A stretch of 64,000 nucleotides of DNA from contig NW_003314275.1 of assembly GCF_000143415.4 (NCBI RefSeq), forward strand, positions 687,955-751,954, written 5' to 3'. The number at the start of each line of letters is the position of its first letter. The stretch's first letter is position 1. The position numbers were made by a program, and so were the translations under genes. The stretch comes from Selaginella moellendorffii (taxonomy: Eukaryota; Plantae; Lycopodiophyta). Shown piece by piece: positions 1 through 64,000 of this stretch. Under the pieces are notes generated by a model that did no database searches, was not told the origin of the DNA, and was given only the letters and a program-made list of their open reading frames with translations.

Positions 1-349
1 CTTTGAAAAAAGAAACACACAGCTAATTCTTCCACATGCCGATTGCGTGAGTTTTGGCTAAAGGCCTTGATACTCTTTTGTCCTAGAGAACTATCACTCT
101 CGAAAAACAAAGAAAAACAAAGGGACAGCAAAAGAAAAGCCGTGTGATCTGCCTATCGTCAAATCATTCGAGAACCTTACCTGCATTTCATCGGCTGTTT
201 CTCGCTTCGTGGAATCAAGACAAACCAAGGAAGTTGAGTTTCGCAGAAAACAAAGAACAATGGTCCTTATTTTTATCCGATGATGATGCCTTTTTCGGTG
301 CAGGGTAGTCTAAAAACCAAAGGAGGTTTGTAAGTAACAGCAGCAGGCA

Positions 350-1381
350 ATGTTTCCAGCGGATGTAGAGGATAGGATTCTAGTGTTCTTGCATGTAAAA
401 GCTCTGCTGCGTGCAAGATCTGTGTGCCACAGGTGGAAAGTAGTGATTGACAGTAAGGAATTTGCGAAAGCCAAGGTAGAGACGTCCAGACAGCATCCAC
501 TCGTCCTTGAATGCACACAACATGTACAACGCCACTGCTTGTCCTTAAGGATCTACAATCCTTTCACTGGCGATGATGCAACTGTTTTGCCACTGCCAGA
601 TCCAGATTTTCTCCCCAACTGGGAGCCCGTTGCCTCTGCCGGTGGCCTGCTTTGTTTCTCCGACCGCTTTCTTTCTGGTGCACAAGAAGGGAAGTTTGGA
701 GTGTGGAATCCCCTCAAGCGTAACTCATTTGTCGAGCTGCCAGGTATATCGCCCATCAGATTCAAAGCAAACATGAAAGTCTCAGCTGACGACCTCTCCT
801 ACACGATCTACTCCCCAACAGGGGGGGGCATTGACGTGTTCGACTCGTTGACCTGGTCGTGGCGGCGCCACCAGGAGTACTCGCCGCCAGATGGCTGGGC
901 CTTGTGGATGAGGTCAGCGCCATACACATGGCTACTGGAGGGCAGCACTGCATACTTCGTCGGCGTGAAGGGTCAACAATTTGGCGTGATAGGCTGTGAG
1001 CTGGGATCAAATCGGTGTTGGATCGAGCATGAATGGAACATTGCTCCTGACAACATGGAGTTACTTCAGGCTATTGTACGGCATGACAATGGTGATATGA
1101 TCGTCTTTATTTCGGAGACAGGGTTTGTTTCAAGGCCCGGTAGTTTGGAGAGGGTGCACAATTTCGTTTGTCCTCAAGGATCGTTTCGAGGGGAATTAAT
1201 AACCGTCTTTACTGGGATACAACACAAGTCCCTCTACTTGTGTACAGGTTATTCCAGCTTTAGGAACCTAACATTTGATTACAGAAACAAAGAGTGGATA
1301 GAATCGATCAGACAAGTCAGGGAATTAGAATCGCATCCCAAGAGACGCTTTGTTTTACCTTATGTAGCCACTTTAATTTGA
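350..1381 (+). CDS. F-box protein with F-box-associated beta-rich C-terminal region (343 aa, single exon)
   Basis: N-terminal F-box motif FPADVEDRILVFLHVKALLRARSVCHRWKVVIDS, followed by the typical plant F-box segment VASAGGLLCF...VWNPL; ORF uninterrupted. Confidence 0.88.
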   Translation: MFPADVEDRILVFLHVKALLRARSVCHRWKVVIDSKEFAKAKVETSRQHPLVLECTQHVQRHCLSLRIYNPFTGDDATVLPLPDPDFLPNWEPVASAGGLLCFSDRFLSGAQEGKFGVWNPLKRNSFVELPGISPIRFKANMKVSADDLSYTIYSPTGGGIDVFDSLTWSWRRHQEYSPPDGWALWMRSAPYTWLLEGSTAYFVGVKGQQFGVIGCELGSNRCWIEHEWNIAPDNMELLQAIVRHDNGDMIVFISETGFVSRPGSLERVHNFVCPQGSFRGELITVFTGIQHKSLYLCTGYSSFRNLTFDYRNKEWIESIRQVRELESHPKRRFVLPYVATLI

Positions 1382-1699
1382 TTTTTGTTTACTTTATGAC
1401 TACATTTGTGATTGGCAATGTGAGACAGGGAGAAACTGAACAAACATCAACAAAGCTGTTCAAGATCTTTCACATCACATTTGATAATGGATGTTGCCAG
1501 AATCATTACAGAGTTGGATCGCTCTGCGTAGTAGCCGATACGGAAAGAAACAAGCATTTAACCCTGGTATGATGAACAAGCAAGGGTACAGACTTTTCCC
1601 GCCCGGACCTCACACCGCCTCCAAATTCCAATGGATAATTTCCCTCATCGACGGACGCCAGCCCCCATTCCAATCCGGCTAAATCCAGCTTGGGTTTGG

Positions 1700-2120
1700 T
1701 CCTTCCCTTGCCGCCCAGCGTTCTTTGGCACCCCAGGTATGGCTTCTTGCCTCGATTCGGTCCAATGTAGGGTACATTTCGATCTAATCTACTCGCAATC
1801 TACTAGCTCGATCGAGCGGAGTTTTTCCATCTTTCCTCGCCGCCAAGCGTTCTTCGATACTCCAGGTATGATTTCTTGCCTCGATCCGGTCCAATGTAGG
1901 CTACATTTCGATCTAATATCGCAATTTACTAGCTCCATCGATCGAAGCGAGGGTTTGCCAGTTCTTTCCTTGCCGTCAAGCGTATCCTGGTATGGTTTCT
2001 TGCCTCGAATCGGGATATAATATCGCAATCTACTAGCTCGATCAATTGAAGCACGGTTTTCCCAAGCGCCAAAGCTGTTCTTTCCCCGCTGCCAAGCATT
2101 CTTGGATACTCCAGGTATGT
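1700..2120 (+). repeat. Degenerate tandem repeat, ~3.5 copies of a ~130-bp unit
   Basis: Recurring cttgccgccaagcgttctt..actccaggtatg..ttcttgcctcgat..atcgcaatctactagctcgatc starting near 1705, 1835, 1965 and 2085. Confidence 0.8.
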
Positions 2121-2187
2121 TGTATGCATCCATCGATCGTAATATCCTCTGGAGATTCTCTAACGGAAACTGTGATTAGGTGGCAAG

Positions 2188-3264
2188 ATGAAGAGACCGC
2201 CGATGCGACACAAGGTAGAGCGACCGAAGAAAGTGATCATCGTTGAGGAAGGGATGGGGAGAAGATTTGTGAATCTCAAAGAAGTACCTACTGCTCCTCC
2301 GCTTGAGGTTCTTGTCATTCTCCAGANNNNNNNNNNNNNNNNNNNNNNNNNNNNNNNNNNNNNNNNNNNNNNNNNNNNNNNNNNNNNNNNNNNNNNNNNN
2401 NNNNNNNNNNNNNNNNNNNNNNNNNNATTCTTTCAGTTTTGGAGAGACGTACCACCAGCCGGGCACGAGTTTTGGGTGGCTTTGTGCGAGCTGGCTAAGT
2501 AAGTTATTGTTTCTTTTCTTCTTTGGTTTTGTTAGTAACTTTTGGCTTTTCCAGGTTTGTAAAGGAATATTTCGCGATGGAAGATTGTGCGATGACCACT
2601 GTTAGAGCGCAGGCTCCACTTGTACGAGGTGGAAGATTGTTTTGTAGTGTTTTTGAGACTAACCTTCACTTTTGCCAGGTTATATGGCAATGCTTCCAAA
2701 AGCTCTTGTCTCTCTTATGCAAGAAGCTAGATGCCGGGATAAGGAATTCTGGCCAGATGACTACAAGCTGGTTGACATTGCAAAACGGATGTGTGACAAA
2801 TATGATGCAATGATCCCCCCTGTAAGTCATTCTGATTTGATTTACTAAATGTCTTTTGTTTTTTTCTTTTGTTGTGTTTGTGCAGGAAATTGCTGTTCAG
2901 CCAAAACATGTGGAGGAGGAAGACTTCACAGCAAAAGAGTACCCCTACAGAGCTTGTAAGATACTTCGAGGTTTTCTGGGGGAGAGGACGATCCAGCTAC
3001 ATGTTCCACAACCGGAAACGGCTTTTTACGACGACAAGTATCATAACTGAATTGGGGTTGGGATCTAAGGCTTGGGTTTTTTTTTATGGAAGGTACCGCA
3101 CGACTACACCTCTAGAAGATTTCTCAGGTGTCCGGAATGAAGTACCGGTTGCTCTTAAGCTTGATGACGAGAATCTGGAAGCCTTGGAGGATCTCCTTAG
3201 TTATACAATATGGAGTTTCAGGGAGGGTCTTCCAATTTTGGTTCCACATCTTCACGCACTTTGA
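2188..3264 (+). CDS. Multi-exon hypothetical protein spanning the assembly gap
   Basis: ATG 2188; ORF pieces separated by short T-rich GT..AG introns (~2499-2554, ~2629-2678, ~2822-2885, ~3038-3092); stop TGA 3262-3264. No recognisable domain. Confidence 0.5.
2327..2426. other. Assembly gap (100 N)
   Basis: Exactly 100 N, a typical placeholder for a gap of unknown size. Confidence 0.99.
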
Positions 3265-4329
3265 GGTACTGTGGAATTCTAAAAGCTAGAAGTGGAATTC
3301 TAAAAGCTCTTTCTCTTTTTTTGAAGCAATGAAATTGAAGCATTGACCTCGAGGCGTTAGCATCTTGGGAAAACAAGCCGTGGAAAAAAAATCACATTTT
3401 AGAAGAGGGGCAGGTTAACTGCGGGAACGATAGTTCACACCAGTTGGAATTAAGTATCATATATATGGTACGAACATCACTGGCCTCTGGAGGTTTGGAT
3501 CAATTGTTTCTCTTAGTGGAAGCTACTAGTGATGCTAACCGGCCATCTACTGTAAGTGATGGTTTCTTTTGGTTTGCTTCTTTGTTTCTCCAGGCCCTTG
3601 CAAGCGTGAGTAATGGTTTCTTTCTCCATCACTGTTGGAAGCGTGAGATGGTTTATTTCTTTCCTTTTTCCTTGTTTTTCCTTCATCGATGGTTTGCTTC
3701 TTTAACATTGTTTCTCCAGGCTCTCAATTTGGTGTCACTCATTGTTGACAGCCCCAAAGACCAGCGAAACTGTAACGGACCTCTTAATAAGCAGTGCTAT
3801 CATCCTCCAGGAGGGAGATGGCAGCGGTGGTGCCATGGATCTCAAATTGTTGTTCTGAGCTTCCTAAAGTTCTAAATAAAAGCTTCCAGCGGGAAGGCTG
3901 CTCAAGACCTCAAGCATGAGTTTGAGGATGAGTATGATTTCCAAATTGGAAACACCACCTTTGGTTGTTCTAAAACTCCCTTTTCAATTGCAAGAAAAAG
4001 ACTTAGAACTGAAGAATTCGTTTTCTTTCCTGGTTTTGGGCTCTGTAATCGTTTTTTCAATAGCTGCGATCGATCCATAGGACGACCTCAAGAGAGAGAA
4101 CTGCCATTACTTAAAAAATATGTCTTGTATGTAACAGGTTATATGGAAAGGTGGCAAAGATTTGCCTTTTAGCGAACGAAGATCTGCTGAGGTATGTTCT
4201 TGTTGCTTTTATTTCCCTCAGACTAAAGGCCCCTCACTGAAAAAGCAAAAGGTAAAACAAAACGTTGAACCTGATTTCCAAACTTTGTTTATATTAGAAC
4301 AAATTCTTGAAACACTCTTCTAAAAAAAA

Positions 4330-5040
4330 ATCATATCACCATTCATCAAACTGTTGGACTGTGCCCTACGTTGGCAGTGCTGCCCTCCAATAGCCGCTGG
4401 CACCACAACCAGGTCAACGAGTCAAATAAAGTCAATCACCTCAAACCTCAATAGTTTTGTGAGAGAGTTTGAAGTTTGGGGTGAGCTTGGGACATAAAGC
4501 ATTGATCATAAAGCATGGCTGCAAAGAAGAAGGTGGTGTGGTGGAGCAAGATTTCCATTTTTGCATTCATGCTGCACTGCTAGACCATAAACAGCATATA
4601 GATAGATAAGTAGAGAGTTCTTCAGCTGAGACATCCATCTGTGATCTACCTGGCAGCACCACAAATGAGTTCCGCTTTAGGGGATTCCACACCGCAAACC
4701 TCCCGCTGTTTACACCCCTCGAGGCGGAGAAACAAAGCAGGCCACCGGCATAAGCAACGAGCTCCCAGTCCGGATCTTGCAAAACAGCTGTGCCGCTGCT
4801 ACTGAAAGGATCGTAGATCTTTAAGGACGACAAACAGTAGTGTTGGACATGATCTTGTGTGTATTCAAGAACGAGTGGATGCTGCCTCGAAATCTCTAGC
4901 CTGGCTTTGGCAAATTCCTCACTGTCAATCACTGCTCTCCATCTGTGGCACACAGATCTTGCGCGTAGCAGACTTCTTACATGCAAGAACATTAAAATCC
5001 TCTCCTCTACATGCTCTGGAAGCATACCAAAAGCTAGCAA
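4330..5040 (-). pseudogene. Truncated/deleted paralogue of the F-box gene at 350-1381
   Basis: LPEHVEERILMFLHVRSLLRARSVCHRW...SRQHPLVLE...GGLLCFS...VWNPLKRNSFV matches the first gene. 4330-4440 (minus) retains collapsed downstream pieces (gactcgttgacctgg, ggagggcagcactgc, atggtgatatga) joined by deletions. Confidence 0.85.
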
Positions 5041-5133
5041 CCCTGAGGCATATTCTAGGCATAATTATAATATTCCCTTCCATAGACAATTTTAGAATAT
5101 TCTTTTCAATGCTAAACCCTAAATCCTCGCAAA

Positions 5134-6584
5134 ATGGGGAGAAAGGGCACCGTGACGCCTCTGGCGGAGCTTCTCCCCGTGGGCGAGCTAGCGCAGGCCA
5201 GCGATCGCATCCAGGGCGCCATCCGCGAGCACGCCGACAAGCTCCAGCAGCTCCAATCTTTCGCCGACGACAACCGCGCCATCCACAAGCTCGTCCAGGA
5301 GCTCCCACACAATGTCGCTTACAATATCATGGTGTGTATCTCTTTTCCATCCATTTGACGATCCATCCATCCATCGCAGGTGCCGTTTGGAAAAGCAGCC
5401 TTCTTCCCCGGAAAGCTTGTTCATACCAATGAAATGCTGGTAAGAAATTCGCATTGCTATTTACACTTCTTTCTCCTTAGTCCAGGTTTTGCTCGGAGAA
5501 GGCTACTACGCAGAGCGATCCGCGAAGCAAACTCTGGAACTCCTAACGAGACGAGCAAAGTTTCTCGACTCCAACATCGAGAGCATCAACTCACAGATCG
5601 CTGACCTTCGAGCGGAGGCCACTTTCGCAAGCACTGCTGCCGAAGAAGCTGCTGTAAGTTTGTTTCTTCCTCTTCTATCTCTCACGCATTCGACAAATCC
5701 ACAACCGTGGTTAGGCTGGCGTAGTGGACATCAGAGAAGAATACGATGAAGAAATCGATGGTCCACCCCCCACTGCGGAGCAAAGTCTAGAAACCCAAGG
5801 TGTGAAGTTTACATGGATTTTTCCCGTAAGCGAGTTTACTGATTCATGATTTTGGAAGGGAAAAGGCCGCTGGGATCTGGTGAAGATCTCGAGCATGAGC
5901 GCTTGATGGCACGATTTTCGGAATTGGAAGCCGAAGAAGCGGCAGCAGCGGCTAAAGAATATGAGGATGAGTATGATCAAGATGGTTTTCTAGATGATGA
6001 CACTCTTGCGAAAATGGAAACACCATCTTCTGAACCGGAAGGACCTCCTGCCATCACAAATCCGGGCGATCTCGTAAACGTAAGTTTTTGAGCCTCGATT
6101 GTTTTGTTTTCGAACAGCCTCTGATAGAACTTCTCCTTTTTTTTGTCCAGTTTGAGATGTGGAAGCAAAAGACTTGGAACAAGACGTCTACGTCTACTCC
6201 AGATCGTCCCGAGAAGCGAAATCACGACAAGAAAGCGGAAAAGCGCGTCACTTTTGATCTTCCCGAGGCCGATATCGTCGACACGATGCACGAAACCGAA
6301 GGGAACAAGGCTATGGATCCACAGAGCCGACGAAGTTCCCAGCATGAGCCATCAAAGGTAAATTCGTAGAGCTTAAGAAAAAATCTCAAAAAGAAGTTTT
6401 TTGTTTCCAGGTATTTGGTTCTGTGATCGAACGAACACCAGGAGGTGCTGTTCTTGATACCAAGGTAAGCTTTAACATTTCTCTCAAGCGTCAACTTATA
6501 CAGCTACGATCAATCCAGGTACCCGAAAGCTCCTCCATGCCGGCAAGGCCAGTTTCAAGATTCAAGCAAAGACATGGTGGATGA
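5134..6584 (+). CDS. URI1: Unconventional prefoldin RPB5 interactor (URI/RMP/Bud27 family), 8 exons
   Basis: Exons 5134-5331, 5380-5439, 5486-5653, 5715-5799, 5859-6079, 6151-6357, 6411-6464, 6519-6584, all GT-AG. Alpha-prefoldin motif IMVPFGKAAFFPGKLVHTNEMLVLLGEGYYAERSAKQ, acidic middle region, FGSVIER and C-terminal URI-box-like PVSRFK. Confidence 0.9.
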
Positions 6585-7249
6585 AAATCTCTGCAAAGTA
6601 AGAGAGTGTAGTTGTTTTGGATAACGCGAAGAGAGAAAATTCCCGTATCTTCGTTTTCCCGATCCTTTCTTGCGCTTTTCCTTCGCTTCTTTCCCCTATT
6701 TCCCCCGCAGATTGATCGATATGCGCGTCGCCGCCATCGGCCGGATGCATTCCAAATCTCCGCGATTAATTCTCTCTCTTCGAGCTCACGCTCTCTAACT
6801 GCCCCATAGTGTTATGCTTCTGCAAGCATCCAAAATCAAGACTATACAACGGGAAACTGTGCAAGCTCCATCATCCATTCTCGCTGGGGCATTCCACATC
6901 AAGATTCAAATCAATGATATCCGAGGCCATAGTCACCACTTAAATCCTTTCAATACAGGACCTTGTTGGAATAGAGCATTATTATCAGACAAGTGATCAT
7001 CGATGTGAATTGCTGCGACAAGTTCTTTGGTGACTTGACGTTGATAAAGAATGTCAAATGCTGGAATTGGCGACCACAAGTAGCTTAAATTTCGTCGCGA
7101 GCAAAAAATTGTGAGTTTTTTCTCCTCTCCCTCTCCCTCTCCTCCTCTCCCTTTCCCCCTCCCTCTCTCAGGAATCCTAACCCTCACCACAACTTCCATT
7201 TCGCATGTAAAGCCAAGCTTGGCGTGGGACTTTTCCAACCCAGACTGAA

Positions 7250-8610
7250 AGGCTTAGCATGAGGCCTCACGTTAATTTAATAGCTCCTGCACCAAGCCAA
7301 AATTTAACGTGCAACTTCACACTAAGGCCATTATGTTGGACACTTAAGCGTGTGGCCTCACACCAAAGCCAGTCACTTCTCCTGAAACAGATAGTCATGG
7401 AAAAGTCTAAGCATGAGGCCTTGTGCTAAAGTCAGTCACCTTTCCTATTGCCATGAAAAAGTCTAAGCGTGAGGCCTTATGCTAAAGCTAGTCACCTTTT
7501 TTATTGCCATGAAAAAGTCTAAGTGTGAGGCCTTCTGCTAAAGCTAGTCACCTTTACTGAAACAATAGCCAGAAAAAATCTAGCATGAGGCATCGCACTA
7601 AAGCCAGTTACCTTTCCTGAAACTAATAGCGGGGAAAAATCTAAGCCTAAGGCCTCATGCTAAAGCCAGAATGAAAGTACAAAACAAAAAAATTCCTTAG
7701 CATGAGGGCTCGCACCAATGTTTTAACTTAAGGCCCTGCACTAAGTCTTTTGGTGAAGCCTTTAGCATGAGGCCTCATGCCAAGAAAAGCCTTCATTGCA
7801 TCAGCACACCTAAAACCCACCCACAAAAGTATGGTGTCCGACCTCACGTAAAAAACTTAGGATGAGCAAACATCTAAACATACAACCTTCCACTATTTCC
7901 CAGTCTTGCAAGTGTTTGGGGAGTAATCTTGTTCGAACATTTACCCCAAAGATGAATTAAGATTACTCACCTAGATACCTAAAGTAATAAGAAACAAATG
8001 CATATAAATGAATAGCATGAGGCCTCATGCCAAGAAAATGATTTTATCCCTCCATAATACCTTAATCCAATTTGCAAATGAATGGTGTCCAACTTCACAC
8101 AAAAACCTTAGTGTGATCACGCCAAGAAAAAAAGCCCACCCACCTCCTCTAGCCTAGTTTCTCGACAGAAATCTCCTTTGCATGCATGTTTATTGCACAA
8201 GTGAATAAGATTGTCACCAAGAAACTGGGAAAAATATCACAAGCAATCCTAAGTGTGAGGCCTTGTGCTAGTAACCTCTATCAACACATTGTGACTAGAC
8301 TCATGCTTAAGGATTAGTATAAAGCCTCATGCTAAAGTGCTAAAAGGATTTTGGTTAGTCTAGTTTCTTGATGGTAATCTTGCTTGAACATATGTCCATA
8401 GGATGAATAGGCAAGTAAAATTATTATCAAGGAATTGGCAAACACACCCCATCCATTCTTAGGTGTGAGGCCTTATGCTAATAACCTCCTATAGAATTGC
8501 CTCCACTACCCCTTTTATACACCCCATCCATTCTTGAGCCCTCATGCTATTAACCTCCTATAGAATTACTTCCATTACCCCTTTCACTTAGGGTGAGGCC
8601 TCACACTAGG
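7250..8610. repeat. Array of palindromic 22-bp motif (consensus TTAGCGTGAGGCCTCACGCTAA), ~58-60 bp period in the core
   Basis: At least 14 degenerate copies, near 7254, 7345, 7408, 7463, 7520, 7581, 7642, 7697, 7762, 8013, 8249, 8315, 8460 and 8589. Confidence 0.85.
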
Positions 8611-8735
8611 ATCCATTCTCTCCTATTTCAAAAATATTTTAAGTAATTCTAATAAGTTCTTTCATGTTTTTAGGCATAACAATCTAAAACACTTTTACAT
8701 GAGTTCATCAGAGTGAAAAAAGGCTGCAACTCCAC

Positions 8736-10373
8736 TATAAGTGACTAAATTTTCTATTTTACTTTAGTCACTTAACCACACATTTGACCACTTAACTACA
8801 CCTTCGACCACTTGGAAGAGTCTCACTTACAACCTCTATAAGTCTTATTCCGAACTTGGGGCTTATTAGCCCCGAGAATGACATCCTTGTCACTCAACTT
8901 TTGCACTTGGTCCAAGTGCTCCACATATCCGATCCCATGACCGACACCCAAAAAAACCATTGATATATCAACCTATTATGCTAAGGCCATTCCCATTCAC
9001 CTTTATCACACTAGTGATCCAACACCATCTACATCACAATCCTATCTCTCAAAGTCGAATGAGTGATCATCCTAAATCCACTCTTTAGCATCCTTAGGAT
9101 GCCTGCAAACATGGGGAGTATCCTTCCCCAATATCTCTTTTTTGATCCCCACTAAATCCCTTTTTATCCATGGCCATGTTCACCAATATTGTCACTAGGT
9201 CAAGGCTTACAGACTCGACCACTAAGTCTCATTATCCTCTGGGACTTCTTCACCATGTGACCATATCCTTGGTCACTACACCAAAAGATTGCTCTTTTTC
9301 CTTTCCACAGTCTGGGGCTTTGGGACAACATTTCAGAACATCATGGCCCTACGCAAGCCTCATGGGTACTTTCCCCACTTTCTGCCTTTGGGTGCTTTAT
9401 CCATGGGGCTAGAGCAAAGTTCTGTTGAGCCACGCCAGGTATCCAAGCAAGTAATGCCACCCATGCTTGGATTGGGAGCATCGACCATTCAATCTCCTAA
9501 AGGAGCTAGAGCCAGCTTTTGAACACTTCACCAAGCTACCTTGCTTGTCTGTTTGTATTCACTTTAACTTTAGACTCTTCAGTGGATATATCATCACCCA
9601 ACACATGGGCATAGCCTTCTTCGGTCACACTAGCCTTTCCTAGCCAAATTGGATCCACTAGGGTTCAACCCCCACACTCTCCCTACTATACTTTTGGAAC
9701 CCTTTGCACCCACCCACCCACCCTTTCCCCCCCTTAGGGGATGATCGCTTTAGGCTTTCACCCAACAGTCTGTATTAGTATTCAGACTTGGACTTGGACT
9801 TGGACTTGGATTTGGACTCAGTTTTGGACTTGGTCTTGGTCTTGGTCTCGGTCTCAGTCTTGGTCTCGGTCTCAGTCTTGGTCTCGGTCTCAGTCTTGAT
9901 CTTAGTCTCAGTCTTGGTTCCATTTCGGATTCCATCCCGGATTCCATCCCGGACTCTATCTTGGATTCCATCCCAGACTTCATCTCGGACTCCATTTCAG
10001 GTCCATCTTGGACTCCATCTTCAGTCCATCTCAGATTCCATCTCGGGTCCATCTTGGGTCCATCTCGGACTCCATCTTGGACTCCATCTCAAACTCCATC
10101 TCGGATCCATCTCGGACTCCATCTCAGACTCTTTCTCGGACTCTTCCACATGTTATGTGTTGGTCCTCTTGTGTCTCTTTTTTATAAACTCACTTATTGT
10201 TTGCTTCGTGCTCGTTCCTCGAACACCTTTTTAGGAGTTCCACTCTCGCTCTTGACTTTTCGAGTCAGAGTTTTTAATCCAAATGTGTTACACTCATTTA
10301 GCTTCCGCCTTAACCACTACTATGTGGCACCCTTTTGGCTCTTCTTTGGGGCTTAGGGATTTTGTGTCTCACA
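8736..10373 (-). mobile_element. Solo LTR, family 1 (reverse-complement copy of 16144-17806; strand given relative to that copy)
   Basis: Ends tataagtgac...tgtctcaca; 5-bp TSD TCCAC at 8731-8735 and 10374-10378; contains the hexamer array at ~9785-10145. Confidence 0.92.
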
Positions 10374-10378
10374 TCCAC

Positions 10379-12165
10379 ACTACCACAGAAGTGAACATTG
10401 GAGATACAAGATGACGATCTAGTGTTTGTGGATCTCACCAACCCAAACAGTCCAACAGTCTATGGGATTGTCATCAAAGAAAAGGAGATTCTTGACAAAG
10501 ACATAAACAAGGAAGGAGGGCCATTTATACAGAGCTTCAAAAGACATTCATTAGGAATATCATTCAAGACTCAGAGTTTATTCTATCAACTACAATATAG
10601 CCTGTAGAGAAAGGAATCCTTACAACCTTCACTGCTTACAGAATCCTCATGGACAGATAAGACAGATAACCTTATCAAGGGCATTGTTGTTATGGACAGT
10701 CAACAATAGGATTCTAACTGAGAGACTTTTTGATCAGAGAGAAACAGAAGAATTGGAGCATCCATTCCATGACCTCTCCAACTACAATCCAAATGATGGA
10801 CATAAGGTAGATCAGGTTGTTGACGATAAACATACCTTAAGCAATACATACTCATTAACATCAACATCCAATGATCAAGAGAGTGAGTGCGATGAAGACA
10901 AAAGAGATGATGGCATCCAAGAAAAAGATAAGGTACAACACAATGATAATGAAGAGAATAATAGTAAGGCAAAAGGTGACAAAATTAGTGATGAAATTCA
11001 AGACAAGAGTCCTTCCTCATCATGAAAAGAAGAAGAAGATGATAATGAACCACCACAAAAGAGGGTTAGATGTGAACTTTGGAGCAAGGTTGCAAGCAAT
11101 AGTGCAGGGATGAGTCGGGGACAAATGCCTCCATACAAAGCAAGAAGAAAAAGTGTCACGCAATAAATAAACCAAGAGACGGTAGAAATGAAGGCTCCAA
11201 AGAGAGGAGCGAAAGGGTGAAATATGACAGCACAGTTATAACAAGAGGGGTGAAAAAAAAAGATCAATGTCAATTGGACACCCTTGTTGAGGTACAAGCA
11301 CTACTACTTCAATGATCAAACAATCTACAAACTTCCAATGTCTCGGTGCATCATTGATGTAGACTACAATTGCTACGTGATTGTACAGGAGAACTCAATG
11401 GATCTAGGTGATGCAATCTTAATCACTATGGATGAGGATGGTTGGACATTTGTCAAAAGGATAGGCAAGGAAAAAACAAAAAATCCAACAATCAAATTCA
11501 TCATCATGTCTAGGTAGCACTTGACAAAAGCAATGCAAGAGATCTCTTTTGACCTGATATAGATGAAGGAGATGCAGGCAAAATTCTCAATGTAATACTT
11601 CTAAATCATGAAGGGATCAACACCATAGGATACCATCATTGAGATATCTGATCATGTGAACACAAAGGCAAAGAACCAGCACAAGAGTAGCCTCAATAAC
11701 AAGCTTATACATAGTCACCACCACTAGGAGAGACTCAGGAAACTTGCCAAGAAAAAGCACAGACAAAGTGAATCAACCAAATTCGAGGTTAACTTTTTGT
11801 CTTTGCCCTTAGTGTGAGGTCACAAGCTAATATTGTCCACAAAAATATCTTTCTTTATTTAAGATATATAGCCTCCTCATAGTTAAGTGTTATATTAGCT
11901 TCAAGGACAAGGACAAAGAAAAGCTATTACTCCAGCCAAGTGCAACAAAGTTTCTATTGCATATGCACAATTTGTTAGATCAATACAATATGACATTGGC
12001 CCTTTAGATAAGCTCTTGAGATTTTAACCTTGAATATGCTTTGGGGAGGCTTGGTGTGCTAACAAACTTTTGATATAAAATGCATGATGAAGACATTTGC
12101 AATGAGCTTGGTCAAATTATACTAGAGAAATCTTTCAAAAATGTCAAGCTCAAGATGGAAGAAAT
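10379..12165 (+). pseudogene. Decayed A-rich coding-like sequence (host of the LTR insertions; possibly DNA-transposon derived)
   Basis: Stop-interrupted ORF pieces. The reading frame continues across both insertions (..KKGCNST|LPQK*TLEIQDDDLVFV.. and ..KLKMEE|MVLKLHLDINEFEVFILND at 18148+). Family not recognised. Confidence 0.4.
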
Positions 12166-15100
12166 TGTTAGGCGGCAGCTTTGACCATGTGGTCAACATC
12201 AGTCAAAGGGAGGTTCAAGGGTATATTAAGGCATGTTAGGGTAAAGGACTTAACCTACCCTAGGGCTCACAGTGGAGCGGCGGCACAATGGAGCTTTTGA
12301 GGTAGCTCAGGGGTGGTTGGGTGGTGAGAAACTTCAAGAGGTGGCGTAACATAGTCTAGGGTGGCTAGATCTCTGTCTTTTTGCACCAGATCATAACATT
12401 GGTATCAGAGAAGTTGGTTGTGATGATCGACCAAGTTGAACGCTGGAATCCTATTGTCAATGGTGGTGCCGATGATGGTGCTGACGGAGCTGCGGAGATT
12501 TGGACCATTCAAAATGTGGGTCATGAGCTACAAGCCCTTAATCGAAATCACCAAAAATAATGACTAATCTTCTACTCACGATAAGTTAGATACTAAAAAG
12601 TTGCAAAATTTGCAGCGTGAGGATGACAAGAACGACCATTCCGGTCGGAGGAAGAGACTTTCAATCATTGCTCGTTAGCTCAACTGTGTGTGGAACAAGA
12701 TGGAGCTCGAGGATACTCGTGAATCAGCTTTAATGCTGGAGGGCGTGTTCCATGGCGATCTAGTGCGGATTTTATTGGATAATGGGAGTAATGACAACTT
12801 TGTTTCGGCAAAGTTTGTTGCGGAGCATGGCCTGATCACGCGAGGAGTTCTTCCATACACAGTGGAAGGTGCAACTACCTCTGCTCAGCATTTTGATGTT
12901 TGTGTCAAGGGGCTGGAAGTGTTGGTTGGCAAAACCACACTTGTGGAGACTTTTTATCTCACAGATATTCATCGTGTGGATCTTATTCTTGGGATGCCGT
13001 GGTTGGTGAAGGTGGATCCGGAGATAAAGTGGAGTATTAAGCGTGTCTCGCTGGAGTATGGTGGCATTAAGATGTGTGGTTTGGAGAGGGAGTTCAACCA
13101 CCAGTTGTTATGCTCTCTGCTACATCTTTGAAGCGGGCTTGTCGTAATGGAAAAGCACTTTCGAGTTACGTGCTGTTTGTTCATGACTTGGGGGACCAAG
13201 GCATATGTGGGGGAGAAGCAGCAGTATGGGATGTACTTGAAGAGTTTTTTGATGTTTTTCCATCTGAACTTCCTCATGAGTTGCCTCTATTACAAGGTGT
13301 GGAGCATGGGATTACATTGGAGCCGGGGATACAGCCAATTTACCAGCATCCATTTCGGTTAAGTTATGTGGAGGAGCAAGAAGTTCAATGACAAATCAAG
13401 GAGTTACTTGATTTTAGATTTATTCAGCCAAGTAAATCTCCGTTTGGTGCTCTAATTTTGCTTGTGAAGAAGGACGGCTCAATGTGAATATGTATTGATT
13501 ACCATGCCTTGAACAAAAAGACAGTGAAGGATAAGATGTTGATGCCATGTGTGGATGATATCCTAGACAAGCTTGGTGAAGCACGAGTGTTTACCAAGAT
13601 TGGTCTGAGAAGTGGATATCATCAGATTGCAATGGATGATGCATTTATCTCCAAGACAGCATTCAACACAAGCTTCAGATATTTTAAGTTTATAGTTATG
13701 CCGTTTGGTTTGACGAATGCACCAGCTACATTTACTTAGTTGATGATGGAGGTATTTGGGCATTATCTTCATGAGTTTGTGGAGATTTTTTTGGACGATA
13801 TTCTTGTCTTCAAAAAGAATATGGAGGAGCATAAGGTGCATTTGCGCAAGGTTCTTTTGTTACTCCGAGATAACAAACTTTATGTGACGAAGAGTAAATG
13901 TGAGTTTGCAAAGTTAGAGGTGGAATATCTAGGCTATATTGTGACATCTAAAGGTGTTAAGATGGATCCAAAGAAGGTGGCTATGGTGGAAAACTAGCCT
14001 ACACCGAATATAGTGGCTGAGTTGTGCAGTTTTCTTGGTATGGCTAGTTACTACTGACGTTTCCAGCATAAGTTTGTAAAGGTGGCTATTCTTTTGATGT
14101 GGTTGTTACGCAAGAATGTGCTATTCGAGTGGAAGAAGCCACAAGAGGAGAGTTTTGTGGCACTGAAATGATTATTGAGTGAGATTCCAGTGCTTCGCAT
14201 TGCTAATCCATCAAAACCTTATGAGGTGACATGTGATGCGAGTGGTTATGCATTGGGAGGAGTTCTCATGCAAGAGGGACAGCCTATTGTATATGAGAGT
14301 CGAACTTTGAATCCTGTGGAGCAACACTATTCCACATATGAGCAAGAGTTACTCTCTATTGTTCATTCTTTGCGGACATAACGACACTATCTTTATGGTG
14401 CAGTGTTCGTAGTGTTGACAGATCACAAACCACTTATGTATCTTTTCACACAGAAGGAGTTGAACACTAGGCAAGTTTGTTAGATGGTCAAACTCATGGA
14501 GTTTGGGGAATTTCCTATTGAGCATCATCTGGGAAAATCAAATATGGTGGCAGATGTTTTATCTCGTATTCATCATATGACAACGTTACAAACACAATTT
14601 TGTCATTATTTGAGTAAGGTGGTCAGCGAGTTTGGGCAGTTGGTTGAGCATGCTCAAGCTTAGGATGCTGAGGTGGCCTCTTTGCAAGACCAGATAGAAG
14701 CCGCTTTCTCATTGGTGAATGGGATTCTCTATTACAATGGCTGTGTATATTTGCCATGGGTGGATGCATTAATTACTTAAGTTTTATTCCACTATTATGA
14801 TCGTCCAGAGGCCGGTTATTTTGGGGGGAAGAAGACGTATGAGTTGATTAAGCGCAATTTTTATTAAAGGAATATGAAGACTAATATCCTCAAGTATTGT
14901 AAATCATACAATCTTTGTCAACGCGTTAAGGTGCCACGGGAGAAGTCAGGGGGACTTTTGCAACCTTTACCTATTCCTCAGAACCGTTGATATAGTATCT
15001 CTATAGACTTCATCACTTGTTTGCCACAAACATAGAGGTAAAAGAAGCAAGTATGGGTCATAGTGGATCGGTTGATGAAGTATGTGCAGTTGTTGACTCT

Positions 15101-16096
15101 TTGGAAGACTGTCACTACCTCAAACTTGGCTACGGTTTACTTGGAGAAGGTTTTTCCTGATTTTGGTTTGTTGGAGGACATTATTAGTGATCAAGATTCA
15201 AAATTCACTAGTGGATTTTGGAAGAACTTTACAAAGGTTATGCAAGTGACTTTGAAACTCTTGAGTGGAGATCATCCTTAGATGGATGGGCAAACTAAGC
15301 GTGTGAATCAAGTGGTGGAAGATATGCTACATTGTAGCATTGGTCAAAGGCAAGGACAATGGGATCTATATCTTCTGTTAGTGCAATTTTCTTACAATAA
15401 TAGCCAACACAGTGGAATCAAACTAAGTCCTTACTTTGTTATGTTTGGCAGGCATCCCCAAACAGTGGTAGAGTTGGGATTGCATTTGAGTAAAGATGTT
15501 CAAGATAAGCTTGATTCCGAGGCAACTGATCTGGCCACAAAACTTAATGAGATTCTGGTGGTGTGCAAACGAAATTTGCAAGTAGCTTAGGATAGAGCGG
15601 AGAAGTTTGCTAATGAGCATCACCAATTCCGGGAATATAAGGTGGGTGATCTCGTCTTCATGCGAGTGATCTTTCCGTCAAGTGAGCGGTGGAACACCTT
15701 AGTGCCTTTACGGACAGAGAAGAATGATAAACTTTCCCATCGATATGCTGATCCATATGAAGAGTTGGAGTGCATTGGTAAAGCAGCTTATCAGGTGCAG
15801 TTGCCAACTGGGGTGAAAATTCATTTAGTATTTTAAGTCAGTCAGTTGAAAGGTGTACTATCTCGGAATGATGAGCCCAATGCCTCTTTGATGTATACAG
15901 CTATGGAAGATGGACCAGGATCTTGAGCAAGGTTCCCTAGAAAGGGTAATCACCGGTACAACTCGTCCTTGGGACAAGTTGGAGGGGGGGGGGGGGAATT
16001 GTTAGGTGCCAACTTTGATTATGTGGTCAACTTCAATCAAAGGGAGGCTCAAAATAGTCTAGGGTGGCTAAATTTTTGTCTTTTTGCACCAGATCA
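12166..16096 (+). mobile_element. Ty3/gypsy element A (pol-only, decayed)
   Basis: 5' LTR 12166-12398 (tgttagg...taaca); PBS tggtatcagag 12400-12410; protease ILLDNGS; RT ([24 protein letters not shown]); RNase H (TCDASGYALGGVL); integrase; PPT 15981-15998; internally deleted 3' LTR from 16000; TSD GAAAT (12161-65) / AAAAT (18148-52). Confidence 0.92.
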
Positions 16097-16143
16097 AATG
16101 TTAGGATCCTATCCCTTACACCCTAAGCCAACTAACTAAAGGG

Positions 16144-17806
16144 TGTGAGACACAAAATCCCTAGGCCCCAAAGTGGAGCCGGAAAGGGTGCCACGTGGTA
16201 GTGGCCGAAGCGAAAGCCAAACGAGCATAACACGTTTGGACTAAAAGCTCCGACTTGGAAGGTCGAGAGCGAGAGTGGAACTCCCAACAAAGTGCTCGAG
16301 GAGCAAGCACGAGGCAACCAATAAGCAAGGCTCCAAAAAGGGACCCAAAAAGGACCAACACATGACACGTGGAAGTGTCTGAGATGGAGTCCAAGGCGGA
16401 CCCGAGATGGAGTCCAAGATGGACCCGAAGTGGAGTCCGATATGGAGTCCGAAGTGGAGTCCGAGATAGACTCGAAGTGGAGTCTGATATGGAGTCCGAG
16501 ATGGACCCGAAGTGGAGTCCGATATGGAATTCGAGATGGAGTCCGAGATGGACCCGAAGTGGAGTCCGATATGGAGTCCGAGATGGAATCCGAGATGGAC
16601 CCGAGATGGAGTCCGAGATGGAGTCCGAGATGGACCCGAGATGGACCCGAGATGGAGTCCGAGATGGAGTCCGAGATGGAACCGAGACCGAGGCCGAGAC
16701 CGAGACCGAGACCGAGTCCGAGTCCGAAACCGGGACCGAGACCGAGTCCGAGTCTAAGTTCAAGCCCGAGTCCGAGTCTGAATACTAATACAGGCAATTG
16801 GGTGAAAGCCCAAAGCGATCGTCCCCTAAAGGGGGGGGGGGCTGCGGGGGGTTCCAAAAGTATAGTAGGGAGAGTGTGGGGGTTGGAGCCCAATGGAGCC
16901 AATTTGGCCAGGAAAGGCTAGTTTGGCCTAGGAAGGCCAGACCTAGTGTTGGGTGATGAGCTGACCACTGGGAAGTCCAAGACTAGAGTGAACACAGACC
17001 GACAAACGGGGTAGCTTGGTGAAGTGTTCAAGAGCCGGCTCTAGTTCCCCCGGGAGATCGACTGGCCAATGCTCCCAGTTCAAGTGTGGGTGGCACTACC
17101 TACTTGGATACCAGGCGTGGCTCAACGGAACCTCGCTCTAAGCCCATGGCTAGAGCACCCAAGGGCGGAAGGTGGGGAGAGTACCTAGGTGGCTCGCGTA
17201 AGGCCACGGTGTTCCGAAATGTTGTCCCAAAGGCCCAGACTGTGGAAAGGAAGAGAAGCAGTCCTCTGGGGTAGTGACCAAGGACACAGTCGTGTGGTGA
17301 GGAAGTCCCAGAGGACCGTGGGACTTAGTGGTCAGGCCTGTGGGCCTCAATCTAGTGGCAGTGTTGGCAAACACGGCCAAGGGCAGAAAGGGATTTAGTG
17401 GGGACTGACAGAGGGATATTGGGGAAGGCTATTCCCCTTGTTGGTGGGCATCCTAAGGATGCTAAGGAGTGGATCTAAGATGACCACTCATGGATGGTTT
17501 GCCTAGTCTTGGAGAGCCAAGACTGTGATACAAATGGTATTGGACTACCAGTGTGGCAAAGGTGATTGAGCATGGCCTTAGCATAACAGGTTGCCATGTC
17601 GGTGGTACTTTTGAGTGTCGGTCATGGGATCGGACACGTGGGGCACTTGGACCAAGTGCAAATGATAAGTGGCATGGATGCCATTCCCGGGGCTAGCAAG
17701 TCCCAAGTCCTGAAATGGACTTATGGAGGTTGTGATTGAGACTCCTCCAAGTGGTCGGAGGTGTGGTTAAGTGACTAAAGTAGAATGGAAAATTTAGTCT
17801 CTTACA
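16144..17806 (+). mobile_element. Solo LTR, family 1 (1.66 kb)
   Basis: tgtgagac...gtctcttaca termini; 5-bp TSD AAGGG at 16139-16143 and 17807-17811. Confidence 0.93.
16380..16780 (+). repeat. Hexamer-register array (GAGATG/GAGTCC/GAGACC variants) inside the LTR
   Basis: Directly visible; explains the low-complexity ORFs in all frames (MESE, SPRW, RPRP, GLGL). Confidence 0.95.
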
Positions 17807-19811
17807 AAGGGGTGATCACTTGATTGCAAGGCCTTTTCTTTATCCTATTATCCTGACTTGATGCCTAACAATCCTCCCCTTGTCAAGGAATGATCGTCTG
17901 CGATCATACTTAGGCCACCCTTCAGTCACCATGGTCCTTCTCTTAGGGTTTACCAAACCTTGGTTTTCCCTCTAGATCCACCATGTTGAATATTCCTTCA
18001 AAATATTTTTACCCAACTTGTTAACCACAAGAATTGAATTAGGCTTCGATACCAATGTTAGGATCCTATCCCTTACACCCTAAGCCAACTGGCTAAATCA
18101 CTTGATTGCACTTTCTTTATCTTATTATCCTGACCTAGTGCCTAACAAAAATGGTGTTGAAACTTCATCTAGACATCAATGAGTTTGAAGTTTTCATTCT
18201 AAATGACACACTAGATAAATGTTACTGTTTAAGATAGTTTGGATGTTTGCATCCTTGTTCATTTGACCAACAAACTAGATACTAGTGAATTATATACTCT
18301 AGTAAAGAAACTTATAAAGCGTAACAAATGTCTTCTCTGATATAGTTCTTATGTGAGTGATCATATTGAGGATTATCCAATGTTCCAATAATTTTACATG
18401 TATGAGTTTTTTGAGAAGAAGTTGGAGGTAAAGGATTGGCAACTTTATTACTTATCATAACCTCTTCGATCACAAGATATGAAACTGATTGAATTTTTGG
18501 CAAGAATTGTTTTCAACAAAATTAATGAACTTACCATTTTTACACAACTATGGCTTTCAATTTGAACTATATTGGTATATATACTGATGCACAGAAAGTC
18601 ACTTTTATGTATGCTATAATAGCAAAAACAATATGAAATTGAGTTAAAGATGTTACTCTATCAGATGTATCTAAAGATGTTTCTATATATCAATAAGTTC
18701 TACCACTTACGTGATGATATGTACTATTAAGAAACAAGGTTTTATTAGCTAGAAATTTTGATATAAGAGGTGAAAATATAGTAATATACTCACATTTTAA
18801 TAAATATATCTTTGGTATATCTACTTTTTTTGCACATGAGTGGGTTTTGTTTGTAAAAAACTCTTATTTTATAATAATTATTTTCTGTATAATGGGAATC
18901 AATCTGGAATATTCCTTTAATCAAGCCTAATTAATTAGCTAAGTATATGTGTTTTTAGATAATATAATTAATAAAAATTAAGAAAATGATTAATATACTA
19001 AGTGAGACTCAAAATGGTCTCACTTTAACAAAAATGGGTTTTATTGTACACCTGACAAAAACAAAAATTAACATGAAGTGTAGAGAGGAGAAATTTGTGA
19101 GCAGCAACAGAGAATATGGCTTATCCTGAAGTTTTTTCAAATTTTCTTTTGTAGTTGTAATTTATATTAGTCACTAAAGTTTTTCTTATTGTTTAATAAT
19201 TATATTTTGGTAGTGTTACAGTTAAAATACAATAATACATAAACTAAATCCATAATATATTACTAATAGCAACTCTAATTGGACAAATTGATAAATTTGA
19301 TGTTACTTTAGTGGCAACCACATCATTGCACATAGCTCATCACTCATCTATATAACATTTATTTGTATTTGTATTAACTTCAATATCCTTATAACTTTTA
19401 TTACTAGCAATGTCAAAAGTTAACTCTTAAACCCAATTTTCTTTAAGAATGTGAGTTTGTTACCTTTGCTATTTCACATCTAAGTGTTGGAATGATATTT
19501 TATACTTTCAACCAAAGCTTTGCCTAAAACTTTTGATGCACATTTTAAAATATAATAAACATTTTATAATTAAAATTGTAAAATTTTTAATCAATTATCA
19601 TTATTTGTTTAACTATTATAACATAAAGCATCAGAAACCTGAATAATACAACATTACAAAAAATAGAAAAGGAATCATTCAGTTTTAATAATTAAAATAT
19701 TGGCACTTGCTCTTGATTCTAGTCCTTAAATCTCACCACCTAAGATAATTCCATCTGCACCTCTGCAATGGAGAAGGAATTTCAGATTATTTCTCAAAAA
19801 AATTCTCAGTT

Positions 19812-22800
19812 TTACTTACTCTTTTTCACACTGAGCTTTGGCTCCAAACACTTGCGCATTTCCGTGTTCTTAACCCATCCGAACATTCTATGTGCATACG
19901 TCTTCTGAACTCGTTCTAGTTTCCTCATGTCTGCAGTAGAATCCAGAGAGATGTCGACCAGGTCTTTCACTTTGTCCTTGGATGAGAATGCATCCAAACC
20001 TGGAGTGCAAAAGAGAACATCAAGTGATTGAATATGAAACAGCACAAACGTACCTTGAATGACCACAATGTGTTGGAGACGATCATCTGAAGCAAAATAC
20101 CGTTCCCATGACTTGAATACAGGGTGTGATCTATCCCCATCATAGCCTTCTTTCCATCCCTGAAGGCCTTTGCATTCCGGATGAGCGTCATGTAGAGCCA
20201 TTGCCATGGACTGATTTGCAGGCGTCTTCTTCAGCAATGCTTCTGTGACAAGTTTCCTAGTTCTGTAACGAACACTGCTGGAAGGCACATGGGCCACATT
20301 CAAAACCAGACTGGCGTATGGCACCTTCAACCCAGTCCAACCTTGAGGCCCTGCACTGCTACTCAACATCTCAGAAAACTCAGAGCATTTAGCACATGCT
20401 AAATCAACATCAAGTTTCTCAGTGTGTTTCACCTGCACCAAAATGAGTGTCATCGTCTCCAGGCTAAACGTGTCACCAAAGAACCCAACGATGACGATGT
20501 CTATGCCCCATTCATTTTCACGGCAAATGATTCCTACGCCAGCCTTTCCAAATTCAAGCAAATCTTTTGCGGTGAGGTCCTGCAGTCGGAAGTCAGTTTT
20601 CCTGAATAGCAAGCAAAAAAACATGGCTTCACCCATGTTTCTGTGGATTTCCTCTTTACCACTTCCATCTATAGAGCCACCTGCTTGTTTTGTTTCCCCT
20701 TCACCTTCAGCATTGTGCGTACTTCCACCTGGAGCTTTCGAGGCCGTCAGCGTTGGAGATGGCAACTTCACCTCAGGTGGCGGCGTGTTTACTTTGACCT
20801 GCGCTTTTTCTCCCGGAGCTTTGGACAGGGACGCTGAAGCCACCTGCCGCTGACCCGGAAATTTTTTGTTTACTTTAACCCTGCTTCCCCTTGCGCTACG
20901 CTTCAAAGCCGAGGCCGGAGGTGGCGTTATGTTTACTTCGACCTGCGCTTCTTCTCCACCACCTGGAGCTTTGGGGGTCGGAGATGCTGAATTCCGCTCA
21001 TCTTCTCTAATAAGATCGGACAGCGACTTCCCACTTAAGCTATGGCAAAGCTCGTCAAAAGTAAAGCACTTCCATGAATTTCTGCCTAGACTATCCACTG
21101 CAAGTAGTAGCAGCACCCGTGCAACCAACTCGCCCCTGTAACCTCGATCAACCCATCCACGCTTCATCCCAGTTACAAGTGCCTCCAAGCACTCCTTCCA
21201 CCCTGTCCCAACCTTCCCTTGTGCACGCAAAACCTGCGCTGCAGCCGCTGCAACCAGTGGCTCCGTAGCCCAATGCGTCCAAACAAGAGTCTGGTCATCA
21301 GAAATGGACATCACGCTAAGTAGGTGACTTGCAACCATATCAGTGATAATTGTGGCATGCGGATTGATGTCGATGCATACTCTGCAGCCCAGTGTAGCCA
21401 GACAAGCCTCATCTGATAGACCTCCTCCTTCAAACAAAAACTTGTTGAACGAACCAGTGCCACCCAGGAGCTTATCTGCAGCCAAAAGCAGCACGTCACC
21501 TGCACTTGCGGAAGCCTTCACCAATGCTTGCCACAGTGGCCGACCATAACCGCAAAGACGACCCAGATCTTCAACTTCAGCAAGCAGAAGGTCACCTGTT
21601 TGTTCGTGCGATGGCAAGTCTGCCAAGAAAAAGCAGTACGCTGGATGTGCAACTAGCATTCCCGCCGCAGCCAGTCGATCGCTACTAAACCCTAAACCAG
21701 ATGCCTTATTGGGCGGCGCAAAATTGTTTAGCCTCCCGTCTGCGTCGGTGAACATCACCGACACACTTCCATTTTCAGGCAACACCCTGGAAGCCCTCCT
21801 TGCAGGAACAAATGCAGCAACAATTGTCGGATCAGCATGCGAAGTAAACCATCGGGCTTCGTCCATGACAAATAGGACCTTCAGTTTTCCTTTGGCAGGA
21901 GCTGGAACATTCGACAGTAGACCTTCAAGCGTGTTGTACTTCTTAAACACCTTACTTTCCCAGATGCCCCAGATATTGGTGTTCTTGCCAGGCTTCTCTT
22001 TCAGGCCGACGTCAAGGCGCTTCGCAAACTCCTCCCGGGCTTCGCTTCCTATCTCCATCTTCGCCTGTACCAGTCCCCAAAAGTTCTCCCCAACCATGAG
22101 ATCGTTCAAGAACCTCTTGGCATCCATGGGGTCCTCCCCGGAAGTCAGCTGCAGAAGAGCCTCGATGCATGACACAAAGTAGTCAATGCAGAAGAGCATG
22201 AACCTGCTCTGCGACAAAAGCGTAGGACCCGAGCTGAGCAATTTGACGGCGTTTGTGTAGAAGAAGTCCGCAAAGGCAGACCTTGGAGGGTACGCGGTGC
22301 CAGATGAAGCGAATGAGCAGTAGATGACGAACACACCTAAATTCGCAACCTCGCAGGTAGTCCTCGACTTTCCCCAGCCACTCGACTGAACTAACGTGAC
22401 AACAGGTGCTATCATGGTTTTCTCCGTCTTCCACATGTCTCCTGTTTCTTCCAGCTTCTCACGCAACGACTCCACGTTGTCTAATCCCCCAACTCTTTGG
22501 TACTCCTGCGCAAATGCTGATTCGGCAATACCCTCCACTCTTTTCAAGTATTCAGGTGGCGGCTGAAGGATTTCAGAGAGCTCGCGTTCCAGTTTCGACT
22601 CATCCTCCTGGAGTTGACTCACCCGCACTTTCTCTGAGGCTATCTGCTCCTTTAGTTCGGCATCCTCCGGGGCTTCCCACAATTTGTAGTTAAGGATTGC
22701 AATTTCCGTAAGTGCCTCGTGCAGACGAATTTTCACAAGAGCAATCTCACCTCCTTTAAGTCGCTTTTTCTCCTCCTGCTCTCCCTCTTCATTCGGCTCT

Positions 22801-22832
22801 CGCCCACGCTTTCTAGATGAAGAGGCGTCCAT
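19812..22832 (-). CDS. Crinkler (CR)-type P-loop NTPase + PD-(D/E)xK restriction-endonuclease-fold protein, intronless, 1006 aa
   Basis: Walker A VTLVQSSGWGKSR; Walker B VLFVMDEAR; GRPLW; GYRGELVARVLLLLAVD helix; C-terminal REase-like GIDIVI...ILVQVK; N-terminal basic NLS-like and coiled-coil segment. Confidence 0.78.
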   Translation of the reverse strand: MDASSSRKRGREPNEEGEQEEKKRLKGGEIALVKIRLHEALTEIAILNYKLWEAPEDAELKEQIASEKVRVSQLQEDESKLERELSEILQPPPEYLKRVEGIAESAFAQEYQRVGGLDNVESLREKLEETGDMWKTEKTMIAPVVTLVQSSGWGKSRTTCEVANLGVFVIYCSFASSGTAYPPRSAFADFFYTNAVKLLSSGPTLLSQSRFMLFCIDYFVSCIEALLQLTSGEDPMDAKRFLNDLMVGENFWGLVQAKMEIGSEAREEFAKRLDVGLKEKPGKNTNIWGIWESKVFKKYNTLEGLLSNVPAPAKGKLKVLFVMDEARWFTSHADPTIVAAFVPARRASRVLPENGSVSVMFTDADGRLNNFAPPNKASGLGFSSDRLAAAGMLVAHPAYCFFLADLPSHEQTGDLLLAEVEDLGRLCGYGRPLWQALVKASASAGDVLLLAADKLLGGTGSFNKFLFEGGGLSDEACLATLGCRVCIDINPHATIITDMVASHLLSVMSISDDQTLVWTHWATEPLVAAAAAQVLRAQGKVGTGWKECLEALVTGMKRGWVDRGYRGELVARVLLLLAVDSLGRNSWKCFTFDELCHSLSGKSLSDLIREDERNSASPTPKAPGGGEEAQVEVNITPPPASALKRSARGSRVKVNKKFPGQRQVASASLSKAPGEKAQVKVNTPPPEVKLPSPTLTASKAPGGSTHNAEGEGETKQAGGSIDGSGKEEIHRNMGEAMFFCLLFRKTDFRLQDLTAKDLLEFGKAGVGIICRENEWGIDIVIVGFFGDTFSLETMTLILVQVKHTEKLDVDLACAKCSEFSEMLSSSAGPQGWTGLKVPYASLVLNVAHVPSSSVRYRTRKLVTEALLKKTPANQSMAMALHDAHPECKGLQGWKEGYDGDRSHPVFKSWERYFASDDRLQHIVVIQGTFVLFHIQSLDVLFCTPGLDAFSSKDKVKDLVDISLDSTADMRKLERVQKTYAHRMFGWVKNTEMRKCLEPKLSVKKSK

Positions 22833-23219
22833 AGCTTGAACTTAACCCATAAAACTCACAAGATCCCTAGATTCCTTGGTAATTTAGCTTTTGAAACAAT
22901 CGTCTTCAACCAACGACAGCCAGATTATTAGGTGAAAGCTAATAAAATAATAGAGCTTATACTTATAAAGATTATGGAGTTATTTAAATATGTATATAAA
23001 AATATGTATAGAAACTTAATAATGAATGAAAAAATGTTTAAATAAAAATTACATAAATATTATGGCTATATAGATAGAATGAAATTCTTCTTATTATTAT
23101 TATTGTGGAAGTCCAAAGTATCATAGAAGCTAATTTATTTAGATACATTAATATATCTAAAAAAACTGAGTTTTATTTTTTATTAAGTTAATATATCTTC
23201 TATTGCATTTATCTTTTTT

Positions 23220-23264
23220 AATATATATATATATATATATATAAATATATATATATATAAATAT
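23220..23264. repeat. (AT)n microsatellite
   Basis: Interrupted (AT)n run in an AT-rich intergenic region. Confidence 0.9.
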
Positions 23265-24956
23265 AAACATTAGGTATAATATTATTAAGTAATGTTTGAA
23301 GATATTATTGATTATTAGCTTCATTTAAAAAAAAAGGTTTCATATCCATCAACAAAACTATAGATTATATAATCTCCTACTAATTTTTTCAATGACAAAT
23401 ATATTATATATATTAACTAAATCCATTACACACCATGTGAGTGCATTGAATATAGAGAAGGAATACAAAAAGCGTGTATATCAATTAGCCCAAAAACCTT
23501 AGTTTATATATAAGAGCAAGTGGTCCAGATTGAAACCAATCCGACAGTTACTAAATCCCACTATACTAATATTAATATACCATATCATAGCTATACACTT
23601 AGACCTCACATCATCCCCTCCTCTCAGAATAATGGAAGACCATCAAAGTTCTCTTGTAGATAAGCCAGGATCTGAAGGAACGTTAGGAGGAGGCATTGGC
23701 AGATATATAGGTGGTATCAATTATTCTTGATCCCTTTATATAAAGTGTTTTAACCATTGTACATGCATAATTTTTAAAGGATTAGCCTATTGGACATCAT
23801 GCTGAACTTCATAAACTTGTGGTTCAACTTGCTGCAACACTTGATATGGTCCTTTCCACTGAAGAACCCCTTATAAGTCACAAATTTTTCCTTTTCAATT
23901 TGCTAGCTTACCTCATTTATCCGACCAACACTACCTTGACTTTTAGTTAATTTTCCTCGCCAAGGTTGCCACCTATTATACCAGCTCCTACTTGGTCCTA
24001 CTTGGTTTCAACTACTCATTGCACAAGCAATGGAGTGTTAGCTATTTATCCATGGATTCCCAAATCTCTCCCAATCCCCCTCCCTGGGTTAGACTGAACT
24101 TAAAGTTCGGCTACACTCCCCGCAGGCACAAGCAGCCAAGCACACCAAGCCTCCAGGTTCCTAACATCCCTTGGTATAACAAGACTTGATCATGGGACCC
24201 TCTAAATCCCAAGCCTTAGGTGCAACACTTACTTCGGGATGTCGAGGCGAAACACCATGGCCTAACAGCCCGGTATGGGTACCTCTACCCCCCCACTTCC
24301 ATCCCGAAGGGAAGGCCTAAGCCCCTAGGAAGGGCGAACACCAATGAGCCACAAGGTACTTAAGTGGGGCACCACTCCACATGAGCCGGGAGCACCGTAG
24401 TTGGTTTCCCTTCCATGAGTGGGAGCTGCTCTTTGGCACTTTCTTGGGTGGCCCTTTCGGCACCACCCGAGTCCATGCTCACTCCCATCCAAGGCCCTTC
24501 AATCCCAGTCTCAACCTCAAGTCAGTTTGGAAGCACCACTGGAGAGTTCCTTCAAAACTGGTTCCTAGACCTCACTATCCCTACTATACTTTTGGAACCC
24601 CTTGCAGCCCCCCCCCTCTACCTGTATTAGTACTCGGACTCAATCTCGGACTCGATCTCGAACTCGATCTCAGACCTGACTTCGGATTCAGTCTCGGACT
24701 TGATCTTGGACCCAACTTCGGACTCAGTCTCGGACTTGATCTTGGACTCAACCTCGAACCTGATCTCGGGCTTGACCTTGGACTCAGTATCGGACCCGAT
24801 CTCGGATCTCGGACTTTGTCTCGAACTCGGTCTCAAACTCGGTCTCGGAGTCAGCCTCGGACTCGATCCCGGACTCTATCTCGAACTCGGTCTTTGAGTC
24901 GGTCTCGGACTCGATCTTGGACTCGGTCCCATCCGATAAACTCTTTATTATTTCAG

Positions 24957-27900
24957 TGTTGCGAATGTGACTTCGGGTATTGAAAGTTACCTGTCGACCA
25001 GTCCTTACGGACACTCTTTCCTTACTGCCACGATGGCAGGAGGTCAGTATTGCGGGGCCCGTTATCAATATTTGCCTAAGCTAATTGAGAAATTGGTCTT
25101 TGCATGTGCACTTGACTAAATGAGCATAAGGAAGGAATTCCAAAGTGTCTATTTAGTCAAGCATACTTGACTTTGTTAGAGAAACTCATTCGTTGACTTG
25201 CACTTACTAGTGTTAGGAACCCCTGTGATATTGAGTTTGGCCCTTAATATCGCTAGATGATAGCTTACCGTGTCTGCCAAACACCCTCGCTATCATGCCC
25301 TTTGCGTTAGTCTCATTTCGGTCCCAAATGCTATTTATGGAAAGTGTCCAGATTTGCTCATTTGGCATATTTACGGAATGTAGAGATTGATTTGAACACA
25401 ATGGTGTTCATCCTGTGTCCAAATTCGCAATCTAGTGCCATTCCATATTTAGTAAGTTTTTAGCTTATCCCAGAGACTAACTCTTGATACTAAGGGAAGC
25501 TTGGGGTGAAAGCCCAAAGCATGTGTTCCTCAAGGGGGGGGGGGGGGGGATATGGGGGGTTCCAAATGTATAATAGGGATAGTGAGTAGGTCAAGCATGG
25601 CTGACTAACATGAGGCATAGTTTAGCTCCTGCTTGTGTGCCTATCCTTGTTTTGTGTCCAGCTTGGGTCTAAGCCCAAGTTCCATTCCATGTTAGCTGGT
25701 GGAGTACCCATGTCCTCGCGTTAGGCCACCGGTATGCTGAAATAACACCAGACTCCATTTGGCTCCATTTTGCATACTGGTCCTGGCATTGGCATGTTGG
25801 TTGCTCTAGGACTGTTCCAAGTCGCTCCAGGCTCCTATCCCTTTGCTCTTTGGGTTGTATGCTCAAGAGTTGCTTCGTGGACCAGTTCTATCACTCCTTG
25901 GCTCCATGCTTGGGAGTTTGGCACCGTTCCTTTGTTTAATGGCCCAAGGCCCTGAACCTCAGGTTCCACACCACTGTTCTATGGACACGTGGCATATGAC
26001 ACGTGGCACATGGAGGGTTTAGGTTCCACTTCGTGGTGTTATCCTATGATAAATCACCATAGAATAAATGGTCAAAACCATGTACGCTACATTTGGTATC
26101 AGATGATGAGTCTTAGCGAGTACTATTTAATAAGATTGGGCAACTAGCCTCGTTGCATATGCAAAGATGAAAACGATGATTCAAGTGGGTACACATTTGG
26201 GTGCAAAAGGCTTCACAATTGTTCCTTAGGTATGGATTTTGGCTACCTTTTTGTACCGCAATGTATGAGGTTGCTCTTGGGCTCATAAGATGGATTTGGG
26301 AAGTTTCGTTTGCATGAGTTTGTGCTTGGGCTCATGAGTAAGGCACATTAGCAACTCAAGGTTACACTTTGGGTTGGCAGGATTAATGTTAGCCTATTGA
26401 TGGTTCCATGGGTTATTCCAATGGTTCCGTGAGTTGTTCCATGTACCATGAGTTAAAGAAAACCTTCCCTGGGTTTGCTATGAGTGGCAAATAGGCTAGT
26501 CTGTAGCTGTTTAGCATGGCACTAGTGGATCCTTCCTAGGCATGGTTACAAGTGGATTAATCCAGGCTATAAGGATGAGTCTGTTGATTCAAGTAATTGC
26601 TGCCATGCTCTCTCATAAAATTTTATTAGATTAAACTGAAGGCAGTGCAAAAGCAAGCTTGAGGTTTAGTCAAAGATGAGACCGAAAAGAGAGTCACCAG
26701 GGACGAAGGATCAAACATGTAAATCATCTTCTCTTCTTGGAGAAATAATTTGTAATGAGGTGTGACTCATTACTCGTATTCACATTATGCAATCAAGAGT
26801 CCTTACCTTGATGCATATTGGAAATGATGGTCTTGTAAATGGTGAGTTGTGTAATGGATAGCGGTGAAACGTTATACCATTTTGTCTAAGCTTGCTATTG
26901 AAAGACTTGGGTTGTAATACTCAATTCTTTTCCGGGGAGCCTTGCTATTGCTCCTTGAATAGCTTGGTGATGGATTAAATTTTGAGTTTGGTCAGAAAGA
27001 GAGTGGCATGAGCTTGTCTGTGTTGTGAACAAAAGTTAGTAGTGTTAGGTGTTGTAAATCTCTATCAATGGGGTGTGGCATTTATGTTGCATTTTATCGA
27101 ATTGAGTTGACACTTGATACTCACATAAACTTTTGTAGTAGTGACATAGGCATTGCTCATAGTGTTGCTTGATTGATGATTAAGTCATTGTGATATTTAT
27201 ATCATATCCATGTGATAATGAGTAATGTGTTTACAAAGTTATTTGGTTAAACGATGATCAACCCCAAAGTGGTTGATGGTGAAGTTAGTTTACTTGCACA
27301 AAGTAGCATTGTAATAACTTTGACTAGATTCTCGATGGTGGTCCATTATGCTAAGCTTAAGTTAGTTCTTTATTTCCTTGAGGGTTTGCGTATAAGGTGT
27401 TGGAAAGGGTTATAGCATTCATTTACTATAGCTTGTTGGTTGATCCGTTAACATTTGGAGTAGATTGTTGGATGGAGAAAGTGTGTAGTTGAGGCATTGA
27501 CATCGCTAGCACTTGTGTTAGTGGAAGTGGCATTGTTATTTCAAATGATGAGGATTTTCCTTAGAGCTTGATTTTCTATATCATTTTTCTTGTTAGTGTT
27601 TGGGCTTCATATTGGATTTTGAAGGTGGTTGAAGAAGAGTGTTAGTGCAATGTGGATATCCGAAGATGTGGTTTTCGTGATCGAGCCTTGGATGTTCATT
27701 TTGCATTTTGCGAATATCAGTGTTGGATGTCAGAAGTATGGGCAAAAAGATGTTCAAGGCTTAAGCATACTATGGGTCATGAGAATTTTTGTTGAGGTGA
27801 ACTTATGTGAAGTTGTTAATAGGAGGAAGTTGGTTGAGTCTTGAAAGTTTGTATTCCTGAACTAAGAGTCATTCTTTTTCTAAGATGGAAAATTTTCCAC

Positions 27901-30900
27901 AAACTTTCTTAGACTTTTCCAATGGCTGATTTGTTGATCACTTTACTCAAAAACCATTCCATTTTCGTAAGCCAGTACAAATTAGTGAAGTTAGCTAACG
28001 GAAGTAGTTGACTTCCATTAGCTTAGACCTTAATAGATAGTTTGTATGATGCGGCCCAAAAGGGATGCTATCTTTTGGGGCTAAGGCAATTGAGTTGGAT
28101 AGGGTCTGGAGTTGGCCGTTGCACTTTTCTAGAAAGGTGACTCTTGTGCCTTTCTTCTGTAATGTTATGCTCGGTGGCAGGTTGCATCTTGCATTTTGTT
28201 AGATTCTATGAGAGTAGTGAGCTCTCACTGATCTTGACTTAGGCTTGGTGGCCTTGCACTTGGTTGAGGATGGTGATGTCTAACTTAGTTGTTTGTGGTT
28301 GAGATGTCAGTACCTGTACTATAGCTTTGTCTATGAGGAGGTTGTGTACTGAAATGAATTCATCTCATGGTCTTCATTTTAGTTTCGACTGAGTGTTGAT
28401 CATGCATAGCTAGCCTCTTCAAAGCATGCTCAGAGCTATTAATTAGATGTGTTGGTGAGTTTATTGCAGTTGAGTTGGATTCGAGTGGTCATTTAGTTTA
28501 TGCCTATCCATGAACCTTTATTTCATACTTGGGGTATTATGTTCATATTGGACAAGTATATGACTTGATGATATGAGTTTAGTGTTGGGTCTTGTGAAGG
28601 CAAGTTGATGAGTGATTGTTGGTTGCTTTGCAACTAGTGGTTTCTTTAGACTTCGTCAAGGACTATGACACTTACTCCACTCGATTATGATTTAACAGTG
28701 ATAGACTTACTTTACTGGATGGTGTTGCAGAGGATTGTGTTGTTAGACTTACATGGGTTTTCCATGTTGGCATATTGATTCTACCTCTGTCGATATCATT
28801 TGGTTACATTTAGTTCGTGGTGTTGGATTTCATTGAGTTTTGGATGTGGTAAATCACTCCTTGATGAAGTGTTATCTGTAACTGAGTATTGTTGACGGAT
28901 TAGTCTAGGTATTGAATAAAGTATCTTTGACTTTGGTTAGCTTAGTTGCTAGAGAGTTTTGAGTGGTGATTCACTCTTACTTTCTTTTAGCTTTGTTTTG
29001 GTGCTGATGGCATTAAAGTGATGCCTTGTCATTGATATTATTGATGTTGAGATTTAAGTGAGATGAGATGTTTCTTCTTAGGATTGACATTGAGTTTCAT
29101 TAGTCTTGATGAAGATAATGTTAATGATTTGGCTATGGCTTTGTGTTATTGGCATTTGTGCATTTGCTAGTTAGCAACTGTGTTGACGTTCAAACGAACT
29201 AAATGGTAAGTTTAAGTTAGTTGTGTTCTAGACAAGATTATTTAGTAAAGGGTTGAGCTTTGGCTTTTCCTTGAAAAGTGATTTAGAAGTGGATTATACT
29301 AACCTTACAAGTGAAAGAGTTAGTGATTGATATTGAAGTGATTGAATCTTTATTGGGTTTGAGTTAGAATATATCGATCATTAATGATTTTTCTTGTGTT
29401 TGTTATGAAGTGAGTTATAAATGGAGTGAGCTATAAATGGATTCATGGAGGATCATTTAGTGATCACTTATTGAGCATAGCTCTATTGTGCTTAACTTTT
29501 GGATTGATGCAGATATGCTCTTCATTAGCATTCGCATTATGAAGTTTAGCTTCTAGATGTGTTAAAGAGGATATTGTGGGTTGTACCATGATTTCTTTTT
29601 TCGCATTGAAGTTGGTTCATGCGAAACTTGTGATCATTGTTAGGCAAGACTTGGCTATAAACTTCTTCAAGCTTTTGGTTCTTTGAGTTTTATGCTCATT
29701 GTTCCATTGATTAGGAGTTGTCGGGGAAGGCATTTTTGGTTCTTTAGCTTCAATGTTAAAGTTGGTTTTTGCATTGGCACTCATTGTTGATGATTGACTA
29801 TCATCTAGGATAGTTGATTATCCTTGTCAAAAGGGTTTTGCTTGATTGTTGTTGATATAGAATGATTGGCTGTTTTTTTGATGGTAAATTCATTCTTAGA
29901 CGATGATTATGCATCTCTCTATTGATAAAATGATTGATGATCTTTTATGGTGGTTAGTTGTTATCTTTGATGGCTTATAGCTTTTCGTAATACCACATCA
30001 TCGGTTTATTAGTTAGTCTTGCAACATTTATTCTGTTCTGTTGATCATTGCTTGAGTTAGTTCTGATAGATTGGGATGTTATTTTCTTTGAGTGATACAT
30101 TCACGAGTATTGTGTTTGTCAGTCAATAATACTTTGTGTTCTTTGAGTTATTTTTAATTAGTTGTTTGGCATACTGTCTACCATCTTCAGTAGTTAAGTT
30201 TTATCATTGAGTTTTCTTGATGATATGCTAGCTATTGAATTTTGTTGGATGGTGAATCCTATGCTTTCCAATGATAGTGATCTTGGTGGTTCCTACACTA
30301 ATACTAGTTTATTGGATGATAACTTGGAATACTTTTGTGTTCTAATCTAAAGATTTAATCACTAGTACTTAAGTCTTTAAGATATCATTGTCTATGACTT
30401 TGATATTGTCCATCTCTTCATTTTTGAGTTTGGGTCAGTATAGGCAGACTGGCTTCGGCACTTTGTGTGCATGGTGAAATCTCTAGTCATGGGGTAGCTA
30501 CTATCGACTGGTCATATAACCTGCCTCTTTGTCGATATTCTTTATTCCGTTAAAAGAGCGTGACTGTGTAAACAACTCTAACTGCTTGTTTATAGTAGTC
30601 TATCTAAACCTTACCGACAGGTTTGGTCTCTTTGCTTAGGAGGGTTGGGGCCTCTAGCTTCTCTCTCTATATCCCTGCGGGCAGGGGCGTATCATACTTT
30701 TGTAAGCTGGGTGACACCTAAAGCAACAAGGGTGGCTAACTCCATTGGTTATTTCCTTGTCAGCGACGGCTGAAAGGTGTCTAAGCTGGTAGCGCATCCG
30801 CGTTAGACAAAGAGGTTACCCCTAACTCATTTAAGTTGGTGCATTTCTCACATAGTGTGAGTACCGTGAACTTTTTTTTGGAGTTGTTTCCTTGGTGGTA

Positions 30901-31590
30901 TTCTCTCGAGTATGCATCGACGAAGACATTGATCTTCCCTAGGGGGGAGAGTGTTGCGAATGTGACTTTGGGTATCGAAAGTTACCTGTCGGCCAGTCCT
31001 TATGGACACTCTTTCCTTACTGCCACGATGGCAGAAGGTTAGTATTGCGGGGCCCGTTATCAATCTCCACCTAAGTTAGTTGAGAAACTGATCTTCGCAT
31101 GTGCACTTGACTAAATAAGCATAAGGAAAGAATTCCAAAGTGTTTATTTAGTCAAGCATACTTGACCTGGTTAAAGAAACTCATTCGTTGACTTGCACTT
31201 GCTAGTGTTAGGAACCTCTGCGATATTGAGCTTGGTCCCTTAATATCGTTAGATGATAGCTTACCGTGTTTGCCAAACACCCTCGCTATCATGCCCTTTG
31301 CATTAGTTTCATTTCAGTCTTAAATGCTATTTATGGAAATTGTCCAGATTTGCTCATTTGGCATATCTACGGAATGTAGAGATTGACTTGAACACAATGG
31401 TGTTCGTCTCGTGTTCAAATTCACAATCTAGCACCATTCCATATTTAATAAGTTTTTAGCTTGTCCCAAAGACTAACTCTTGATACTAAGGGAGGCAGGG
31501 AGCCTTGGGGTGAAAGCCCAAAGCGTGTGTTCCTCAAAGGGGGGGGGGGGAGGGGTTGTGGGGGGTTCCAAATGTATAGTAGGGATAGTG
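24957..31590 (+). mobile_element. Non-autonomous LARD-like LTR element
   Basis: 5' LTR 24957-~26090 (tgttgcga...ctaca); PBS tggtatcaga ~26094; 4.9-kb internal region with no ORF over ~71 aa; PPT aggggggagag before 30952; 3' LTR 30952-31590 closely matches the first ~630 bp of the 5' LTR, then is truncated. Confidence 0.85.
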
Positions 31591-31979
31591 GGGACTTTGT
31601 TTCCCTCTTAGGTCGAGTTGTGACAAGAAGTGTTTCATTGCCACGTTATCCCTATAAATTTCAAAGTGCCTCCCAAGGTAGTGCCGCCACTTCTTGAGTG
31701 CCTTGACCACCGCAAATAATTCCTTCTCATGGGCAGGCCACTTTCGCTGAGCCTTGTCCAACTTCTTTGAGAAGAACGCCACTGGATGGTTGTCTTGCTT
31801 CAAAACTGCACCCAACACTAAGTCTAAAGTATCCATTTCTACCTCAAAGTCCTTACCAAAGTCGGGTAACACCAACACGGGGGTCTTCCTGAACTTCCCT
31901 TTGAGGTGGACAAATGCCGCCTCGCATTCCGTTATCCATACTATCTACCCTTTACCTGTTTGGTCCGTTAAGGGTAGAG

Positions 31980-32810
31980 TTACTCTCGAATAGTGTTTGA
32001 TAAACTTTTGTTATAGTTGCATAGCCCCAAGAATGCCCTCAACTCATGTACATTCGATGGTTGCTCCCATTCCTGGATCGTTTGGACCTTCTTAGGGTCC
32101 ACCTTGAGCCTGTCTTTGCCCACCACATGCCCGAGAAACTTTACCTCTTGTTGAGCAAAGTCCCATTTGCTATCTTTAACATATAGCTTGTGTTCCCTTA
32201 CTTTCTCAAACACCTTCGTCAAGTGTTCGGCATGTTCCTCTAGCATCTCGCTATAGATCAGGATATCATCAATATAAACAACCATGAAGTGATCCAGATA
32301 GGGTAAAAAGATGTGGTTTATCAACGCTGAAAACATTGCCGATGCATTGTACAGCCCAAAGGGCATCACAAAAAACTCGAAGTTTCCATACCTTATTTGA
32401 CAGGTTGTCTTCTCAACATTTTCCTCTAGTACCCTAATTTGGTAGTATCCTGACCTTAAGTCAATCCTTGAGAAGTATTTTGCCTTTCCCAACCTATCAA
32501 ATAGGTCCTCAATCCTTGGCAAAGGGTACTTGTTTTTCTTTGTATACTTGTTGAGTAACCGGTAGTCTATGCACATGCACATAAATTCATCTTTCTTTTC
32601 CATAAATAACACCAGTGCCCCATACGGCAACTTGCTCAACCTAACATACCCTTTGTCCACCAACTTTTCTAGTTGGCATTTGAGCTCCTTGAGTTCCTTT
32701 TCGTTCAAACAATAGGGGGGACGAACCACTGCCTTAGCACCCTCGACCAACTCAATCTTGTGTTCTATTGGTCGTGCGGGGGGCAACCCCGCCGGTAGCT
32801 CCTCTGGCAT
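31980..32810 (-). pseudogene. Reverse transcriptase segment of gypsy B
   Basis: LPPARPIEHKIEL, IDYRLLN, DLRSGYYQI, VMPFGL, VVYIDDILIYS; flanked by stops/frameshifts. Confidence 0.92.
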
Positions 32811-35800
32811 GGTATTCTAGAATTGTTTTAACATTCGCTAGATCACTAAAGGTACTTCTTCCATTCCCGTTTTTTTGTTACTCTTCATTGAGAGTAAGCA
32901 TAAAAATGCTGCATTGGTTCCTTTAGTGAGTTGTCCTCTCGTGGACACCAGGTTTAAGAAAAAGTCTTTAGCCTTACATTGCCTTACCTTTAGATCTTGG
33001 GCCTCCACCCTGGATCGTTCTCCCCAGGCATTCGTTAGTACCACAAGGTTCCTCCCTTGTCCATGTAGGGCTATTACGAACCGATTGAACCAATCCATCC
33101 CGAATATTACGTCAAATCCCACCATATCCAACACAGTGAAATCCATGTCTATTTTCCATGTCCCTATTTCGACTCTCGCTTGTTGAAGTATCTCATCGGT
33201 GCTTTGGCTACCTTAAACAAACTCTATCGTCCTTGGTTCACCCAGCCACTACACCATTAGTCTGGCTTGCCCTACTATGTCTCCAGCCACAAAATTATCC
33301 GAAGCACCCGTATCAATAAGGATCTTAACAAAGCTACCTCTGAGCTTCCCTCGGAGGGCTAGTACTACGTTGTTTCCCACATTACTAACAGACTTGACCT
33401 TTTTATCCATGGGTTTGTCTCTTTTTGCTTGACTCCTCCACGTACTTGCTTGCTGGCCATTGGATTTGCCTTTCCAGAACCCCAAGGACTCATTTTTAGA
33501 GAAACTCTTCTTGAATTTCCCTTTGCTATATGGCCCCTTTGCTAAATGTGGACCCCGACCCCATCACGTTCCCCTTTCGCAAGTTATCATTGAAATGCAC
33601 CTTAATAGTTGCATCAAACGCTTCCTTGTAGTTGGTTGGGTTCCAACGCATCACCTTGCCGCGAACCCAAGTTTGCAAGCCTGATACGAAGGCATGGAAT
33701 GCATCCATATCACCCATATCCGTGACAAGTATCCTTTTTGTCATAAACCCATTCACATACTCTTGAATGGTTCCGGTCTATTTTAGCCTACTCAGCTCAT
33801 CCCTTAGGTACAGAGTAGCATTTGGGGGAACATAAGTCATGCAGATCCTCACCTTCATCATTTCCCAAGTGGCCACCGGTCCTTCATTGGCCTCTGTCGT
33901 TCTTCACCAAGATTTGGCATTATTTGCCAATTATGGTTTTGCACATGGGACCTTCTCCAAGCTCGGTAACTGCAACTCTCGGAAGTAGTCCTCGATATCG
34001 TAAAACCAATCCTCCACCACCTTATAGTCATTCACTCTCTTGAAAACCGGTGAGGGCTTTCGTTTGTACTTGGGAACTACCTAAGGGATTGATTCCATTT
34101 TGGTTTGTTCGACCTTGTTTGGTTTTACCTAAATCCTTGCCGAAGGGTCCGCACCTTCTACGTTGCCAGCATCCGCAGTCTTTCACCTTTTCTTCTGCTT
34201 CTCGTCATGCTTTAGCTTGCATACACGAGTCTTCAGCAGGGCATTGGTCTGTACCAATTATTCTTTTAGAATGTCCAATCAAGCCTTGGATGATTGAACC
34301 TCACCACTAGACTCATGTTTGGAAGTTTCCTCACTGGAGTCCTCCTCATGCAAGGATTCCTCATCCATAGCCTCTTGTTCGACTGGAGGCTCTAGCTCTG
34401 GAGGAAGTTCTGTCTCTGCCTTAATTCATTTTTGCCCTGCCTTTGCCATCTCTTAGCAATCTGCCTCTATCCTCCACTAGAACTAAGAAAAAGGCTCCGA
34501 TACCAAATTGTAAGCCACAAATTTTTCCTTTCCAATTTGCCAACTTACCTCGTCTATTCGACCAACACTGCCTTGACTTTTAACTAAGTTCCCTCGCCAA
34601 GGTTCTTGCCTATTATACTAGCTCCTACTTGGTCCTATTTGCTTTCAGCTACTCACTACATAAGTAACGGAGCGTTAGCCATCCATCCACGGATTCCCAA
34701 ATCTCTTCAAATCCCCCTCCCCGGGTTAGACTGAATTTAAAGTTCAGCTACACTCCCTACAGGCACAAGCAACCAAACACACCAAGCCTCCAAGTTCCTA
34801 ACATCCCTTGGTACAACAAGACTTGATCATGGGACCCTTTAAATCCCAAGCCTTGGGTGCAACACTTGCTTCAAGACACCAGGGCGAAACACTATGGCCT
34901 AAGGGCCCGGTATGGGTACCTCTACCCCCCCACTTCCATCCCGAAGGGAAGGCTCAAGCCTCTAGGAAGGGTGAGGCCCAATGAGCCACAAGGTACTCAA
35001 GTGGGGCACCACTCCACATGAGCCGAGAGTACTGCAGTTAGTTTCCCTTCTGAGAGTGGGAGTTGCTTTTGACCACTTCCTTGGGTGGCCCCTCTGGCAC
35101 CACCCAAGTCCATGCTCACTCCCACCCAAGGCCCCTCAGTCCATGTCTCAACCTCAAGTCAGTTTGGAAGCACCATTTGAGAGTTCTTTCAAGACTGATT
35201 CTTAGATCTCACTATCCTTACTATACTTTTGGAACCCCCTACAGCCCTCCCCCCCCCCGGGAGACACACGCTTTGGGCTTTCACCCCTCGACCTGTATTA
35301 GTACTTGGACTCGATCTCGGACTCGATCTTAGACCCGACTTCAAACTCGGTCTTGGACTCGACCTTGGACTCGACCTCGGACCCGATCTCGGACTCGACC
35401 TCGGACTCGACCTTGGACTCGGTCTCAGACCCGGTCTCGGACTCAATCTCGGACCCAATCTCGGATCTTGGACTCTGTCTCGAACTCAGTCTCGAACTTG
35501 GTCTCAGAGTCGGCCTCGAACTCGATCCCGGACTCTATCTCAAACTCAGTCTTCGAGTCGGTCTTGGACTCGACCTCAGACTCGGTCCCATCCGATAAAC
35601 TCTTTATCATTTTGGTCGTGTTTTCGGGGATCCTTTAGCCTACGACACCTTGGGGAGTTGGTTCCTTACACCCTTTAGATAAGCCATGTATCGTAAGATG
35701 GGGAAAACGAACTAATACAAAGTCATCTACTTTATACTCTACAAATGGACAATGATGGGAGTTGTAACATCATTGTTGCCTCACTTGTACATGGCCTAAA

Positions 35801-37531
35801 TATTCGGGAAACTCTACTCGAACAAATGGAAGAATGCTCATCAAATATTAATCCCATGACCTAGCATCGGTAGCAAAGATAAACCCAACTTCGTTGGTAA
35901 TATTGGATCATGACTATATAAAAGTTTATATGGTGAAGCACCAACAAAACTCTACACCCCTATGACATATGCATTCTGAAGAGATGGCAAATAACCATCC
36001 CAATCTGAATACTGAAAGTTCACGTACTTCGCAATCATTCCTTTGAATGTCCGAACAAGCCTTTCCACCAAATTGTCTAACTGAGGATGATAAATACTCG
36101 TGAAAGTGTGGCGTATCCCCAACTAGGATGTCAAAACATGAAATGCCTCAACCATAAATATAGGACCATTATCCGAAAGAATCCACTCCATACAAGAATG
36201 CTGGAATATCACTCAATTAAGGAGGAAGTATCCAACAATAGTTAAAGAGGCATTAGCAAGAGCATCAACTTCCACCTAATGAGTCAAATAGTCAAAAGCA
36301 ATAATAACATATTCATTGCTAGCAGTCGATCATGAAAAAAGTCCCATAAAATCAAATGCTACCAACTCAAACAGACAGGAAATTATAATTGACTACAATC
36401 GTCCTTCCGTGGCACGAGGGGGAGTATTACAAGCTTGGCACCAAATGTAGTTACGCACATACCGAATGACATTATGTCGCATTTCTGGCCAATAAAAAGA
36501 CCTATGCAGCTTCTTGGTCACATCACGATGTCCCATATACCCACCTAGAACAAGAGAATCATGATAAGCATGAAGAAACCGTGGAATAAAGACAAAAGGC
36601 ACCACCAACCATAAAAGATCATCAGTATCCATCCCCACAAAATAAAGAAGGTCGTCTTCAAGGCGATATTGAGAATGTAAATGCTAAAATGGCAGGTCAT
36701 CAGCAAGTGATATAGGATTCTTAAACCCATCTCAAAGCCTTCAAATCCACGGCTCAATCTTTTAAGCCTCACGAACCTCATCAAGAGAAGGTAGATTTTG
36801 CTCTGCACCTTGTGAACACTGAACATCAAGTATAACAACTACCGATGACACAGAACCCTCATCTAGAAAATCCACAGATGCTAGAACAACAGGCTCGCTA
36901 GAAACATGACAAAAGAGTGGAGAAGAAAAAGGAGCTCGAGAAAGGGCATCAGCATCAGCCATAAAACTCTTTGAGCGATAAACAACATCAAAATCATATA
37001 TCTGAAGCTTCAAATCCCACCGAGCAGTACAACCAACTAGGTTCTTTCGCTTCAATAATGAAGTAATGGCAGCATGATCACCTTCAAGTAATATCCAAGA
37101 ATCATGTAGATATGCATGAAGTTTCTCAAAACCCCAAACTACTGCTAAACATTCCTCCTCTGCTGTGGAGTAGTTCACCTCTACTGGTTGTAATGTACGG
37201 CTTATATATGCAATAGGATGGTGCTGACCAGGCATACTCGGGCTTTTTTGCATGAACACACCTCCAAAACTAATATAAAAAACATCAATGCTCAAAATAA
37301 AAAGTCGAGTGTAGTCAAAATATGCCAAAACCGGAGGAGTCGTCAATAGCTCTTTGAGATCCACAAACAACATCACGAAAAACTCGTACAAACCAAACGG
37401 TGTATGAAAAGTAGTCTTAGGAATATCTTCTTCAGCCATTGGTACTTGCCAGTACCCAGAAGCAAGATCTAGATTGGTAAACAAACGACTTTGCCCTAGA
37501 CAATCCAAGAGATCAGTAGTATGAAGAAGAG

Positions 37532-37799
37532 CATCTCAAACTCCATCTCGAGTCCATCTCAGACTCCATCTTGGGTCCATCTCGGACTCCATCTTAGGTC
37601 CATTTCAGATCTATCTCAGACTCCATCTCGCTTCGTGTTTGTTCTTCAAGCACTTTATTGGGAGTTCCACTCCCACTCTCGACCTTTCAAGTCGGAGCTT
37701 TTAGTCCAAAGATATTACACTTGTTTAGCTTTTGCTTTGGCCACCACCATGTGGTGCCCTTTCGACTCCACTTTGGGGCTTATGGATTTGTGTCTCACA
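37532..37799 (-). mobile_element. First 268 bp of a family-1 solo LTR (remainder at 49059-50192)
   Basis: Reverse complement starts tgtgagacacaaatcc like 16144 and breaks within the hexamer array; flank 37800-37804 reads ATTTA on the minus strand. Confidence 0.9.
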
Positions 37800-37980
37800 T
37801 AAATATAGCTAAGGTCAAGGAGGCACCATGCCATCATCAGGAATGTGGTTCAAGAATCAGGAATTGTACAGGAAATCAGAGTCAGGAATAGAGAAGTGTC
37901 TCAAGAGTCAAAAATGTGGTCTGTGGGTCAGGAATTCAGTGAGAGTCAAGAATGTGGCAAGAATTGAGGGATTCCTGACA
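37800..37980 (-). mobile_element. Displaced first part of the 5' LTR of gypsy D
   Basis: Minus strand begins tgtcagga at 37980, pairing with the ...tcttgaca end at ~50373; shares the ATTTA TSD with the solo LTR; contains short gtca(g/a)gaat repeats. Confidence 0.65.
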
Positions 37981-38699
37981 TTCTCCAATATGAGCAAAGT
38001 TGTTGATGTGAGGCAAGATGCCCCAAATGATGAACCTTATTAGAATAGATGTATAAGATTTGAGAGCATTAGACCAAAGAGAGCCTCCTAACACTTTAAT
38101 AGAGATACAGTCCTAGATGAATGTGTATAGAAGGCTACTCCCAAAAATAGATAAATATCAACTTACCATGCTTAGATAAATGTTGATGAAGAGATGGTAA
38201 ATTTTTGTGAGCAAGTGAAACATAATTGCATATAACCACATACAAGAGATTAGCCATGATCCATAATGCTCTTTTTACCATTGCTATCACATATTCTTTC
38301 AATCTATAAATAAAATTATTTTCGTTAAAGTGATACTCCAAAGTAATAATAAAATCCATTTCCATCTCCATTAGGCACAACATCTACTGATTTGGTTCTT
38401 GAACACCTGACCAAGCTCCTCCACTACTGCTGCTACTGCCACTTCTGGAAGATCTTGCCTCTCAATCCAAAACCCTAACAACAGCTGTCAAATGGTCTTG
38501 CACCCCACGGCCCTGCTTGCGGCACATGAGGCTCCATGGAACTATCCATGGAACTCATCATCATTGCAGCTTAATTCCAAAATTGCCACCAGCAATTGTT
38601 GGGCATCCAGACAAGATGCCCACCAACAAGGAGGAGGCCAAGGCCAAGTTCGAGGCTTACGGACTCTAAGATTCTCAAACTGTCTTGTTCTACGTACCA

Positions 38700-39620
38700 T
38701 TTGCACCTACAAACTCACTAAGCAAGCAGCTACTTCAGTTTCTGTACAGTATAGTAGCTTTGCTATTGTGAAGCTAAAGGGGTGTAAAGGCAATATGGTT
38801 GGACACAGCTATAGCTTCTTGGGAATTTCGGCCACACACGATGCCTCATGTCGAAAGCCATAGGCTGTAAGAAGTAAAAGTCATCCAAGAAAACAAGCAG
38901 GTTGACACCCACAACAACCCATTGTGGGTCGTACTCAGGATTGCTCCCACGAATGCCATCAAGCTGCTTCACCACCATACCACTTATCACCTTCAAGAGC
39001 CCACTCTGGTTAACCTCTAGTAGTGTCAGCCCCCCATCATGCAGCATAGTGCAACCACCATGATCCTCAGCCCAGAGCGGAAAGGAAACGCATGGCAGTA
39101 AGTGAAGCCGGCCAGCTCCTCCGGCTTTGGAAACACTGGCAAGGCTCGTTTACCTTGCTCAGAGATGTCCACCCCACTCCACTTGCCGCTGCTCTAGTCG
39201 TAGGCCTTGAGCCCGCCATCCCAGAAAACAAACTCACTGGTGAGGCCTCCCATGGGAGGCACATCTCTCGCTAGCCATGCCATCACCTCCTTGAGTGTTG
39301 GTGCTCAAGTCGAAGGTGTGAAGGTGGTGGCGGCCACGCTCACCAACATTTGTGTGGAGGACGTGGACCCAGAACTGGCGCGCACTTGCAACATTGTCTG
39401 GCCGTGTCGGTATGAAAAGTCCTGCTCGGTGTCATCCTCGAGCACTGGCACGGCGGGGAGGATGCGCTGCAGTCCAGTGACCGGGTTGCACACCGTCGCG
39501 TGGAAGCACCAGTCATCGCAGAGGCTGCAGATGAGGCCCAAGGGGGTGTAGTGACGAGGGAGGAGTGTGTTGGACACCACGGCGATCATCCCCTCCAGCA
39601 ATCCCTCTTGCGCACCACGG
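38700..39620 (-). pseudogene. Decayed F-box-associated-type gene fragment
   Basis: GLICSL..ATVCNPVTGLQRILP resembles the GLlC..VCNP.T....LP motif of plant F-box proteins; in-frame stops follow. Confidence 0.5.
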
Positions 39621-40983
39621 CAACCAGCCCCTCCAGCAGTCCCTCTTGCGCAGTACTGCTGGCTGCCCTTGCTGACTTACCTGGTACATATATCAAAAAC
39701 CATTGCGTGCAACTGGTTTTTAGACATAGTTTTTCTAACAAAAACCATGGTCACCTGTGATTGTCCACGTGGCTGAAAATCAGTTCATACTGATCGACCT
39801 TAAGTTTGCATATCGGGTAGACATAGAGCACTTGTACAGTGACAAGAAGGAAGCAGCTGCATCCGATTGTCACAAGCTGCTTCCCTGCTTGCTGGAGTTG
39901 TGGATGGGTTTGCACCTTGAGGATCAGGTGATTGTTGGAATGCTGGGGAAGTGTTGGGCATGTTTGCAAACCACATCGTCTGGATCATGTACTCAGGGAC
40001 AGACAAGGTTCTTCTTGCCGGCAGCTGATGGTTACTTTCCTCTGCTGCAAGTCTAAAGTTTATGTTGTCAGAATAGCGATCTGTGGAAACAAGAGTGTTT
40101 TGGAGGTCTGTAGTGGTCCATGTGGCAGAGGTACTCGCTCAGATCCCTTGCAGGTGACTGGCGTGCCTAGAGTGCTGCCCATTGTCCAATGTGACGAAGC
40201 ATTACCCAAAGTTCAAAGAGCATAGCGGCGCCCCAAGATTATACCTGCTATACAGGCTTGAGCCAAGCCAAGTGTTACTACCAAGTGGGACTCGTGGCAA
40301 AGGTTCGGCATGTTGGTGGTGGAGTGCTCCATGCAAGCCTTGCAGGTCATAGAGCGTAGTAGGTGGCTTCAAGTTTCGCAACAGAGTCACCTAGGAGGTA
40401 AATGGCCCAAGAGCAACACTAAGCGTTTGTGCTCATGGAGTGTAGCAGGTGGCCTCAAATTTCGTGGTGGAGGCACCTGAGAGGCAGACAGCCCAAGAGC
40501 AGCGCCAGGCATTTGTGCTCATGGTTTTGCTAGTTTCTTTAAGAATGTGCTTTCAATGTTGTATTAGCCACTAATGGTCAGTGGAGAAATGTACTTATAT
40601 GTTACATCGTGGCAAAGGTTGGGATATAGAAGCGCACATCCCTCCAATGTTTCACTCTCTTGTTTGCTAGGCCAGGCCAAATTGCTCTCACTGCGCACAG
40701 TAAGGAATGGAATCCATTTTACTCTTGAGTGAAAAGTACATAGTTTTTAAATTTACACTAAGTTTTTCAAACCCCTCAAGTAGTCCCGGATCAATTTCGA
40801 CATGAAGACCTCGATGAAGCCCCATTTACTCTGCACCGTCTTTGTTGCAGATGACATCCCTGGCTTCATATGCCGCTAACGATGGTTGTAGCCAGGCCTC
40901 GCAGGCTTTCGAGAAGATGGCATGGACGTGGTTTCAGGCAAGTGTGTTACCATGGTGTTCTCACAAACTTTTCAAAGCTTTAT

Positions 40984-42110
40984 TTACATTGAGGAACCCT
41001 GCAACCAAGAGCTTGCAATCGCCCAACAATCCATCTCTCTCGCCTGGAGCAGCACATACAAGAGTATGGCACAAACACATCCCACCGCGAGATTGGATCC
41101 CTGCAAGATGGCAATGCAGCAGAGCATCACAAACAAGTCCCTCCTACTAGTTTGATCCCGGCACGCCATCACCAGCTCCACCCCGGAGAAGAGCAGCAAG
41201 ATCCCCAACAGTCCCACTGGAAAAGGTGGGAGAATTCTCACCAGTGAGCCCCCCAAGAGAAGCCCCAGCACAAGCTTGCCACCGCCACCCCACTCGTGGC
41301 TCCGAAACGATACTCCCCGGCCAGTCCTCCAGCGCCATGGCAAACCGGGAGAGCTCCAAACCAGCAGCCCACCAACTTCATGAGCCCTACGCTCACCGAG
41401 ACTTTGGTCGGAGTCACGGCGTCCTTCTTGGCCGGGAAGAGATCGCTCGAGAGCTTGCAAACCGCCACCACCGAATTGCGGATGGTGAGAGGGCCAAACT
41501 GGAGCTCCTTGAGAATGTGTGGCCTCCTCACGAACGCCAGGATGATCCCGAGCAAACACTGCCAAGGCAGTCGGGATCCTCTGGAAAAACTTCACGAGCT
41601 TTGACGATCTCGCTTGATGTTCTTCACGGTGCTCTTCATGATCATCGTGATGACGATCACCTTCACTGTTCGTCGCGAAGTACTCGTAGCCCTCGCCGGA
41701 TCCATTCACCAGCACGATGAATGCGAAGCAAATCACTGCGAGGAGAATTCCATCCAAGCCCAGCCATGGTCGATCACCCATTGCCTTGTCCCTAGAGAGA
41801 TTTTGATCCTTCATCACGTACTTGACAGCCTTGACCGCGAAAGAGAGCCCATTGCCATGAACCACCGGCAATGGCACGATGCAAGCCACGACCCGTGATC
41901 AAGCCCGTGATTCCAAGCACAAACACGATCGCAGACACAGTGATCCCCGCAGCCATGATCTCATCCACACTGAGATGCTTGGATTCGGTGAAGGCGCATC
42001 GACACGCCAAAGAGCACGCGGATGAATGTGCCCAGGTCGCCCAGCGAGCCGCTGAGCTCCTGCCATGGCCGCCTGCACTGGAGATTGCCGCGCAGCCCTG
42101 TGCCATCACT
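40984..42110 (-). pseudogene. MOT1: Molybdate transporter (MOT1/MOT2 family) pseudogene
   Basis: ELSGSLGDLGTF, EIMAAGI, RPWLGLDG, VSVGLMKLVGCWFGALPVCHGAGGLAGEYRFG, FPVGLLGILLLFSGVEL spread over different frames, with internal deletions. Confidence 0.88.
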
Positions 42111-42391
42111 GGGAGAACCACCGCTCCTCCTGCTCGCCCCACTGACCTCCAAGAACCCTAAATTTATATAGTCCAAAAGCTGGCTCTTGTACTGACCATT
42201 GGAAATGAGCAAAGAATTTTCTCTTTAATCATACATGATGATCTGTCAAAAAATATCCTCTTTAATCACGAGCTACACTCACACTAGTTTCAAACAAAAT
42301 TGTTACTATTTGCTAATAGAACATAGGCAAAAGAATTCCTAGAATCTACACTTAGAGCTTGTTCTAGCACAACACCATGAGATCTTTGTCC

Positions 42392-42800
42392 TCAATTTCT
42401 AGACTTTGCTCCCAGCAAGCACATCCAATCCACTGAAACTGGCTTGTAATGCATGCTCCTCACAAGTTCCTCGGCCTCTTCCACACACCCAGCTCGCCCC
42501 AAGCAATCCACCATGCAGCAGTAACCTTTTGGTAGTGGCGAGATGCCCTTCTTGGGCGTGTGCCAAGAACATAATGACCCACAAGTGGCAATCGCGTCGC
42601 TCCATGGAGTCAAACACTGCTCGCGCGCGCTGGATCTTGCCCAGCTTGCCATACCGAAGGATGACGAGATTGGAGAGGTAGCAGCAATCGCCAGGCAGCA
42701 TTTGCTTCTGGGCGATCTCGATCCGGGAATGGGCATCGATTGCCTGCGAGGAATTGGTCGCGGAAGTGATGAGATCCACACACTCGGACTTGGACAGCAT
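42392..42800 (-). pseudogene. PLS-class PPR gene remnant with large internal deletion
   Basis: NLVILRYGKLGKIQRARAVFDSMERRD..W..M..AHAQEGH frameshifted onto YCCMVDCLGRAGCVEEAEELVRSM..P..VDWMCLLGA. Confidence 0.85.
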
Positions 42801-43042
42801 CAGTTTCGCTCAGCCTCTCACGAGATTAGAGAGAAGGGAGAGATTAGGGAAATCCCCTAGCTTGGTTTGTTCATTCTAGTGAGTCAACGCATTGCAAAGA
42901 GCTTTTCTTAGCTACTATAGATAGGAATAGAAATAAAGTGTGTAATTTGTGAACCTTAAAGTGAAATAAAAATGACACTACACACTCATATAAATATGAC
43001 AATGATAGATCACACCCGGTATTCAAGTGGGAACAGTATTTT

Positions 43043-43297
43043 ACACATTGTGGCCATTCAAGGTACATTTGTGCTGTTTCATTTTCAATCGCTTGATGTT
43101 ATCTTTTGTACGTTTGGATGCATTCTCATCCAAGGACAAAGTGAAAGACCTAGTCAACATGTCTCTGGATTCTACTGCAGACATGAGGAAACTAGAAGAG
43201 GATCGAAAGACGTATGCACGTAGAATGTTTGGATGCTAAGAACACGGCAATGTGCAAGTGTTTGGAGCCAAAGCTCAGTGTGAAAAAGAGTAAGTAA
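43043..43297 (+). pseudogene. Frameshifted copy of the last ~260 bp of the CR-type gene
   Basis: Matches the reverse complement of 19812-20073 (HIVAIQGTFVLFH, LDAFSSKDKVKDLV, ending aagagtaagtaa) with small frameshifting deletions. Confidence 0.93.
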
Positions 43298-46085
43298 GAC
43301 TTCATAGTTTGTTCTGTTCACAATCAATCAGAGAATTTTTCTTGACTGCAGAGGCAAAGCAGTGACTGCACCAGCTCAATTCTTTGCCTACATTGTAGCT
43401 TTTGGTCACTTTGCACTTTTGACTGTTCTAGAGCGAGAGAGGACGTGTGTGGCCAGAAGAGAGATGCTCCAGTCTGAAAAAGCTGGTCCTTATGTACAGT
43501 TTGAAAAGTTGGTCCCCACGAGTCCATTGAGGTTATCCTGGAGCTTGCACACGAATAGTTAAAATGGACGAGAGGAGAGAAGTATAATATGCACATAGTT
43601 TATATTTAACTTTTAACTATTCTCTAATTGTATTAATAAGCCAATGGCCCGCTAAGATCGACGGTCCGTGTCCGACCTCTCTAGTGCTTTTGTTTTTCGC
43701 AACTATACAGCTAAAAACCTGTGTGTGGCAAATTCAAGATGACATGCAATTAAAGCTATGATGCAATGGAATGATTATCTTGGTTCAAAAAGAATTCCCA
43801 AGTTTAAAAGACATTAGAACCACATAGTACTCAAAGTTTTGATAGTGTTGTGTGAATCTGATGTGGAGTGATTGTTAAATTCTCTCCCTTTTGTGGTTAA
43901 GCACGAGAGACTGCTCCAATATTGTTGTTCAAGAGCATAGGAGAGCTGGGAGGAAGGCGGCTGCTCTTGAGTTTCAAGGCGGGAGTAGCCTCCTTGTCTC
44001 AATTAGGCTGCTTTGAAGAGATCTGGCGATGGAATCAATCGCGGAGCTGTTGGTTCGGCTTTTCATGGTTTGCAGACTACAGTCTTTCTAGATCTGCTCA
44101 AGTTTGTGTGCCTTTTCATCATGGAGGTACTGCCCATCTGTTTTGCAAGGCTGCCACAGCTCGAATCTGCCTTTGCCCTCACCTATCCTCTCCACTGCTT
44201 TCTTGAGCCAATCTCCGTAGATTTTTCGGCGGCGGCGCAACTTTTCATCCGACCACTCTATAGGTCGGGCTTTCCAGATCGCCAAAAATCGGTCAGTTTC
44301 GACATCGGATGTAGTTGCCTATGCGGATCTGCGCGCAGTGGATGGGCTCACGTTTTTCTCACGGATATGATGAAAATTTCGTTTCTTTCGGGAAAGTAGA
44401 GGCCCTTTGCAAGCATCTATAACGATTTAGCCTTTGTGTGCTTGCCGCAATTACCATCTTTTTTTAGGCGGCATCTGCAGCAGCCTTTTATGGTTTATGT
44501 GCTTTTTGTGACCTTATTCGTGAGGATATGCTGCTGTGAGCATGTGTATACTCTGCTCACTCACACCAACGGCTTTCGGGAGGTTCTTCATACTTTTGCT
44601 TCGGCGACCGCATGTTGCGAGTGGCTAGATTTTCTTCGCGAGGGTGCATCGACGTGATTCTTCTTCATCAGGCTGGGTATTTGGCGCTATAGGGCAAGTC
44701 TATATTGCCTTTATTTGGTCAATTTCGACACCTGCTGTAGAAGTTATGTCACGGACCCTGCCGAGCTGCGTACTGCGCACGGTCTCCTGGATATCTTCTG
44801 GGTCGAGCAACGTTTTCGAAATTTTGACATGTTTTGGTTTCTGCAGATCTGTGTCTTGCATATGTGACCATTTTTGTACGCTTCTGCCGTTGGATGCAGC
44901 TGCTGCTATCAAGTTTGTTTGGGTGGCACCTGCAGTGAGAACATGTCTTCACGGGCTTATCTTCTGATTGGCGCAGCGAATTAGACTGTTTCTGCTTTCA
45001 ACCTGTACTGGGCTTTGATTTGATACTGTGAGCTCGTGTTTCTTTTGGTGAACAAGTACTTAACATGCAACATGGTTTTCACTTCGTTATTGCAATCTGC
45101 TTGTTGCATCATTGGAGGAGGAAAACAGGTGAACTTCAGCAATCTGTTGGTAGCGGCTTGAGGTTACTTCTTCATGTATTCTTCGATTTTGACGTGCGTA
45201 TATGGTACGGTGGTCAGTCAGAGGCGGTATGTGGATTTACATGAAGGATTGGAAGAAGTGTAATGATTTGGAGGCTGCTTTATCAACAAATCAGTTTAAT
45301 AAGGGTGGGTGGGCGGGGAACATGTTTGGGTACCCCAAGAATAAATTAAGAATTCATCTGTTTTATGTTTTTTGTTTTTACAATATATATCCCCATTTTC
45401 TTGATATTGTTCAAAGGATGCAAAGCACAACTTCCAGCCAAATGATACTTGTGAGGGCTTCCAGTAGGTACTTAGTCAAGTGGCTTAATTTTCACTTACA
45501 AATCATGGGGATAGTTTTTGATAATGAGTATATACATGAGCGCCCATAGTTGCCCACCAACTTAGATCGGGGTTAATCCCGTCAAAGTTTATTAATAGCT
45601 CTTGCAAATGCTATCAACTAGCTTGCAAATGTTGTATGTCATCATGCATTTTTAATGCTATTGCAAACAAATAATTAGTTTTTGTCTCAAGATATTTGAA
45701 TATGCTTTTTATATTTGAATCTTCTGCTTTCTTTAAATTTTGAATTTTCATATTATTTAGAACTAAAGATAATATATTTCTTTGTTTTTGGTGATAACTT
45801 TATAAACATGTATAGACTGTCTATAGTATGAAAATACAGTATATATAGAATTTATACAGAAACTATCTTAAAACACTATATTTGTTGTTTTTACAAATTA
45901 GTCTTCTTTACTGGAAACTTTTATTTAAGTTTCAAAATATCATTGACTTATGGATTTTTGGAGTTATGGTAGATATGTTTATCTTGGTTCTAAAAATCTT
46001 TTATAACATAGTAGCTAGAATTTAAAATTTTTAAAATTTTGATTTTAAATTTGCTATCAATTTTAGAACTAGTCTAAATTTTGGT

Positions 46086-49058
46086 TGTGAGGTCCAAATG
46101 TATGGCTACGATGCTATATACTAATATTAGCATAGTGGGATTTTGGTAGCCGTCAGATTGGTTTTAATTCGGACCACTTACAAGCTAAGGTTTTTGGGTT
46201 AATTAATATGCATTTTTCTATATTCCTTTTCCATATTCTATGCATTCACATTGGTGGAGTTAAAAAGCACCTTTGATTGTCCCTCAGGAATGCTTGAATT
46301 TGGGATTTTAATTTAAATTTAGCTTTTGCATTGTCTAGATTTTGTAGCGCATGTGATCATGGGATGAGATTTGGATATATTGTCACCGTGGATCCTTAGA
46401 ACCTTGGGGGATAAATAGGGATAAAATAGCCACTAAGGGCTCTCTCATCAAGCAATCGCCCCTTTTCCAGTTAGCTTAAGGGGAGAGAGATAAAGTGTGC
46501 TACAATTGGTATCAGAGCAAATGGCACGGGTTCGATTCCCATTGATTAATAACTACTTAAAAGTATAATATACCCTTGAGCAAGGTATATTCTTACCCCT
46601 AAATTTGAAATCGTACGTATTGGGCATCCGAGCAAGGTATATTCTTACCCCTAAATTTGAAATCGTACGTATTGAGCATCCATGCGTACATCCTTCCTTT
46701 TGTGTGGAGTATCCACGGATGAAGGTATTCACCGTGGAACTGCGGTACGGGTGGATGATTAGTTGCCTCACATGGAATAGCTGGTCTACACAATGGAAGG
46801 ATTGGTAGATTGAGTGCGGAAATGGAGGTACTGGTTCCCCTTGGCTCACAATGGAAGGATTGGTAGATTGAGTGCGGAAATGGAGGTACTGGTTCCCCTT
46901 GGCTCAGTAGGGGTTGTTAGCCAATAGTCAATGAGGACATTGACATCTCTGAAAGGGGGGTGAGTATAGCGCATGTGATCATGGGATGAGATTTGAATAT
47001 ACTGTCACTGTGGATCCTTGGAACCTTGGGGGATAAATGGGGATAAAATAGCCACTACATCAAGCAATTGCCCCTTTTCTAGTTGGCTTAAGGGGAGAGA
47101 GATAAAGTGTGCTACAGATTTAGCTTTTTCCATTTTCTTTCTTTTGTTCTTTCATTTCAGGATTTTGGTTTAAATCTAACTTTTTGCATTGTCTAGATCT
47201 CCTTTTCCTTCTAGCTTTATTTTATTTCATTTCTCTTCTTTTGCTTTTTCCTTTTCATTCATCTTCATGGTAGATTAGGAATCTCTTCCTTCTTTGACTC
47301 TGGAGCAGTAGTTAATACAATTGTTTGATGCTATACGATTGCAATTGCATAACCAAACTCAATGTTGGCCACAACATTCCTAGCTTGATCCGCTCCGACA
47401 TATTTAGCTCCGTACAAAGCAAGAGGTTTTAGAAACAAAGATTGCCCTTAACGAAGGCGATGCAATTATTGGAAAGTATCATCACAATCATCGGCATGTC
47501 TAAATGCATGTTTAAAGATGTCCGGGAGAACACTCCAATCTCTACTTATGGCTGAACTCAAACCATTGTACCACTATAATGCCGTCCCTTAGAGATACGT
47601 GGGAAACTCATGCAAATGTCAAGCATCATCCCAGGAATGATATGTGGCAATCACCATGAAGTGATCGAAAAAATGGTACACATCATCCCCAAGATTCCTG
47701 GGAAAGAACTCCGGCCAAACGCGAGGATTGGCACCAAGAGCAAGAGGAGTTGTACTATGTGCCGTGAATCAAGATCTTGTCGGACTTATGCATGCATTTG
47801 CTCCAACCACTCTTGACGATGCTCTTCACTTGGCACAATATTATGAGATGTCGCCTCTTCCACTTTTTGCTGCACATCCTTCAACTCCACTTCCTATAAG
47901 TGATGGTCCTGTTCTAATGGAGGTTGATGTTGCTGCTACTCCAGTCCAAGGACAAGGGTGAGGCCATGGTCATGGCCATGATGTTCATTGTTGGGCATGT
48001 GATGAAGTTGGTCACACTTATTAGTGTTGTCAGCATTTTCTAGATTGGCAGTTACCATTTCCTAGGTGGAGACTTTTGCGTCAACAATGTCCTGTTGGTG
48101 CTACTGCAATGGAAGGTCTGGACACTAAAATGCATCTGGTAAACGAGGAATCATGCGAATAACAGAGGGACCTTGCGCAAATAAGTTGGTGACCCCTCCA
48201 TCTTTTTTTCAAGAGTATCATCAAGGGGTTCACTCGGCACTAGTTCATCCAGTGTTTACTTTTCAAGCTCGTTTTTATAACAAGCGATCTCCTATTATTC
48301 TTTCTGTATTGGTTGATATAGGTTCAAATTTATCTTTTATTACTCAGGTTGCCATCTACACTTGCATCATGCGGTGGAGCTAGTTTTCATTCTTTATGGC
48401 AATAGCCATATATATGTATGTGCACGAGATGAGGCAAACTTAGTTGTGCATGTGGGTGATCTTAAGCTTGGGTTGCAATTATTGCGGGTGGTGCCGAATC
48501 AAGCTTTTGACCTCATCCTTTGTATGGATTGATTGCAGCGCAATCATGCCAAGTGTGACTTTGAGGCTTCTCCCCTTTGTCTTATACTTCCTTATATTTC
48601 ATCCATTCCTCTTACTTCCGTACCTCTTCTTCTTTCTTCTTTTACCTCTACTTCCATTACTTTTGTCCCCCCACTACTTCCTTCTATGTTTCCGTCTTGT
48701 TTTGCTCTTCCCTTTTCCAATCCTTCTGACAATCTTTGTGTTGCAGGGGTTGACCGGCTCATGAAAGAGTATTCTGATCTCTTTGAATTTAACCTATTGT
48801 CTGGGGCCAAGATTGCCACATATCATCCGATTCCGACCAAGGATGCTTGTCCAATCAAGGTTTATATTTATCATCGATCACCCAAAGAGATCAAGATTTT
48901 ACATGCAAATGTCAATGAGATGTTGGTAAAGGGTGTTATTTGGAAGTCGCAGAGTACTTAGGCATGTGAACCTCATCTTGTGACGAAGCCTGATGGAAGT
49001 ATCTGTTTTTGCATCAACTATCATCCATTAAATGAAGTGACGATCCTGAATGTGTACC
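46086..49058 (+). mobile_element. Ty3/gypsy element C, 5' half (5' LTR, gag, protease, RT start)
   Basis: LTR 46086-46250 (tgtgagg...ttcaca) then ttggtggag; gag APTTLDDALHLA..PVLMEVD and decayed CWACDEVGH knuckle; protease VLVDIGS; RT KPDGSICFCINYHPLN; 4-bp TSD TGGT shared with 23432-23435. Confidence 0.85.
46343..47116 (+). mobile_element. TRIM family 2, copy 1
   Basis: LTRs 46343-46504 and 46965-47116; PBS tggtatcagagc 46507-46518; PPT gaaagggggg; TSD GATTT. Confidence 0.93.
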
Positions 49059-50192
49059 GAGTATGAGATGGAACCGAGATCAGAACCGAGACCGAGACCA
49101 AGACCGAGTCTGAGTCCGAAACTAAGACCGAGACCAAGTCTGAGTCCAAGTCCGAGTCCGAGTTAGAGTCCGAATACTAATACAGGCTATTGGGTGAAAG
49201 CCCAAAGCTATTGTCCCCCAAGGGGGGGGGGAGGGTTGTGGGGGGTTCCAAAAGTATAGCAAGGAGAGTGTGGAGCCCAGTGGAGCCAGTTTGGCTAGGA
49301 AAGGCCAGTTTGGCCCAAGAAGGCTATACCTAGGTATTGGGTGATGGGTTGACCACTGGGAAATCCAAAGCTAGAGTGAATACAGACCAACAAGTGGGGT
49401 AGCTTGGTGAAGTGTTCAAAAGTTGGCTCTAGTTCTCCCGGGAGATCGAATGGTTGATGCTCTCAGTCCAAGTGTGGGTGGCACTACCTACTTGGATATC
49501 TGGCATGGCTCAATGGAACCTCACTCTAAGCCCATGGCTAAAGCACCCAAAGGCGAAAGGTGGGGAGAGTACCCACAAGACTCGCATAAAGCCACAGTGT
49601 TCCAAAATGTTGTCCCAAAGTCCTAAATTGTGAAAAGGAAGAAGAGCAACACTCTAGTGTAGAGACCAAAGATACAGTCATGTGAGGAGGAAGTCCCAGG
49701 GGACCGTGGGACTTAGTGGTCGGGCCTATGGGCCTTGATCTAGTGGCAGTGTTAGCGAACACGGCCATGAACAGAAAGGGACTTGGTGGGGACCAGAAAA
49801 GGGATATTGGGGAAGGTTATTCCCATGCCTACAGGCATCCTAAGGATGCTAAGGAGTGGATCTAGGATGATCACTTATGAATAGATGGCTCAATCTTTGA
49901 AAGATGGGACTGTGATACAGGTGGTGTTAGACCACCAATATTACCAAGGTGAAGGGGCATGGCCTTAGTGTAATGGGCTGATATGTCAGTGATACCTTGG
50001 GGTGTCGGTCATGGGATCAGACACGTGAAGCACTTGGGCCAAGTGTAAAGGTTGAGTGGCAGGAATGCCATTCTCGGGGCTAACAAACCTAAGTCCGGAA
50101 TAGGACTTATGGAGTTTGTGAGTGAGACTCCTTTAAGTGGTTGGAGGTGTGGTTAAGTGACTAAAGTAGAATGGAAAAATTATTTGTTTATA
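49059..50192 (+). mobile_element. Remainder of the split family-1 solo LTR
   Basis: Colinear with ~16670-17806; followed by ATTTA at 50193-50197. Confidence 0.9.
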
Positions 50193-50197
50193 ATTTA

Positions 50198-53100
50198 GGT
50201 TGTCCTTAATCCAAGAGTGGTGGAGCTTCATCAACCTAGTATATATAGGTTAGCCTTGTTTCATTTCTCCACAATCTAAATCAACTCCAATTTAAGGTTT
50301 CTTCTTCGTCTCCACTAACTTTTCTCTTTGTCTTCTGCATTTTTCAGTCTTGATCTTGTTGGGGGTCTTGACAATTTGATTCAAATTGTGCCTTTTACTT
50401 TTGCTTTAGCTCATTTTGATTGTTTGATTGCCTTTGCCTTTTTCCCCCTTTTCTTTCTTCTTTGTTGATAGAGTCTCCAAGCCATCATGATTTTTTTGCC
50501 AAAGTCCTTGCAAAAATCCAGCTTGAGAATACTGAGTTGAAGGCGACCCTTCTTCATATGCAACAAGAGCTTGTTTCACTTTCGGCTCAAGGATCAAGCA
50601 AAGTTCCTAAACCGAAGGTGAGTTTCCCGGTGAAGTTCTCAAGCAAGCATTCGGAGCTTCGCGGATTCCTGAACCAGATGGAGCTGATCTTCGCACTTCA
50701 ACATCAGCGGTACCCCACTCCCAAGTCTCAAATCGGTGCGATCGGGATGCTACTCGAAAGTGTAGCTTTGTCATGGTTTTCTGCTTTCCTTGAGAAGAGC
50801 ATGAAAGTGGTCATGGTTCCAGAGCTGATGGATTTTCAATTGTTCAAAGAGAAGCTTGAAGCATGTTTTGGCAAGACGGATCAAGTTCAAGCTGCCACCA
50901 CAAAGATGAGACATTTCTCTCAAGGGTCTCGTCTTGCCTCAATCTATGCTGCGGAGTTCCAACTCCTTGCCTTGGACACTCAGTGGGATGAGCGGGCCTT
51001 GATTGATCAATTTCGTTTTGGTCTCAACAATAGTGTCAAGGCTTTGTTGCTCACCATATAGAATCCCACGAACCTATCAGACGCCATCAACAAAGCTGTT
51101 CAATGTGACAATTATCTTTTTGAACATCATTAGGAAAGTTGCCACGCCACCATTTTTTCGTCCCAGACTCAAAAATCCTAACTTGAGTCTTTGGGGCATA
51201 CTCCTAAACCTATTGCTCTAGTCCCAATGGATATTTCTGGTACTCCCCAACTCATTAGAGGGAAGTTGAGTCCTGCTGAAAAGCAACATTGAGTATCTTA
51301 GAATCTTTGACTCTACTGTGCTGATTTTAATCACAAAGCAACTGTGTGTCCCAAGAAGCCTCCCCAACTGCTCGAGTTCACTCTACCTCAAGGTCCATCT
51401 CTGTTGCAGTCGGGAAATGACCCTGTCCAAATAGAGTAGGAGCTGTCTGTTTGGACTCCCGGAATAAATATCACTTTTCTTCTTTATCAAGCTCCTCACC
51501 TCCTTTCATCAAAGCCACCACCAATTCTTGCAACTTTCGCATCCCATGTCTCCTTTCTTTCACCGGACAATCAGGACTCAAGGCTCTAGCGCTACTGGAC
51601 TCAGGCGCAACTTCTTACTTCATGGACATGGACTTTGTTGCTTGACATCACGTTCCTCTTTCTCCTACTATACGGGATCTGAGGGTTGAATGCATTGGCA
51701 GGCATTTTGTGTTTCCATCTTCTGGACTTAAGGAAATGTTGCCCATTCAAGTACACATCGGGTCCATCATCACCAATCGCCTTCAACATCATCAACAGCA
51801 AGTCCTCCTCTGTGGTGCTCGGCCTTCTTTGGTTCCAACTGCGGCAGCCTCAGATCTATTGGAAGGAATTACAGCTCGTCTCTCCCACATCACCATCTCC
51901 CATGTCTTTCCTTGCTGTTCATCGAGTCCGAATCAGGAAAAGTTCCCTAAACTCAAATTGGGGTTTTGTTCCTGACTCTATGAAGTTTTCACCCTCTTTA
52001 CTCCCTATCCCTCAATCTTCTTTTCCCTCTCTTCCATCTTACACTAAACAGTGTAGTTGTACGCCTCCTCCTATCTCCACAATCACTATGAAAGACAAAG
52101 AACCTATTTTCCTTTTTGCTTTGCATGTTTCTCCTGTCAGTCTTCCTGAGAAGTATTATGATTTTGGGGATGTGTTTGACAAGAAAAAAGCTAGTGTACT
52201 ACATGTTCATCAGCCTTACAACTGTCCCATTGATTTACAGGAAAGAGCATCACCTCCATGGGGGCCTATCTACGGGTTATCCCCATCTGAGCTTAAGGCC
52301 CTCAAAGAGTACATGGATGAGAACCTTGCATCAGGGTTCATTTAACATTTGCAATCCCTGACTGGAGCGTCTATCTTCTTTGTCAAAAAGAAGGATGAGA
52401 GTTTGCGGCTAGTCAGTGACTACCGAGGTTTGAACCAGGTGATTGTTCGGAACCGTTATCCACTGCCCCTGATCTCAAACCTGTTGGAACACCTCGGCGG
52501 TGCCTGCTTCTTCACTAAGATCGACCTCCGTGGAGTATACAACCTGATCCGGATCTAGCCTGGCGATGAATGGAAGACTGTGTTCTAAACCTGCTATGGC
52601 CACTTTGAGTACATTGTCATGCCGTTTGGCTTGACAAATGCTTTAGTAGTTTTCCAACACATACCAAACAACATCTTTCGGGAGTTTCTTGATTAGATGG
52701 TGATTGTAGCGCATGTGATCATGGGATGAGATTTGGATATACTGTCACTGTGGATTCTTGGAACCTTGGGGGATAAATGGGGATAAAATAGCCACTAAGG
52801 GCTCTCTCATCAAGTAATTGCCCCTTTTCTAGTTGGCTTAAGGGGAGAGAGATAAGGTGCGTTACAGTTGGTATCGGAGCTAATGGCACGGGTTCGATTC
52901 CCATTGATTAGTGGCTACTTAAAAGTTTAATATACCCTTAAGCAAGGTATATTCCTACCCCTAAATTTGAAATCGTACGTATTAGGCATCCATGCGTATG
53001 TCCTTCCTCTTGTGTAGAGTATCCACGGACGAAGGTATCCACCGTGGGATTGCGGTACGGGTGGACGATTAGTTCTCACATGGAATAACTGGTCTACACA

Positions 53101-55625
53101 ATGGAAGGATTGGTAGATTGAGTGCGAAAATGGAGGTGCTGATTCCCCTTGGCTTAGTAGGGGTTATTAGTCAATAGTCAATGAGGACATTGACATTTCT
53201 GAAGGGGGGGTGAGTGTAGCGCATGTGATCACGGGATGAGATTTGGATATACTATCACCGTAGATCCTTGGAACCTTAGGGGATAAATGCGAAAATGGAG
53301 GTGCTGATTCCCCTTGGCTTAGTAAGGGTTATTAGTCAATAGTCAATGAGGACATTGACATTTCTGAAGGGGGGGTGAGTGTAGCGCATGTGATCATGGG
53401 ATGAGATTTGGATATACTATCACCGTAGATCCTTGGAACCTTGGGGGATAAATGGAGATAAAATAGCCACTAAGGGCTCTCTCATCAAGCAATTGCCCCT
53501 TTTCCAGTTGGCTTAAGGGGAGAGAGATAAGGTGCGCTACAGTGATCATCTACTTCGACGACATCCTCATTTACTCAAAAACTCACCGTGGATCCTTGGA
53601 ACCTTGGGGGATAAATGAAGATAAAATAGCCACTAAGGGCTCTTTCATCAAGCAATTGCCCCTTTTCCAGTTGGCTTAAGGGGAGAGAGATAAGGTGCAC
53701 TACAGTGATCATCTACCTCGACGACATCCTCATTTACTCAAAGACTGAGGAGGAGCATGACAAACATGTGCGCAAGGTGCTAGCGAAGCTATGGGAACAT
53801 GGCCTATACGATAAGCTTGAGAAATGTTCCTTCAATCATGAGTCTGTGGAGTTCCTTGGGTACATTGTCACTCATAAGGGTATCACGATGGATCCTGCCA
53901 AAGTCAAAACTATTTTCAAATGGGAACCTCTACAATCAATGTCGGATGTTCAAGTTTACCTTGGCTTCGCCAACTTCTACCACAAATTCATTGATCACTA
54001 CTCCGACATTGTCCTTCCTCTCACACATCTCACTCACAAGGATGTTCTCTTTTCTTGGTTTGCTGTTGCCCAGCAGGCCTTCGACACACTCAAGGCAGCC
54101 TTCAGTTCTACTCCTGTCTTAATCCATGCTGATCCCTCACAACCTTTCTTCATCGAGGTAGACGCCCTCGACATTGCCATCGGTGCTGTGCTATCTCAAC
54201 TCGGAGTGGATTAGGAATTTCATCTGGTCGCTTTCCATTCTCGGAAATTCTAGCCTGTAGAGATCAATTACGAAATCCACGACAAGGAGCTCCTTGCCAT
54301 CATGGATTCCTTTGGAGAGTGGTGTCATTTCTTGGAGGGGGTGAGCCATCAAATAACGATTTGGACGGATCACAAAAATCTTGAGTACTTTGCCACTTTC
54401 CGAGTTTTAGCCATCGTTAGGCAAAGTGGGCACAATTCCTGAGTCGGTTTGACTTTATTATCAAGTACAAACCTAGAAAGCTTCAGGGCCTTCTTGATGC
54501 TCTTTCAAGGCACTCCTATCTCAATCTCATGCCTGGTAATCCTGCCTTCGATTAACAGGATCAAGTTATCCTCAATCCTGATCGGCTTCAAGTTATGGCA
54601 AATTTCCTTGGCCCCTTAGAACTTCTCCTTAATAGACACGATTTTCAATCTGACAACCTCGCTAGCAACATTTTCCCCCATCTTCAGGCTGGACACCCAG
54701 TGACTCCTGATTGCCGATGATTTGATAAGTTCGAGTTCTTAGATGGCTTATTGTACCGTGGGGAGTAGCTTTAGGTTCCTGAAGGTGATGCTCGAAAGTT
54801 GGTCCTAATGGCATGCCATGATAACCTGACTGCTGGTCACTTCGGCATTGCAAAAACCTATGAGCTGGTTGCACAGGACTTTTGGTGGCCTCACATGAAC
54901 AACTACATCAAAGCTTTTGTTACCTCTTGTGACTCTTATGCCTGGAATAAGATACCTCGCCATCTTCCTTCAAGTTTGCTTCGTTCCCTCTCGGTCCCTT
55001 CAAGTCCTTGGGAATCCATCTCCATGGATTTCTTGAGTGATCTTTCGAGTTCTGAAGGCTTCAATAGCATTTTAGTTGTGGTGGATTGCTTCACAAAGAT
55101 GGTGCACTTCTTGCCGTGTACTAAGGAGTTTTTAGGCAAGAATATGGCAAAATTTGTATTCAAAGAAATTTTCCAACTTCATGGGATTCCTACAGATGTG
55201 GTTTCGAATCGGGGGCCTTAGTTCATCTCTCATTTCTGGCAACGGTTCTTGCAGCTGCTTGAAGTGAAAGCCAACCTCTCTTTAGCGTATCATCCTTAAA
55301 TTGATGGATAGTCCGAGCGAACGATTTAGATGTTGAAACCTTCATCAACTATCATCAAGATGACTGGTTCGATATCCTTCCCCTTGCTGAGTTTTCCTAT
55401 AACAACTCTGTTCACTCCTCCCCCTCCCTTTGAGTTTCCCCCTTCTTTGCAAACTCTAGCCGAAATCCTCAATTCAATCTCTCACTTCCTTCTCCATCCG
55501 AATCCTCTCGTTCAAATCCTTACTCTAAGGCATTTGTCTCCAACCTCCAAGAAATCCACAACTTCATCTCCTTCCACCTCCATCATGCTCAGAAATCTCA
55601 CAAAACATTCACAAATGTCCATCAT
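50198..55625 (+). mobile_element. Ty3/gypsy element D (chromovirus Tf1/sushi/Tcn1-like gag), decayed and 3'-truncated
   Basis: LTR end ~50373; gag PKVSFPVKFSS..ELRGFL..ALSWF..QGSRLASIYAAEF; protease ALLDSGAT; [24 protein letters not shown]; RNase H; integrase CHDNLTAGHFG..PWESISMDF; no 3' LTR seen. Confidence 0.9.
52705..53541 (+). mobile_element. TRIM family 2, copy 2, with internal tandem duplication, inserted just before the RT YxDD of gypsy D
   Basis: LTR 52705-52866, PBS tggtatcggagc, partial LTR 53215-53289, full LTR 53380-53541, TSD GTGAT; an extra partial LTR at 53584-53704. Confidence 0.92.
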
Positions 55626-56599
55626 TAAGATTGTTCCCCTTATAATATCGTTAGAATGTATTATACTCATCATGTTTATATTAATGACTACTCTTGGGCA
55701 ACATACAATCAAAATTTAAAGTGAAACATTGTAAAAACATTTAATTTATGATATTACTAGTAGTGTATGCTTTATTTAAGGAAACATTTTCCAGATTAAT
55801 ATTAATTAACTAGCTAATTAAACATGATTAAGGTAATATAAATATAAAAATTAGAAAAGTGATTAAAATACTAAATGAGACCTCCAAATGGTCTCACTTT
55901 AAAGAAAATGGTCTTCCCTAGAAGTGGTTTGTATCTCCACAATACATGCAAAGGTAATTTTTAATCTAACATTGTCATTTAGTATCTGAAAAATGTCATT
56001 GATGTATGGCTCCAATCTTCATTGGAATTATGCTATACTCGTGTATTGGTTGCTTAAAGACTAAAGCCATTAGATAGAGAACTATGCTCTAATCGACATT
56101 TTTGCAAGATTAATAGCAATCATGAGTGATATTAGATCTGTGTGAAATCTATATTATTATAGAGGTCAAGCCAAAATTGTTCCTTAAAAACTATATCATC
56201 CCATGAAATATTAATTAAAACTCAAATGTATAAGCAAATGTAGATTTGAAGCTTTAGCATAATTGTTACAACTTATTGTTAGGAGTTTGTCATTGAGAGG
56301 AGAGGAAATAAACTACTAAGATAAAGATAAAAACAAAAGAGAAGAAAAGACAAAACAATGGAGAAAAAATAATTTATGTTAAACACTTTGAATACAAAAT
56401 CCTAGAAACCCTCATTATATAATGTTTCAAGAAATTAATCTGGGTATAGGTCCATACTAATCTTGAATGCCCATTTATTGTAGACTCTAGGTTGATCATA
56501 TTCTCTAAGTTGATTATAATTTTTAGGCCTATTTTCCTTATGGCTAGGTGGATAATCTTGAAAATTACCCTTAGGCAATAGTCATCATACTTTTCAGTG

Positions 56600-57500
56600 C
56601 GTGGGTATTCATGTTTGGTGCTTCCATTATCATTGTAATCGTTCCTTATATGATAACTTCTATCATCAAATAAATAGCTTTGCTACATGTTATTTTATCA
56701 ACATAGGCTACATATTGGCCTTTTGATTGTTTAAAAAAGGTTTACACTTTTTAGCTAAATGCCCTTCTTTTTTACAAATTTAACACTTGATCAGCTAGAG
56801 TTTGCATTCTTCCTTACTATGGCTTTCATTTTTGCATCTGGTATACCAAATCCTTTGTTTAAAATTAGTTTGCAATTTGAAGCTTCTTAGATGATTAGTT
56901 TCCTTGTCAATAGAAGTCGTCTTTTTGTCTGACTTCACTATATTTACCATGTTATATTATTTTGTAAAACCTTGGTAGACAATCATAGCTTTTTTCAAGT
57001 CATCAGTCTATATAAGCTCTCTTTATCAGATGTTCACAATAAATTTTCTTGATGTCTTGTATATATAGGCATAGGCGCATTTTGTCTAACATGAAGTCTT
57101 TATAATGTTTATAACATTTGTTGAATTGAGGTGTATATTCCTCAATTGTCTCAAACTTTCCTTGATGAAGCTTTTGCAATTCATTATAGTTTTTTCCTGA
57201 GTTTGTTTCTATGAAGAAAGCTTTAAGAAAAAGCTTTATTTACTTATTAATGTGCCAAGCTTTTTGACATTATTGTTATAGTACCAATTTTTTGCTTTGT
57301 TTTTTAGCGTATAGAGAAAGAGATTCTTTTTCTACCCATCTACTTGCTTGAACCTAATTACTTTTATATATTGCTTAATATGTAGTTGTGGGTCCTCTCT
57401 TTTAATTCTAGAAAATGATGGATATGTGATGATGGTGCTTATTGATATTTCTGCAATTGCCATCGTGTTTATCGTAATTTGATAGGAAATGCTCTATTTT
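56600..57500 (-). pseudogene. Ancient retrotransposon gag remnant
   Basis: Minus-strand pieces QASRWVEK and LQKLHQGKFETIEEYTPQF resemble gypsy gag motifs; heavily decayed and AT-rich. Confidence 0.45.
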
Positions 57501-57989
57501 GCAATTAGTATAAGCAAAACAGGTGTTTGGTTCATAGAGAAACCTGGATTACCATTAGAGGAGAAGTGCTGTAAATTTAGTTGTTCTTCTTTTTGTAGGG
57601 AATCACTTTAATTGTTTTGTATTCCACTACTTTTAGTTGAAACAAAGATGTTTTCTATGTGCCAATGCTGCCAAAGAAGAGTAGTATATGGATTCACATA
57701 TTTTGGATGACCATCAAAGTCATATTGGGATTTTTGATCTCTTCTTCATTGAGGTGTATCTAATATGTTTTTAACTCACTCTCTTTTAAGTTTTTCTTTA
57801 GCTTGATTGAACAATGATTTAGTTTGTTCTAAAGAAAGGTTAAAATCAAGGATATCATAAGCAAGTGTTTTATAATTTTATTTTAAATCTTGTGAATACT
57901 TCTTTTCAAACTATCATCCACTCATTAGATTATGAAGGAAATGTTATATATCTATTATTTTGTTTGGTATAAATAGTGACAATTTTATG

Positions 57990-58547
57990 CATAGAGACCG
58001 AAAACTCGTAAATGTCTCAAGTTGACTTGCTTCCCAGTCCAAAGACGATAAGGAATATCTACAAGAGGCTGGGTAGGTATTCTGATTGCAAATATATATG
58101 GCTGTATTAATTGCCTCTGCCCAAAATGATAGTGGCATTCCTACGTGAATAAGCATGCTATGTGCACTCTCCATAAGAGTCCGGTTCATTCTTTCAACAA
58201 CTCCATTTTGAGTAGGACTATCTAGAGCTGTAAACTGCTACTGGATACCACTCTTATTGCATAGCTTCATTAAATTTTGTGACTTGTACTCGCCACCTCT
58301 GTCACTGTGTAAAGTCTTGAGCTGCTTGCCAATAAGATTTTCAGTGTAGCCTTGCTGCTTGCTGCATGAGATCATCGTTTGCTCTGATACCATGTTAGTT
58401 TTCTAGTTAAACGACATTCTCTGTTTGCCCTAACTACCACTTTTTCATTTTCTCTATACCAGTCTTGTGTCCGCTCAGTGCCACATGAATCTCTTGCCAC
58501 CTTGGATTAGACTCCAGGCTGGCTATCTACACTGATGCGTCTCAACA
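57990..58547 (-). mobile_element. Ty1/copia remnant (LTR, PBS, integrase core)
   Basis: KTLHSDRGGEY..PTQNGVVERMNRTLMESAHSML..FWAEAINTAIY; PBS tggtatcagagc 58381-58392; probable LTR 58393-58547. Confidence 0.85.
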
Positions 58548-58590
58548 GCGAGCCTCTCCCGATGGTTTATCTCTTGCACGAGATGCAGAG

Positions 58591-59245
58591 ATGAGGTAGG
58601 GGACTTCAAAAAGAGTCTCGCATTTGCCTGTCGACCCAGGAAAAGTTTGTGAGTTTTGTGGAGAGATACAACCACCAGCAGACCAAGGAGACCGAGACTG
58701 CCCGTGACACTGCAACTTCAAAGCCAGAGGACGTTATGCTCAGGCACGAGCTCGAGTCCCGAAGGCCAGGGACGAAGAAGAGAGTTCTACCTCAGACAGA
58801 GCAGAGGCACGACTGGACGAGCTAGTGGCAAGACTGGACAAAAGGCTGGATGAAAACAGTCAGGCAGCAGCGACTGGACTGGAAGAAATTCCTCGGCCGT
58901 GGACAGAGGACACGGAGCTGCTGGTGCTCACGCCAGAGGGGATCGGCTTGGAAGTCTTGGAAGTGACGAGCCCGGGGTGTTCTTTTGACGAGCCCGGGGT
59001 GTTCTTCTTCTGGTGTTCTTTTGACATAACTACTCAGACAAATGTTTTGCAACTTTGTAAATGTATTCATTTCTTTTCAAGGAAACCACAGAGTGCTTTG
59101 TGTAGATCGTCTCGTTTTGCCACTGCCAAAGCGTACACTTCCATCTACCCCTGGAACGTTGTTTTATGGCATGGCGTTGCAAAAACAAAAGGAAGTTAGA
59201 GAAACCTTAAAGAAAACTAAAGAGAACATAGACCTGGAAGGTTGA
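58591..59245 (+). CDS. Possible small spliced hypothetical gene or fragment
   Basis: GC-rich coding-like stretch (..AEARLDELVARLDKRLDENSQAA..VLEVTSPG), T-rich intron-like gap, then GNHRVLCVDRLV..ENIDLEG*. Start uncertain. Confidence 0.3.
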
Positions 59246-61179
59246 AGCCCCGGGCGTTGTCTAGTTCGTTGAACAACAAACATCCTAGTTAGAACAAACA
59301 GTATACGAGTAGATTCAGGCATCTTTTCTTGTAAATTCAATCATTGTTTTCATTGAGGTTGGACCATTGTCATGTATGTCTTCAGCTGGATTGAAGATCG
59401 CAGGTGCCCAACGTTGTTTCTCAGCTCCCAGGTCTTTGCGTTGAGCGCAGCAAGAATATAACTCAAAGTGCTGACAATCTCTCCAAAACGTTGACACAAA
59501 ATCTCTCCAATCTAGTAGCATTTTTCTTCTTGGCACACGCTGTGACATGGCGTTTTTCTTATCGTCGTTGACAGCACCAGCATATCACTTGGCTTCTTCA
59601 TGACAAGAAATTAGAACAAATCGAAACACGCGCAAACCTGGCAATGTGAAACTCAACTTCCAATGATTATTAGTTTTGTTCGTATTCACATAGTTTCGTC
59701 CACGTCGGTGAGTTTCCTTTCACATTAAGAATTCCTTGGCCCGTTGTTTTGCGCTTTGCTTGTTTGAGTTGTTTGAGCATATCATCTTAGCTTGACTGTG
59801 TCACTGGTTCCCTTTTGCGTTGCAATCGAAAAGAAAGAGCGTGGTGTCTTCAAACGTTGAGAGTTTTAACACAAATTCTTGATCACCTCTAGCCTTTCTT
59901 TTATCGTTGGTTATACCTCTTAGCTCGTTGCTTCGCTTTCTTGTCCCCAGCAAATCTCTGTCTTAGTCACTTCAAAGAAAACCCTACCTAAATGAACTTA
60001 CCGGTGTGAAGCAGCTTACCTGGACCACAACCCCAACCCGCCAACCCTTCATCAACGATGAACCCTAAACTTGGGCTAAGCACCACTATGTTTAGTCCAA
60101 AACAAAGCATCTTACGAGCTACTTAATTACTCTTCGCTAGTCCTGCTGATTGGACAGCCTGCTGGATGGCTCTTCTGTGCTGCTATTGCATGCCTGCACA
60201 GTAAGCTTTTGGATCTCAATTGGCGACAAAACCTCATAAACAAAATTACACCTTTATTTAATGTTTTAAGAAGTTTTTGGTTTTTCTCCTCAACTTCTCA
60301 ATGAGCTTATTGACAACATCTTAAACCACAATAATCATTTGTTGAAACCATTATGGCATCTATAATGCCTGTTGTGTTAGATATAATTGAATCTTGTTTT
60401 TGTGTTTTTTGGGATCTTTTGATGAATGTATATTTTTGCTTTTTTTTTCTTAAGGCAGTTGGAGGTGTTGTCATTCTGGAAGGATAAATATGTTTTCAAA
60501 AATAACATCTGACAATCTTTAACAAACAAGAGGACCCGGCTGAATATTGTTAAAAAGTTGGCTAGTAGATATTAATATTCCAAGGTGATCCCAACCAAAT
60601 GCTATATTGTGCAAAAAATCTTTTAAATCAACAATAATAACCAACTTGTCAGCAATAATAACTTGATTATTTTCCACTAACTTCACAATAGCACCAAATC
60701 AGATGGATTAATTATTTATATCTACAATAAAAATTATGGTTATTTTTATTGCATCATTTTATGTAAAACTTAGAGATCCACCATCATCAGAACTAGAAGA
60801 ATAACCTTTTTCCCTAAATTGATATTGCATTTAAACAAAAAGTACTCCAATAAATAACTTACCCTGACATTACTATTATAGACTTAAAGTATACAAACTA
60901 AAGCATTTTCATGTCCCAAAGGAACACAATGGTAAATGTGTTGCTCATTAAAATATTTGATCCTTTTGATACTTATGAGAGATTGTGTGGTATTTTGTAT
61001 ATGGACTATATTACCTTCATGAAATTGAAACAAAAAACAAAAATCAAGATCAAATTTAAATCATATATAAAACTAGTTCAAATAATATGGAATAACATAA
61101 AAATACTAAGGAATAAAAAATTCACATACAAAAAATAAAAAAATAAAAAATATATATAAAATACATATTAAAATTTGAC

Positions 61180-62410
61180 CTTAATATGAGGCCACAAAAG
61201 CAAGCTTAATCACAAGGACAAAAGAGATTACAAATAGAGATTGTGCAATTTAAAAATAATGATGAAAAAACAAGCTAAAAAATAACTTAAAAATGAGCTT
61301 GACACAAGGACATTTACAAAAGACATTTTCACAAAATAACTCTAGAAAAAGTTTAATACGATGCCACATGCTTAGCAAAAAATATTTTTATATTATGCCT
61401 CCAGAAAGCAAGGGCACATGCTAAGCTAAAAATATTTTTACAGACTGACCTAAGAAAAAGCTTAGTGCAAGGCCACATGCTAAGCTAAAAACATTTTTAT
61501 AGATTGACCCTAGAAAAAACTTAGTATGAGGCCTCATGCTAAGCAAAAAACAATTTCACAAATTAACTCCAAAAAAAACTCAACACAAGGCAATATGCTA
61601 AAAAAACATGTTTTCTCATATTTACTCTAGATAGTGCAAAGCCACACACTAATCAAAAAATGTTTCCATAGATTAACTCAAAAAAAACTTAGCACAAGGT
61701 CACTCGCTAAGCAAAAAGTATCTTACCATAACAATTGTAAATGCAATGAACTTGGCGTGAGGTCACATATTAAGAAAAAATTGTTTTATCAAACAACTCC
61801 AAAAAGAATTTGGCATAAGGCCACACGTTAAATAAAAAAAATCCAGTAAACATGAAAAAAAAATATTCTAAAAAACGAGCTAAGCTAAGCGTGAAGTTAC
61901 ACACCAAGAAATAAAAAGCAAAAGTATTTAATTAAGGCTTACCATTGCAAAATAATGTTGACATGGCTGAAATGTTATATTCAAACCAAACTAGAAAGCT
62001 TTAAAAAACCTAAATTAAAGCCTAATGTCCATTGAAGTTGTGTAATATTGACAAGTGAAATAATCTAGTACAAAGAGGGAACTTTAAAAGTTATTTATGA
62101 CAAATCAAACAACACAAATAATGTAGTACAAGGAGCACAATGCAAAAGATATATTTTTCTGACAAATGGAAAAAAAAGAGATAAAATGGATAAACAAGAG
62201 AAAAAAGAGTAAAATTGCTATTTATAAAAGACATAAGAGGAAACTACAACAATTTTTTCTGAGATAAAATAAAGAATAAAAAATTTTAACAACTAAAAAA
62301 TATTGTGCAACATTGTAAAATTTTTACATCTAAAAAGCATATTATATTATAAAACTAAAAATATTTTCATCTTGCATGTTCAACGCTTTAGCGTGTGATG
62401 TCACATTAAA
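61180..62410. repeat. Second array of the 22-bp palindromic motif, ~58-60 bp period
   Basis: ttagtatgaggcctcatgctaa at 61521; decayed copies near 61181, 61350, 61405, 61461, 61581, 61632, 61689, 61752, 61810, 61887 and 62388. Confidence 0.8.
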
Positions 62411-63109
62411 GAATTTTCAAGTGCAGAATATTCCCACACGTGTCAGTGAGAGATTTAGGGCTAAGGTTATCATTTTTTTGAGTTTCAACAATGGGTGGCA
62501 GCAGACATAAAAGATAGAGCTCACAGCTTGATAGATCGAGTTCCGATATAGGTTTGGTCAAGCATGTCTCACGTAGGGAGGAAGTAGGCCAGAAAAATCC
62601 ATCCCCACCTCCTTTTGAGACTGTTTGTCGATAAGTTCGTCTGCCTGATTTGCAATCATATACCTCTCTTTCCTATTCGGCCTTCTTGTGTTCTTGATCC
62701 GATCCTGCAGCACGATCTTGATCGCGATCTCTTTCTGCACAAGAATTTCCTTCTGTATGAGCTAAAGTAATAAGCTTTAAAACATCCTTTCAGATTCCAG
62801 ATTTCTCAGCTTGATTTTAAACTCGATTTTGGAAGAAAGCAGATGATTTCGTTAGGGTGATGGTCAAACAAGGAAGGAACCTGCTCTATAAACCTCCCCC
62901 TCCCCCCCGGCTTGAAATTCTCGAATGTTTCAAGAATAAAAGAGCAAACACATCTCTTTGGTGATGTAAATCAAGGGCTTTGGAAATTAATGAAGAAGCT
63001 CTGCCCCTTTTGGTACTTATGCCTGGGTGCTAACAGATGTATTATTATTCTCAGATATACTGGAATGCTGTGTAATATGCTCTACGTCTCCACCTCTTCA
63101 TATAAAACT

Positions 63110-63218
63110 ACCTTCGACACCTAGACTTTGCTCGGCGGCAGCAGGGGCCATTTCTTCATCGTATTCTTCTCTGATGTGGATTTGTAGAATGCGTGAGAGA
63201 TAGATGTGGAAGAAAAAC
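63110..63218 (-). pseudogene. URI1-derived intron 3 / exon 4 fragment
   Basis: Reverse complement tctatctctcacgcattctacaaatccacatcagagaagaatacgatgaagaaa...gagcaaagtctag matches 5675-5790 with a ~27-bp deletion. Confidence 0.85.
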
Positions 63219-64000
63219 TATCCCAAAACCAATGTGTGTTCGTTCTAGAGTGTTCTCCAAGCCTGTCCTGGTTTCAGTCGTCACATCATTTTGGCCCACT
63301 CAGCAAGTGCATGATGCCCTCGTGTTTGATTAACGCAAAGATCCAAGCTCAGTGCAACAAGAGCTGGAACACAAATCAGTCTTCGTCAATTGCCTTTTTT
63401 CTTTGGTTTTAAGCATGAAAGATCAACCCTCTAGGAGGTGCCCAAGCGCTTGCCAACAGTTGAGCCAATGGAAGCATCTCATAGAGACACCCGAGTTTGC
63501 AGCCCTTCACCGACTTGAATTGTAGTCCTCCTCATGTCTTGGGTCTAGAAGCAGATGAGGACGTGCCTCTTTAGGCCCTTTGCAGGGGTTCATATAACAT
63601 GGTTTGTTAGTCCTAGTCTTCTGCCACGTGGCACGGGGGTTACTTAGGAGGAGCAATCTGTCCTTGATCTCTTATGATCTTTCGTCCGATCTCCATGTGA
63701 GTTTTTTTCTGAGTTTTTCTCTTATGAAAAGACCAACACCAATGTTTCCAGGCGCAAAATATCGCAGCGATAGAGAAGGAAAATGCAAGAGGACCAGAGT
63801 TTCGTGACTTTGAAAAGCTCCAACCCTCTTGGAGATCTGTTCTAACTCTGGGAGGAACATTCAAAGCAATAGTTCTCGACACCAAGATTGGACAGGCAGT
63901 CATGCTTGATGTGTGCAATATGTTTTTGGTGCCAAAGGTACCTTTGGTTTCATAGTGTCCAAGGTCTTGACTTTTGCAACAGGCCAAGGCTCACGAGTGG

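Follow-up and report, generated by a model that had tools for sequence, protein, structure and literature searches.

Chromosomal breakage followed by NHEJ is a standard model for the origin of inversions, from which ectopic recombination between TEs can be told apart by exchanged TSDs, and inversions initiated by staggered breaks by flanking inverted duplications (PMC3355041). The human polymorphic inversion HsInv0379, which spans 415 kb on chr19, was assigned to NHEJ; its breaks are clean, with neither indels nor microhomology, and both breakpoints lie in unrelated L1 copies (PMC4591017). Here we describe a probable inversion in the spikemoss Selaginella moellendorffii, within a 64,000-nucleotide stretch of contig NW_003314275.1 (hereafter the window), that shares this anatomy and is recognized by the same logic, in which ancestral order is inferred from abruptly interrupted TEs (PMC4591017). 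The two differ in size and host (415 kb in human, 11.5 kb in spikemoss), and whereas for HsInv0379 confirmation came from PCR genotyping and from an outgroup (PMC4591017), the spikemoss inversion is known from a single assembly. As an event, it is an ordinary instance of a two-break rearrangement of a known sort, a comparable human inversion having already been published.

Other described inversions resemble the spikemoss locus in part. The fixed inversions 2h and 2q of D. mojavensis also arose from breaks that were rejoined at sites lacking mutual homology, but at both ends they have single-copy DNA duplicated in inverted orientation, a product of staggered single-strand breaks (PMC3355041); the spikemoss locus has no such duplication. 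Ectopic recombination between Galileo or BuT5 copies likewise leaves breakpoints within TE sequence; there, the breakpoint copies, all of one TE family, are chimeric and have swapped TSDs (PMC2775673, PMC3355041), whereas in spikemoss two unrelated elements are cut internally. Alternative transposition of Ac/Ds in maize (PMC8225341) also breaks within TE sequence, but it leaves a transposon terminus at a junction, in contrast to the TSDs restored within single elements here. The spikemoss locus offers a base-pair-resolved example in which nested retroelements and their TSDs serve as a barcode, from which a rearrangement can be reconstructed using one sequence.

Breakpoints and extent of the inverted block

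The inverted block occupies positions 37532-49058 of the window (11,527 bp). The ancestral order against which it is judged is deduced from three retroelements that are now split or mis-oriented, namely a Ty3/gypsy element (C), a solo LTR of a repeat family (family 1) and, putatively, a second gypsy element (D). Both breakpoints are reciprocal, with the two halves of a reverse transcriptase (RT) gene ending at 37531 and 49058, and the two halves of the solo LTR at 37532 and 49059. By direct reading, the breakpoints are as follows:

37531..37532: breakpoint J1; the RT stops at 37531 and the family-1 LTR array starts at 37532
49058..49059: breakpoint J2; the RT stops at 49058 and the family-1 LTR array picks up at 49059

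With a slash marking the break, J1 reads ...tatgaagaagag/catctcaaactcc... at 37531/37532, and J2 reads ...ctgaatgtgtacc/gagtatgagatgg... at 49058/49059. A first-pass annotation of this DNA had proposed an 11.5-kb inversion, and all the coordinates and strings that it cited are present in the sequence. Its proposal is upheld here, in that one flip with breakpoints at 37531/37532 and 49058/49059 accounts for every anomaly. The in-silico flip that it recommended as a check was carried out on a computationally built flipped window, from which only coordinates were taken; one HSP then spans the LTR junction, and the LTRs of element C turn direct. Four independent coincidences meet at the same two phosphodiester bonds, and these cannot be put down to chance. 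Overall, we place at roughly 0.8 the probability that the 11,527-bp block is a real chromosomal inversion, formed by two double-strand breaks rejoined by NHEJ, a judgement that rests on a single assembly.

Retroelements split by the breakpoints

Self-BLAST of the window recovered two full family-1 copies, and a third whose two parts, 37532-37800 and 49059-50182, lie on opposite strands. The features of this family, with TSDs of the split copy taken by direct reading, are:

8736-10373, minus strand: intact family-1 solo LTR with a perfect 5-bp TSD, GTGGA
16144-17806, plus strand: intact family-1 solo LTR with a perfect 5-bp TSD, AAGGG
37532..37799, minus strand: 5' part of the split family-1 solo LTR, beginning TGTGAGACAC at 37799; its 12-mer array lies at 37532-37630
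37800..37804, minus strand: left copy of the TSD ATTTA
49059..50192, plus strand: 3' part of the split family-1 solo LTR, ending ...tttgtttata, its CA mutated to TA
50193..50197, plus strand: right copy of the TSD ATTTA

The two intact solo copies set the family termini as TGTGAGACAC...TTA(C/T)A, and the split copy has its 5-bp TSD, ATTTA, only once its halves are rejoined. After the flip, a single HSP crosses the junction (16567-17796 against the restored 48960-50182; 83% over 1236 bp). These termini and this HSP, together with the junction unit described below, bear out the earlier claim that the flip rejoins the solo LTR in hexamer register with ATTTA on both sides. The rejoined copy has the family termini, a 5-bp TSD and no internal region, as expected of a solo LTR.

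The break in this LTR falls inside an array of gagatg-gagtcc 12-mers, where the restored unit, gagatg/gagtat, has its full 12 bases and keeps the register of the array. After it comes the gagatggaaccgaga transition, which likewise closes the array in both intact copies. Register would be kept by chance in only 1/12 cases, which makes base loss at this break unlikely. The array of the split copy is nonetheless short, with about 10 units (~110 bp) against about 22-27 units (~270-310 bp) in the intact copies, a shortfall of about 160-200 bp; whole 12-mer units may have been lost at the break. The split copy also carries an unrelated deletion of ~75 bp.

The other break divides element C, whose parts are listed here in order of position:

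23432..23435, minus strand: TSD TGGT beside the 3' LTR (direct reading; same as 46082-46085)
23436..23610, minus strand: 3' LTR, TG..CA, with the polypurine tract gagaggaggggatga before it, at about 23611-23625
23871..35612, no strand assigned: younger elements E and F, nested in the 3' region of C (self-BLAST, K2P)
35844..37531, minus strand: 3' part of pol, comprising the RT after the split Pro, RNase H and the integrase zinc-binding domain (translation, Pfam, tblastn)
46082..46085, plus strand: TSD TGGT beside the 5' LTR (direct reading)
46086..46250, plus strand: 5' LTR, TG..CA, then a PBS-like ttggtggag
46251..49058, plus strand: 5' internal part, with the RT N-terminus to ...ILNVY and the first base of the Pro codon
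46343-47116: family-G solo LTR nested in the 5' internal part, with TSD GATTT

On the plus strand, 48533-49057 encodes the N-terminal part of the RT with one in-frame stop and ends ...VTKPDGSICFCINYHPLNEVTILNVY, leaving base 49058 (c) over; the translation of 48962-49057 runs to ...CINYHPLNEVTILNVY. On the minus strand, translation from 37529 starts LLHTTDLLDCLGQSRLFTNLDLASGYWQ (LLHTTDLLDCLGQSRLFTNLDLASGYWQVPM...), leaving over bases 37531-37530 (ct), and continues in a single frame, with stops, on through RNase H and integrase. Pfam matches in this 3' part of pol comprise RVT_1, RT_RNaseH, Integrase_H2C2 and a weak match to the rve_3 core.

Three comparisons define what lies between the halves. 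Against Ty3 RT (4ol8_A), the alignment of the first piece covers residues 105-128 and projects its end to residue 131; that of the second begins at residue 137 and projects its start to 133. When the pieces are joined, solely for alignment, with an X at the break, they align with the unrelated gypsy RT encoded in the same window (31983-32810) over 80 columns, gap-free. Moreover, among 30 reference RTs, these being the matches recovered in a homologue search with the 255-aa RT-RNaseH piece, exactly one residue separates the projected ends in 29, and it is always the Pro of a Y/F-P-L-P-R-I-D motif; the one exception has a 1-aa deletion of its own just upstream. The codon split across the break, c/ct, encodes this invariant Pro. 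Since the leftover bases spell the very residue expected between the halves, nothing was lost and nothing gained at the RT break. All three comparisons agree with the earlier reading that the flip rejoins the RT of C in frame. That reading also held that neither junction shows evident loss, a statement that stands, exact to the nucleotide, for the RT break; at the LTR break, where the array is shorter than those of the intact copies, whole units may be missing.

The four residues past the RT junction depart from consensus (LHTT in place of PRID), and most of their codons differ from the expected ones by a single base, which we read as decay, not filler. The RT core of C has further lost ~150 residues at ~37365, as mapped by tblastn, and its frame contains many stops; by the state of its sequence, gypsy C is long dead.

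The LTRs of C are 81.7% identical (46086-46250 on the plus strand against 23610 to 23436 on the minus strand), align end to end and nothing beyond, and differ by a K2P distance of 0.22, with 28 transitions and 2 transversions. Both start TGTGAGG and finish CACA. As the sequence now stands they face in opposite directions; the in-silico flip makes them direct and yields a 17-kb element (about 5.3 kb net without the nested E). The flip, the TG..CA ends and the polypurine tract together confirm that undoing the inversion makes direct repeats of these LTRs, bounded by the TSD TGGT as had been proposed. This TSD is by itself modest evidence, as it is 4 bp long and not 5 bp, the length found for five solo LTRs in the window; it would match by chance about 1 time in 200-250. 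With the flip undone, C has direct LTRs, a PBS-like site, a polypurine tract, a TSD, and the order RT-RNaseH-integrase, as is typical of Ty3/gypsy elements; Pfam searches of its 5' ORFs detected neither gag nor protease. The elements nested in its 3' region are E, with LTRs of ~1.1 kb (K2P 0.18) and its RT at 31983-32810 on the minus strand, and, inside E, element F, with LTRs at 24955-25584 and 30950-31590 (K2P 0.09). In practice, unless TE annotators allow for the flip, they will mis-call C, the family-1 solo LTR and possibly D.

Junction anatomy and origin of the inversion

Microhomology is 0 bp at both junctions, as had been asserted. Within 200 bp on either side, the two ancestral sites resemble each other, in direct or inverted orientation, no more than shuffled sequences do (best local score 13; shuffles, 12.6 +/- 1.6). 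Both junctions are free of visible filler, duplicated bases, N and transposon ends, and they have no inverted repeat in common. The absence of microhomology and of inverted similarity between the sites excludes homology-driven routes, in agreement with the earlier dismissal of LTR-LTR recombination. Since the inversion cuts both C and the solo LTR, it must postdate both the arrival of C and the reduction of the family-1 element to a solo LTR; the first-pass annotation likewise placed it after the C and solo-LTR insertions.

A software flip is by its nature free of loss and of microhomology, as is this locus, and there is a small but real chance that the block was turned around in assembly, patching or curation, such that the plant carries the un-inverted order only. 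However, scaffold-orientation errors occur at gaps, and neither an N nor a gap marker is present at the breakpoints; the only N run lies at 2327-2426, and the window is uninterrupted from 2427 onward. The breakpoints, moreover, interrupt an RT gene at one site and a short, degenerate array at the other, and the two have no similarity that could mislead an overlap assembler. Among proteins, the homologue search with the 255-aa RT-RNaseH piece returned no near-identical (allelic) match, the best local identity being 66% over one fifth of the query, and an exact look-up of seven ORFs, one of them crossing J1, found none in the protein collection. A literature search on haplotype inversions in S. 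moellendorffii returned nothing relevant.

For a genuine inversion, the joining of two broken ends, as favored in the first-pass annotation, is the natural reading of 0 bp of microhomology and unrelated sites. Two double-strand breaks would have occurred close in time, one inside the RT gene of the dead element C and the other, about 11.5 kb away, among the 12-mers of the family-1 solo LTR. The intervening piece would then have been ligated in reverse orientation by end joining that needs no homology (classical NHEJ). That the ends were blunt we infer from the exactness of the RT junction; the breaks were probably also simultaneous, with NHEJ as the probable repair pathway. Staggered breaks with fill-in were considered and rejected, as no inverted duplication lies beside the block and no RT residue is duplicated at the break; nor are the end bases reverse complements of each other.

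Replication-based template switching (FoSTeS/MMBIR) and topoisomerase-II subunit exchange can both invert a segment without long homology, and the enzyme behind an inversion is not directly identifiable from a single sequence. It is nevertheless very unlikely that either of these, and not two free double-strand breaks, produced the inversion. The usual signature of template switching is 2-5 bp of microhomology, often with duplications or deletions, whereas we observe 0 bp and an exact RT junction. Cuts that are staggered and filled in would give short inverted duplications at both junctions, and none are present.

The surroundings form a dense nest of retroelements, a setting in which a transposon-driven origin might be sought, be it ectopic recombination, alternative transposition of a DNA transposon, or two elements inserted by one integrase. 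Such an origin is scarcely credible here. One ancestral site was an RT gene and the other an LTR array unrelated to it, which counts against NAHR or any ectopic recombination between inverted TE copies, as do the TSDs, which are not swapped between elements but each belong to one element split mid-way and are restored within it. No LTR or transposon terminus lies exactly at either junction, the breaks being mid-RT and mid-array; this led us to reject both alternative transposition and an integrase-coupled double insertion. The LTRs of C, moreover, were direct before the event and lie away from the breakpoints.

End joining of two breaks at this locus may not be an isolated event, though we consider it quite unlikely that the locus is one of many scarless, blunt inversions in S. 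moellendorffii. Were many such inversions real and over-represented relative to other plants, they would suggest a source of paired, clean breaks, or unusually accurate end joining, in this species or clonal lineage, and would provide a natural system for the study of inversion formation. To such a possible genome-wide set of clean inversions, the present locus adds one data point.

Gypsy D and the contents of the block

Beyond the split solo LTR, the flip also bears on gypsy D, for which the following features were delineated:

37805..37980, minus strand: first half of a putative 5' LTR, starting tgtca at 37980
50198..50373, plus strand: second half of the putative 5' LTR, ending tgaca (50369-73), just upstream of gag
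50420..55218, plus strand: internal region, with gag, RT, RNase H and integrase
50420-51058, plus strand: gag
52220-52708, plus strand: RT N-terminus
52705-53704: family-G solo LTR nested in D, with TSD GTGAT
53705-54510, plus strand: RT C-terminus with RNase H
54799-55218, plus strand: integrase

The ATTTA TSD of the family-1 solo LTR implies that sequence from 37805 was continuous with sequence from 50198. A putative 5' LTR of D, spanning 37980 to 37805 and 50198-50373, is plausible on the strength of its tgtca..tgaca ends and its position upstream of gag; searches at word sizes of 9 and 7 found no partner for it in the window, whether a 3' LTR or any other copy.

The non-retroelement DNA within the inversion was characterized by Pfam, tblastn and self-BLAST:

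37981..46081, no strand assigned: non-retroelement DNA in the inversion
40987-42142, minus strand: pieces of a MOT1-type molybdate transporter, in three frames
42395-42800, minus strand: PPR fragment
42995-43301, plus strand: copy of the 3'-terminal ~110 codons of the ORF at 19812-22832

The block holds only decayed gene fragments and repeat debris, and the number of intact genes altered by the inversion is zero; the inversion has no evident function. What it reoriented was decayed material, comprising a MOT1-like pseudogene, the PPR fragment and retroelement debris.

Solo LTRs of two families

Family-1, the LTR family whose third copy is split by the inversion, is represented by two intact solo LTRs in the window, both approximately 1.64-1.66 kb in length and each flanked by a perfect 5-bp target-site duplication (TSD):

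8736-10373, minus strand: intact family-1 solo LTR, TSD GTGGA
16144-17806, plus strand: intact family-1 solo LTR, TSD AAGGG

Each contains a gagatg-gagtcc 12-mer array of ~270-310 bp, and in two of the three window copies of the family the terminal CA has become TA. A second family of solo-LTR-like repeats, family G, is nested within the gypsy elements C and D:

46343-47116: family G copy within the 5' leader of C, 5-bp TSD GATTT
52705-53704: family G copy interrupting the D reverse transcriptase (RT) immediately upstream of its YLDD motif, 5-bp TSD GTGAT

Both copies have TG..CA ends and internal sub-repeats of ~165 bp, and they share ~92% identity.

Decay of gypsy C

The RT core of C, the Ty3/gypsy element cut by the inversion breakpoint, lacks ~150 residues at ~37365, including the catalytic YxDD region, such that the reading frame passes from ...EFFVMLF directly into the RT-RNaseH connection. 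Its LTRs (23436-23610 and 46086-46250) differ by 28 transitions and just 2 transversions, an extreme bias consistent with silenced repeats whose methylated cytosines have been deaminated. Separate from the inversion, another gypsy-type RT-RNaseH stretch at 13311-14570 (plus strand) is fairly complete, with ~38% identity to database RTs across ~415 aa.

Putative gene remnants and a partial ORF duplicate

The inverted segment also carries gene-like sequence, and a long ORF lies outside it:

40987-42142, minus strand: MFS_MOT1 (molybdate-transporter) homology in three overlapping frames
42395-42800, minus strand: PPR-repeat matches, weak and spread over two overlapping frames
19812-22832: intact ORF of 1006 aa

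Profile positions 11-75 and 76-111 of MFS_MOT1 fall in separate frames, a split suggestive of a pseudogene with frameshifts or of indels introduced by sequencing. The PPR matches are probably a decayed gene fragment. The 1006-aa ORF returned no Pfam match at E<=0.01. Its final ~110 codons are duplicated at 42995-43301 (plus strand; ~85-90% identity to 19808-20135, minus strand); these copies are now inverted, and their pre-inversion orientation would be direct. Across the window the assembly has a single gap, a run of 100 N at 2327-2426, distant from the inversion.
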